Below are positions 1 to 50,788 of a stretch of DNA of 50,788 bases, in pieces. Location: the IMG/VR virus record IMGVR_UViG_3300030102_006999; one strand, 5' to 3'. The position numbers and the translations under genes were made by a program. The notes beneath the pieces are model-generated. The model saw only the letters and a program-made list of their open reading frames with translations, made no database searches and was not told the origin of the DNA. Every line of letters starts with the position of its first letter. The first letter of the stretch is position 1. The stretch comes from an uncultured virus (IMG/VR IMGVR_UViG_3300030102_006999). Taxonomy: Duplodnaviria; Heunggongvirae; Uroviricota; Caudoviricetes.

Positions 1-2
1 AA

Positions 3-260
3 ATGACTCGTAATTTTCTATCAGAAAATTGGAATAAAGGCGCTTCTATTATGTCAAGAGCAAGAGCTATAAAAGAAGCTTTAGAGAGTTTGAAACCTAG
101 AACTATTAAGGAAAGACAAAGAGTGGAGTTGGCTCTTGAAAATCTAACACACCTTCGAAGAGGTTACAGAAAGTTAGAAGAAAAAAATAGACTTTTAGAA
201 GAAGAAAACAACTCTCTTAATGAAAGACTCTCTTTATTAGAAGAGAGCAAGGGAGAATAA
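3..260 (+). CDS. Hypothetical coiled-coil protein
   Basis: 85-aa ORF with a heptad-like C-terminus (LEEKNRLLEEENNSLNERL); abuts the next gene. Confidence 0.75.
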   Translation: MTRNFLSENWNKGASIMSRARAIKEALESLKPRTIKERQRVELALENLTHLRRGYRKLEEKNRLLEEENNSLNERLSLLEESKGE

Positions 261-263
261 TAG

Positions 264-3167
264 ATGATTTTATTAGAGGGAGGGGTAGGTGGACATATGT
301 CTCACCTCTATGATAACCCACGATTAACATTTGCGACCATTAAAAAAATAATGCAAGCAGCGGCCGATGGAGAACTTCAAGGCACAGAAAAAACAGATGG
401 GCAAAATTTATTTATTTCGTTTTCGGTTCCGGAACAAAAAGCTAAAGGTGCAAGAAATAAGTCAAATATTAAAGCAGGTGGTCTAGATGTTAAGGGGCTT
501 GCCGCCAAATTTAAAGGCAAAGGACAACTAGAAAAAACGTTTTCAGAATCTCTTGCAGCGTTTGAAGATGTTGTAAAATCAATGCCAAAGGATCAGCAAG
601 TAGAAATATTTGGACCAGATACTAATATATATTATAGTGCAGAAATCATTGACCCTAGATCTCAAAATGTTATCAGTTATGATACAAAAACTTTAGCTAT
701 TCACAGAAACGGAGCCGAGTTTGACAAAGAAACCGGTGTTCCTGTAACGGTCGATATTGAAGATCCCAACTATCCGGGAAGTATTATACAGGCCCCTAAA
801 GATGTAAGCAAAAATGCCGAACTTCTAGATAACTTATTGTCTGACAGACAAGACCAAATAAAAGAGAAAAATTATGGTGTTCAAATGGACGCCATTAAGA
901 CTTTGCAAGCACTTGAAGACAAGACAGCTCTAAATACTGCACTTTCTGAACTGGAAAAAGAAATTAGTTCCGAGGGGATCTCTGATAATCAAACCGTGAT
1001 TAATTACGTCATGGCCAAACTGTCAAACTTTTTTACAGAAGAAGGCCTTCAGCTGCCAGTAGAACTTGAGAAAAAAGTTTTGGAAAAGATTTTATTAACA
1101 AATCCTTCTTATCGTTATGCCTATGGTTACCCGGAAAAGCTAGATAAAGAGTGGAATCTTGGTACAATGGCAAAAGGGCTACCAGCAGATCAAAAAGCTA
1201 AATTAAGAGATGTTATTGGTAGGTCAAAAGAAATTTTAGCCACGGCTATCCGCCCTATTGAAGAAATCATTCATGATTTCTCTGTTGAGATGATCCGAGG
1301 TTTGGAAAGTGTTTTTATTCTTGATAACCAACAAGAATTAGATAGACAAATCAATGATTTAAGAAAAGCAATCGATGCGATTGAGAAAACAGAACACCCA
1401 GTTGCTCTTGAATTTCTAAATAAACAAATGGAAAAATTAAAAAAAGTTGAAAATATTTCTTCCGCAGCAGAAGGATTTGTTTTTGATTATGATGGACACA
1501 CATATAAATTTACAGGAAACTTTGCTCCGATGAATCAATTGATGGGGCTTTTCAAATACGGCAGAAAAGATATTCCTGCTATGGAAAAAATAGAGGAAGA
1601 AGAAGAAGAAGTCAATGAGATTTTCGGAAATCGCACTAAAAAAGAAGCGGATATTAGTGTTGGAGATCTGGCTGGTTTTTCTTTTAATATAGAGCGTATT
1701 GGCGAATACATCGAAACCATAGAAAAAACATCCGGTGAGTTTGCAAAAATGCATCTTGAAGCTCTAATAAAAGTTTACGAAGAAAATATAGACCCAATGA
1801 TTTCTAGATTAATGATCGCGCAAAGCCAAATGGAGAAAGGTACTCACACCTTAAATCCTTCAGTTATTGAAAAAGTGGGAACTTATAAAAACTTATACAT
1901 AGTTTCATGGGATAGCGAAGCCGATTTGGTTAGGCAACTTTTGGAAACGGCCCATAACCTTAGAAACAAAGCCTTGGGAGCTTACAAAAAATACAGAAAT
2001 AAAGCACCAGAACTGCCAGCTTATAAACCCAAACCGGGCATGCACGATTTGGAAAAACTAATGGGACAAGCAAAAATAAGAGAAGAAGCAACGCCTGCTG
2101 CAAAAAGAACGATTGCTGTTTATCCCGGTAGATTTCAGCCTATGGGCAAACACCATTTACAGGTTTTTAAGACCTTACAAGCTCAACACGGTGATGATAA
2201 TGTCTATATTCTGACTTCAGACACGACAAATAAAGAAAGATCTCCTTTAAGTTTTGAAGAAAAAAAGAGTATCATGCTCAAACATGAAATCCCAGAAGAT
2301 CAAATTATAAAAGTTGGAAACCCCTATAAGATTATGGAGCTTGATCCTCATTTTGATGCCGACAACACCACGGCGATTTATGTCGTTGGTGCGAAAGATC
2401 ATGACAGATTAAGTACAGGAAAAGCCTTTGACAAGTATGAAGAAACAAAAGGAGATTTGGCTCCATTTTCAGAAAAGGCTTATTTGAAGATTGCACCTCA
2501 CGTTTGTATTACTTTGAAGAATGGGGATGAGATGTGTGGAACATCCATCAGGAATGCTATGAAAAACTTGGACGAGGAGAGCTTTGAAGACCTCATGGGA
2601 TGGTTTGATAAAAATATCTATGACATGCTAAAGAAAAAGACCTCCAATACCCCTACGAGCCTGTCAGAAACGATTTTTGAGCTAGTGGAAGAAGTTCTCA
2701 ATGAAAAATTGAAAGCTAGTGACGGGGCCGGGAAATATGTAAAAGACTTCTATGATTCTGACGCTCCACAATTAGATGGTAAATCGAAAGAAAAAAGAAG
2801 AGAAATGGCAGTCGCTGCTTACCTGCAAGATAAAAATGAAGAACAACAAAACGAAATCAGAACCGGCGCTAGTGTTTACTACGGATCATCAGATCTTAAC
2901 AAGCGTTTTGGTGCACCGAAAAAGATTGAAGAACCAAAAATGAAAGTTTCCGTAAAGAAGCAAAAAAAGACAACCCCGGAGCTAGATCGTGAAGATCATC
3001 AAATGGATTTTGATTTTGAAGATTTGGACGAAATGTCAGCCATGGGCGGAGGAGCTGTACAAGGATCTTCTGGAAAAGGATTTAAAAGAGATGAAGAAGA
3101 AACGTTGATTAGAGAAAGCATCCCCGGTATTAAAATTAAAACTACTCTAAGAACATCAACTAACTAA
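264..3167 (+). CDS. Multidomain phage protein: N-terminal ligase-like covalent nucleotidyltransferase fold plus a HIGH-superfamily (cytidyltransferase-like) domain
   Basis: EKTDG (K43, nt 390) resembles ligase motif I KxDG. EGFVF...YKF (nt ~1470-1510) resembles motifs IV/V. IAVYPGRFQPMGKHH (YPG at nt 2121) is a HIGH-like motif. GGGAG SD upstream. Confidence 0.65.
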   Translation: MILLEGGVGGHMSHLYDNPRLTFATIKKIMQAAADGELQGTEKTDGQNLFISFSVPEQKAKGARNKSNIKAGGLDVKGLAAKFKGKGQLEKTFSESLAAFEDVVKSMPKDQQVEIFGPDTNIYYSAEIIDPRSQNVISYDTKTLAIHRNGAEFDKETGVPVTVDIEDPNYPGSIIQAPKDVSKNAELLDNLLSDRQDQIKEKNYGVQMDAIKTLQALEDKTALNTALSELEKEISSEGISDNQTVINYVMAKLSNFFTEEGLQLPVELEKKVLEKILLTNPSYRYAYGYPEKLDKEWNLGTMAKGLPADQKAKLRDVIGRSKEILATAIRPIEEIIHDFSVEMIRGLESVFILDNQQELDRQINDLRKAIDAIEKTEHPVALEFLNKQMEKLKKVENISSAAEGFVFDYDGHTYKFTGNFAPMNQLMGLFKYGRKDIPAMEKIEEEEEEVNEIFGNRTKKEADISVGDLAGFSFNIERIGEYIETIEKTSGEFAKMHLEALIKVYEENIDPMISRLMIAQSQMEKGTHTLNPSVIEKVGTYKNLYIVSWDSEADLVRQLLETAHNLRNKALGAYKKYRNKAPELPAYKPKPGMHDLEKLMGQAKIREEATPAAKRTIAVYPGRFQPMGKHHLQVFKTLQAQHGDDNVYILTSDTTNKERSPLSFEEKKSIMLKHEIPEDQIIKVGNPYKIMELDPHFDADNTTAIYVVGAKDHDRLSTGKAFDKYEETKGDLAPFSEKAYLKIAPHVCITLKNGDEMCGTSIRNAMKNLDEESFEDLMGWFDKNIYDMLKKKTSNTPTSLSETIFELVEEVLNEKLKASDGAGKYVKDFYDSDAPQLDGKSKEKRREMAVAAYLQDKNEEQQNEIRTGASVYYGSSDLNKRFGAPKKIEEPKMKVSVKKQKKTTPELDREDHQMDFDFEDLDEMSAMGGGAVQGSSGKGFKRDEEETLIRESIPGIKIKTTLRTSTN

Positions 3168-3171
3168 TTAT
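3165..3171 (+). promoter_or_regulatory. Candidate phage late-promoter motif TAnTTA(T/C)
   Basis: TAATTAT 25 nt upstream of ATG 3197; the same motif recurs upstream of several other genes. Confidence 0.35.
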
Positions 3172-3196
3172 AGTGTAAAACTGGAGATATACCTAA

Positions 3197-4108
3197 ATGA
3201 CAAGTAGGCAAGAAATCCTAGAAGAAAGGCTCTTAAGAGAAAACATTCGAAGAGCTATTAATATCGTCAAAGATAGAAAACAACAAAAAGAAAATTATAT
3301 TCGCACAATCGTGCGTCACCTGATTAGTGAAGCCACTGTTACAAAATACGAATATACTTCATTAAATCTATTAGCTCACTTTATTAAAGAGGCAGTAGGT
3401 GATCCATCAAAGCCAGACTCTAACCCAGCTTTTAAAGATGCCTATACTGATCTTACTTCAAGTCACGAAGACAGAGAAAGGTTTGTAGAATATGTTTTGG
3501 ATTTTGCAAACGAAGATTTTAAAACTATTGACGCTGATAAAGAGCCTCAACCACTCGGACAAGATTTCTTAGAAAAAGGATTTGATTCTGAAAGGCCTCA
3601 AGAAGAAGAACCTGAAGAAGAAAAAGACGAAGTTATCACTGTTAGAATTGAAGATCTTGAAGATGGTGATGGAAATTTAGCACCTGATGAGACTGAAGCT
3701 GAAGAAGAGGAAGAAGATTTTCAATTAGGTGAAGATGCTGAAGAAATCACTCCTGAAGAAAACGCTGGTATTAAAAAGTACAGTAGAGAAGCTTATAAAA
3801 GAATCGGACCTTCATTACGAAGATATTACGGACAAGTTCAAAAAGATAGTCAAATTGATAAGCCAGTTGAGATTTCTGGTAAAGAATATCAAGCTGGAGA
3901 ACTTTCAGAAAGAGATTTATTCAAAATCTATCTTAAGAAAAATTTAGTTCTTTGGTCTGAAAGATATGAAGATGAGTTTTTCGATAAAGGTCCAGAAGTT
4001 GATGTTGACATTGGCACTCAAGGCGCCACAGAAGAAATTCCGGGCGAAGAAAACGAAGAAGAAATTTTAGGTGACGAGAGTGGAGAGGAAGAAGTATTTA
4101 AACTTTAA
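3197..4108 (+). CDS. Highly acidic hypothetical protein, possibly head-internal or scaffold-like
   Basis: 303 aa with poly-Glu tracts, GGAG SD, and an N-terminal helical segment ending IVRHLISE. Confidence 0.75.
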   Translation: MTSRQEILEERLLRENIRRAINIVKDRKQQKENYIRTIVRHLISEATVTKYEYTSLNLLAHFIKEAVGDPSKPDSNPAFKDAYTDLTSSHEDRERFVEYVLDFANEDFKTIDADKEPQPLGQDFLEKGFDSERPQEEEPEEEKDEVITVRIEDLEDGDGNLAPDETEAEEEEEDFQLGEDAEEITPEENAGIKKYSREAYKRIGPSLRRYYGQVQKDSQIDKPVEISGKEYQAGELSERDLFKIYLKKNLVLWSERYEDEFFDKGPEVDVDIGTQGATEEIPGEENEEEILGDESGEEEVFKL

Positions 4109-4120
4109 TAAAAAAAATAC

Positions 4121-4149
4121 TTGACAAGATTTGGTTTTGATGTTATTAA
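4121..4149 (+). promoter_or_regulatory. Sigma70-type promoter
   Basis: TTGACA 4121-4126, 17-nt spacer, TGn-TATTAA 4144-4149, with an upstream A-tract. Confidence 0.6.
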
Positions 4150-4283
4150 TTTATTAATCACTCCAAACACACTAATCATACTAATCACTCTAATATATAA
4201 TCATACTAAACATACTAATTAATAATCATACTAATACTTAATCACTCTAATATATAATCATACTATTACTTAATCACTCTTAT
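4143..4283. repeat. G-free direct-repeat array (8x TAATCA; 27-nt perfect repeat x2)
   Basis: No G on the + strand from 4143 to 4283. TAATCA at 4155, 4173, 4182, 4198, 4223, 4239, 4255, 4271. taatcactctaatatataatcatacta at 4182-4208 and 4239-4265. Confidence 0.9.
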
Positions 4284-4653
4284 GTCTAATTGGAAAAGAA
4301 AAAATAACTATAATGGTAAAAATAAAGATTATAGTATTATTAATAAATTAAGAAAAGAACGTAAGTCTAATGAAGAGTTTGAAATCATGCTTAATAACTT
4401 ATCATTAGAAGATATCGTTGCTTTAAAGTTAGAACTGTCATCAAAAGCTGTTTCGAATAGGATGTACGGATTCCCTATTTGGAATAGTTTAACGTCCTTA
4501 GTAAAAGAAGCAGTATTTAAATATGCATTGTCAGCAACCAGAACACAAATGGAAGCTATGAGATTTTTAGGATTGAAAGAAGATTCATTTCATATATTGA
4601 AGAAGAAGTATAAGGTAAAAGACTTTTTTCTTGACAAAGAGGAGAAAAGTTAA
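4282..4653 (+). CDS. Small basic protein with a C-terminal Fis/HTH_8-like helix-turn-helix
   Basis: ALSATRTQMEAMRFLGLKEDSFHILKKKY matches the Fis-type pattern AL-x-A-x-LG-x-L-x-KKY. Confidence 0.6.
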   Translation: MSNWKRKNNYNGKNKDYSIINKLRKERKSNEEFEIMLNNLSLEDIVALKLELSSKAVSNRMYGFPIWNSLTSLVKEAVFKYALSATRTQMEAMRFLGLKEDSFHILKKKYKVKDFFLDKEEKS

Positions 4654-4659
4654 TATAAT
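4631..4659 (+). promoter_or_regulatory. Consensus sigma70 promoter driving the downstream ncRNA
   Basis: TTGACA 4631-4636, 17 nt, TATAAT 4654-4659. Confidence 0.85.
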
Positions 4660-4665
4660 AAAGAT

Positions 4666-4840
4666 AGAAGTAAGTACAAAAGGGGAGTTTTATTTTTAAA
4701 GTAGGGTTCATTGTCTCTAACGAACCCGGGATCAAGGAGGATTTGCTAAAAGTTATGGAAAGTGTTTTCACCTCCCGAATTACAGAGAGGCTAAGAAGCT
4801 GGCAATCTAAGTGAACCGGCACTCACCTTGTACTATTTTA
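4666..4840 (+). ncRNA. Structured ~175-nt RNA, 6S-RNA-like rod with internal bubbles
   Basis: Nested pairings: AGTACAA 4673-79/TTGTACT 4828-34; GAGT 4685-88/ACTC 4821-24; GGTTCATT 4705-12/AGTGAACC 4810-17; GTCTCT 4713-18/AGAGGC 4786-91; GGAGG 4736-40/CCTCC 4771-75. Lies directly behind a perfect promoter. Ends are approximate. Confidence 0.55.
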
Positions 4841-4855
4841 AATAACAAAACAAAC

Positions 4856-5125
4856 ATGTTGCACGAAGATATGAAAGATATATTAAATCCAGATGAAGTA
4901 GTAGAGTTAGCATATTCAGAATTCGGAAGACTTTTTGATGCAGCTGACGAGTTTGAAGTTAAAATAGGAAGCGACGATGGTGGTAGAACTTTGGACCTCA
5001 TGGTTATAGGGTCTGAAAATGCCACATTACTAAGAACAGAAGTTCCGCCTCGATATAATGGTTATCGAACAGTAATAGTATATCGCTATGATCCTCCATA
5101 TGAGTTAAATACAGAAGAGGAATAA
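4856..5125 (+). CDS. Hypothetical acidic protein
   Basis: ORF 4811-5125; start moved to ATG 4856 (4871 also possible) because GTG 4811 lies inside the RNA stem. Confidence 0.7.
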   Translation: MLHEDMKDILNPDEVVELAYSEFGRLFDAADEFEVKIGSDDGGRTLDLMVIGSENATLLRTEVPPRYNGYRTVIVYRYDPPYELNTEEE

Positions 5126-5126
5126 A

Positions 5127-5792
5127 TTGAAAAGACTGATCATATCAGATACTCATATAGGCTCTAGATACTCTAGAAAAAAAGAGTTATATCACCTATT
5201 GAAAGAGGCTGAATATGATCAACTTATTTTAAACGGTGATATAATAGAGTTTTTAAAAGTTCCTACTTTTTCTAGAATCTCTCTAGAAATATTAAAAATA
5301 GCTAAAGAAAAATCTGATGAAATAATATATGTTATCGGCAATCATGATATTGCCATGAAAGATTTTGTAAATCAGAGTTTTGAAAATATTAAATTTGTTG
5401 AAGAATATTGCTTTGAAGAAAATGGTAGAAAGTTCAGAATAGAACACGGCGACAAATACGAAAAAGGCATTGTTCATTTTCGATTAGTTATGAATATTAT
5501 ATCAGCATTTCAAGACGCTATAGAAAAAATATTTGATATAGATTTATCTACTTGGTTTACTAACTTAAAAATAAACAGAAGAAAAATAAAAAGATTATGG
5601 GATATAATCGATCTCAATAACGATGTTGATGTGTTGATTGTTGGCCACACCCATATGCCAGAAGCAGTTATCTGGATTGATCAAGATGAAAAAATTAAAA
5701 CTTATGTCAACTGTGGGGATTGGGTACAACACGCGACATATGTCCAGATTGAAAATGGAGTAGTTAGGTTGAGGAACTATTTGAAAAAATAA
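5127..5792 (+). CDS. Metallophosphoesterase, LpxH/YbbF/PlcP-like
   Basis: Motifs SDTHIG, NGD, GNHD, HGD, GHTH and YVNCGDWV. Confidence 0.85.
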   Translation: MKRLIISDTHIGSRYSRKKELYHLLKEAEYDQLILNGDIIEFLKVPTFSRISLEILKIAKEKSDEIIYVIGNHDIAMKDFVNQSFENIKFVEEYCFEENGRKFRIEHGDKYEKGIVHFRLVMNIISAFQDAIEKIFDIDLSTWFTNLKINRRKIKRLWDIIDLNNDVDVLIVGHTHMPEAVIWIDQDEKIKTYVNCGDWVQHATYVQIENGVVRLRNYLKK

Positions 5793-5837
5793 TTTAAAAA
5801 ACAGTTTTTTAATATATTTATTAATGAACTACATTAA

Positions 5838-6296
5838 GTGAGGTATTATATCCTGTTTTTTTTATTAATGATTATATTTGGATTTTTTTTCACCTCATTA
5901 TTATTTTATTTAAATCATAGATTTGTTGGTCATGGCAAACTAGGTAACTTGCCACTGTTAAAATATATCAAAAAAATGCACATTATTCACCATAGGAATG
6001 ATTACGGTGAGCACAGAAATGATTATTTAAAGCTACCTATATGGTCGAAGGGTTTATTTTTTTTAGCTTTTTTATTCGTATCTTTAGTATCACTACCATT
6101 TGCTTGTGGGTGCTTATTTTATGTATTTTACTACGAATGGTTGCATTATAAAATGCACAATGATGATCAAACCGGTTGGTGTTCTCGTCATCATTTTTTA
6201 CATCACAGAAAATCTGCAAGACATAATTTTTCAGGCACAATGCCTTTTATAGATAAAATTTTTGGAACGTATTACGAAGATAAAAATAATACTTGA
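5838..6296 (+). CDS. Fatty-acid hydroxylase / sterol-desaturase family membrane di-metal enzyme
   Basis: His boxes HRFVGH, HIIHH, HYKMH, HHFLHH; hydrophobic segments; C-terminal NFS...DKIFGT. Start may be ATG 5868. Confidence 0.85.
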   Translation: MRYYILFFLLMIIFGFFFTSLLFYLNHRFVGHGKLGNLPLLKYIKKMHIIHHRNDYGEHRNDYLKLPIWSKGLFFLAFLFVSLVSLPFACGCLFYVFYYEWLHYKMHNDDQTGWCSRHHFLHHRKSARHNFSGTMPFIDKIFGTYYEDKNNT

Positions 6297-6321
6297 CAAG
6301 AAGATCAGAACGGGCTATAAT
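6293..6321 (+). promoter_or_regulatory. Consensus sigma70 promoter for the tRNA-ClpP unit
   Basis: TTGACA 6293-6298, 17 nt, TATAAT 6316-6321. Confidence 0.85.
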
Positions 6322-6339
6322 AATATTATGATTAACAAA

Positions 6340-6416
6340 GAACCCTTAGCTCAGTTGGTCAGAGCACCCGGCTCATACCCGGAGGGTCGTAGGTTCAAGT
6401 CCTACAGGGTTCACCA
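6340..6416 (+). tRNA. tRNA with CAT anticodon, probably tRNA-Ile2 (lysidine); elongator Met not excluded
   Basis: Acceptor GAACCCT/AGGGTTC, D-arm GCTC/GAGC, loop CT-CAT-AC, T-arm GTAGG-TTCAAGT-CCTAC, encoded CCA. C4:G69 and C5:G68 pairs as in TilS substrates. Confidence 0.9.
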
Positions 6417-6420
6417 CTAC

Positions 6421-6497
6421 GCGCCCTTAGCTCAACAGGATAGAGCAACGGCCTTCTAAGCCGTAGGTTGCAGGTTCGAGTCCTGCAGGGCGTGCCA
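6421..6497 (+). tRNA. trnR: tRNA-Arg(TCT)
   Basis: Acceptor GCGCCCT/AGGGCGT, anticodon arm ACGGC-CT-TCT-AA-GCCGT, T-arm GCAGG-TTCGAGT-CCTGC, encoded CCA. Confidence 0.95.
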
Positions 6498-6516
6498 TTT
6501 TAACAAAGGAAGAAAG

Positions 6517-7131
6517 ATGATTAAAGACGTATATTGGGCATCGATGCCAACAGTAATCCCCGGATCAGATATCGAAAGCGCAAAAAGTGATGACAATAAT
6601 ATTGTAGAAACAAAGCACAACAGAATTTATTTTTATTCTGAAGTTACTCGCAAAAAGAATTTGCAGTTAAATTTAACTATTAAAAACTTAGAGGGAGATT
6701 TACTTCATGGCGCCCAACTAGCTCAAGGTGACCCTAGGAAGTTGTATATCCATATTAACTCATATGGCGGCTCTGTGTTCGCTGGTTTTTCATCTGTGGA
6801 CTATATTACTTCCTGTAAGGTCCCAACAGTGTCGGTTATCGAAGGTTGTGCTGCTTCTGCCGCAACTATTATGAGTGTCACAGCCAACCATCGCCAGATC
6901 AATAAGCATGCTTACATGCTGATTCATCAACTTTCTTCGGGAATGTGGGGAAAATACCAAGAACAGAAAGATACCATGGAAAATAACGATCGAATCATGA
7001 AAATGATTATTTCAATTTATGAAGAACACACTAAGATCCCAAAGAAAGAGCTTGATAAGATCTTAAAACATGATCTGTGGTGGGATGCAGAGACGTGCCT
7101 GAAGTATGGATTAGTTGATGAAATTATTTAA
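6517..7131 (+). CDS. clpP: ClpP-family serine protease
   Basis: INSYGGS, catalytic Ser in AASAA, His in IHQ, Asp in HDLW, C-terminal YGLVDEI. Confidence 0.85.
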   Translation: MIKDVYWASMPTVIPGSDIESAKSDDNNIVETKHNRIYFYSEVTRKKNLQLNLTIKNLEGDLLHGAQLAQGDPRKLYIHINSYGGSVFAGFSSVDYITSCKVPTVSVIEGCAASAATIMSVTANHRQINKHAYMLIHQLSSGMWGKYQEQKDTMENNDRIMKMIISIYEEHTKIPKKELDKILKHDLWWDAETCLKYGLVDEII

Positions 7132-7300
7132 ATCTTTTATTAAAAACTATTTACTATTCGGACTAGGGGTAGTTCTTGGGTCCGTAATAGCGACATTAGT
7201 AACTTATGTCGTTTTTTCAATTAGTCATGGTGCTCCTAGTGCGGGAAAAATGCTGCAAATACAAAAATGCTTAGAGGAAAAAATAAATGAGCAAAAATAA
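7118..7300 (+). CDS. Small membrane protein
   Basis: One long hydrophobic helix; overlaps both neighbours. Confidence 0.6.
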   Translation: MKLFKSFIKNYLLFGLGVVLGSVIATLVTYVVFSISHGAPSAGKMLQIQKCLEEKINEQK

Positions 7301-7706
7301 AAAAGTTATGGTTTCTGGAGGATTCGATCCAATTCACGTAGGACACATTAGGATGATTAGAGAGGCATCAAAGTATGGAGATGTTATAGTTGTCGCAAAC
7401 TCTGATGATTGGTTATTCAGAAAAAAAGGATATAACTTTATGGGATTTATTGAAAGAAAAGAAATTTTAATGTCTATTAAAGGAGTTGTGGAAGTGGTAC
7501 CGGTAGATGATAAAGATGGTACAGTATGTTCTGCCTTGTTAGACCACAGGCCTGACTTTTTTGCTAATGGTGGAGACAGAACTTCTACAAATACTCCCGA
7601 AAATATTATTTGTCAGGAACTTGGAATCGAAATGCTATGGAACGTTGGTGGTCAAAAAATACAATCATCTTCTGATTTGGTAGAAAAAGCTTCAAATGAG
7701 AAATAG
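7287..7706 (+). CDS. Cytidyltransferase-like nucleotidyltransferase (TagD/RfaE/RibL type)
   Basis: SGGFDPIHVGH HIGH motif, NSD, ANGGDR, QSSS. Confidence 0.9.
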   Translation: MSKNKKVMVSGGFDPIHVGHIRMIREASKYGDVIVVANSDDWLFRKKGYNFMGFIERKEILMSIKGVVEVVPVDDKDGTVCSALLDHRPDFFANGGDRTSTNTPENIICQELGIEMLWNVGGQKIQSSSDLVEKASNEK

Positions 7707-7818
7707 AATAAAAAATTTAACTTCAAATGCTTTTCATATCTCAAAATGGACATCTATTTCTGCAGCTTTAATGCTGCATTTTTTTTACTATAATTTTGTT
7801 GAAGGAGAAAAAGCTTAA
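7696..7818 (+). CDS. Possible 40-aa small protein
   Basis: ATG 7696 to TAA 7818 (MRNRIKNLTSNAFHISKWTSISAALMLHFFYYNFVEGEKA) fills the gap; below the ORF-track length cutoff. Confidence 0.4.
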   Translation: MRNRIKNLTSNAFHISKWTSISAALMLHFFYYNFVEGEKA

Positions 7819-7848
7819 AATATAAAGTTTTTTCGAATAGTTATTAAT

Positions 7849-8103
7849 ATGAACTGGTTTTTATATCTTGTAACAGAACCATTTATAGATGGAGATATTA
7901 TTACTAAACCCGGAGAAATAGGCGTAGGTCAATGTTCGATGTCTCCGGGGGTAACAGACGCTCCTTATGGAGTAATGTATGTAATACCAGAAACTTATGT
8001 AGTAGAGTATCATAAAACAAAAAAACAAAAAAAGATATGCTCTTCTCTAGTCAGAGAGGCTGTAGAAAAATACTTTGGAATTTCTTTAATCAATAGGAGA
8101 TAA
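7849..8103 (+). CDS. Hypothetical protein
   Basis: 84-aa ORF with no SD; TAGTTAT motif at 7838-7844. Confidence 0.65.
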   Translation: MNWFLYLVTEPFIDGDIITKPGEIGVGQCSMSPGVTDAPYGVMYVIPETYVVEYHKTKKQKKICSSLVREAVEKYFGISLINRR

Positions 8104-8104
8104 C

Positions 8105-8365
8105 ATGAAAAAAATAATCAAAGCTGGAACTGTATGTTTTATTTCTAGGCTTGGTCACAACAACTTCATTTACCCAATTAAGGATGAAAGTGGAATGACC
8201 ACTTTTAACCAAGATCTTGAGGAATATAATTTAAAAAGCTGGATTTGCGGAGATCCCAACTTAAAAGCTGTGGAAGTGAGAGCAAACGCTCTAAACAGTA
8301 TGATTTGCCAAACGGAAGCAAAAACTATAGTTTGGATAGACACAAGAAAGGTTAAAATATTCTAG
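8105..8365 (+). CDS. Hypothetical protein
   Basis: 86 aa with AGGAG SD. Confidence 0.7.
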   Translation: MKKIIKAGTVCFISRLGHNNFIYPIKDESGMTTFNQDLEEYNLKSWICGDPNLKAVEVRANALNSMICQTEAKTIVWIDTRKVKIF

Positions 8366-8398
8366 TGTTTAGTTAATAAAAAAACTACTTACTAATAG

Positions 8399-9743
8399 AT
8401 GGCAAGCGAAATCTATATTATAGATACTAGCGTCTGTTTAACAGATTCTTCATGTATATACCACTACGGGGAAGCGGATATTGTTATTCCCANNNNNNNN
8501 NNTGAAGGTATTGGAAGAGATAGATAAACACAAAAAAAGACAAGATTCCGTAGGGTCAAATGCTAGAAGCATAATTAGAGAATTTGATTTTCTAAGGGAG
8601 CGCGGAGGCCTCCAAAACGGAGTATCTTTAGGCGATTCTAAAGGCTCTTTATTTGTTACTAGAGTTCCACTAGATAATATCCCTGCAGACTTAAATAAAA
8701 CAGATCCAGATCATATTATTATGACTGCTGCGCTAAATCAGAAAGAAAAGAATCCGGATAGCAAAGTTGTGTTAGTATCTAGAGATATTAATATGAGAGT
8801 TATCGCGGATTCTCTTGGTTTAATATCTGAAGATTATATCGAAAATCAAATAATTGAAGTAAGGTCTGATCTTTACACTGGATATGAAAGTATTATGGTT
8901 AGCGACTGGGAAATAGATGACCTTTATAATAAAGGGACTTTATCTGTAGAATCTTTAGATTTAGGACACTCTCTAGAAGAAAATGCCTCTGTAATGCTAT
9001 ATTCAGATCAAAATGAAAAGAAGACTGTATTATGTAGACACAAAAAAGGATACTTAGGAAAAGTTATAGATGTTAATAAAAAAGGCGTATGGGGAGTTAA
9101 GCCAAGAAACAAAGAGCAAGTTTTTGCTTTTGACTTGCTTATGGATCCAAATATTTCTTTAGTCTCTTTGGTGGGCAGAGCGGGTTCCGGAAAAACTTTA
9201 ATGGCAATAGCTGCTGGCATTTCACAAACTATTCAAGATCCATTTAAGGTAGGCGAAGAGCCAATTTATAATAGATTAGTAATATCTAGGCCAATCCAAC
9301 CTATGGGTAAAGATATCGGATACTTACCCGGAACCATGGAAGAAAAAATGCATCCATGGCTCAAGCCAATCCAAGATAATCTGCAATACATTTTGGGTAA
9401 TGATAAGGCTACTCTAGAAGAATATATGGATAAAGGTATAATTGAAGTAGAAGCTTTAACTTATATTCGCGGCCGCTCAATTGCTAATGCTTATATTATT
9501 ATTGATGAAGCTCAAAACTTAACAGTTCATGAAATAAAAACCATCTTAACTAGAGTTGGAGATAATACAAAAATTATTTTGACCGGAGATGTCGAGCAAA
9601 TAGACAATATATATGTCGATGAAACATCAAATGGATTAGTACATACAGTCGAAAAATTTAAAGAACACGATGTTGCCGGCCATATCACCTTGCTAAAAGG
9701 TGAGAGATCAAGATTGGCAACATTAGCATCAGATATTTTATAA
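8399..9743 (+). CDS. phoH: PIN-domain + PhoH ATPase (PhoH2/YlaK type)
   Basis: ATG 8399 gives MASEIYIIDTSV (PIN). Deleting the 10 Ns joins IVIP-MKVLEEID in frame. PIN motifs DPDHII and SRDINMR; Walker A GRAGSGKT; RGRS; IIDEAQN; GDVEQID. Confidence 0.9.
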
Positions 9744-9748
9744 AATAT

Positions 9749-9777
9749 TTGACAATGACAATAAAGTAGGTTATAAT
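9749..9777 (+). promoter_or_regulatory. Consensus sigma70 promoter
   Basis: TTGACA 9749-9754, 17 nt, TATAAT 9772-9777. Confidence 0.85.
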
Positions 9778-9802
9778 AGGATTATAACTAGGGAGTATTG
9801 AT

Positions 9803-10039
9803 ATGAGTAATGAAGATTACAAGCATGGAATATTAAAAAATATTGTAACAACAGAAGGTGAACTAAAAGAATATTTAGTAAACTACGTTGGTGAAAAACT
9901 AAATCCTGATAACGGAGAAGTAACAGTAGAAATGATCATACAAGTATTAGCTTCAGAATTTCCAGAAGTACTTATAGGAGTTATTGAAGAAAATTATCTT
10001 CTCGGATATGAGCAAGGATTAAATGACAAGGAACTGTAA
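9803..10039 (+). CDS. Hypothetical protein
   Basis: 78 aa with GGGAG SD. Confidence 0.75.
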   Translation: MSNEDYKHGILKNIVTTEGELKEYLVNYVGEKLNPDNGEVTVEMIIQVLASEFPEVLIGVIEENYLLGYEQGLNDKEL

Positions 10040-10042
10040 AAT

Positions 10043-10729
10043 ATGTATAATCTAGACTATTTAAAACAGTCGCACCAGCGCGCCACATCACAATTGAAAG
10101 AATATACAATGCATGGAACTGTACAAATTTATATTAAAGATGAGTTACCAAAATCGGTAGACATTGGCACAGTATTAGACAAAGTTAGTACATCAATACC
10201 ATCTCACTTAACTAGGGAAATAGATTCTATTTATGTCGGTATGTTTGCAGAGTTTGATGAAATGGAAACAAATGCTTTATATAAAGATGGGGCTATATAT
10301 GTTACCAATGATCAAGATGATGAACAAGACTTAATTGATGATATTATTCACGAAATAGCGCACTCCGTAGAATCTCCCTATGGGTACGAACTATACGCAG
10401 ATGGGAGTTTAGAAAAAGAATTTTTAAGTAAAAGAAGTAAGCTTTATGAAGTACTCGAAGCTGAAGGTCTTAAACCCAATAAACATTTATTTATAAATCC
10501 AGATTACACAAAAGAAATGGATTTATATTTATATAAAGAAGTTGGCTATGACAGATTAAATTTTATTGTCTCTTCTTATGGGCTATTTACTTCAGCATAC
10601 GCAGCTACCGCTTTGAGAGAATATTTTGCCAGTGGGTTTGAATATTATTTTTTAGATGACAGAAATTATATGTGCAAAATATGTCCTGTTTTGTGCAAGA
10701 AAATAAAGGAAATACATGAAAATGATTAA
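10043..10729 (+). CDS. Zinc metallopeptidase (HExxH zincin)
   Basis: IIHEIAHSVE and a downstream YA...REYFA third-ligand motif. Confidence 0.7.
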   Translation: MYNLDYLKQSHQRATSQLKEYTMHGTVQIYIKDELPKSVDIGTVLDKVSTSIPSHLTREIDSIYVGMFAEFDEMETNALYKDGAIYVTNDQDDEQDLIDDIIHEIAHSVESPYGYELYADGSLEKEFLSKRSKLYEVLEAEGLKPNKHLFINPDYTKEMDLYLYKEVGYDRLNFIVSSYGLFTSAYAATALREYFASGFEYYFLDDRNYMCKICPVLCKKIKEIHEND

Positions 10730-11084
10730 TATAGAATCGATTAACAGACAGCGTGGAAAAATTTCGATCACACTAAGTGTGCGGCCGTTTGATAATTTTA
10801 ATTTCAATCATAAAATAGCAGTATCTACTGTTGATGTTCTAAAAATTTTAGAAGAAAAGCGAATAAAAGTTCTGGAATGTATTGAAGAAGGATTTATTTT
10901 AAATAGAAGAGAAAAAACATGTAAATCAACATGGGTATTTAAAACTCCCTATAATTCTAAGAAAAAAATAAAAAATAATAAAAAAGCACTTGACAAATCT
11001 GTAGAAGATGTTATAATAATAACAGAACCAAAAGATCTGGAAGAAATAAAAGATCTGGAGGATACTAAAAAAACAGAGGAATAA
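10716..11084 (+). CDS. Hypothetical basic protein
   Basis: 122 aa with AAGGA SD; a promoter is embedded in its 3' end. Confidence 0.65.
   Translation: MKMINIESINRQRGKISITLSVRPFDNFNFNHKIAVSTVDVLKILEEKRIKVLECIEEGFILNRREKTCKSTWVFKTPYNSKKKIKNNKKALDKSVEDVIIITEPKDLEEIKDLEDTKKTEE
10990..11017 (+). promoter_or_regulatory. Sigma70 promoter with extended -10
   Basis: TTGACA 10990-10995, 16 nt, TGn-TATAAT 11012-11017. Confidence 0.75.
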
Positions 11085-11855
11085 GTGCCACATATATCTT
11101 TTTCTGAACTAAAAAACTGGAACTTCTGTCCTTTTTATCATAAGCTGACTTATGTTGATAAACTTAAAGGTTTTACCGGAAATGCCTATACTGCATTCGG
11201 TAATGCTATTCATGAAGTTTGTGAAAAAAAACTAATCAAAGAATCTTTTGAAGAAGACGAATATTTTATAAAAAGATTTGAAGAAATCTTATCTGGATTA
11301 GATCCTGAAGTCCTAGAGGCTACAAACGATAAGATGATGGAAGATATGGCAGTGCAGGGAACACAAATAATTCCTGATATTGAACCTGCACTAGAAGTAT
11401 ACTTTCCTGATGGATATGAAGTCTTGGCAACAGAAGAAGATCTGATGGTGCAAATTGAGGACGAAGAATATAACTTCAAAGGCTTCATTGATGCTGTAAT
11501 TAAAACACCAGATGAAAAAGTCCATATTATTGATTGGAAATCCTGTTCGTGGGGCTGGGACGCACGCCGCCGCGCTGACCCAATGGTAACTTATCAATTA
11601 ACATTATATAAAATATTTTATGCCAAAAAGCATGGAGCCGATCCAAAAAGCATTGAGACCCACTTTGGTTTATTAAAAAGAACAGCAAAAAAAGATAAAG
11701 TAGAAATCTTTAGGGTTACAAGTGGCCCCAAAAAGCAATCAAATGCATTGGCTCTTCTAAATAAAGCAATTTATAACATTAAACAAAAAAACTACATTAA
11801 AGACAAAAGATCTTGTGCAAAATGTGAGTTTTATAAAACAGAACATTGTCCATAG
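11085..11855 (+). CDS. Cas4/RecB-like PD-(D/E)xK exonuclease with a probable Fe-S cluster
   Basis: ISFS...CP, GNAIH, KGFID, IIDWK, QLTLY, C-terminal CAKC...CP. Confidence 0.9.
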   Translation: MPHISFSELKNWNFCPFYHKLTYVDKLKGFTGNAYTAFGNAIHEVCEKKLIKESFEEDEYFIKRFEEILSGLDPEVLEATNDKMMEDMAVQGTQIIPDIEPALEVYFPDGYEVLATEEDLMVQIEDEEYNFKGFIDAVIKTPDEKVHIIDWKSCSWGWDARRRADPMVTYQLTLYKIFYAKKHGADPKSIETHFGLLKRTAKKDKVEIFRVTSGPKKQSNALALLNKAIYNIKQKNYIKDKRSCAKCEFYKTEHCP

Positions 11856-11863
11856 AGGTATAG

Positions 11864-13126
11864 ATGACAACAGAAAAAAAGAAAATCTTGGTCATTTCTG
11901 ACCACCCATTAGCTCCATCTGGAGTCGGAACACAAACAAGGTATGTTCTTACAGCTCTCTTAGAGACCGGTAGGTATAAAGTAGTGTGTTTCGGAGGAGC
12001 CATGAAACACAAAAATTACTCGCCACAACAGGTAGATGGATACGGAGAAGATTTCGTCATTTACCCAGTCGACGGCTATGGTAATACAGAAATGTTACGC
12101 TCCGCATTATTTACAGAAAAGCCAGATATGGTTTGGTTTATGACCGATCCTAGATTTTATGGATGGTTGTGGGATATGGAAAACGAGATTAGACCACACT
12201 GCCCAATGGTTTACTACCATGTGTGGGATAACTATCCCTACCCTCATTATAATAAAGAATTTTACGATTCGACAGATGTCATCGCGTCTATCTCTAAAGT
12301 TACCCACGATATTGTAAACACGGTAGCTCCAGAAGTTGAAAATCATTATGTGCCTCACGCTGTAGATACAAATATCTTTTCTCCGCTTAGTACTGTCCAA
12401 GTAGAGGATTTAAAATCTCAAATGTTTGGAGAAGGAGACCAAAAAATTACTTTCTTCTGGAATAACAGAAACGCTCGCAGAAAACAATCTGGTTCTTTGT
12501 TATTTTGGTTTAATGAATTTGCGGAAGAAGTAGGTCCAGAAAATGTAAGATTATTACTGCACACCGATCCCAATGATCCCCATGGGCCTAACTTAGAATC
12601 AATTATTAAATATTTAAATGCCGATGATGGTCGGTTTCTGATATCTAAAGATAAAGTACCACCAGAAAAACTATCTCTTTTGTATAATGTATCTGATTGT
12701 ACGGTGAATATTTCAGATGCTGAAGGTTTTGGGCTATCTACTCTAGAATCTTTATCATGCGGTACTCCGATTATAGTTACTATGACAGGCGGCTTACAAG
12801 AACAAGTAACTGACGGAGAAAATACTTTTGGAATTGGCATAGAACCTTCCACGAAATCAGTAATCGGCTCTCAGACAGTTCCGTTTATATATGAAGATAG
12901 GATTTCAAAAGAAGATTTTGTTAACGCCCTGAAAGACATTTATAGTATGACAAAAGACCAGAGGAGGTTATTGGGAATCCAAGGCCGCCAACATGTTATT
13001 AAAAATTATAACTTTAATAAATTTAATAAATCATGGGTGAATTTGGTGGATTCGATCGTAGAATCAAGAGGCTCATGGGAATCTAGAAAAAAATATAAAT
13101 CTTGGGATTTAAGGGAGATTAAATAA
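11864..13126 (+). CDS. GT4-family (GT-B) glycosyltransferase
   Basis: N-terminal SDHP...SGVG, RNARRK, and EGFGLSTLE (Ex7E). Confidence 0.9.
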   Translation: MTTEKKKILVISDHPLAPSGVGTQTRYVLTALLETGRYKVVCFGGAMKHKNYSPQQVDGYGEDFVIYPVDGYGNTEMLRSALFTEKPDMVWFMTDPRFYGWLWDMENEIRPHCPMVYYHVWDNYPYPHYNKEFYDSTDVIASISKVTHDIVNTVAPEVENHYVPHAVDTNIFSPLSTVQVEDLKSQMFGEGDQKITFFWNNRNARRKQSGSLLFWFNEFAEEVGPENVRLLLHTDPNDPHGPNLESIIKYLNADDGRFLISKDKVPPEKLSLLYNVSDCTVNISDAEGFGLSTLESLSCGTPIIVTMTGGLQEQVTDGENTFGIGIEPSTKSVIGSQTVPFIYEDRISKEDFVNALKDIYSMTKDQRRLLGIQGRQHVIKNYNFNKFNKSWVNLVDSIVESRGSWESRKKYKSWDLREIK

Positions 13127-14367
13127 TGAAACAAAAAGTATTAGTAAGGGGCCCAGTTTTAACTCAAAGCGGATATGGTGAACAATGTCGTTTTGCCATT
13201 AGGTCACTTAGGTCCCGCGAAGATTTGTTTGATATATATATTATTCCTACAACTTGGGGGCAAACAAGTTGGATTAGTATTAATAATGAAGAGCGCTCTT
13301 GGATCGATTCTGTAATTGCTAAGACGCATACTTATACGCAGTCTGGTGGAGTATTCGATTTATCTGTGCAAGTTACTATTCCTAACGAATGGGAGAGGCT
13401 GGCACCAATTAATATTGGATATACAGCAGGGATTGAAACAACAAAAATAGCCCCTCAATGGATAGAAAAGGCATCGATTATGGACAAAATTATTGTTGTT
13501 TCAAACCACTCGAAAGAAGTCTATGAAAACACTTCATATCAAAGCCAAAATCCTCAAACTGGCAAAAGTGTAGTATACCAGTGCACCACTCCGATTAGTG
13601 TAGTGAACTATCCTGTAAGAAATGTGGAAAAAGAAAATATTGACTTAGATCTTGAATATGATTTTAACTATCTTGCAATCTCCCAGTGGGGCCCAAGAAA
13701 AAACTTTGATAATCTTATTAACTGGTTTATTGAAGAGAACTTTGACCGAGAAGTTGGCTTAGTTTTAAAAACATCCATTAGAAATAATAGCTTGATTGAT
13801 AGAAATCATACAGAAAAAAGACTCCAATCGATTGTTAAAAGCCATGGAGACATTAAATGTAAGGTATACTTGATTCATGGAGATTTATCTGATGAGCAAA
13901 TGGTTGGTATTTATAATCATCCAAAAATTAAATGCCTAATTAGTACGACACACGGCGAAGGCTATGGTTTACCTCTCTTCGAAGCAGCCGCAGCAGGTCT
14001 TCCAATCATCTGCTCAGGATGGTCTGGTCAACGAGACTTTCTATATATTTCGAATAAAAAATCAAAAAACAACTTAAAACCAATGTTTTTAGAAGTTGAA
14101 TATGACTTACGAAACGTCCAGACGCAAGCCGTGTGGGAAGGAGTCATTCAGCCAGATTCACAATGGTGTTTTCCCAAAGAGGCTTCTTTTAAGAAAAAGC
14201 TTAGAGAAATTAGAACAAACTATAAAAAAAACAAGAAGGTCGCTACAAACTTAAGAAAACATATTGTAGAAAACTTCACTGAAGATAAGATGTATAGCGA
14301 TTTTGTTAGCAGTGTCCAACAGGTATTTAAGACTAGAGAGGAAGAGTTTGATTCAATCTTCTCTTGA
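13126..14367 (+). CDS. GT4-family (GT-B) glycosyltransferase
   Basis: SGYG, PRKN, and EGYGLPLFE (Ex7E). Confidence 0.9.
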   Translation: MKQKVLVRGPVLTQSGYGEQCRFAIRSLRSREDLFDIYIIPTTWGQTSWISINNEERSWIDSVIAKTHTYTQSGGVFDLSVQVTIPNEWERLAPINIGYTAGIETTKIAPQWIEKASIMDKIIVVSNHSKEVYENTSYQSQNPQTGKSVVYQCTTPISVVNYPVRNVEKENIDLDLEYDFNYLAISQWGPRKNFDNLINWFIEENFDREVGLVLKTSIRNNSLIDRNHTEKRLQSIVKSHGDIKCKVYLIHGDLSDEQMVGIYNHPKIKCLISTTHGEGYGLPLFEAAAAGLPIICSGWSGQRDFLYISNKKSKNNLKPMFLEVEYDLRNVQTQAVWEGVIQPDSQWCFPKEASFKKKLREIRTNYKKNKKVATNLRKHIVENFTEDKMYSDFVSSVQQVFKTREEEFDSIFS

Positions 14368-15061
14368 GAAATATAAAGATTTGCATATTGGAAAATCTGC
14401 AGTAATATTAACATGCGGCCCATCATTATTAGAATATGATAAAGAAAAAATGCAAAGTTTTTGTCAAGATAAAATCGTCTTTACAATTAAGCAAGCAATA
14501 AAAAAATATCCTGAAATATCTGATTATCATTTCTTTAACGATAATAACTTTTGTAAATATGATACACCAGCAGTAAAGATTGCTTCTTCCGCTAATCCTT
14601 TAGAAATGAAAAGAATGGTATGGAAAGATCAAGAAATAGATATTATGTTAAAAGTTTCATCAGTTACTTGGGATATAAGAGACTCTGTATCATATAAGAA
14701 AAATTTTGATAGAATGCTAATCAAAGAAGGCGAGACTTCTAGACCATGGGGCCCCGGAATTATGTATGAGACTGTTTTGCCTCTTGTTTTATACACCGGA
14801 ATTAAAGAAATATATGTAAATGGATGGGATTACACAACAGTCGATGGAAAGTTAAAGCACTATTATGACGAAAAGAAAGCTGAAAAACACTTAATAAATA
14901 CTGGAAAAGAAATTGGTACCATGTCTTATGGAGAAAAAGAAGTATTTTTAAGTTCTACAGAATATTTGTACGATTTTCTAAAAGAAATAAATGTAGATTT
15001 ACATTTGCTCTCAAGCTGTTCGCAAATAAGTGACAAGTTCAATAGAATACATGAAATATAA
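14348..15061 (+). CDS. DUF115/Maf-like (GT42-related) putative nonulosonic-acid transferase
   Basis: KYKDLHIGKSAVILTCGPSL and YTGIKEIYVNGWDY...HYY. TTG start at 14348 chosen because GAGGA lies upstream. Confidence 0.6.
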   Translation: MIQSSLEKYKDLHIGKSAVILTCGPSLLEYDKEKMQSFCQDKIVFTIKQAIKKYPEISDYHFFNDNNFCKYDTPAVKIASSANPLEMKRMVWKDQEIDIMLKVSSVTWDIRDSVSYKKNFDRMLIKEGETSRPWGPGIMYETVLPLVLYTGIKEIYVNGWDYTTVDGKLKHYYDEKKAEKHLINTGKEIGTMSYGEKEVFLSSTEYLYDFLKEINVDLHLLSSCSQISDKFNRIHEI

Positions 15062-15698
15062 AGACTACACATTTTTAATCCCAGCACGTCGAAATTCGAA
15101 GGGTTTACCGTTCAAGAATAGAAAGCTGCTAGAAGCTACATTAGATATTATTCCAAAAAAATATATCGATAAAGTATTAGTTTCGACCGATGATGAATAT
15201 ATTATTGAGAAATGTAAAAATCAAAATATAAGATGTGTTAAGAGATCTCCAGAAAATTCTAGAGATGAGTCTTCAACAAAAGATGTTTTTCAAGAAATCT
15301 CTCCATATGTAAAAACCAGCAATATTGTCTTGCTATACTTGACATATCCAGAAAGAACTTGGGAAGATGTTTGTTCTGCTATAGGATTTTACGAAAGGTA
15401 TTCCGAAGGAAGTATGCTGTGTAAGAAAAAAATAAATACTTCTCCTTATTTGATGATGTACGAAAAAGGTATCCATGGCCGCCAAATTATAAATCATAAT
15501 TTATATAGAAGGCAAGATTACCCTGATTGTTTTGAAATAAGTCATTATATAGGGGTTTTTAACAAGAAAGTAGTTGACTTATTAAACAATAACATGTATA
15601 ATAATGATACTGTATTTTTTTCGATAGATGATGTTATAGATGTTGATACACCCAAAGATTTGGAGAAATATAATGAAAAAAACAAAGATTATTGCTGA
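15051..15698 (+). CDS. neuA: CMP-nonulosonic acid (acylneuraminate) cytidylyltransferase
   Basis: IPARRNSKGLPFKN, VSTDD, RRQDYP, DVDTPKDL. Confidence 0.9.
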   Translation: MKYKDYTFLIPARRNSKGLPFKNRKLLEATLDIIPKKYIDKVLVSTDDEYIIEKCKNQNIRCVKRSPENSRDESSTKDVFQEISPYVKTSNIVLLYLTYPERTWEDVCSAIGFYERYSEGSMLCKKKINTSPYLMMYEKGIHGRQIINHNLYRRQDYPDCFEISHYIGVFNKKVVDLLNNNMYNNDTVFFSIDDVIDVDTPKDLEKYNEKNKDYC

Positions 15699-16494
15699 AA
15701 TTGGAATCAACCATAATGGATCGCTTGATTTAGCCAAAAGGCTTATTGATGCATCTATTATTTCTGGATGTAATTTCGCTAAGTTTCAAAAAAGAACACC
15801 CGACATTTGTGTTCCAGAGCACCAAAAAAGCAAACTTAGAGAAACACCATGGGGCACAATTCCTTATATTGAATATAAGAAGAAGATTGAGTTTGAGAAA
15901 GAAGAATATGATGAATTATACGAATATGTAAGAAACAAGCCGATTGAAATATTTGCAAGTGTTTGGGACAAACCATCTGTAGACTTCATGAGCCAATATG
16001 CATCACCACTAAAGATCGGTAGTGCCTTAATTAATGATATTGACTTATGCAAACATGCGAGAGACAATACTGATTTATTGATCGTTTCAACGGGAATGAG
16101 CACCGAAGAAGAGATTGAAAAATGCATCAAGGCATGCAATCCAGATGTTGTTATGCATACCAATTCAACCTATCCAAGTCCGGTTGAGGAGCTAAACCTT
16201 GAATATATTAACTGGCTTAAGCAAAAATGGCCAAATGTAGAAATCGGCTATTCTGGTCATGAATATGGTCTTGTGACTACTTTTGCTGCGGTTGCAATGG
16301 GGTGCTCATGGGTGGAGAGGCACCTAACTCTAGAAAGAACCATGTGGGGTTCAGACCACATCGCCTCGGTTGAGCCTCAAGGGTTTATGAAGCTCGTTAA
16401 GGGCATCAGGGACATTGATAGAGCAATGGGCACAGGAGGTCCACGAGTTTGTCTCGAAGGCGAAATGAAGAAGAGGGAGAGCCTAAGAAAGTGA
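15673..16494 (+). CDS. neuB: Nonulosonic acid synthase, short form without the C-terminal SAF/antifreeze domain
   Basis: IIAEIGINHNG, KFQKR, KIGS, VSTGMS, YSGHE, VERH, GSDH. Confidence 0.92.
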   Translation: MKKTKIIAEIGINHNGSLDLAKRLIDASIISGCNFAKFQKRTPDICVPEHQKSKLRETPWGTIPYIEYKKKIEFEKEEYDELYEYVRNKPIEIFASVWDKPSVDFMSQYASPLKIGSALINDIDLCKHARDNTDLLIVSTGMSTEEEIEKCIKACNPDVVMHTNSTYPSPVEELNLEYINWLKQKWPNVEIGYSGHEYGLVTTFAAVAMGCSWVERHLTLERTMWGSDHIASVEPQGFMKLVKGIRDIDRAMGTGGPRVCLEGEMKKRESLRK

Positions 16495-17150
16495 ATAAAC
16501 AATTTTTAAATGATGGATATCTTATTATTGATAAGGTCTTCTCCCCTCAAGAAATAGAAGAAATGAGAAACATCTCTCTAAACTATTTTCATAATTGTGG
16601 CGGATTTAGAGACAATACCGGTCGCGCCAAGCCAGATTGGGTCAAGGATCAAAAGCTATCCAAAATAAGAGAAATAATCGAATCAAAAAATGTAGAAAAC
16701 ATCATTCAAGATCTTATTGGAGAGCCCGTGTCCTTTATAGGGCACAATGATCTCCACGTCAATAGGAACGTTAATTGGCACAAAGATAGGCTCAATGGCG
16801 CCGCAAGAGAGTACGAAATACATAATCCATGGTCAGAGGTTGATGGCCAAACAATGAAGATATATAAGGTTAATATATACCTACAAGATCATTCAGACAA
16901 TGATGACGGCCTAATAATTAAAGAGCAGAGTCATAAATTTGAGAATTTGGATCATGGCTCCGTTAGATTTCTGCGCCCACCAGCCGGCTCAATTGTTGTT
17001 TTTGATCAAAGAATTACGCACCGCGCCCAATGGTCGGGAGGATATAATAGGCTTCTAATTTGCATGGGCTATGGTGTTAAAAACTGTTTTTTCCATGAAT
17101 TTGAAAAGGGAACACAATATAGGCAGAATAAGCAAAATGAAAGAAATTAA
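16491..17150 (+). CDS. PhyH-like Fe(II)/2-oxoglutarate dioxygenase
   Basis: DGYLII, WHKD (HxD), GSIVVFD...THRA...R. GTG 16491 overlaps the neuB stop. Confidence 0.75.
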   Translation: MNKQFLNDGYLIIDKVFSPQEIEEMRNISLNYFHNCGGFRDNTGRAKPDWVKDQKLSKIREIIESKNVENIIQDLIGEPVSFIGHNDLHVNRNVNWHKDRLNGAAREYEIHNPWSEVDGQTMKIYKVNIYLQDHSDNDDGLIIKEQSHKFENLDHGSVRFLRPPAGSIVVFDQRITHRAQWSGGYNRLLICMGYGVKNCFFHEFEKGTQYRQNKQNERN

Positions 17151-17847
17151 AGAATTTGCGAACATCCACAAGGGTGAAGACATTTATATTATATGTTCTG
17201 GAAAATCCCTTGATTATATTTCAGAAGACTTCTTTGAAAATAAAATTATGTTAGGGATCAATCAAGCATATAAGAAACTAAACTGCCATTATTATGTTAG
17301 AAAAGAAGCAGCCCTATTGGAAGAAATTTTCTTAAAAGATTATGAGAAGATAAAAGATTCTTACTTTTTTGTTTCCCGCCACGACGGCGGCTTCGCAGCA
17401 GGAGTAAGAACAGATAAGAACTTAAATATTGTAAAAAATAACTTGTCCCAACACAAAAACATCTTGGTATATGAGACAAATCAAAACATAAGCAGATCAA
17501 GAATTAACCCAGATCTGGTTCAATTGACAGGCGATTTTTTCTTAGCTACGGATTCGACAATAACAACCGGAATAAATATAGCAGCCTTCATGGGCGCAAA
17601 AAACATTATATTATGCGGTCATGATTGTGTATCAATAAACGGAGAACCCAATTTTTCAGGCTATCATAGTGACGAGTCATACAAGATTAAACACGCCCAA
17701 GGAAAACACCAATATTCAAGGTGGCTTTCTGGACTAGAGAGACAAACAAGAGAAATGAAGCATATTTTAAAAAATAAATATGATATAAATCTATTATCAA
17801 TAAACCCATTTGTGAGCATGAAAATGGGCGGAAATAATTTATCATGA
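17137..17847 (+). CDS. Second DUF115/Maf-like putative glycosyltransferase
   Basis: NIHKGEDIYIICSGKSL, LGINQ, AAFMGAKNIILCGHD. Confidence 0.65.
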   Translation: MKEIKEFANIHKGEDIYIICSGKSLDYISEDFFENKIMLGINQAYKKLNCHYYVRKEAALLEEIFLKDYEKIKDSYFFVSRHDGGFAAGVRTDKNLNIVKNNLSQHKNILVYETNQNISRSRINPDLVQLTGDFFLATDSTITTGINIAAFMGAKNIILCGHDCVSINGEPNFSGYHSDESYKIKHAQGKHQYSRWLSGLERQTREMKHILKNKYDINLLSINPFVSMKMGGNNLS

Positions 17848-17857
17848 GGAATATAAA

Positions 17858-17932
17858 ATGAAAAAAGCACTGCATATATTTGCGTCAGATGCCAAGACAA
17901 ATTCTGGAGACTTTTTCCATAAAGCACGATAA
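17858..17932 (+). pseudogene. 24-aa remnant resembling the N-terminus of a polysaccharide pyruvyltransferase-like gene
   Basis: GAGGA SD plus ATG; MKKALHIFASDAKTNSGDFF contains an NxGD motif, then a stop. Confidence 0.35.
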
Positions 17933-17951
17933 ATTTTCAAGGAACGGATGA

Positions 17952-18254
17952 ATGATTATATACGTTGATATCGATGATACTATTTGTACGAGATCTGAAG
18001 ATCTGGACTATTCAAAAGCAATGCCCCTGCATGAAAGAATAAATAAAATAAACAAGCTTTACGATGGAGGGAATAAAATTGTATATTGGACGGCTAGGGG
18101 TACCATTTCTGGAATTGACTGGCGTGAGGTTACAGAAAAGCAATTTGCAGACTGGGGTGTGAAATACCACGAATTACACTTTGAAAAACCAGTATACGAT
18201 CTCTTCATTGATGATAAAAACATAAATTCTGAAACTTTTTTCGAAAAAATGTAG
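17952..18254 (+). CDS. Minimal HAD-superfamily phosphatase (capsule-cluster type)
   Basis: YVDIDDT (DxD), WTARG, KP...FIDDK. Confidence 0.85.
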   Translation: MIIYVDIDDTICTRSEDLDYSKAMPLHERINKINKLYDGGNKIVYWTARGTISGIDWREVTEKQFADWGVKYHELHFEKPVYDLFIDDKNINSETFFEKM

Positions 18255-18262
18255 TTTTTTCC

Positions 18263-18291
18263 TTGACAATGCTAAGATTGGGTGTTATAAT
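18263..18291 (+). promoter_or_regulatory. Consensus sigma70 promoter with extended -10
   Basis: TTGACA 18263-18268, 17 nt, TGn-TATAAT 18286-18291. Confidence 0.85.
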
Positions 18292-18315
18292 ATTAGTAAC
18301 ACAAAGGAGAAGTGT

Positions 18316-18513
18316 ATGCAACTATCTGATCAAGCATTGGGTGCTGTTATGATGGCACTACAAAAATCATTGTTGGAACAATCTGATATTGTTCCTGTTT
18401 TAAAAGGGTTTGTTTTTATTGAACAAGAGGCCGGCCTCGTAGTGGAAAATCCGCCTCTAGTAGAGTTTAACACACCAACAGAAGCTTCCGAAGAGGAAGA
18501 TGCCGAAGTATAA
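18316..18513 (+). CDS. Hypothetical protein
   Basis: 65 aa with AAGGAG SD. Confidence 0.75.
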   Translation: MQLSDQALGAVMMALQKSLLEQSDIVPVLKGFVFIEQEAGLVVENPPLVEFNTPTEASEEEDAEV

Positions 18514-18760
18514 TTACTATTGCGATGAATGCGAAGAATACTTCGAAATAAGGCACTCGATGACAGAGAGTTTGGATAATTGCGCCCTATGTGATCATCC
18601 ATCTCCTGTTCGTGTTCCTTCGATTCCAAATTACATTACTAAAATAAACAAACCTAAAGAAAGAAAAGCTGGATCTTTGGTCGAAGAATATATTAAAAAG
18701 AACAAAGAAGCAGTAAAAGAAGAAAAACAAAAGTTGAAAAGCAAGGAGTATAAGCCATGA
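18500..18760 (+). CDS. FmdB-family zinc-ribbon protein
   Basis: MPxYxYxCxxC...FE...CxxC. Confidence 0.85.
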   Translation: MPKYNYYCDECEEYFEIRHSMTESLDNCALCDHPSPVRVPSIPNYITKINKPKERKAGSLVEEYIKKNKEAVKEEKQKLKSKEYKP

Positions 18761-19059
18761 TGTTAAATATTGTGTTATCTGTTATTGTAGTTTTATTGCT
18801 TGCAGCCGTTGCTTTTTTGGTTTGGTTTACTTATAATTTAACCAGACAAATAAGATATTATGATGATGAACTAAGAGAAATCGTAGCAATCGTAAGAGAT
18901 TTTACAGAGCATTTAGATGCTGTTCATGAGATGGAAATGTTTTACGGTGACGAAACTTTAAGAAACTTATTGAGGCACTCTAAAGAAATCGTCAATACTT
19001 TTAGTTCATATGATCTTGAAGAAGATATAGAGGATTTTGATGACAATAGCGAAGCCTAA
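18757..19059 (+). CDS. Single-pass membrane protein
   Basis: N-terminal TM helix, acidic tail, AAGGAG SD. Confidence 0.75.
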   Translation: MMLNIVLSVIVVLLLAAVAFLVWFTYNLTRQIRYYDDELREIVAIVRDFTEHLDAVHEMEMFYGDETLRNLLRHSKEIVNTFSSYDLEEDIEDFDDNSEA

Positions 19060-19762
19060 GCGTAGAAGAAGAATTAGAAGAAGTAAGAACTCAAGAAACT
19101 ATTTTACGAAAGTGCACGAAGATGCTATAATCGAGTTCAACAACACAGCAAGTCTAAAAAGAAGGGAAGAGTTATACACAACCCTGATAGGCCCAGCTTT
19201 TAATGAAATGGTAGATAAAATTGTTTTTACTTATAGATTTACTAGTTTGCCAAATATTGATTCTTTGAGAGAGGAATGTAAAATCTGGCTTGTCACTATT
19301 CTTGGAAAGTTTAACCCAGATAAAGGATCTAAAGCTTTTTCATATTTTTCGGTTGTTACAAAAAACTGGTTTATTCAAAAGGTTAAAAAAAACAAGAAAA
19401 AGAACCAAAGAGAAATTGAGTTCCAAGATTTATCAAAAGACATGGAACTTCGTTATGTTGCTATAGAGAACGGATATGATGAAGAAAGAGAGAAAGATGA
19501 GTTTTGGCAACATTTGTGGACAGAGATTGGAACATGGGACACTGCTAATCTGAAAGAAAACGAAAGAAAAGTTCTAGAAGCAATAAAAATATTGTTAAGT
19601 TCTCCTGATGAAATAGAAATTTTTAATAAGAAAGCTATTTATTTGTACATGCGAGAGATTACTGGTTTAAATACCAAACAAATCGTAAACTGTCTCAATA
19701 AAATGAGAAAAAGGTATAGAACCTTTAAAACAAAGTGGGACAGAGGAGACACATTACATTGA
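19040..19762 (+). CDS. Phage RNA polymerase sigma factor (gp55-like, probably late)
   Basis: Region-2 motif KFNPDKGSKAFSYFSVVTKNWF, N-terminal NYF, and a C-terminal HTH-like MREITGLNTKQI. Confidence 0.75.
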   Translation: MTIAKPKRRRRIRRSKNSRNYFTKVHEDAIIEFNNTASLKRREELYTTLIGPAFNEMVDKIVFTYRFTSLPNIDSLREECKIWLVTILGKFNPDKGSKAFSYFSVVTKNWFIQKVKKNKKKNQREIEFQDLSKDMELRYVAIENGYDEEREKDEFWQHLWTEIGTWDTANLKENERKVLEAIKILLSSPDEIEIFNKKAIYLYMREITGLNTKQIVNCLNKMRKRYRTFKTKWDRGDTLH

Positions 19763-20061
19763 GCGAGAGTGATCTAGAAAAGTACATTGCCGAAGCTATA
19801 AACAACATCAGGAGCGACAGAGATGTAACTCGTCGACTTCTTGATGATGTTATGGTTTATCTAAGCAAAAGTGAAGAACGACATAGAGAAGTTGGGATTA
19901 CAGCTGCTAAATATGTCGAAACTTTACAAAGATCTAATGATCAACTAGTTAAAATTTCAACTCTCCTACAAAGAAAAGAATCTAAGCAAACAGGACTTTC
20001 ATCTGTTGACAAGGATGAAATATTTGATTTGCTTCAGGGATCCGGGGAGGAAAATGATTAG
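19759..20061 (+). CDS. Hypothetical helical protein
   Basis: TTG 19759 after GAGGAG overlaps the sigma gene stop. Confidence 0.7.
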   Translation: MSESDLEKYIAEAINNIRSDRDVTRRLLDDVMVYLSKSEERHREVGITAAKYVETLQRSNDQLVKISTLLQRKESKQTGLSSVDKDEIFDLLQGSGEEND

Positions 20062-21464
20062 TGACAAAACCAAGCAATAACAGAGCATTATCTTTACCCG
20101 GCCAAAATAATAAATTTGGCGAACAACGACGCGGCGCATTAAAGATAGGGCAAGATTCTCGTAAACATGGTACAGATGTACTAAATGAAATAGTTTATCA
20201 TTCTTACGTTGCATTGCAGCTGGCCCAAGAACCGGAAGAATTCTATGCAGAGGTTATCTCAAATCCGGTTACTATAACCAGAGATAATCTTATTGGGTAC
20301 CCAATTTTTGATTCTAATGGGTCTGGTGTAGAGTCAGCACAAGAATTCATAAAAATCAGAGCAAGGGTGCCGCAACATAACATGTGTACTGAAGTTCCTT
20401 ATGCTGCAATACAAGCTTGTGATGTTGATGATATGTATGTACTAGCTCCTTCCGATCCTAACAATATACAACAAGCTTTACCTTTCCTGCATCCAGAATT
20501 TATTATGCCTTTGAATTCTTTAGCTGATGGCGCCTCTACTATTCCGCCACAAATAGGTGATCGAATTAAAATAAAATATTTAGACGAATATCGGACAAAA
20601 GGAGTAATAACTCATTTAATAACTCTCGGCCCGGGCACCGCAACTTCTGTAAAAGATTTAGAAACATCTGCTCCTGATGCTTTTGAAATGTTAAACCGCC
20701 CGATAAATTCTGTTTTTAAATCGGATAAAGGACCTATCGCAACTTTAGCCTCCAATCCTTATGATATATCCAATATGGCACCCGGTAAAAATGTGAGGGT
20801 TGGCACTGGAGAAACTATAGAAACTGTAGTTTTTGATGGAAAACTGATTGATAAGAAAGTTGCGCCTCATCTTGCGGCTATGTTTCGGGACGCCCTTTCG
20901 GAAGGTGTAAGTTTCTCTCCTCTAACTAGTGGATTTAGAGTTGGATTTATAAAAGATAACATGAAAATAGAAGAACTCAATGCTTTAACTTCGGGAGGCA
21001 GTTACACCAACTGGGATGGCAATCCATATCCAAAATATTCTAGGGTTGCAAAATCCCAAGAAAAATTAAGGTATAATAATTGCGGAAATACCAAAGAAGA
21101 AGACGAGGGAGACCTAAGTCGAAACACAAAATGTAGAATAGCAACTGCTTTGCCAGTAAAGCCCGGAACGTGGGAAGGAAAGAAAAAAAGTGGCCATATG
21201 ATGGGCAACGGAGTCGATATCAATGTTAACTCTTGGGGTGGTTTTCCTAGTTCCAAAATTAAAACAGCAAGGCCTGATTTGATGAATAAAAGATATCGCT
21301 GGCTTTCTTTAAATGCTTATAAATATGGGTTTATTAGAACTGTAAGAAGCGAAAGATGGCATTGGGAGTGGCTCCCCGGACAAGGACAATTTTCAAAAGT
21401 AGCCAGAGATAATCCGCTTTGGGACAACCAGTTTGTAGATGATTTTATTCAATATGACGAGTGA
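20061..21464 (+). CDS. gp5-like baseplate protein with a C-terminal M15 (VanY-like) zinc peptidase
   Basis: PPQIGDRIKIKY is OB-fold-like. SGFR...Q, SGHMMGNGVDI, YKYGF and ERWHW are M15B motifs. Confidence 0.75.
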   Translation: MTKPSNNRALSLPGQNNKFGEQRRGALKIGQDSRKHGTDVLNEIVYHSYVALQLAQEPEEFYAEVISNPVTITRDNLIGYPIFDSNGSGVESAQEFIKIRARVPQHNMCTEVPYAAIQACDVDDMYVLAPSDPNNIQQALPFLHPEFIMPLNSLADGASTIPPQIGDRIKIKYLDEYRTKGVITHLITLGPGTATSVKDLETSAPDAFEMLNRPINSVFKSDKGPIATLASNPYDISNMAPGKNVRVGTGETIETVVFDGKLIDKKVAPHLAAMFRDALSEGVSFSPLTSGFRVGFIKDNMKIEELNALTSGGSYTNWDGNPYPKYSRVAKSQEKLRYNNCGNTKEEDEGDLSRNTKCRIATALPVKPGTWEGKKKSGHMMGNGVDINVNSWGGFPSSKIKTARPDLMNKRYRWLSLNAYKYGFIRTVRSERWHWEWLPGQGQFSKVARDNPLWDNQFVDDFIQYDE

Positions 21465-21476
21465 GAAATATAAAAA

Positions 21477-22430
21477 ATGACATATGCAAGAAGCAATGAA
21501 AATTTACCAGAAAAACTAAAAAACAAGGTAGATTTACAATCTCCAGTTGGAATGAACAACGGCAGGCAACCCAATTCTCAGCCCCTTAGAGACGTTGCGG
21601 CGGGAGAAAAATATGTGACAAGTTATGATGGAGGTGTCATACAGAGATCGGGCCCAGACCGTCCCGGAAATAAAATGAGTGGCTATGGCGGCGCCGGCCA
21701 CAGCAACACCTCAACATATTCAGTCACAGTAGGGCCCTTATCAAAAATGGCACAAAGTGGAAAAATCAATGCAAATGTATACTCGAATCCAGACATGTCA
21801 TCCGATGCCGGTACTGTTTATTTATCCCAAAAGACAGATGTAGATAAAAACTTTGGACTTGCAGGAGGCAACGTGGGAACTCCGGAAGGAGTCTCTGCTT
21901 TTGCCGCCAAAGCAGATTCTTGTAGGATGATATCTAGATATGGTATAAAACTCGTAACAGCAACAGACGATCAGAGTTCGAAAGGGAATAATATAACAGG
22001 AGTGCGCGGCATCGATCTAATAGCAGGAAACACAGACGGCAAATACATACCAGAAGGATACAGCGAAGAAATAAAATACCTGCAATCAATCCCGAAAGGC
22101 GATAATCTTATAAGTTACTTAAAAGAACTAACAGATAAGTTGGATAAATTATCTTCTATTGTTGATAGTTTTGTAAAGTTTCAAGGTAGCTTGAATAGGC
22201 ATTTCGTGAATCACTTTCACATAACTACTAATTCCATACCGGGTGCCCCCAGTATAGCAAAACCAGATGATTTTCTCAGCGCTATTCATTCTTCAATTTC
22301 TCCAATGATTTCACAGTTTGTTAAAAATCCTAACTATGAAAACAGGACAAATATATCAACAATGAATCAAAATTATTTATCTGATCAGGGCCCTCTTTTC
22401 ATAAATAGTAAATATAATAAGACTACATAA
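21477..22430 (+). CDS. Probable baseplate central-spike protein
   Basis: Gly/Ser-rich beta-type sequence, PKGDNL..YL, C-terminal NHFH (HxH apex); position in the baseplate cluster. Confidence 0.5.
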   Translation: MTYARSNENLPEKLKNKVDLQSPVGMNNGRQPNSQPLRDVAAGEKYVTSYDGGVIQRSGPDRPGNKMSGYGGAGHSNTSTYSVTVGPLSKMAQSGKINANVYSNPDMSSDAGTVYLSQKTDVDKNFGLAGGNVGTPEGVSAFAAKADSCRMISRYGIKLVTATDDQSSKGNNITGVRGIDLIAGNTDGKYIPEGYSEEIKYLQSIPKGDNLISYLKELTDKLDKLSSIVDSFVKFQGSLNRHFVNHFHITTNSIPGAPSIAKPDDFLSAIHSSISPMISQFVKNPNYENRTNISTMNQNYLSDQGPLFINSKYNKTT

Positions 22431-22441
22431 GGGAATAAAAA

Positions 22442-25400
22442 ATGACTTTTGGAAATGGAAATAACCCAATACCGTCTTACGACTGGGTAAGCATGTCATA
22501 CGGAGAAAACTTTTATAATAAAAATACAAAAGAATATTGTATAATCGGCAATTCCACAAGAGAAGACACAATAGGCCAACTACCTCCGAAACCGCCAACT
22601 TCCCTTAATAGGCAGTCACTTCATTCTATTAGAAACAAAGCTATAGATTTAATTTATATTTTATGGGAAGATAAATTTGGGCACATCATCGCAGACCCAA
22701 GTAAATATTATAAGCTTGAAGATCTAGTGACTCAAGAATATTTTTACTTAAAAGAGTGGCATATGCCCACCAAGGGTGTCACCGCAAAATACTTATTTGC
22801 AATAGAAGAAGAAATATTAACAGACTTATTACAAGTAGTAGTATCCATGATGGATGCTGATAAGGAAAATGTAGAAACTTCAGAAAGCGACAGCGCAGAA
22901 GAAGACCCGATAGAAATAGAGACAGATACAGAAGAACAACAAACTTCAGATTCTAGTGCAGCTAAGTCCAAAAAAGGCGAAAAGCCAGAAAAAGGCTCTT
23001 ATGTAGTCATTGGCGCCCAAGATTTAGATCCGATGATGAGCGATTTGCAAAAGTACATGATGTCTATAGGAAAAGATTACGAATGTGCCTATAGGCTTGG
23101 CAGTTACAACGTGCCAAATCTTAGGTTTGGAAAAAAGATATCAAAAATACAGAAATTGCATTCTAAAATTTTAGATTTATTATCTAAGTCAAATGTTAAA
23201 CTAACAAATGTAGACTTTATAGCTATAAGAAAAGCTGTTTACGGAGAGGTGGAGTTAATAGACGAAATAACCTGCTTCATGTTAAGTCAAACGTTTGAAG
23301 ATTTAACCAAGGGTACTAAAAATCTTCACAAAAAAGACCCTTTTAGCGATCCTCTGATTGTAAACATTTTTTTCAACGCCCCGGAAATTGTAAGAAACTC
23401 AAAATCAGCAGACCCTATGCCATATGATCTTTTCATAACAGAATATTTTACATCTGTTCCGAAAGTTGATTCTATCGATCCTTTATCTGCTGCCAATACT
23501 CTTCTTGGAGGTTTTTCGACAAACGGCACAGGAGCAGCCGCTTGCGCCGCTAACTTCGCTGGTACTTTCTTGGAGACCGTTCCGGGAAATGAAGTATCGG
23601 GCCAGCTTACTAAATTTTCTGACTGTTTGGAAGACAAATACTCTGATAAAACATATGATTTCTCTGGAAAACAAGAGCTTGAAAGTATATTAAAAGATCC
23701 AATATTATTAGATAGGAGAACAAAGGACGCACTAAACACAAAAGTAGGCGATACTGATCCACTGATCAATCAATTAAAAGAAAACATTGAGTCTTCAAAA
23801 AACTTAACTGAAATATATGAAAAGGTTTTAAATCCTCTAGGCGCCGAAGGTGTGGCTAAATTATTGGCAGAAGGAGCACTTCTTCAATTAAAGTGTATGA
23901 CTCTAGACAAAGCAATTAAACAAATTTGTATATCTGCTTTGCAATCAACAATTTCGACACAAATATACGAACTATATCAAAACACAGTTATAACTAGAAA
24001 AAAATCAAAGCTGATAATAACAGATGAGTTTACTACAATGTGGGTAGAAATATTCGGCCCAGATTATCCTCTGCCTACAGTAGAAGAAATACAGCCGTTA
24101 TCTTATACCCCTCCACCAGATTTTGACATAAAAAAAAGGAAAAAAGAAGCTTTTGTTATTGGCTTGCCAGCAGTCAGATTAAATAATCCTCTTATAGCGA
24201 ACACTAGAGAGACTTTTATATCAGTTGTTGAACAAGATTTGGTTTCTCCGTATGAAATGGCTGAAGAATTGTTTACAAATACTTCTTTTGCAGATCTAAG
24301 CGAAGATAGTATGTTAATGACTAATATTTTAGGCATAAAAGATTCAGCTCAACTAAAGGTAAAAGTTCGAAAACCTAAGATAAAGCCAATATCTATGCCT
24401 TATATTGCGCCCATCGAAACAGTAGACTTTGGAGATTTAGCAAAAGTAGCAATTGATTTTGCTGAACAAGCGCTTATTCGCGCCGCTACAGAAGTCGCCA
24501 AAGCTCTTATGATAAAAGTCTTAGATGCGGTATTTGGATATTGTGATGATCCATTATTAGCGGAAAATATTGTTGGATCTTCAAAAGATGCAGCAATGAA
24601 CATAATGAGAAATGAACTTTGCTCACCAAACGCCACAGACGATGAAGTATCTGATACAATTAGTTCTTTACTAAACTCTTTTTCCGTTTGGGACGTGTCT
24701 TCCCCGGATTCAGTCCCATCTTCTTCTGATGTTAGAGAAATGATGGAAGCAAGTTCTGAAGCGATGTCACCACAAGAGATGATTGATGTATTAAATGGCA
24801 AAGCAGGAGAAACAACTTATAACAATTTAAGAAATGCTTTTGACTCCATGGATAATTCAAAGATTAAAAATGCACTATCTTCCGAATCCTCTATAGAAAA
24901 TATGTTTGCATCTTTGGGTACATTAATAAATCGCAATGCACTTCAAGACATTAAGGATATAGATAGATTACTCAATATTCCACCTAACTCAAGTATTTGT
25001 GCAGATCCATTTCAAGTTGTCGCCGCTGACGAGGCCACCGTACAGGCATTAATAGCAAGAGGCCTCTCGGATGAACAAATCGGCGCACAGCTAGAAGCCG
25101 CTAGTCATAGAGCACTAGAAAGACTGGATGATACAGTAAAAAGTCTTTTGAATTCTGGAAATATTGCCAAAATGCCACAGATGGATAATCTGAACACAAA
25201 CGACGATGGCTCTATTGTTCCGATGTCTAGTGATCCAACAAAGCCAGAAGATGGCTTGTATCCTATGGAAGATGCTTCAACTAAAAATTTCAACTCTTTT
25301 ATGTTTAATGATATATTTGACACTCTAGATTCTTATGTTATGACTGATATGATGGATGGAAATCAGAGAAATATTTTTAATAAAGGGTTCCTAGACATGA

Positions 25401-27721
25401 TCCTGTCTTCAAAAAAAGGCAGAGGATATACAAAAATATCTCAAGAATTTTTCACTGAAAATAGTGACGGAGAGGTTGAGTTTGACTATTCATATATAAG
25501 ATCAAAAACACCAGAGTATGTTTCTGATTTATATCAAGTGACATCGAGTACTTCCACCAATGCTGACGGCGAAGAAACAACAACAACTGAAACAATATCT
25601 TCTTACGATAGTATAAGTTCAACTAAAACCCAAATTTCTGGAACTTACACAGGAACAGAGTCAGAAACTACAGTAACTTATGATATCGGAGGAAATATAA
25701 AAATCGACTCAGAATCAGTTAAACTTTCTGGGTTTAATAACTCTGAAGAAATATTGGTGTATAGAGGCGAAAATCCGGAAATAAAAGATTATGTAGCACA
25801 AATATCCCCACAGTCCACTTTACCTTCTGATGTTTTTAGCAATTGGTGCAAGACTTCTTTGGAGAATATTTTACCATCAACAACAGAAACAGAGGCAGGA
25901 AAAGAGGAATTCATGCAAGCCCTAGATTTGTATATAAATGATAAAATTTATAGCAATATAGTCGAAAATGTTGCTAAAAAATATTCTGAAATGGCAATAG
26001 AAAATGAAGATTCTTGGTTGTTTGGGAGAGGCGAGGTAAAATCTAAGATTGTAGATTTAGACCCAGCTGAATATGGTAAAGCAGCGTACACTATTTTAAG
26101 TTGCAAGCAGAATTTTGAAGGGTGGTTGAATATTTATCAAGAAGCGATTCCTGTAAGCGATGGACAAAATGATCCCCTACCTTTATTTAACTTTGTGGAC
26201 ATAAAAAAAGAGTGTCAGCAATTTTATGATACTTTTCCGGTTGATGATAGGATGCAAACAACTGCTTTAGTATTTAAAAAATATAAAGAGCCTCCATTCG
26301 GTAGAATAAATACGAGAGTAAATAACGCTGTTATGGCTGCTATGATGAAGGCAACAGCTAGATTACATATTTACGATAGTTTAATTAAGGGTACTGCTTT
26401 TTTTAAAGTATATAAGATGAGCGAAGAAAACTATGGAGAAGTTTTTTCATCATACATATGCGACACTATATTGAAAGAAGTATTAGAAGAAAGCCTACAG
26501 TTAACATCGGCTAAAATTAGGCCAATGGGAGTAAAGGGTTATTATTACATCTTCCTAGAACAGCTAGTCCAGTGTTATTCTAATATGATAGCTTTTGGCG
26601 GCATTATCCAATCAGCAGAAGGAACTAAAGCTCTTAGAGAATTGACAGAAAAAGTCCAAACTTGGTCTGGCATGCCTCCAAGAATTATGAAGCTCAAGCA
26701 GATGATTGATGAGTCTATGCCTCAAATTAAAGTTATTCTTTCGGTTATAGTTAAAGAACAAATGGAAAAAATAGGAAACAATACCAAAAGAGTGTATTTG
26801 CCTAATCACGAGAATCTTATGACGGATTTAGTGCAAAGATGGCTATTCGGTGGCACTTTGGGTGCAGATCCTTTCGATGGTCCTTTATCAATCCCTGTGT
26901 CACAAACAGAAAGTGATCAATATCCAACAAACAATTTAGACTTTCCTTTTATTTTAGAGAAATATGTAAGACTAGAAGATAAAGATGGTAATGAGTTTAT
27001 TCAAAGCCCAGAAGAGGTCGACCCACAATCTCTACCTCTTTATGAAGAGTCTTCAATAGGAGTAAGAATAACACTATATTTACCAGATACGGCGCTTACA
27101 GATATGGCTTTATCAAGCACAGCACTGGACTATCTATCTCAAGTTTCGTCTTCAAACTTTGATATCGCCAGATCAGGGGTTATAACACCAAATAACCAAT
27201 CTGGGTCCAAAAGAATCTTGATTCCCTTAGCGACGAAAGAGAGGGCCGCAAATTTACAAGATATAAAAGACGAATCTTCTTACAGAAATTTAGCAGAAGA
27301 AATGCTAGAAACTCCAGAATTTAAAACTTTATTTGAAAAATGTATTCCAATGAAAGATATACTGTCTTTCATAACTATTTATACAATAGAGAACTTTGTT
27401 GAATCTTTGGGAATAGAGAAAAGAGACAAAATCTTTAGTGAATTTAGTTTTTGGGACGGAGACACATTTCAAACAAGCAAGAAATATATAAAAGATATGA
27501 CACAGCAAAGTTATTATGCCAGAGATTCAGAGTATATAAATCAAATAAATTCAGATGGTGCAAAGCAATATCTTGACGTAGCAAAAGCAATGGGTGTCGG
27601 AGCAGTTGAAGCAGGCCTGAACGGGTTAATATCAAAACTGCCAAAGTGGAAAAGAAAGAAAAGAAGACCAGTACCACCCGATACAGATCCTTGCGAGGAA
27701 ATAGACAGAGGAGATACATAA
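22442..27721 (+). CDS. Large (1759 aa) probable virion protein of unknown function
   Basis: Uninterrupted ORF between the spike-like and gp25-like genes. Confidence 0.8.
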   Translation: MTFGNGNNPIPSYDWVSMSYGENFYNKNTKEYCIIGNSTREDTIGQLPPKPPTSLNRQSLHSIRNKAIDLIYILWEDKFGHIIADPSKYYKLEDLVTQEYFYLKEWHMPTKGVTAKYLFAIEEEILTDLLQVVVSMMDADKENVETSESDSAEEDPIEIETDTEEQQTSDSSAAKSKKGEKPEKGSYVVIGAQDLDPMMSDLQKYMMSIGKDYECAYRLGSYNVPNLRFGKKISKIQKLHSKILDLLSKSNVKLTNVDFIAIRKAVYGEVELIDEITCFMLSQTFEDLTKGTKNLHKKDPFSDPLIVNIFFNAPEIVRNSKSADPMPYDLFITEYFTSVPKVDSIDPLSAANTLLGGFSTNGTGAAACAANFAGTFLETVPGNEVSGQLTKFSDCLEDKYSDKTYDFSGKQELESILKDPILLDRRTKDALNTKVGDTDPLINQLKENIESSKNLTEIYEKVLNPLGAEGVAKLLAEGALLQLKCMTLDKAIKQICISALQSTISTQIYELYQNTVITRKKSKLIITDEFTTMWVEIFGPDYPLPTVEEIQPLSYTPPPDFDIKKRKKEAFVIGLPAVRLNNPLIANTRETFISVVEQDLVSPYEMAEELFTNTSFADLSEDSMLMTNILGIKDSAQLKVKVRKPKIKPISMPYIAPIETVDFGDLAKVAIDFAEQALIRAATEVAKALMIKVLDAVFGYCDDPLLAENIVGSSKDAAMNIMRNELCSPNATDDEVSDTISSLLNSFSVWDVSSPDSVPSSSDVREMMEASSEAMSPQEMIDVLNGKAGETTYNNLRNAFDSMDNSKIKNALSSESSIENMFASLGTLINRNALQDIKDIDRLLNIPPNSSICADPFQVVAADEATVQALIARGLSDEQIGAQLEAASHRALERLDDTVKSLLNSGNIAKMPQMDNLNTNDDGSIVPMSSDPTKPEDGLYPMEDASTKNFNSFMFNDIFDTLDSYVMTDMMDGNQRNIFNKGFLDMILSSKKGRGYTKISQEFFTENSDGEVEFDYSYIRSKTPEYVSDLYQVTSSTSTNADGEETTTTETISSYDSISSTKTQISGTYTGTESETTVTYDIGGNIKIDSESVKLSGFNNSEEILVYRGENPEIKDYVAQISPQSTLPSDVFSNWCKTSLENILPSTTETEAGKEEFMQALDLYINDKIYSNIVENVAKKYSEMAIENEDSWLFGRGEVKSKIVDLDPAEYGKAAYTILSCKQNFEGWLNIYQEAIPVSDGQNDPLPLFNFVDIKKECQQFYDTFPVDDRMQTTALVFKKYKEPPFGRINTRVNNAVMAAMMKATARLHIYDSLIKGTAFFKVYKMSEENYGEVFSSYICDTILKEVLEESLQLTSAKIRPMGVKGYYYIFLEQLVQCYSNMIAFGGIIQSAEGTKALRELTEKVQTWSGMPPRIMKLKQMIDESMPQIKVILSVIVKEQMEKIGNNTKRVYLPNHENLMTDLVQRWLFGGTLGADPFDGPLSIPVSQTESDQYPTNNLDFPFILEKYVRLEDKDGNEFIQSPEEVDPQSLPLYEESSIGVRITLYLPDTALTDMALSSTALDYLSQVSSSNFDIARSGVITPNNQSGSKRILIPLATKERAANLQDIKDESSYRNLAEEMLETPEFKTLFEKCIPMKDILSFITIYTIENFVESLGIEKRDKIFSEFSFWDGDTFQTSKKYIKDMTQQSYYARDSEYINQINSDGAKQYLDVAKAMGVGAVEAGLNGLISKLPKWKRKKRRPVPPDTDPCEEIDRGDT

Positions 27722-28113
27722 TGGCAGGAATATCACCAAAATTACCACTTTCGGTAACGCCAGATGATGGAACTTACGGATTAACGAAGTCGGTCACAGA
27801 GGCTCTGACTCAAGATCTAAAAATGATTTTACTAACGAATCCCGGAGAAAAAATGATGGACACTTCTTTTGGGGTTGGCTTAAAAAGATATCTATTTGAG
27901 CAAAAAGCTTCAACAACATATGAAGCTATTAGTTCTAAAATTTTACAACAAGTAGAGCGCTATTTACCACAAATAAAAATAGAAAAAATATTATTCAATC
28001 AAAGCGAGCAGATGCAGATGGATTTTGTAGATAGTAATGTTATTTCTATTACAATAAAGTTTTCTATAAAGCCTTATAATAAAATACAAACTTTATTGAT
28101 TCCATTATTATAA
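27721..28113 (+). CDS. gp25: Baseplate wedge protein, gp25/GpW family
   Basis: QDLKMILLTNPGEKMMDTSFGVGLKRYLFE. ATG 27721 with GAGGAG SD. Confidence 0.9.
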   Translation: MAGISPKLPLSVTPDDGTYGLTKSVTEALTQDLKMILLTNPGEKMMDTSFGVGLKRYLFEQKASTTYEAISSKILQQVERYLPQIKIEKILFNQSEQMQMDFVDSNVISITIKFSIKPYNKIQTLLIPLL

Positions 28114-28120
28114 ACGCGCC

Positions 28121-28127
28121 TAATTAT
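28121..28127 (+). promoter_or_regulatory. Candidate phage late-promoter motif
   Basis: TAATTAT in the gp25-gp6 intergenic gap. Confidence 0.35.
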
Positions 28128-28144
28128 TACAGGAAAAAAAATAA

Positions 28145-29941
28145 ATGGCTAACAAGAAAACTCCAATAAATTATACTAGTAGAGATTTTTCTTCTATTAA
28201 ACAAGACTTAATAAATTACGCAAAAAGGTCATACTCGGAAACTTATAAAGATTTTAATCAATCTTCGTTTGGTTCTCTGATGCTAGATACAGTATCCTAT
28301 GTTGGAGATATTTTATCTTTTTATTTAGACTATCAAGTAAATGAATCCTTTTTAGATACAGCCGCTGAATATTCTAATGTTAGTAGACTATCTAGACAAT
28401 TTGGCTTTAGAATGGATGGCTTTCCTTCTGCTACTGGTATTGCAGAATATTTTATAGTAGTGCCTTCAAATAGTACAGCAATTGGTCCGGACATGAGATA
28501 TGCTCCAATATTAAAACCCGGAAGTCAATTCTCTACACAATCAGGCGCCCCATTTTTATCGATAGATTCAGTTAATTTTGCTAATCCAAACAATGAAGTA
28601 GTAGTAGCAAAAGTTAATCCGTCAACAGGTACCCCTACTTTTTATGCTATTCGAGCAAAAGGTAGAGTTATTTCTGGGAAAATCGTAGAAGAGACTTTTA
28701 ATATAGGGGAATATCAAAGATTTAGAAGAATAATGCTTTCTTTACCTAGGGTATCTGAAGTTCTTTCTGTTATAGATGAGGATGGTAACGAGTACTATAA
28801 TGTAGAAAATCTTTCTCAAGATATAATTTACAAAAATGTTTCAAATAAGATGGACAACAGAGACACAGTAAGTGACTTGTTGAGACCGTTTTCTGTACCC
28901 AGAAGATTTGTTGTAGAAAGAGAGGGTCGCTTTTCTTATTTACAGTTTGGATACGGGTCTCAAGACGAGGCCTCTTCAGAAGCCGATGTCGCCGAGCCTT
29001 CAAATGTGGTATTAAAAATGAATGGAAAACAATATATATCAGATATGAATTTCGATCCATCGAGACTTATTAAGACAGACAAATTTGGAGTTGCCCCGGT
29101 TAACACAACTTTGACAGTAAGATATCGTGTTAATTCTGTAGAAAACGTTAATGCGCCGGTCGCGACACTAACAACTGTGAATAACGCTGCTTTTTCTTTT
29201 AGGGGCGTACGCCAATTAAACCCACAGATACTAAATCAAGTTAGAGAATCTTTAGAAATATTTAATCCCGATCCAATTGTTGGAGATGTTACTGAACCAA
29301 CATCTGAAGAGCTTAGAATAAGAACTAAAGATTCTTTTGCCACTCAAAATAGAGCAGTTACTAAAAAAGATTATGAATCTATGGTATACTCTATGCCAAA
29401 TAAATTCGGCGCTATAAAAAGATGCAAAATAACAAGAGATCCAGACTCCTTTAAAAGAAATTTAAATCTATATATTTTATCAGAAGATTCCGGAGGTAAG
29501 TTAACGCTTGCAAACCAAACACTTAAACAAAACTTAAAAGTTTGGCTAAATAGTGTCAAAATGATTAATGATACTATAGATATTATTGATGGCAAAATTG
29601 TAAACTTATCTATTGATTTCAAAATAATATCAGATGTTGATAAAAATAAATACGACGTTTTAGACTCTTGTGTTAATGCTCTAAAGGTCAAGTTCGAACA
29701 ACCGCTACTAATCGGAGAGCCATTTTATATAACGGATGTATATACTTGTTTAAATGAAGTTCCGGGAGTTGTAGATACAGAGTCAGTAAAAATAAATATT
29801 AAAAATGGTTTAAGTTACTCGGATACAAGATTTAACTTAGAAACTCAAAAATCAGCAGATGGAAGGTACATTAAAGCACCAGATAATGTTGCTTTTGAAA
29901 TAAAAATTCCTAATCAAGACATTAAAGGTACGGTTAAATAA
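28145..29941 (+). CDS. gp6: Baseplate wedge protein, T4 gp6 / Baseplate-J family
   Basis: YTSRDFSSIK, NESFLDTA, QFGYG, QNRAVTKKDY. Confidence 0.9.
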   Translation: MANKKTPINYTSRDFSSIKQDLINYAKRSYSETYKDFNQSSFGSLMLDTVSYVGDILSFYLDYQVNESFLDTAAEYSNVSRLSRQFGFRMDGFPSATGIAEYFIVVPSNSTAIGPDMRYAPILKPGSQFSTQSGAPFLSIDSVNFANPNNEVVVAKVNPSTGTPTFYAIRAKGRVISGKIVEETFNIGEYQRFRRIMLSLPRVSEVLSVIDEDGNEYYNVENLSQDIIYKNVSNKMDNRDTVSDLLRPFSVPRRFVVEREGRFSYLQFGYGSQDEASSEADVAEPSNVVLKMNGKQYISDMNFDPSRLIKTDKFGVAPVNTTLTVRYRVNSVENVNAPVATLTTVNNAAFSFRGVRQLNPQILNQVRESLEIFNPDPIVGDVTEPTSEELRIRTKDSFATQNRAVTKKDYESMVYSMPNKFGAIKRCKITRDPDSFKRNLNLYILSEDSGGKLTLANQTLKQNLKVWLNSVKMINDTIDIIDGKIVNLSIDFKIISDVDKNKYDVLDSCVNALKVKFEQPLLIGEPFYITDVYTCLNEVPGVVDTESVKINIKNGLSYSDTRFNLETQKSADGRYIKAPDNVAFEIKIPNQDIKGTVK

Positions 29942-32196
29942 TGGCTATTAAAAAATATTTTGCTAACAAAGATAATACGATAACGAGTGCTTTTAGATCA
30001 AACTTATCGACACGAGGTACTGGGTCCAATATGGGCTTATCTGACATTTTAGAGACGTTTTCTATTTATGGTCAGGCAAGTTCTGATTCTACGGAACTAC
30101 AGAGAATATTAATTGAATTTCCAGTAGAAGACATTATCCAAGATAGGGCAGCTGGAACTATACCCGCCGGAGGCTCTGTAAGTTTTTATTTAAAAATGTA
30201 TAACGCAAAACATAGCCAAACTACACCAAAAGAATTAAAACTTGTGGTTTCTCCTATTTCTAGTTCTTGGCAAGAAGGTATTGGCTTAGATATGTCAGAA
30301 TACCAAGACGTCACAAAGAATGGAGAAGGCTCCAACTGGATTAACTCATCTGCGAATACTCCGTGGTTAAGAGAGGGGGGTGATTATTTATCATCTCCCG
30401 TATATTCTCAAACATTTTCGCAGGGAGACGAAGATTTAGAAATAAATATTACTAGTTTAGTAGATCAGTGGATTAATGGCAGTATTCCAAATTATGGAGT
30501 AGGTGTCCACCTAACATCTAGTCAAGAAGCTTATTATAATAAGTACTATCCTAGAGAGTCTGTTCAGTTTGATACACAAGCATTTTTATCTGGCTCTGCG
30601 CAAGATATGGAACTTACTGGCCCATCAACATTTTCTATGTGGGTAAAGCCAGACTCTATTGGTACAACACGATATATGTTATTTTGGCAGCAGGAATTGT
30701 TTGAGTCTTTCGGTCGAGTTTTATATGCAAATGCTCTCGGAGAATTAGTCTATAATAGAAATTACCTAAGACCAACTCCTCCCGGCGGCAACTCTCAAGC
30801 AAGTTACAAGACTGATAGCACACTGACAGCAGGTCAGTGGTCTCACATAGTTGTAGTAGACAGAGCAGATAATACAACACCAGAAATTTATATTGATGGC
30901 GCCCTAGATCCTTTATCTGCAATCACGCCAGCCACCCCTGATGTTATAGGAGTCGCGACAAACTATGATATGTTTGCTATCGGCGGCTCAAGAACTGGAG
31001 ATGCAAATAACTGGCTAGGACTAATCGATGATGTAGCTCATTTTGACAAAGCCCTTACTGAATCTGAAGTAAGCGAAATATATAATAGTGGCTGTCCTGT
31101 CGACATAAAAGAAACATCGGCTTATAGTAAAATCCAAAATTGGTGGGTTCACGGAGACGATCCAAGAGATGCTATTGAGCTTGGCACTCCGCCAACAACA
31201 ATAAGCATTCACGACAGAGCAGGTACATTGAATATGTACGCCACTGGATCTGGCGGAATGTCAATACAGGAAGGTAAGTGTTACGGACAAAACGGAACAG
31301 TTCCGGTGGGAACAGACGAAATAATAAACAGAGATGGTGCTACAACTTCTTATTATACAAAAAAGTTTTTTGCAAGAGGCTCCGAGTTTTTCTATAAAAG
31401 ACCTGTTATAGAAGCAAGATGGGATAGCTCTATAAAAGACGATAGAGGAAACGTACATAACGAAAGTATCCTACTACCATCTTCTGATAATACGAACTCT
31501 ATATATTTATACAATTCTCACGACGGAAAACTAGTAGATATTCCGGGCGCTGGCACAGGCGTTGGAGCTATGGTAGTTAAATTTTATGATACCGAAGAAT
31601 CAAGTGATGGTGAAATCACTGACACAACTCCCTCAACAGTGACGGCAGATAGAGTATCTAAAGGTATTTATAGGGCTTCATTTATTATAAATACAACAGC
31701 ATCGATAGGTTATGATAGGTGGTTCAACTCTACTCAAACCGCTTGCTACCATACCGGTAGTTTTCATATTAATGAAAGATCTGCCAAAGGACATAATCCA
31801 TATCCAGACTATGTAGTTTCTTTGCAAAACTTGAGATCGATATATTATTCTCACGAAACTGCAAGATTTAGATTTTACATTAGAGAAAAAGATTGGAGCC
31901 CTACTATTTATACAGTAGCAACTACAGAAACAGACACATTAACTATGCAGTCTTCTTCTTATCAAATCCATAGGTTAATTGATGATATGATAGTAGTACC
32001 ATTTGATACATCTACAGACAATAGCACTATGATGTCATATGATGTGAGTGGAAATTACTTTGATTTTGACATGGACATCCTAGAGCCGGGTTATTCTTAT
32101 GGAGTAAAGGTAGCATTTTATGATGATTCAGTAGAAAGCTATGTAGAGCAAACTCCCATCTGGAAATTTAGAGTTGAAAATCTGGAATCAAAATGA
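29941..32196 (+). CDS. Virion protein with a DNRLRE-like beta-sandwich and an inserted LamG (ConA-like) domain
   Basis: DNTI...RILIEF...WQEG...GGD...ITSLVDQW...NYG...F.RGSE..RPVIE. LamG motifs FSMWVKP, WSHIVV, IYIDG, IDDVAHFDKALT at ~30556-31290. Confidence 0.7.
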   Translation: MAIKKYFANKDNTITSAFRSNLSTRGTGSNMGLSDILETFSIYGQASSDSTELQRILIEFPVEDIIQDRAAGTIPAGGSVSFYLKMYNAKHSQTTPKELKLVVSPISSSWQEGIGLDMSEYQDVTKNGEGSNWINSSANTPWLREGGDYLSSPVYSQTFSQGDEDLEINITSLVDQWINGSIPNYGVGVHLTSSQEAYYNKYYPRESVQFDTQAFLSGSAQDMELTGPSTFSMWVKPDSIGTTRYMLFWQQELFESFGRVLYANALGELVYNRNYLRPTPPGGNSQASYKTDSTLTAGQWSHIVVVDRADNTTPEIYIDGALDPLSAITPATPDVIGVATNYDMFAIGGSRTGDANNWLGLIDDVAHFDKALTESEVSEIYNSGCPVDIKETSAYSKIQNWWVHGDDPRDAIELGTPPTTISIHDRAGTLNMYATGSGGMSIQEGKCYGQNGTVPVGTDEIINRDGATTSYYTKKFFARGSEFFYKRPVIEARWDSSIKDDRGNVHNESILLPSSDNTNSIYLYNSHDGKLVDIPGAGTGVGAMVVKFYDTEESSDGEITDTTPSTVTADRVSKGIYRASFIINTTASIGYDRWFNSTQTACYHTGSFHINERSAKGHNPYPDYVVSLQNLRSIYYSHETARFRFYIREKDWSPTIYTVATTETDTLTMQSSSYQIHRLIDDMIVVPFDTSTDNSTMMSYDVSGNYFDFDMDILEPGYSYGVKVAFYDDSVESYVEQTPIWKFRVENLESK

Positions 32197-35100
32197 CAAC
32201 AAGAGATCTTTTTACCAAAAAAACACCATATAAAATACTATCTTCCGAAACGCTAGATAAAATATCTGAAAACGTAGAATCTGCAGACAACATCAATCAA
32301 AGATTAGAAGAGAAAAATAGGTTTATTCCGGTAGTAAACTTTGAGTATCCTGAAAATTTTGCTAAATATGGAAAAGCAGAGGAATATTATAGAAATTCGT
32401 TTACAAGAATTCAAGATGATTATCCATATGATGGGTCTTTAAAAGAAAAAACAGAGTTTAGAAATCAATCTTCTTATTTAGATCTGTATTTACTAGACAA
32501 TAAGTATCCTAGGACAACGGGCCATGCTATTTTTTCTCCTAACGGATGGGGTACTGTTGCAGCCTCAACACCCACAACTCCAAGTGGGTATATTGGTTTA
32601 TCAGATAGTCCCGAATACGTTTACATCAAGGGTGGACCCAACCAAGCCCCTGAACAATTTTTAGACAAGCCATTAAAAAATCAGTTTGAAAAAGCCAACA
32701 AGTACGATCCTGACTTAAACCGACAGTCAAACCTAAAAATGGATTTCGAGGAAGGAATAACCGTAGAATTTTGGATGGAAAAGCCGGTTCTTATGAATAC
32801 TTCTTCTTATCCTCTTGCTGGAACTAGTATTGAAATACCCTTTATGGTATCTAATCAGACTTCAGGATCGTTCGCTGTACTTATAAATACATCAGATACG
32901 TCTCCTACTGCCGCTCCGTTTTCTATTCTTGCTACCTCCGGATCTACATCGGCTATTGTAAATATTCCATCTATTACTAATGCTGATTATCTTGCAGCCG
33001 GCTGGCACCATTTTGCTTTCTCTGTAAAATCCACGGGCGCCTCTCTATCTTTATCGGCTTATTTGGATGGAGAATCAAAAGGGACGTTCGATGCAGGCCC
33101 CGGAACAAACATGGGAGAAGTTACAGGCACCATTAATGCATCTTTGGGCGCCGGTACAACTCTGACATATCCATCTATCGGCCTAGAACTTCCTTTAGAC
33201 GGCTATGGTAAAATATCTGGCTCCATTGATGAGTTTAGGTATTGGAAAACAGAGAGAACACCAGCACAAATTGGAAAATATTGGTTCACGCAGTTCGGTG
33301 GAGGTACCAATACTGACACATCAAATACTGATTTGGGTGTATATTATAAATTTAACGAAGGTATAGTTGAAAATAATTCTATTGATTCAACGGTTCTGGA
33401 CTATTCTGGCAGAATATCTAATGGTAACTGGGTTGGATATTCTAACAACTCCAGATTGACATCTTCTGCTATCGATATTTACCTAGGTAAAAGCAGCGAA
33501 TTTAAAGACCCTATTATATATTCTAGTCATCCTGATGTCATATCTGTAACTAATGAACTTATTTCTCTAGGTATCGATCATGATACAACTAACAACTCTT
33601 CAATTTATAACTCGATTCCGAGCTGGATAACCGAAGAAGATGAGTTGGTGGGGAAAGATTTACTAAAACTTACACAAATACTATCTAGCTATTTTGATTC
33701 TTTGCACATGCAAATTGAAGCTATGCCTAGATTAAAAGATAAGGTCTATAACGACCCGTCTATAATAAAGCCTACAACTTTTTCAAGCAGATTATTGGAA
33801 TCTCAAGGCTTTGTGGCACCGGAAATATTTGCAGAAGCCGATGTTCTAGCCCAGATATTAAAAAGAGATGCTGATAGAAAGTATGAACTAGACTTATACG
33901 ACATCAAGAATGTTATTTATCAAAATGTTTACAACAATATTGTAAATATCTATAAATCTAAGGGTACTGAAAAGTCATTTAGAAACCTAATCCGTTGTTT
34001 TGGTGTAGACGAAGAGCTTATTAGGCTAAACATCTACGGAAATAATGTAGAATATCAAATAAAAGACAATTACAGAGAAACATCTGTAAAGAAAAACTAC
34101 GCTGATTTTAATCACCCGGATAGATTTGCCTCAACGGTATACCAACAAACCGCAAGTGCCGATTTAAACACAACTTCTTATATAAGCGGATCATCTTTAG
34201 CGGAATATGTACCATTCACAGTTGAATGTGAAGTTGTTTTTCCAAAAAAGCTTGAAAAAAGCAACTCAAACTATTTTGAAACACCTTTTGTAACATCTTC
34301 TTTGTTTGGTTTTCATGGTGCTGATAGCTTAACAGATTTTACTTGGCCAACTTTGGCTGCAGACGATGCAAATATACAAGTATACGCGGTTAGAGAAGAA
34401 AGAGAATCTAAAAATATCTATTTTAAACTCTCAAATCGTGCTGGTTCTATTGATATCACAACCCCTATTTATGAAGAAGTATATGATAATAAGAAATGGA
34501 ACCTAACAGTTAGAGTGAGACCAGAGCAGCAGCATGCTGATCTTGTTAGCGGGTCTGCAACAGGCAATCTCGTAGTAGAATTTTCAGGCCTCAACTCGGA
34601 AGCTGGAATAGTTGACGAACAATTCTTCTATACAGCTTCTGTTCCTTCCACTATTCTAACAACAGAGGGAAAAAGACTTTATGCAGGCGCACATAGAACA
34701 AACTTTACAGGGTCTGTTTTAAGTCAGACAGATGTCAAAATCTCTTCTGTGAGATATTGGGCAAGTTATCTGACCGACGACACCTTAAAGACGCACGCTA
34801 GAGATGCTTCCAGCCATGGATCATCTAGTCCCTATCAAAGTTCTTATCTTTGGCCAACTTCTATTGATGGAATTGATGTTCCTCAAGAAGAAACATTGGC
34901 TCTAAACTGGAATTTTGGAAATGTAATCTCTTCTGATTCTGGGATATCTGGTATCCCTACCATTTCTGACGCAGGTTATTATGTAGCAGATATATCTTCT
35001 GGATCACTAGACCTGACATCTAGATATGGATGGCTTGGGAACGTACTAAAATACCAACATACTGGCCGGGGTGACTTTTACATTCCAAATGACAATAAAG

Positions 35101-38100
35101 TTGTCGATGTAAAATACATTTATAGTGGAAAGCTAACAGGCCCAGAAGTTATTCAGTCTTCCGACATGATTAATATACTTGGAGAGTCTGAATTATACTT
35201 CGACAGAGATTCTAGGCCCGTAAACTTTTTCTACGCTATTGAAAAGAGCATGTATCAGACCATTTCAGACGAAATGCTCAAGATGTTTAGCACAATCAAA
35301 GATTTTAGCAACTTAATCGGAGAGCCTGTCAATAGATATAGACAAAACTATAAGTCTATGGAAAAATTAAGGCACTTATTTTTCGAAAATGTAGAAAACA
35401 CTCCTAGTTTAGACAAATATATTGATTTTTATAAGTGGATAGATTCATCTTTGAATGAGATGATTCAGCAGTTAGTACCGATGTCCGCAGATGTTTCTGA
35501 TGAGATAAGAAATATGGTCGAAAGCCATGTCTTAGAAAGAAATAAATATCAAACTAAGTTCCCTACATTAGAATTTACCCCCACAGATCCCAATGCGGGG
35601 ATGCAGGGTATCAACAGATTATTGTATAACTGGAAATATGACCACCACCCTGTCAGTAACCAACAGAATGAAAACTGCAAATGGTGGAAAACTAGAGCAG
35701 ATCGAACAGAAACTCCAGCAATTTCTTCAGGAGATCCTCTAGTAGACGAAGGTCGACAAAGAATATTGGATGTTAAGTTAACTGCCCTAAATAGGAGGTA
35801 CAATACCCCTCTTAGATTGGAAACAGGCCTACAAAGGGCTATTAAGGGCGGCAATAACACTAAAAATGTCAAAGGAATTGACATAACGAGAGTTAACGCC
35901 AAGTTCGGTACAACAGATGGGGTTAGAATCACTAAAGCGGAAAGCCTCGAAGACTGTACAGATGTTTTAGATCCAAATAAGAAAAATTATGTGTCCCTAT
36001 GGACAAAAGATGTTCCTGATGAAGAATATCTGAATGCCTATGGCAAAACAGTATTGCCCCTTGAAGCTAAGTTTTCTGATGCCAATTTAACATATGTTGG
36101 CGGAGGTACAGCGATTGTAAATACTCATAGAGATGTCTATGGTCCAGATGCAGAAACCCCAGCACAAGGCCCTTTCACAAATCAACACGTCGGCGGTTTT
36201 CCGTTCCGACATGTTCCTGTAAACGATGGGACTGATAGCAGTTTAAACAGAATAGAAGGCTGGAAATATGACATATCTGGCGGATTCCGCTTCATATATC
36301 AAGACGCAGACAAACCACGAGCCGTCTATTATCGAGACGAAACAGCGAAGCGTCCACTTAATATTAAGAATATAAAAGGTGCTTACGGAAACTTTACTAA
36401 AAACTGGGAAGTGGTCCAGTCTGCCGGTAGAATGATGAATAATAAAGCATGGGTTTCTGCCGAAGGTTGGGATTTACACCCAGAAGGAACTCCTTCTACT
36501 TGGGTTTCTGGACTAAGTGACACTCCTAAAATACAAAGAGGTAGAAATGAGTCAGTTATTGTTTCTAGATTTTCTGCTCCCGGTGGACCCGATACAATGG
36601 GAGACTCAAATGGCGGTCCGGGCTTAGATTATTTATCAGCAGAATATTCGTTCAATAACGATATGAATGCTCGAAATTGGGATGTACGAAGCGCCAATCA
36701 ACTTTTTTTGACATCTCATGTAAATCAGTTTGGTTTTTTCTCGAATGAGGGAAATCTTTTGGATGCTGGCTCATCGGAAGTCACACCTTTGGATTATTCT
36801 GGAACAGGATCCATATATCAAGTCAATAGGAACACTCTTAGAAGACTAGAGATGAGCGGAACTGCAAAAATAACTGGAAGCCAACACGACAATTTTTACA
36901 TTCAACATTCAATACCAAGGTCTGACCTTAATTATAGTTGGGTCAACTCTTCGTATGTGACAGTTGATCCTTCGGCTTTGGGCTATTGGACCGAAGGTCT
37001 TTTTGACTATACAGCAAAAGTAGCAACAGTTTACCGAGAAGACTTTACATCATCATTTGGATCAGAATGGAATGTAGTAAACGAGGTAGTGCCACGTAAA
37101 TCTAAAAATTCAGACAACTGGGTGGCCAGATTTGGAGATTGGACCGAATCCGGCGCCGGATCAAATAGAATATTGGCCCTAACAACTGATTTTGAGTTGC
37201 CAATTCAAATCTCTTATGAGTATGCAAGAGGGCAATATGAAAATAGACAGAACAAAGTATTTGCCACATTTGGTGAAAATACATCAGGAGCATATACTGT
37301 ACTTTCGGGATCAGGAAAGTGTGTTGATACATGGGGAACAACAGCTCCGCCGCCCGGTAAGAATGATACATTTACAATATCTTTTTGGTTCAAGCCAGCT
37401 AGCAGCACGTTTACGAATCAGCAGTTTTTATTTTCTTGGGATGACCAAACAAGTAATAATGCTCCCGCTCGTCTATACATAACACCTACAGAAATAGGAT
37501 ATTATCAAGAATACACTGGTGGCACAAGCTTAAATATTGAAGCGATACATACCCATTCATCCTCTGAATGGACACATGTCACATTAACTCACGACGTTGG
37601 ATCTGCCAATGCTGGTGATTTGCCAACTTTATACATAAATGGAGTCTCTGCTTCTCTTAACGTGCAATCTAATACCGTCACGGGCACTGGAGAACTTGGA
37701 AAAGACTTTACATCCTTCATTATCGGAGGCAGAGATCCATATAATACTGTATCCGCACCAGATGCCTACCCAAACTATTGTTATACGGGATCTGTTGATA
37801 ATATATATTGGCACGCAGATATTCTATTACCAGAACAAATTGAAGAGTTATATAATAACGGATTCCCACCCAATGTCGAAAACTTATCGTTTTTTGTCGG
37901 ATTCAATGACGCACCCAACTATCCAAATCATTACTTAAATATAGGTGAAAACATCAATGATCGAAAGAATTATGTTAATGATATTGCCTCCCCGCCCCCT
38001 CCACCCAACTACACCGTTTATGACTTTGAGGGTTTTAATCCTGCTAACCAATTAAACTTCTTTGCATTGCAGAACAGTTCTGCTTTCGGGATTGATGACA

Positions 38101-41100
38101 CGCTTTTTACCCTTGAGGAATATCCCGGATATAATATGACAAGTCCAAGTCCTTCTGCTGGACAAACATTAAAGTTACAATACAGTACAGATTTAGGTTC
38201 AAACTGGCAAGATCTTGAGATATTGGATGATTCAAATCTTTTCCAAGGAAGAGATGTGGGATTCATTACAAGGACAGCAAATCTTTACCCTTCCGCAACA
38301 GAAACTACTGCAAGAATCAGATTTATTCAAACATCGTATACAAACGCTAAAAGAGATAACTGGGCAGTCAATTCGGTCCAAATAGACAGAACTTTTGTTA
38401 TTAACCCTGTCACATTCTCGCCGTATTCTGATTATGTATCTTACTTTAATGATCCAGATTATCAATTTGGCAAAGATCGATCCGCATTAGGATCAGATCC
38501 GATGTTCTTGCCAACAACATATAATGGATTAAATTACAACATTTACGAACCAATAACGGGACTAAATAATCTTACTTTAGGTTATGATTCTTCGGCAACC
38601 TTGGCAGATTATGTAAATGAAGATATGTTTCAAGCTTTGTCTATCGATTTCGAAGCCGCAACACTGAATGCGCTACTTCTAAAAAGAAATGGCCCTTACG
38701 GATACCCTATTTTCAAACAGGTTAGAACTGGCGAGCATGCAATCGCAAGAAGCTTGAGAAGAAATAACCTTATTGCTTGCACTCAAGAGCCGGGTAGCAC
38801 AATTGACCTGAACGGACAGCAATACATAGAAAAATATGGAAAAACAACAGTCTGTCGCGAGCCTTCCGTAAACTCAAGTTTTGGAACATTAGATTATTTG
38901 CTAGGCTTCAGAGTTTCTACAGAAACAAAGGGTAAAAATCCGGAATACTTAGTGCGCCCTGTGCAAATTAAGACTACATATGGAAACAATCTTGGATATT
39001 TCTCTAGTCCAATCTTAAATGTGTGTGCAGATTATGACAAAACCGGATTATCTTCTCAACCACAAGCTTACGACACGATTAAGGGGCTGTACTTGGATGG
39101 GGCGCTTAACGATGTCAATAGTCCAGTTTACAGCTTGATAAGTTTAAAATACTCCGAAAGAGTATTCCCTGCCGAGCTAAACTCATATTCTGGAATAAAC
39201 AGAAAAAGGACAGACTATATAGAAAGATTTTGGAAAGATGATATAAGAAACAGAATTATTCTGGGAAGAACAAAGTTCTACAATGCAAGAAGAAACTCTG
39301 CAAATAAATTTATTAATCAACAATCTTCTTGGGCAATAGACGCAAACTCTTGGTTTACATATCAGACTTTACCAGTTACTGGTTCAGAAGTTTCCGGATC
39401 TACTAGAATCGGACTGTGTAATCCTATTGCGAAAATATCACGAGCTGGAGGTTCTAGCGTCGAAGAACAAAATGCAGCTTCCGGCGAGCTTCAGAACGGC
39501 TATGTTTTCCAATGGAAACACTGGGAGTCGGACCCTGATGGTGGCACAGGATTTTTCCCTGTACCCGAATACCGTCCCAATGATCTTAGGATGGGCGCCC
39601 TATATTCAAGAAAGCAAGATGTGCACTCATATTATTCTGTAGTGAATCCTAGTGGTATGGAGTTTATAAATGTCAATTTAACAAGTTCTAATTACTTAAA
39701 TGATTTTGAATTATCCTTATCTTCAACAGAAAACCCAACAGGCCCCGGACTTCATGATGGGGATACAATCGGCTGGATCAATGGTGCTGTTGGTGCCGCT
39801 AAGTTTGAAACAGCAGATTTGGCTGGCAAAATAATCAATAACCAATTTGTCTCTGAATCTCAAAATCCATTTGATAATGACTACGATCAATATAACAAAG
39901 AAATGATATTGAAAAATAAAGATTATTCTGTAGTTCCAGAATTCAAGATTAGCGATCATATGAAATTTTATTTTGAAGAAAAGGGTCGCGACTTTTTGAC
40001 AGATAATCCATCTCAACTTAATATTCATGGTACCACTCTATCATCTTCGACGGACGATTTTTATACTACATATTCTTTCAGCGACTTCATGAAATACTTT
40101 GAAGTTATCGATTCGGATCATTCCAAGATGGATGATTTAGATAAAACCTTGACATTGAGATGCTCTGCTATTAAGAAGTTTTTGCCATACGATGGATTCT
40201 ATCCCGCAGAGAGAACTTTGGAAATATCAAATTTATTCCAAGAGAATTATTACACCTACATGTCAGAATCTGTACCTCCATTATTGGCAGGAGATTCAGC
40301 ACAAAGACCAATTATATCGGCATTTACCTCTCCGGGTATTCTTTATAACACGATTAAATCAGGAATAGCAGTTGACTATCCAATATATACATCTTCATAC
40401 GGTACTGTTAACTATTCTGCGATTGATCATTTATCCCAGTCACATGATACTAGCTATTACGCGCTAGGTACCGGATCACGAGGGCATCAGGGATGGGATT
40501 ATAGAGTTCCCTTCGAAGCCATATTAGCGCCAGAAATAGTAAATGGCATAAAATTTTATGATATGGAGCCAAATCCGGAAGTGAAACTACCTGCTGCTGG
40601 TTCGAACGACCATGTGATTACTGCTTTGGTGGCACCAGTAGACGATAACCTATATAAAAGAGCTATGTCAAACTTCTTGGCTGAAACTTCAGAATTTTTC
40701 CTAGATAAAGGCTTGTCAACTTTTGTATCGGATGTAGATGATGGAGGATATTTCTTTGAATCTGGATCTTACGGTATGAGAATACGCCTAAGAAGAAGTA
40801 TGAATAAACAAAGAACATCGGGAATCTCTTTCCCGGTACCACAAGACTCTCCGCAAGATGAGGGCTTACATGAGACAATTACTATGTATTCTAGGCCAAC
40901 AGCTTTTGGTCCAGCAGTTGCAGGATCAGACAATTTCTTCATGACAGGATCCCAAAGTACTTCTGGGCTAGATAGATGGCAANNNNNNNNNNGATGGCAA
41001 AACTCTGATAGTCTTTATGGGAAAAATCCATCATTCACACCACCTTACTATGACGGTGAGTGCTGGTATGATATTGTTTACTCTACAAATCAGGCTGAAA

Positions 41101-42524
41101 CTTTGACTCTGGACCAGTTATTCCAAGAAGCGACAGTCAAACAAACCAGAATTCAACCAAATTTGAATGTTTGGCCAAATAACGAACCTCTTGCCGGCTT
41201 TGCTACTACAGGATCTTATCCTATGGCTAAAAATCATGCAAATGCATTTGCCATGAAATTAGATTCTTGCATCTTCCCGTTTGCTAAAACTTTTGAACAA
41301 TCGAAGAAAGACCCTACTCAAAAATCTGCAAGATGGACAATCCAAACAAAATTTGAAACACCAGTGCTTAATTTCTCTGATAAAACACTAAGACCCTTAA
41401 CTTTGGATAATATTGAGTTACCAGTTAACTTAACTGGGACAGTTGTTGGAGATTTTGGAACGCGTCTACCTTGTGAAGCCGCCGCCTTATACGGATATGG
41501 TGGCCAGACCGCGACACCAATAGGAATGTGGCACCAGTTTGGTTTAATCCCCCAAGGAGATGAAGGGATTCACTTATCTATTAGTGATATCGATGTAGCT
41601 TACCTAGCAGATGTAAACGACGACGATGGATTTTATGTCAACAGAACTGGAATGAAATCTATTATAGATGTTGTAGGATTTAAGAAAAATGATTCAAGAA
41701 AGATTGGTTCTTTGGCACAAACAAGAACTATATCTGAAGCGGTAGTTGCAATACCTTATGTTATCAAAAACGGTAAAAGAAAGTTTTTTGAAATAGATAG
41801 AGGAATGATTGATTTTGCGGAAGATACAATTAATGAAGCGCAAGTATTCCGATCCACCGGTATTCCTTGCGGGGATTCGATAATCGATATGGTAAGGAAG
41901 ATGCAAAAGTTTATAGTTCCTCCAAAATTTGATTTTGTTAAGAACTCTGATATTACGCCATTTGCCACATACATTTTCGAGTTTAATCATACTTTCAATC
42001 AAGATGACTTATCTTATATATGGCAAAACATTGCTCCCCCTACGGGAAGAAGAATGGAAGAAGTTACATCTGAAGTATCTCACAAAATCGCAGATATTGA
42101 ACTTATGGAAAAGATGAAAGATAAGATCCGATGGATTGTTTTCAAAATAAAACAAAGAGGAAACAATAACTATTTTAGTACCCTAGCTGGCCAATCTATT
42201 GAGAAAGAAAAACAGTTTGATTATAGTTACAACTGGCCATATGACTATTGTTCTTTAATAGAATTTGTAAAAGTAACTTCTCAAGTAGAATACTCTACTG
42301 ATAAATCTATAGATGTTAATGAATCCGAAGCAAACACAAGTAAACAGCTTCAAAAAGGAATCAGGTCAACAAAACCTTTATATAAATCTGCAGATTCAAG
42401 CAGATTAGATACTGCTGGCTTGACTAGAGAGGAAGCAAAAAGCAGAAAAAGGCGTAAAAAAGATAGAAAAGACGATAAAAAGAGCATCGGAGCCTTTAAA
42501 ACAGAATCAGGAGACAAATCATGA
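32193..42524 (+). CDS. Giant (~3440 aa) baseplate/tail-associated protein with three LamG-like domains and a reelin-like module
   Basis: LamG motifs at ~32760-33430, ~34215-34920 and ~37370-37950. Wedge-like (gp7/P2-I) motif YKSKGTEKSFRNLIRCFG at 33951. Asp-box YSTDLGSNW at 38181. Spans the N gap in frame. Confidence 0.8.
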   Translation: MTTRDLFTKKTPYKILSSETLDKISENVESADNINQRLEEKNRFIPVVNFEYPENFAKYGKAEEYYRNSFTRIQDDYPYDGSLKEKTEFRNQSSYLDLYLLDNKYPRTTGHAIFSPNGWGTVAASTPTTPSGYIGLSDSPEYVYIKGGPNQAPEQFLDKPLKNQFEKANKYDPDLNRQSNLKMDFEEGITVEFWMEKPVLMNTSSYPLAGTSIEIPFMVSNQTSGSFAVLINTSDTSPTAAPFSILATSGSTSAIVNIPSITNADYLAAGWHHFAFSVKSTGASLSLSAYLDGESKGTFDAGPGTNMGEVTGTINASLGAGTTLTYPSIGLELPLDGYGKISGSIDEFRYWKTERTPAQIGKYWFTQFGGGTNTDTSNTDLGVYYKFNEGIVENNSIDSTVLDYSGRISNGNWVGYSNNSRLTSSAIDIYLGKSSEFKDPIIYSSHPDVISVTNELISLGIDHDTTNNSSIYNSIPSWITEEDELVGKDLLKLTQILSSYFDSLHMQIEAMPRLKDKVYNDPSIIKPTTFSSRLLESQGFVAPEIFAEADVLAQILKRDADRKYELDLYDIKNVIYQNVYNNIVNIYKSKGTEKSFRNLIRCFGVDEELIRLNIYGNNVEYQIKDNYRETSVKKNYADFNHPDRFASTVYQQTASADLNTTSYISGSSLAEYVPFTVECEVVFPKKLEKSNSNYFETPFVTSSLFGFHGADSLTDFTWPTLAADDANIQVYAVREERESKNIYFKLSNRAGSIDITTPIYEEVYDNKKWNLTVRVRPEQQHADLVSGSATGNLVVEFSGLNSEAGIVDEQFFYTASVPSTILTTEGKRLYAGAHRTNFTGSVLSQTDVKISSVRYWASYLTDDTLKTHARDASSHGSSSPYQSSYLWPTSIDGIDVPQEETLALNWNFGNVISSDSGISGIPTISDAGYYVADISSGSLDLTSRYGWLGNVLKYQHTGRGDFYIPNDNKVVDVKYIYSGKLTGPEVIQSSDMINILGESELYFDRDSRPVNFFYAIEKSMYQTISDEMLKMFSTIKDFSNLIGEPVNRYRQNYKSMEKLRHLFFENVENTPSLDKYIDFYKWIDSSLNEMIQQLVPMSADVSDEIRNMVESHVLERNKYQTKFPTLEFTPTDPNAGMQGINRLLYNWKYDHHPVSNQQNENCKWWKTRADRTETPAISSGDPLVDEGRQRILDVKLTALNRRYNTPLRLETGLQRAIKGGNNTKNVKGIDITRVNAKFGTTDGVRITKAESLEDCTDVLDPNKKNYVSLWTKDVPDEEYLNAYGKTVLPLEAKFSDANLTYVGGGTAIVNTHRDVYGPDAETPAQGPFTNQHVGGFPFRHVPVNDGTDSSLNRIEGWKYDISGGFRFIYQDADKPRAVYYRDETAKRPLNIKNIKGAYGNFTKNWEVVQSAGRMMNNKAWVSAEGWDLHPEGTPSTWVSGLSDTPKIQRGRNESVIVSRFSAPGGPDTMGDSNGGPGLDYLSAEYSFNNDMNARNWDVRSANQLFLTSHVNQFGFFSNEGNLLDAGSSEVTPLDYSGTGSIYQVNRNTLRRLEMSGTAKITGSQHDNFYIQHSIPRSDLNYSWVNSSYVTVDPSALGYWTEGLFDYTAKVATVYREDFTSSFGSEWNVVNEVVPRKSKNSDNWVARFGDWTESGAGSNRILALTTDFELPIQISYEYARGQYENRQNKVFATFGENTSGAYTVLSGSGKCVDTWGTTAPPPGKNDTFTISFWFKPASSTFTNQQFLFSWDDQTSNNAPARLYITPTEIGYYQEYTGGTSLNIEAIHTHSSSEWTHVTLTHDVGSANAGDLPTLYINGVSASLNVQSNTVTGTGELGKDFTSFIIGGRDPYNTVSAPDAYPNYCYTGSVDNIYWHADILLPEQIEELYNNGFPPNVENLSFFVGFNDAPNYPNHYLNIGENINDRKNYVNDIASPPPPPNYTVYDFEGFNPANQLNFFALQNSSAFGIDDTLFTLEEYPGYNMTSPSPSAGQTLKLQYSTDLGSNWQDLEILDDSNLFQGRDVGFITRTANLYPSATETTARIRFIQTSYTNAKRDNWAVNSVQIDRTFVINPVTFSPYSDYVSYFNDPDYQFGKDRSALGSDPMFLPTTYNGLNYNIYEPITGLNNLTLGYDSSATLADYVNEDMFQALSIDFEAATLNALLLKRNGPYGYPIFKQVRTGEHAIARSLRRNNLIACTQEPGSTIDLNGQQYIEKYGKTTVCREPSVNSSFGTLDYLLGFRVSTETKGKNPEYLVRPVQIKTTYGNNLGYFSSPILNVCADYDKTGLSSQPQAYDTIKGLYLDGALNDVNSPVYSLISLKYSERVFPAELNSYSGINRKRTDYIERFWKDDIRNRIILGRTKFYNARRNSANKFINQQSSWAIDANSWFTYQTLPVTGSEVSGSTRIGLCNPIAKISRAGGSSVEEQNAASGELQNGYVFQWKHWESDPDGGTGFFPVPEYRPNDLRMGALYSRKQDVHSYYSVVNPSGMEFINVNLTSSNYLNDFELSLSSTENPTGPGLHDGDTIGWINGAVGAAKFETADLAGKIINNQFVSESQNPFDNDYDQYNKEMILKNKDYSVVPEFKISDHMKFYFEEKGRDFLTDNPSQLNIHGTTLSSSTDDFYTTYSFSDFMKYFEVIDSDHSKMDDLDKTLTLRCSAIKKFLPYDGFYPAERTLEISNLFQENYYTYMSESVPPLLAGDSAQRPIISAFTSPGILYNTIKSGIAVDYPIYTSSYGTVNYSAIDHLSQSHDTSYYALGTGSRGHQGWDYRVPFEAILAPEIVNGIKFYDMEPNPEVKLPAAGSNDHVITALVAPVDDNLYKRAMSNFLAETSEFFLDKGLSTFVSDVDDGGYFFESGSYGMRIRLRRSMNKQRTSGISFPVPQDSPQDEGLHETITMYSRPTAFGPAVAGSDNFFMTGSQSTSGLDRWQXXXXWQNSDSLYGKNPSFTPPYYDGECWYDIVYSTNQAETLTLDQLFQEATVKQTRIQPNLNVWPNNEPLAGFATTGSYPMAKNHANAFAMKLDSCIFPFAKTFEQSKKDPTQKSARWTIQTKFETPVLNFSDKTLRPLTLDNIELPVNLTGTVVGDFGTRLPCEAAALYGYGGQTATPIGMWHQFGLIPQGDEGIHLSISDIDVAYLADVNDDDGFYVNRTGMKSIIDVVGFKKNDSRKIGSLAQTRTISEAVVAIPYVIKNGKRKFFEIDRGMIDFAEDTINEAQVFRSTGIPCGDSIIDMVRKMQKFIVPPKFDFVKNSDITPFATYIFEFNHTFNQDDLSYIWQNIAPPTGRRMEEVTSEVSHKIADIELMEKMKDKIRWIVFKIKQRGNNNYFSTLAGQSIEKEKQFDYSYNWPYDYCSLIEFVKVTSQVEYSTDKSIDVNESEANTSKQLQKGIRSTKPLYKSADSSRLDTAGLTREEAKSRKRRKKDRKDDKKSIGAFKTESGDKS

Positions 42525-43636
42525 AGTTTTTTGACGACAAGGAAGAGGTTTTAGACATACAAATAACTCAATTTGGCAAACATCTATTGTCTCTCGGTAA
42601 ATGGAGGCCTGTTTATTATGCATTTTTTGATGACAATATTCTATACGATGGCGCCGCAGCCGACATAGAAGAATCTCAGAACGACATAGAGTCAAGAATT
42701 CAAGAAAACACGCCCCAAATGCATACTCAATATACATTTTCTGGTAGAGAAACAGACTTTTTGAGAATATTAAAATCAAAAGAAGATAAAAACTTATCAG
42801 AAACTGAAAAAGTCAAGATTCAATCGACGGCAGAAAAAGATTATTCTTTGACAGCCCCACTAGGAACATCCGACTTTGGTACTAACAAGTCTCCGAGATG
42901 GAAAATAAAAATGCTAGAAGGAACGATTAATAAAACATCGGACAGCTTGACTGGATCTTTTCAAACTCTACCTATTCCTCAATTAGAGATTGATTTAACT
43001 TATAAAGTATTTCCTCAAAACATATCAGATTATTCTAAAGGTAGGGATTCTTTTGGCCAGATAGATGCAGAAGAATTAGGAACAGGCGTTTTTCAAGACG
43101 GAACTTTTTTAGATGTAGAAAGTCAGACAATACTTATTGATTTAGAAGAGTTGAATGTGCCATTTGATATTGAAAACTTCGACATACAAGTGTATGAAGT
43201 CGAAGAAGATAGCATCCCGGGCGTAAGTCAGAAAGTTCCTAGTATAAATCAATTGTTTTTTGAAAAAAATAAGCAGCAGATTGTCAATAATATATTAATT
43301 TCTGACAGACCAGAGTTCGAAAGTATTGAAAAAGACCCTTCATATGTAGAATATTATTTTGATGTCTTTGTAGATCACGAAATAGACCCTTCGGTGATGT
43401 CGCGCGCCGTGACAGTTTTAAAATCAAAAGGTTTATACTCTGATGAATTTTATGAAACCCCACAAATGCCTGTTGTTGCAACTACGGCTGATCTTTATAG
43501 AGATCAATCATATACAGATTTAGTGACTTGTAATGATGAAAACGCCAACATAGCTCCAAAAGCTTCGATTACTACAAAAGCAGGACCTTTTAAAAGAATA
43601 CAAAAACCAATGGATAATGGTGATGAAAATAGTTAA
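42521..43636 (+). CDS. Probable virion structural protein
   Basis: 371 aa, AGGAG SD, ATGA overlap; N-terminus DIQITQFGK...YYAFFDDNILYD. Confidence 0.75.
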   Translation: MKFFDDKEEVLDIQITQFGKHLLSLGKWRPVYYAFFDDNILYDGAAADIEESQNDIESRIQENTPQMHTQYTFSGRETDFLRILKSKEDKNLSETEKVKIQSTAEKDYSLTAPLGTSDFGTNKSPRWKIKMLEGTINKTSDSLTGSFQTLPIPQLEIDLTYKVFPQNISDYSKGRDSFGQIDAEELGTGVFQDGTFLDVESQTILIDLEELNVPFDIENFDIQVYEVEEDSIPGVSQKVPSINQLFFEKNKQQIVNNILISDRPEFESIEKDPSYVEYYFDVFVDHEIDPSVMSRAVTVLKSKGLYSDEFYETPQMPVVATTADLYRDQSYTDLVTCNDENANIAPKASITTKAGPFKRIQKPMDNGDENS

Positions 43637-43640
43637 GAAC

Positions 43641-43647
43641 TATTTAT
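43641..43647 (+). promoter_or_regulatory. Candidate phage late-promoter motif
   Basis: TATTTAT in a 26-nt intergenic gap, followed by a TAAGGA SD. Confidence 0.4.
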
Positions 43648-43662
43648 AAGTAAGGAACTAAA

Positions 43663-46600
43663 ATGCCAGTAAACGTAGATACAAAATCTCTAGCAGGAAA
43701 ATACCTACCTAGTGTATATGTTTCTGAAATTTCCATCAAAGAAGGTGGAACATTGAGGCTGAAGAAAAAAGATAAAGCCTCAATAAAAGAAAAAAGTCTT
43801 TTTAAGGACTCCAAAAAGAAAACTAGAGTATCTTCTGGAAAGACTATAGCTGTTAAAAGACCTAGAAAAAGCAAAACAGAAAAATCTCTTACAATAAACC
43901 TTGATATGGTGATTAGGGACGTTATTGAAAAAGATGCAATTAGTACTTGGATGGCAAACAGTGATTTTACTAAGTTTTTAAAAATAAAAATAATCCAAAG
44001 CACGAGTCCAAAGTTGACAAAAATGTTGTCAAAGGGTAGAACGGACGCTGTGCGCGCGCCTAGATTTAAAAAACACGCAGCGGTAAGAATATTATCAGTT
44101 CAAAAAGACAACTTTGATTTAAAAGATTACATAAAGATACACTCTTCAGATGGCGAAAGAATATACGAAATCCCTTATGAGACTACAATGTTAGTTGAAG
44201 GCCACAAACCCGACCATCTTTCTTATTTTATCTTTACTTTCTTAGATATTCAAGAAATGGCCCAGAGCTATGGTTTGAAATTCGATGAAAAGAAAAAATT
44301 TATAGGACAAATATCAGAAGAGCCCGTGATCATAAACAAAGAAGTTAAAACCACTTCTGAAATATATTATTTATCAGAGACAAATCAGGTTTGGTCTGGT
44401 AAGGTACATAAGAAGTCTGGCCAATGGTTTACTGGTACGCAAAGGACTCGAACTCCTCGGCCTTTAAACAAACAAAGGATCACAAATGGAAAAATAAAAG
44501 ACTATAGAGACGTAAACGATGTTGGTTCTAAAAAAATAGAAATAAAGCCCGCTTTAAAAACCTTCCAAAGAGATCAAAAAAAGCAACTAAATCGAGATAT
44601 GGTACCTCCAAAAGTGTCTGCTTCTTACATCTCTCAAGGAACAGTGTCTCCAAAGCAAAACGGAGACACGTCAATCATTTTCCATGTAGATGTCAGAAAG
44701 TGGATCAGAGAGCAAAGTGCTTTCGGCACAATAATACAAAACTCTACCAATAAAAGGGCTGTTGAGGAAATATATTTTCTTTCTAAAATAAAGAATCTAA
44801 AAGTAATAAGAAGAAGAATTAACAAAACATCTTCCATCAATAAGCTAGGCACAAATACAACATCTCTTAACTTTGATCCATCGAGGCAGATAGTTGAGAC
44901 TATTGTCTATTCTGCTGATAAAAATGGTTTTTTAAAGAAAAAGAAAACAAAGCAAGGCGCTATCAGAGAAATACAAAATTTAGCTTTTACAAATAACGTT
45001 CGAACTTTCACGGCAGAAGACAAATCAATGAAAGATATAACAGATGGACTATATCAGTATGGCGTAGAAATAGAAGCGATAGATGGCACAGTAGTATTTC
45101 TAAACAAAAGACTCAACAGACTAATAGCAGCAAAAAAAGAGCTTGATTTATATTACAATGATGCCATTTGTCCGAAATATATTTCTCCAAATGGAAAATT
45201 CAAGCCAACTCTTTCTAAAAAATATAAAAGACTAAACAAAAGGCCTTGGTCTGCAGCAATCGCAGTATATTTAGACGTTTATACCTCTTTATCGAGATTA
45301 CCAAGAAATAGAAAGATTATGGCTAGAAAGCTATTCTCCATGACAAACCCGGCTTCTGGAACTGAATCTGGAATCTATGGCTTGCTGACAATGGTCGAAC
45401 AATTGATAAATCAAGTTACTGCCGCGCTAGGTTCAAAAAGAATGCAGTCTTATACACTGAACACTAGAATGTCTATAAATTCAGATTCTACTTCTCGCGC
45501 ATCAGGTGGAGCAAAGACAGCCAAACAATTTAAAGTTTCTACATTATCCATGAACAAATATTTTAGAGACACCCATGATAGCAACTTGCCAAAGAACTTT
45601 GGAATCGATTTTCTGGGTAATCAAGGAGTTCAAGATATTGGAACAAGGGCTATTTTATTCTCCGATTTTGATAATAGAATAGATCAAGAAAATAGTATAT
45701 ATTGGAAAGATAGTATTTCAGCAGCCAGCAATATATTAAAAAGCGAAGCAGAAGAAGAAGCTCAAGCGCCTGACATGTCACCAATTTTAAATCTGGAAGC
45801 TGTTGAATATGGGTATTTGACTCCATCGACAATCTCCGCAGGGCCAATAACCTTGAATAGAATGGACGCAGGTCAATCCATTTGGTCACCAGAACAATAT
45901 AATACCATAACTTCTACGGTTGTTTCAATAAACTCTGGCTCACCACCTAGTACAAACTCCTCTACAATGACAAGACCAGAAGATCCAGAGGATTCTGAAT
46001 CAAACACTATTTCCATGACAAGGCCCAATCCTTATGATAAAACAACTATCAAGTCTGGAAATGATATCGGAAAACAAGCAAGTGATTCATCAAAGAATAA
46101 CTTATTGGCTCAACTGGGAGTCGTTATAGTTGAGCCTACTGAAGAAAATTTAGAAGAGTTTTCTAGTTTGTCTACGGCTACTAAGAAAAAGTTGTTAATA
46201 TCGGTAGATAAAATATTAGATCCACTAGATCCGCTAAACTCAATATCAGAGGAAGCGTGCAATAATCAGTTAGATACAGACAATAAACAAATTAGTGAAA
46301 GAAAAAGAAGTGATGTTAAAAAGAGAAATTCAGAAAACAAATCAGCGGTGGCTGATGTGTTTATAAATAACTTAGCATCTTCTGGAGTATTGAATCCTAG
46401 CAACACAACACAGTCTAGTCCTTTTGCACAGCCAACTATCATGCCGATAGAAGATTACGATTTGACAACATCAAAAAATGTAGTAGACTCTATCAGAAAA
46501 TCGCCGCTAAAAAAGGCTCAAATAGAGGGCATACCAAACCAAATGAGATCATTGATGTTCTCCAGAAGCGATTCTACAAAAAATAACTGGCTAGATCAAA

Positions 46601-47541
46601 ATCAAGATCCATTAAAATCCCCAGAAACTTCACAAATGATGAGGTACAATTATGGAACCTTTGGCAAGATTGAGGTTTTCATGGGATTCAAAAAAGACAA
46701 GCATGGAAATAATATCATATTAAAGCCAATCTTTAAGATGCTAAATAAATCAATAATCAAAAGAGCAAACGGTAACCAGTTAATGTGTAGAATAGAAAAT
46801 TATAAAAATAAAGCTTTGGGTATAGGAGATAACTCTCTTGATATGAGAATCTTTGATAATTGTTTTATCATGTCTCCATCGGAAGTACTCGCTACTGCAA
46901 ATAAAGCAAAATATATTTCTAAAAGACAAAAGGCCCTAGAAGATGGAGATCAACTTATGGATTCGCAGTTTTTAACAGGAATTCCAAGCGCAGAAGTAAC
47001 GATTGGAAAGCAGCTTTTTAGTATGAAAGACGAACAAAGGCTTAAACTTGAAAGATCTATATCTAAAGGCGGAAGCGATCAGCAAATAGCCGAAATAGTT
47101 GCCGACATGGTTAAGGTTGAAGATACACAAAAATTGATGGAAGCTGCAACAACTGGCGGTACCGAAGTTATGCAAATTCAAAATCAAGAATATATACAGC
47201 AACCCACAGTTTCAGAAAAAACTCAAACAATGACTAGGCCAAAAGAAGAAGAAACTATCGAAGAGATTTTAGGTCCTAGTGTAGAGGAAGAAATGTTAGA
47301 AGAAATGGCAAAACAACAAGGTGCTCAAGAAGCAATGATTGAATATTCAAACAGTACCGTCAAGGGAACAGATCGATTCGAAGAAGAACAAGAAGAAGAA
47401 TGGGGATTCTTGCCAAATTTAGAAGATGAGCCAGAAGAATCATTATTTGGAGAAATAGAATTGCAACCAATGAATGCCAATAGTACAACAACTTCTTTTT
47501 TAACTGGCCCGCAAACATTCTCTCCGGGAGGTAGCTACTAA
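43663..47541 (+). CDS. Large (1292 aa) protein of unknown function, probably structural
   Basis: Uninterrupted ORF with a basic N-terminal half and an acidic C-terminus. Confidence 0.8.
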   Translation: MPVNVDTKSLAGKYLPSVYVSEISIKEGGTLRLKKKDKASIKEKSLFKDSKKKTRVSSGKTIAVKRPRKSKTEKSLTINLDMVIRDVIEKDAISTWMANSDFTKFLKIKIIQSTSPKLTKMLSKGRTDAVRAPRFKKHAAVRILSVQKDNFDLKDYIKIHSSDGERIYEIPYETTMLVEGHKPDHLSYFIFTFLDIQEMAQSYGLKFDEKKKFIGQISEEPVIINKEVKTTSEIYYLSETNQVWSGKVHKKSGQWFTGTQRTRTPRPLNKQRITNGKIKDYRDVNDVGSKKIEIKPALKTFQRDQKKQLNRDMVPPKVSASYISQGTVSPKQNGDTSIIFHVDVRKWIREQSAFGTIIQNSTNKRAVEEIYFLSKIKNLKVIRRRINKTSSINKLGTNTTSLNFDPSRQIVETIVYSADKNGFLKKKKTKQGAIREIQNLAFTNNVRTFTAEDKSMKDITDGLYQYGVEIEAIDGTVVFLNKRLNRLIAAKKELDLYYNDAICPKYISPNGKFKPTLSKKYKRLNKRPWSAAIAVYLDVYTSLSRLPRNRKIMARKLFSMTNPASGTESGIYGLLTMVEQLINQVTAALGSKRMQSYTLNTRMSINSDSTSRASGGAKTAKQFKVSTLSMNKYFRDTHDSNLPKNFGIDFLGNQGVQDIGTRAILFSDFDNRIDQENSIYWKDSISAASNILKSEAEEEAQAPDMSPILNLEAVEYGYLTPSTISAGPITLNRMDAGQSIWSPEQYNTITSTVVSINSGSPPSTNSSTMTRPEDPEDSESNTISMTRPNPYDKTTIKSGNDIGKQASDSSKNNLLAQLGVVIVEPTEENLEEFSSLSTATKKKLLISVDKILDPLDPLNSISEEACNNQLDTDNKQISERKRSDVKKRNSENKSAVADVFINNLASSGVLNPSNTTQSSPFAQPTIMPIEDYDLTTSKNVVDSIRKSPLKKAQIEGIPNQMRSLMFSRSDSTKNNWLDQNQDPLKSPETSQMMRYNYGTFGKIEVFMGFKKDKHGNNIILKPIFKMLNKSIIKRANGNQLMCRIENYKNKALGIGDNSLDMRIFDNCFIMSPSEVLATANKAKYISKRQKALEDGDQLMDSQFLTGIPSAEVTIGKQLFSMKDEQRLKLERSISKGGSDQQIAEIVADMVKVEDTQKLMEAATTGGTEVMQIQNQEYIQQPTVSEKTQTMTRPKEEETIEEILGPSVEEEMLEEMAKQQGAQEAMIEYSNSTVKGTDRFEEEQEEEWGFLPNLEDEPEESLFGEIELQPMNANSTTTSFLTGPQTFSPGGSY

Positions 47542-50500
47542 TGCCGCAATATAAGAAAAATGTATACGTCTTGTCTAGTATTTACGAAGGATCTATAGAT
47601 GGTATTCGAAACGCTGTCGGCAATTATTGGACTGGTGCAACTTTCTTTCCTGATTATGGAGATTTAGTAAAAAATAACACAAGTCCACAATTAAAAAAGA
47701 AAGTAAAGAAGGTCAATTCTATAAAAATCATCCCAAGAAAGACAAAGATAAAAAACTTAAAAAAGTTTCCATTTTTAGAAACAAAACATGATTTTGAGAT
47801 GTATGCTGACAAATCTCTATACGAAGATGATACGGCATGGATAAGATATATTGAAAACATCTGTAACCCAGCTATAGTTTATATGGATTTGTGCTTTGAT
47901 GTTGAAAACCCAATAGCATCTGGTGAATTTGAAGTGCAAAATTTTTCTCCCTCAATGGTTTATGAAAAAGCAGAGTTTAAATACAACTACTATTCTCGAC
48001 TTTACGAGCTGACAACAGACAATTCAAGAACGAAAGAAAATATATTGCCAAATCTATATATGTTTTTGTTGAGCAGAGAAGACGAAACAAACGATAAATT
48101 TTTCCAAGCATTGACAGCAGGGGGAGAACTAGAAAAATCTGCTATAAGAAGCGTTAGAGTTGGTAAAGAAGACGAGTTCCCTGAATATTTTGAAGTGTTT
48201 GGGGCCGCACAGCGCTCAATGAGTATTGAAAAAATAGAGAATATTGCTTCAAAATCTAAAAATATTATTTTTGATACTAAATCTGAAGAAATATTTAAGC
48301 AAGCCGAAGATTTAGCGACTTCATTTCCAATGCAGGTGGCTTTAGAATTTTCAGCAGATGCAGCAACAGAATTTACAGAAGCTTTATCAGATTCTTGCTT
48401 GGAGACCTCTCTGATATCTTATCTATCTTTGCTTCCAAGAAACCCAACGCCCGAAGAGCAAGCAAAATTTTTTATCAAAGAAGAGCCGATGGAAAGATTC
48501 TTTGAAGAAATAACACCATCTATTGATGATGACCCAAGTCAAACAACAGTAAACTCTAGCAGTTCAAATGTAAAAATTATAGATATTCAAAAATGGATGA
48601 AGAAGATAGCAAAAAACAAAAAAATAGTTAGATCTAAGAACACTTCAATAATCGGCCAAAAGTCAAAAGCAGATATGGCTTCGGCATTCGAAAAAATGAT
48701 GTACATGATCATCTTTTCTGGAAAGTTAAAAGGTATGATAGATAAATATCATAGATCTTATACGGATATTTCTGACGGAGAAAAGAGTTATTCAGAGACA
48801 TTTTGCTATAAAATAGAAAAGTTTTCAGAAACAACAGGATCCGAACCTATCCAAACTATTTGGCTACCAAACAGTAATAAGCTAGAAGTTATAAAATACA
48901 TCGACACTCAAGTAAAATATGGCAAAAAATACACCTATAGAGCTTCGGCATATCAATTTGTTATAGGATCAGAATACCGGTACTGCGATTTAAACTTTCC
49001 AGATACTTACGATGCTCCTTCAAACATATCTGACACTTTAGTACAAAATGGCCAAGTACCCGAAATAGATTTTTCAAATACGACAGCCAGATCTTCTGCT
49101 ATTGAAGAGCCGATGCCAATTTTAAATCTAGAAAAAGATTATTCTAGATATCTTACAAATTCAGAAATTTTTGCAGAACATGCAGACGAACTCGCAGACC
49201 GACCGGTTTTTTATTATTCAAGCAATACTGAAGAAATAAGAAAGTATATTAAGTCATTTCAAGATTATAACATTCTAGTGGGGCATCTTAGGGGTGTTCA
49301 AGCAATACGTTCAGATTTGCCACCATTGCCTGCATATTATGACAATACTAAAACTATTTTTAATATATTTAGAAATCAACTTTCATCAATGAAAGAGAAG
49401 ATAAATGGTTTTTTAGAAAGATTTAACGATTCGTATATTCCTTCGTTAGAATCTCAAGAAAAAAGAGATTCTTTAAAGATTATCGGAGACGATTTACGAA
49501 AAGCTACCGGCTGGATTGCTTTAATGGATACTTTTTACTTGACATATGAACAAAAAATGAGAGAATTTAGTGAGAAGTTGGACGCCTTGGACACATCGAG
49601 AGATACAGATACTAGATTGGCATACGACAGAATGAACGAGATAGTTGAAGAAACTAAAAACTTATCAATCCAGTTCTCCAAATATTACGATGACTTATAC
49701 GATATTTTATACAAATATAGAGTAATAAACGAATCAAAACCTACCGAAATGAGGCCTGCGCTACAAGCAATGATAAAAAATGCAAATGCAAGCACTAACA
49801 CGGTAGCAACAACAAATTTTGGAGCAATGCAATCTTTAGAACCGGGTCAATCCGGTATGTTTGCTACTGTTCCTGCTGATGCTGTAGATAAAAGAGATTA
49901 TGGAGAGATAGAAGAGGAAGAAACAGACCTGACGGTAGAAGGCCTAGGCCAAGAAGTCAAAAGACCTAAATTTTTTATATCTACAGATAAAAAGATTTTC
50001 AAAACAAAGTATGCCAACAGATTATATGTTGTCGCCAAAAAAAGGGAATCTGTAAATGATGATAAATATTTCAAAGCATCGTTATCCGTAAAAGTTCAAC
50101 CATCTATCAAGATAGCAGAAGTCCCATTTTTTGAAACTACGGGAGTCATATCGGATAATCCACCGGTGCCTCCTGAAGTAACGATGGTACCATACAGAGG
50201 TGTGAAAGATAAAGTTCTAATAAACTTAAATACAGCTGTTGGAAAATATGAAATGATGCCGATCACTTTTAATAGACTTGAGGAGTTAAAAGTTGAAGAA
50301 ATAAGGGAAAGCAAAAGGCTTCCTCCTAATAGCAAAATAACTTATTCAACAGATGATAGAGTAGAAGCATTTGAAATATACAGATTAGATCGTCCTCCTG
50401 AAAAAATTGAAGATTTTGCAAATAATTTAAGGAAATATTTAGAAACAGATGTCGACTCTCTAACTCTTCAGAAGGCTTCTTCAGCATCTTTCATTGATAA

Positions 50501-50788
50501 TTTAAACTCAAATACTGATTATTATTACATATTTAGGGCTGTAGACATACATGGAAATGTCTCTAATCCTACAGAGGTTAGAAAAATTAGAATAGTAGAA
50601 AATGATGGCGTAGTTTACCCTTTGATGGAAATATATCAAATGAAAAAAATAATGCCACAGACAACATCAAAAAAATGTAAAAAACTACTTAATATTGTAC
50701 CGAGGTTTACGCAGACTTTAATTGACGTGTCCAAGTCAGACATAGGGGATGGCTTGAGTGCCAAAAACGTCAAGAGGGTCTCACTTGG
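47541..50788 (+). CDS. Large (>1082 aa) protein with FN3-like motifs, truncated by the window end
   Basis: GGGAGG SD; ATG 47541 overlaps the previous TAA; frame open wherever spot-checked to the end. YIDTQVKYGKKYTYRASAY (48897) and FIDNLNSNTDYYYIFRAVDIHGNVS (50490). Absent from the ORF track, consistent with having no stop. Confidence 0.85.
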   Translation, partial: MPQYKKNVYVLSSIYEGSIDGIRNAVGNYWTGATFFPDYGDLVKNNTSPQLKKKVKKVNSIKIIPRKTKIKNLKKFPFLETKHDFEMYADKSLYEDDTAWIRYIENICNPAIVYMDLCFDVENPIASGEFEVQNFSPSMVYEKAEFKYNYYSRLYELTTDNSRTKENILPNLYMFLLSREDETNDKFFQALTAGGELEKSAIRSVRVGKEDEFPEYFEVFGAAQRSMSIEKIENIASKSKNIIFDTKSEEIFKQAEDLATSFPMQVALEFSADAATEFTEALSDSCLETSLISYLSLLPRNPTPEEQAKFFIKEEPMERFFEEITPSIDDDPSQTTVNSSSSNVKIIDIQKWMKKIAKNKKIVRSKNTSIIGQKSKADMASAFEKMMYMIIFSGKLKGMIDKYHRSYTDISDGEKSYSETFCYKIEKFSETTGSEPIQTIWLPNSNKLEVIKYIDTQVKYGKKYTYRASAYQFVIGSEYRYCDLNFPDTYDAPSNISDTLVQNGQVPEIDFSNTTARSSAIEEPMPILNLEKDYSRYLTNSEIFAEHADELADRPVFYYSSNTEEIRKYIKSFQDYNILVGHLRGVQAIRSDLPPLPAYYDNTKTIFNIFRNQLSSMKEKINGFLERFNDSYIPSLESQEKRDSLKIIGDDLRKATGWIALMDTFYLTYEQKMREFSEKLDALDTSRDTDTRLAYDRMNEIVEETKNLSIQFSKYYDDLYDILYKYRVINESKPTEMRPALQAMIKNANASTNTVATTNFGAMQSLEPGQSGMFATVPADAVDKRDYGEIEEEETDLTVEGLGQEVKRPKFFISTDKKIFKTKYANRLYVVAKKRESVNDDKYFKASLSVKVQPSIKIAEVPFFETTGVISDNPPVPPEVTMVPYRGVKDKVLINLNTAVGKYEMMPITFNRLEELKVEEIRESKRLPPNSKITYSTDDRVEAFEIYRLDRPPEKIEDFANNLRKYLETDVDSLTLQKASSASFIDNLNSNTDYYYIFRAVDIHGNVSNPTEVRKIRIVENDGVVYPLMEIYQMKKIMPQTTSKKCKKLLNIVPRFTQTLIDVSKSDIGDGLSAKNVKRVSL

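What the first reader, a model, noticed from the sequence alone, without database searches (positions are those of the whole stretch)
4631..4840. Candidate phage-encoded 6S-like RNA (sigma70-holoenzyme decoy) behind a perfect sigma70 promoter
Seen: TTGACA-17-TATAAT followed by ~175 nt of gene-free sequence, more GC-rich than its flanks, folding as nested helices: 4673-88/4821-34, 4705-12/4810-17, 4713-18/4786-91, 4736-40/4771-75, with internal bubbles. An alternative local hairpin CCTC 4771-74/GAGG 4787-90 follows CACCU, and CGGCAC lies at 4817-22. Established, recalled from memory and not aligned: 6S RNAs are ~180-nt rods mimicking an open promoter, with CACCU plus a small hairpin on the 3' side of the bubble and CGGCA(C/U) near the closing stem. 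Inference: the phage makes an RNA that sequesters host sigma70-RNAP, silencing host and early phage promoters (including its own) and favouring the phage sigma at 19040. This would be an RNA-based early-to-late switch, for which I know no characterised phage example.
Basis: partly seen in the sequence, partly recalled or inferred. Interest (0 to 1): 0.88.

Follow-up and report, generated by a model that had tools for sequence, protein, structure and literature searches.

The report
New pseudoknotted phage RNA, not 6S
The flagged gap encodes a real, intricately folded small RNA with its own strong promoter that many uncultured marine phages keep, but it folds as a four-helix, double-pseudoknot knot rather than the rod of a 6S RNA, and what it does is still open.

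Summary
The perfect TTGACA-17-TATAAT promoter (4631-4659) and the gene-free stretch behind it are real. The single sequence does not fold better than shuffles (z -0.80). Comparison settles it. The element recurs in 99 marine metagenome stretches and 11 IMG/VR contigs, and not in 185,579 prokaryote genomes searched with the same 22-base pattern. A covariance model aligns 85 copies, 79 of them distinct. 21 of 25 modelled pairs show compensating double changes, with 92.3% of cells paired against 75.8% in shuffles.

The fold is a long closing stem (9-27 bp), three further helices and two pseudoknots, so it is not a rod with a central bubble. Its 4705-12/4810-17 helix shows no covariation and clashes with proven helices. 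Its recalled 6S motifs (CACCU, CGGCAC) are not conserved. No Rfam family matches, 6S included.

The promoter is conserved with the RNA in 71 of 77 variants. In some lineages a phage tmRNA gene follows within 14 to about 225 nt, and in others tRNA genes lie 1.5-2.3 kb downstream.

My best reading is a new, self-contained stable phage RNA acting through its conserved core. Whether it acts in trans or in cis is unresolved, and a 6S-like role is unlikely (about 5%).

The parts
4631..4659 (+). Sigma70-type promoter: -35 TTGACA at 4631-4636, 17-nt spacer, -10 TATAAT at 4654-4659. The -35 box lies inside the 3' end of the upstream gene. The predicted start is about 4666-4667.
   Evidence: 12 of 12 match. 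71 of 77 distinct homologues with enough upstream sequence have at least 10 of 12 matches with a 17-nt spacer (18 nt in one), 6-46 nt before the modelled closing stem.
4666..4840 (+). Predicted extent of the RNA, from the predicted start to the end of the extended closing stem.
   Evidence: Covariance-model hit at 4678-4834, 120.2 bits, E 2.9e-36, the only hit in the window; 124.9 bits with model R2. Stem extension was computed. The ends are inferred, not measured.
4667..4688 (+). P1, 5' strand of the closing stem (modelled core 4680-4688). It pairs with 4821-4839.
   Evidence: All 9 core pairs carry compensating double changes across the family. The stem is 9-27 bp long in 37 representatives.
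4689..4703 (+). J1/2, an A/U-rich single-stranded joiner, variable in sequence and length.
   Evidence: Alignments A4 and A7.
4704..4727 (+). P2 hairpin: stem 4704-4709/4722-4727 and a 12-nt loop at 4710-4721.
   Evidence: The sixth pair covaries (UA 35, GC 14, AU 11). The third pair flips U-A to A-U in two copies found independently of the search pattern.
4713..4718 (+). PK1, 5' strand (in the P2 loop). It pairs with 4786-4791.
   Evidence: 96.4% of cells paired against 44.7-78.4% when slid. There are 3 compensatory cells; the rest is invariant or changed on one side.
4728..4776 (+). P3: base pairs 4728-4731/4773-4776 enclosing a variable arm (4732-4772) that holds the purine run AAGGAGG.
   Evidence: The three basal modelled pairs (4729-31/4773-75) are almost always paired and all covary. 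G4728-C4776 was read from the sequence and not modelled. The distance from P2 to the conserved J3/4 motif is 17 to 91 nt.
4777..4797 (+). J3/4, the most conserved joiner. It holds the 3' strand of PK1 (4786-4791) and the 5' strand of PK2 (4794-4796).
   Evidence: Consensus and conservation in 34 representatives.
4798..4820 (+). P4 hairpin: stem 4798-4802/4816-4820 and a 13-nt loop whose nucleotides 4806-4808 form PK2 with 4794-4796. It abuts P1 with no spacer.
   Evidence: P4 is 100% paired and all 5 pairs covary in A7. PK2 is 87.6% paired with 32 compensatory cells; 0 of 500 shuffles reach that, and slid controls give 1-37%.
4821..4839 (+). P1, 3' strand of the closing stem.
4282..4653 (+). 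Upstream gene, 123 aa: a conserved basic N-terminus and a C-terminal stretch that looks like a helix-turn-helix (my reading of the sequence). No significant Pfam, PHROG or PDB match.
   Evidence: It is syntenic with the RNA in 19 of the 21 representatives whose upstream flank was long enough (22 examined; the exceptions are L081 and L106).
4856..5125 (+). Downstream gene, 89 aa, predicted alpha-beta-beta-alpha-beta fold, function unknown.
   Evidence: It follows the RNA in most lineages but not in the L025 group, L073, L081 or L106. AlphaFold mean pLDDT is 82.5, with no PDB match at E<=0.001.

Best explanation
Shown: the stretch is a member of a previously uncatalogued family of phage non-coding RNAs of about 120-195 nt. 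Each copy is transcribed from its own consensus sigma70-type promoter. The fold is a long terminal stem P1 that pairs the two ends, three further helices (P2, a variable P3, and P4 stacked directly on P1), and two pseudoknots (P2 loop with J3/4; J3/4 with P4 loop).

Inferred: it is a self-contained, stable RNA made early by host RNA polymerase. It is either ended at the U-rich tract behind P1 or cut out of the early transcript, as tRNAs and tmRNA are. It acts through its conserved knotted core by binding a specific partner, most likely a host or phage protein, possibly connected with the tRNA/tmRNA neighbourhood in which it sits. It is not a 6S RNA homologue and does not have the 6S architecture.

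My odds: real new structured RNA family, 0.95; not a 6S family member, 0.95; stand-alone or processed trans-acting RNA rather than a purely cis-acting leader, about 0.5.
For: Family and structure:
- The pattern finds 99 metagenome stretches, 9 IMG/VR stretches and 0 stretches in the prokaryote genomes.
- All 85 loci that carry the element match model R2, at E 1.9e-40 to 3.1e-10.
- 21 of 25 pairs have double changes, 92.3% of cells are paired against 75.8% in shuffles and 37-55% when slid, and 0 of 500 shuffles reach the covariation score.
- PK2 is supported by 32 compensatory cells.
- RNAalifold on the alignment predicts P1, P2 and P4 and no rod.

Self-contained gene:
- The promoter is conserved in 71 of 77 variants.
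- In the window the extended stem begins about 7-8 nt after the -10 box, which is where transcription should start.
- The terminal stem is 9-27 bp, as in stable RNAs.
- A U-rich tail follows the stem in 17 of 37 representatives.
- The element is single-copy in a complete 193-kb phage genome.

Independent module:
- The neighbours differ in the L025 group, L073, L081 and L106.
- In L073 a tmRNA gene starts 14 nt after the RNA. In L025, L034 and L080 it starts about 225 nt after.
- tRNA genes lie 1.5-2.3 kb downstream in the window and in L001-L006.
- The other three perfect early promoters of the window lead straight into genes or tRNAs without such an RNA.
Against: - No transcript ends were measured. 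The only RNA-library data are assembled contigs that run across the promoter and into the next gene (4526-4685, 4766-4913, 4542-4879), so they do not show a discrete RNA.
- 20 of 37 representatives lack a U-rich tail.
- In most lineages the next gene starts within a few tens of nucleotides and I noticed no promoter of its own for it by eye. The RNA is therefore at least also the 5' leader of an operon.
- No partner is identified. Both neighbouring proteins gave no family or fold match.
- The P2 sequence was the search bait, so its near-invariance is partly ascertainment. Only two copies (L130, L132) were found by another route.
Confidence: 0.5

Rival explanations
1. Cis-acting leader of the early operon. 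The folded RNA would work on the transcript that carries it, in one of three ways: as a ligand- or factor-sensing attenuator whose closing stem plus U tract is the terminator; as an RNA polymerase-modifying antiterminator like HK022 put; or as a 5' structure that stabilises or processes the downstream tRNA/tmRNA/mRNA.
For: - It is always the first thing transcribed from the promoter, and co-oriented genes follow closely.
- The U-rich tract after P1 in 17 of 37 representatives could make P1 a terminator stem.
- Conserved joiners, pseudoknots and a variable peripheral arm are typical of riboswitch aptamers.
- It sits upstream of unrelated genes, as aptamers often do.
- In L007 the same slot before the tmRNA gene holds two micro-ORFs with runs of Cys codons, which look like leader peptides.
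- HK022 putRNA is a promoter-proximal phage RNA that acts alone on RNA polymerase (PMC9378689; I saw the search listing and the start of the abstract).
Against: - Closing stems of 15-27 perfect or near-perfect pairs are too stable to act as a switch.
- I noticed no alternative (anti-terminator) pairing by eye; no systematic search was made.
- 20 of 37 representatives have no U tract.
- Only one of the four perfect early promoters in the window carries the element, unlike nut/put sites, which follow each early promoter.
- The downstream genes are not metabolic and give no hint of a ligand.
Confidence: 0.3
2. One reading: the RNA binds host sigma70 holoenzyme and sequesters it (6S-like decoy), helping the switch to phage-sigma-dependent late transcription.
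For: - It has a strong early promoter and could therefore be abundant.
- It has a long closing stem and an A/U-rich single strand (J1/2) next to it.
- Early genes use consensus sigma70 promoters, and a weak match to a late sigma factor lies at 19037-19762 (phrog_234, E 5.9e-06).
Against: - No Rfam 6S-type match was found in the window or in 20 homologues at E<=10.
- There is no central bubble between two helical arms. The 3' side of the would-be bubble is the covarying P4 hairpin, stacked on P1 with no spacer, and the candidate second arm (4705-12/4810-17) has no covariation.
- Minimal members are about 120 nt with a 10-11-bp stem and short hairpins, far from a promoter-length duplex.
- According to the abstract of PMC8876501 (start of abstract seen), the bubble flanked by two helical arms is the minimal working unit of 6S-1 RNA.
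- The recalled motifs are not conserved.
Confidence: 0.05
3. A new self-cleaving or otherwise catalytic RNA that processes the early transcript, for example by freeing the downstream tmRNA, tRNA or mRNA with a defined end.
For: - The core is compact and pseudoknotted, with a small set of near-invariant unpaired nucleotides and variable peripheral stems. From my own knowledge, this resembles small ribozyme classes that are common in phage-rich metagenomes.
- It lies immediately upstream of a tmRNA gene in L073.
Against: - No match to any ribozyme family in Rfam.
- No candidate cleavage site can be named.
- A ribozyme would not need its own promoter and a long closing stem.
Confidence: 0.07
4. 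Not an RNA at all: a small protein-coding gene or a DNA-level site (operator or origin) behind the promoter.
For: - Mechanical ORFs overlap the stretch: 4556-4822 on the minus strand (88 aa) and a 19-codon ORF after AAGGAGG that I read from the sequence.
- The upstream protein may bind DNA.
Against: - Substitutions are compensatory across four helices and one pseudoknot, not synonymous.
- Indels in P3 are of any length.
- Only 6 of 37 representatives have a frame open across the element.
- The 19-codon frame is not kept in L003 (read by eye).
Confidence: 0.02

Closest known systems
6S RNA (Rfam RF00013 and related RNA-polymerase-binding RNAs such as Ms1)
   Same: Similar size (about 120-195 nt), a terminal stem pairing the 5' and 3' ends, and transcription from a strong sigma70-type promoter.
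   Different: - No model match.
- It is a four-helix junction with two pseudoknots instead of a rod with a central bubble.
- No conserved 6S sequence features.
- Polymerase binding is untested.
T4 small stable RNAs rnaC and rnaD ('species 1 and 2'), annotated in the T4 tRNA cluster with no stated function
   Same: Phage-encoded RNAs of about 120-140 nt lying with tRNA genes and presumably cut from a common precursor. Spacing to the neighbouring RNA gene is only 1-14 nt (T4 annotation; L073).
   Different: - Not homologous: model R1 finds nothing at rnaC or rnaD, and the best hit in the 7-kb T4 region is 11.9 bits elsewhere.
- rnaC folds with what I read as a tRNA-like T arm, which this RNA lacks.
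- This RNA has its own promoter.
HK022 put RNA (promoter-proximal phage RNA that makes RNA polymerase termination-resistant; PMC9378689, listing and start of abstract seen)
   Same: A phage RNA element placed directly behind an early promoter that works as folded RNA.
   Different: As I recall it, put is two simple stem-loops without a closing stem or pseudoknots, and it follows each early promoter. Here the fold is much more complex, and only one of four perfect early promoters carries it. No sequence comparison was possible.
Orphan complex-folded RNA motifs of marine phages and metagenomes (e.g. manA RF01745, wcaG RF01761)
   Same: Conserved pseudoknotted motifs in 5' leaders of genes of uncultured marine phages, with function unknown or only guessed.
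   Different: Neither these nor any of the other 4,227 Rfam models match. The downstream genes are different, and the closing stem is much longer here.

Membership tests
6S RNA (RF00013) | Match to the curated covariance model | tested here: not met
   No hit at gathering score in the window. No 6S hit at E<=10 in 4550-4950 or in 20 diverse homologous loci.
6S RNA (RF00013) | Rod-like fold: a large central bubble flanked by a closing stem and a second long helical arm | tested here: not met
   The closing stem is present. The only candidate for the second arm (4705-12/4810-17) has 78.5% paired against 78.7% in shuffles and 0 compensatory cells. P2, P3 and P4 and two pseudoknots occupy that space.
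   Both strings fall in positions that vary or covary across the family. Whether these strings define 6S RNAs is itself only a recollection.
6S RNA (RF00013) | Binds sigma70 holoenzyme and templates product RNA | not testable with these tools
   This needs biochemistry.
tRNA / tmRNA / tRNA-like RNAs | Detected by ARAGORN or by the Rfam tRNA, tmRNA or YrlA models; T-arm motif | tested here: not met
   ARAGORN finds only tRNA-Met and tRNA-Arg at 6340-6497. Rfam tmRNA hits in related loci begin after the element; one permuted-tmRNA hit in L073 overlaps its last 13 nt. The 'GGTTC' of P2 is a base-paired strand: U-A flips to A-U in L130 and L132.
Known riboswitch and ribozyme classes (Rfam 15) | Match to any curated model | tested here: not met
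Intrinsically terminated small RNA gene | Own promoter, and a stem followed by a U run at the 3' end | tested here: inconclusive
   The promoter is present in 71 of 77 variants. A U-rich tail follows the closing stem in 17 of 37 representatives; in the window there is only U4, which sits inside the extended stem.

The most novel reading that the evidence does not exclude
The RNA is a new kind of phage host-takeover or counter-defence molecule. Under this reading it is an abundant, early, aptamer-like RNA that captures a specific host protein or signalling nucleotide with its double-pseudoknot core. That would make it an RNA 'sponge' or decoy with a fold unrelated to 6S RNA. Its place beside phage tmRNA and tRNA genes would point to the translation or ribosome-rescue machinery, or to nucleases that attack it, as the target.
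Probability: 0.2. Interest if true: 0.88.

Novelty: categorically new. Interest (0 to 1): 0.62.

Why it matters
Phage non-coding RNAs with complex, conserved tertiary folds are rare, and almost none has a known job. This family is widespread in marine metagenomes: 99 stretches came from one exact-pattern scan. It moves between phage lineages together with its own promoter, keeps two pseudoknots through compensating mutations, and sits with phage tRNA and tmRNA genes.

That combination suggests a specific molecular partner, so it makes a tractable target. The RNA is short enough to synthesise, its promoter should work with E. coli-type polymerase, and clear tests exist for each rival role (decoy, switch, antiterminator, ribozyme).

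The work also corrects an attractive but unsupported label. Filing this as a phage 6S RNA would be wrong on present evidence.

Tried and rejected
- **Single-sequence folding.** The plus strand gives z -0.80 and the minus strand z -1.91. This is not informative.
- **Nucleotide and protein searches of cultured phages.** blastn of 4282-5130 and tblastn of the upstream protein found nothing.
- **Nearest cultured relatives.** By a baseplate protein these are Microcystis phage Mel-JY01 and Flavobacterium 'immuto' phages, at 32-34% identity. Model R1 finds no convincing copy in them or in a 484-kb uncultured phage (best E 0.015).
- **Whole genome of the window.** None is held. Metagenome records behind L073, L025, L034, L081 and L106 are not held either, so the tmRNA genes cut by locus ends could not be completed.
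- **RNA-library contigs.** X18 covers 4526-4685 and 4766-4913, X19 covers 4542-4879, X20 covers 4381-4628 on the other strand, and X21 covers nothing. These are assembled contigs, so they give no ends, strand or level. The uncovered parts of the 1,401-nt stretch prove nothing.
- **MAFFT plus RNAalifold.** Without a structural model this found only P2 and P4, because the closing-stem strands were misaligned. MFE-based and duplex-based parsing per sequence was inconsistent and was replaced by the covariance-model alignments.
- **Neighbouring proteins as clues.** There was no Pfam or PHROG family. Only 5 homologues of the 89-aa protein turned up in the 5.8-billion-protein set, none of them named. 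The AlphaFold models gave no Foldseek PDB match at E<=0.001. The best hits were an acyl-CoA synthetase domain at E 6.9e-03 and a KH domain at E 5.8e-02 for the small protein, and nothing below E 2.9 for the upstream protein, whose model is poor (pLDDT 62.9).
- **T4 rnaC/rnaD.** Not homologous.
- **Literature.** Searches for phage-encoded 6S-like RNAs and for structured RNAs of phages listed no paper whose title or abstract start described this element. In the catalogue of about 10,000 candidate viral structured RNAs (PMC10690425; passages and part of the supplements searched) a 14-base core string was not found. Three supplement files could not be searched, so the motif may still be listed there.
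- **Earlier notes of this scan.** Look-ups by place and by sequence gave nothing.
- **Resemblances considered and dropped.** I compared short stretches from memory with 5S rRNA, the RNase P conserved region and the L11-binding rRNA region. I dropped all three because the order of elements differs or the similar strand is a freely covarying stem. No test was run on these.
Full report
**What is at the coordinates.** The window is part of a large, A+T-rich tailed phage. All long ORFs are on the + strand. It has baseplate, PhoH-like and ClpP-like protease genes, two tRNAs, and a weak match to a late sigma factor at 19037-19762. At 4631-4659 there is a 12-of-12 match to TTGACA-17-TATAAT. Sites with at most one mismatch number 7 in the window against 0.83 expected, and 0 of 100 shuffles reach 7. 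Four perfect ones (4631, 6293, 9749, 18263) lie on the + strand in the first 18.3 kb. The -35 box lies in the last codons of ORF 4282-4653, and the next conserved ORF starts at ATG 4856. Taken alone, the 186-nt stretch does not fold better than shuffled versions: -42.1 kcal/mol, z -0.80, and 44 of 200 shuffles fold as well.

**Relatives.** The upstream protein led to 7 IMG/VR loci, and the intergenic stretch behind it is conserved in 6 of them at about 70-76% identity. A 22-base pattern from the most conserved hairpin found 9 stretches in IMG/VR and 99 in marine metagenome contigs. It found none in one genome for each of 185,579 prokaryote species. After removing duplicates and four truncated copies, 84 distinct variants remained. 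A profile of the upstream protein found two further loci, L130 and L132. Their hairpin differs from the bait, yet they match the covariance model at E 1.3e-24 and 1.3e-23.

**Structure.** I built a covariance model (R1) from 33 trimmed sequences with a hand-set structure, aligned all copies to it (84 hits, E 6.2e-44 to 2e-14; one hit in the window at 4678-4834) and counted pairs. A second model (R2) added the base of the third helix, and 85 copies (79 distinct) aligned to it.

On that alignment, 25 pairs in four helices are 92.3% paired. Shuffles give 75.8% and slid partners give 37-55%. 21 of 25 pairs have at least one compensating double change, with 314 such cells against 94.6 in shuffles, and 0 of 500 shuffles reach the observed score. 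These alignments were fitted to the model, which favours the model. However, the closing-stem strands have unrelated sequences in different lineages, and these can be read directly. RNAalifold run on the alignment also predicts P1, P2 and P4 on its own.

The helices in window coordinates are:
- **P1:** 4680-88/4821-29, extending to about 4667-4839.
- **P2:** 4704-09/4722-27.
- **P3 base:** 4728-31/4773-76, around a variable arm.
- **P4:** 4798-4802/4816-20, abutting P1 without a spacer.

Two further pairings cross these helices. PK1 joins the P2 loop (4713-18) to J3/4 (4786-91). It is 96.4% paired, mostly through one-sided U-A/U-G changes, with 3 compensatory cells and 12 unpaired cells at its end pair. 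PK2 joins 4794-96 to the P4 loop (4806-08). It is 87.6% paired with 32 compensatory cells, 0 of 500 shuffles reach that, and slid controls give 1-37%. In the L025 group PK2 seems to use a register shifted by one or two nucleotides. I read this by eye, and it counts there as unpaired.

- Its outermost helix is right.
- Its helix 4713-18/4786-91 is PK1.
- Its helix 4705-12/4810-17 is not supported: 78.5% paired against 78.7% in shuffles and no double change. It would destroy P2 and P4.
- Its helix 4736-40/4771-75 can form in this lineage, but relatives lacking the complementary string keep 4728-31/4773-76 instead.
- CACCU lies in the variable P3 arm, and CGGCAC is the covarying 3' strand of P4 plus the first P1 nucleotide. 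Neither is conserved as sequence.

The molecule is therefore a four-helix junction with two pseudoknots on a long handle. It is not two helical arms around a bubble.

**Known families.** Rfam 15 gives only the two tRNAs at gathering score. At E<=10 there is nothing meaningful in 4550-4950: three matches at 16-19 bits and E about 3.5-3.8. Across 20 diverse homologues, no family recurs over the body of the element; the single overlap is a permuted-tmRNA hit in L073 that covers only its last 13 nt. No 6S, Ms1, Y-RNA-like, riboswitch or ribozyme model matches it. T4 rnaC and rnaD, the classical phage stable RNAs of unknown role, are not hit by the model.

**Context.** A promoter with at least 10 of 12 matches and a 17-nt spacer (18 nt in one copy) precedes the RNA in 71 of 77 distinct variants that have enough upstream sequence. 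In the window the extended stem starts about 7-8 nt after the -10 box, so the RNA would begin flush with its closing stem. The closing stem is 9-27 bp in 37 representatives (below 85% identity), and a U-rich tail follows it in 17 of these 37.

The upstream 123-aa gene accompanies the RNA in 19 of the 21 representatives whose upstream flank was long enough; 22 were examined, and L081 and L106 are the exceptions. The small downstream gene accompanies it in most. The L025 group has a different downstream ORF, L073 none within reach, and L081 and L106 have different neighbours on both sides.

The Rfam scan of the homologues brought an unexpected result: a tmRNA gene starts 14 nt after the RNA in L073, and about 225 nt after it in L025, L034 and L080. 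L007 has a 49%-identical copy of the upstream gene but no copy of the RNA. Instead it has two micro-ORFs with runs of Cys codons and then a full tmRNA gene (134.9 bits) in the same place. tRNA genes lie 1.5-2.3 kb downstream in the window and in L001-L004 and L006. The element is single-copy in a 193-kb IMG/VR genome rated complete. The other three perfect promoters of the window lead directly into a Shine-Dalgarno site plus ORF, or into the tRNAs, without such an RNA.

**Expression.** One coded metatranscriptome run holds contigs over 4526-4685 and 4766-4913, and a second run (RNA by guess only) holds one over 4542-4879 from a close relative. These are assembled contigs. They show that sequence of this region is present in RNA libraries, but not where transcripts start or end. 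They also run across the promoter.

**Interpretation.** Three things are shown: a new RNA family, its fold, and its promoter. What follows is inference. Several features resemble stable, excised RNAs: the end-to-end closing stem, often long enough to be a double-strand-specific nuclease substrate; the frequent U-rich tail; the tandem placement with tmRNA; the mobility of the promoter-RNA cassette between gene contexts; and its presence at only one of four early promoters. A near-invariant knotted core implies a specific partner. I put about 0.5 on a stand-alone or processed trans-acting RNA.

The main rival, at about 0.3, is a cis-acting leader (attenuator, antiterminator or stabiliser). The element is always first in its transcription unit, the next gene usually has no visible promoter of its own, and the U tract could make P1 a terminator. 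Against a switch, stems of 15-27 pairs cannot plausibly open.

A ribozyme gets about 0.07, a 6S-like polymerase decoy about 0.05, and a coding or DNA-level reading about 0.02. Only 6 of 37 representatives have a frame open across the element.

**Neighbouring proteins.** They gave no lead. There were no Pfam or PHROG families. The AlphaFold model of the 89-aa protein is good (pLDDT 82.5, alpha-beta-beta-alpha-beta) and that of the upstream protein is poor (62.9). Neither has a PDB match at E<=0.001. The upstream protein has a strictly conserved basic N-terminus, predicted disordered, with 54 invariant columns among 8 sequences. It could bind nucleic acid. Whether it binds this RNA or the promoter is untested.

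**Earlier notes of this scan.** A word search returned unchecked AI notes on other genomes. They describe promoter-driven, pseudoknotted RNAs of about 130-190 nt just ahead of phage tRNA or tmRNA genes (e1-5982827, e1-5703573). One claims that a similar core is built into a phage tmRNA (e1-5826909, marked as partly fallen on a later check). I had already found the tmRNA adjacency in my own loci. Sequence look-ups did not link those notes to this family, so they may or may not be the same RNA.

**Verdict.** What is there is a new, widespread, double-pseudoknotted phage RNA family of unknown function.

Noticed in passing
window 6293-6321, 9749-9777, 18263-18291: Three more perfect TTGACA-17-TATAAT promoters on the + strand, all in the first 18.3 kb. 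They lie before the weak sigma-factor match at 19037 and the structural genes. They lead directly into the tRNA pair, a small ORF and another small ORF. This suggests an early region read by host sigma70 polymerase.
   Followed up: partly
L073 1-306 (- strand); L025 726-822; L034 724-822; L080 725-822; L007 3678-4029: Phage-encoded tmRNA genes (Rfam RF00023; full length and 134.9 bits in L007) directly downstream of the RNA or of the homologous upstream gene in related marine phage contigs. No tmRNA was found in the 50.8-kb window itself.
   Followed up: partly
L007 about 3442-3534 and 3561-3662: Two tandem micro-ORFs, each with a run of five Cys codons followed by G-C-C. They lie between the homologue of the upstream gene and the tmRNA gene, in the slot where other phages carry the RNA. 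They could be leader peptides or small Cys-rich peptides.
   Followed up: no
window 4282-4653: The 123-aa upstream protein has a strictly conserved, basic and predicted-disordered N-terminus, and a C-terminal stretch that looks like a helix-turn-helix. It has no Pfam, PHROG or PDB match. It could be a nucleic-acid-binding partner of the promoter or of the RNA.
   Followed up: partly
window 32193-42524: A 3,443-aa ORF, followed by ORFs of 1,292 aa and at least 1,082 aa, with no PHROG match at E<=1e-5. It lies downstream of baseplate genes and may encode giant tail-fibre or virion proteins.
   Followed up: no
window 6340-6497; L001-L006: tRNA-Arg(tct) is conserved 1.5-2.3 kb downstream of the RNA in every related locus with enough flank. 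tRNA-Met(cat) accompanies it in the window, L002, L003 and L004, and tRNA-Asn in L002.
   Followed up: partly
window 4732-4772 and homologous P3 arms: Most lineages carry a purine run resembling a Shine-Dalgarno sequence (AAGGAGG, AGGGGG) in the 5' half of the variable P3 arm. The minimal members (L025 group, L073, L081, L106) lack it.
   Followed up: no
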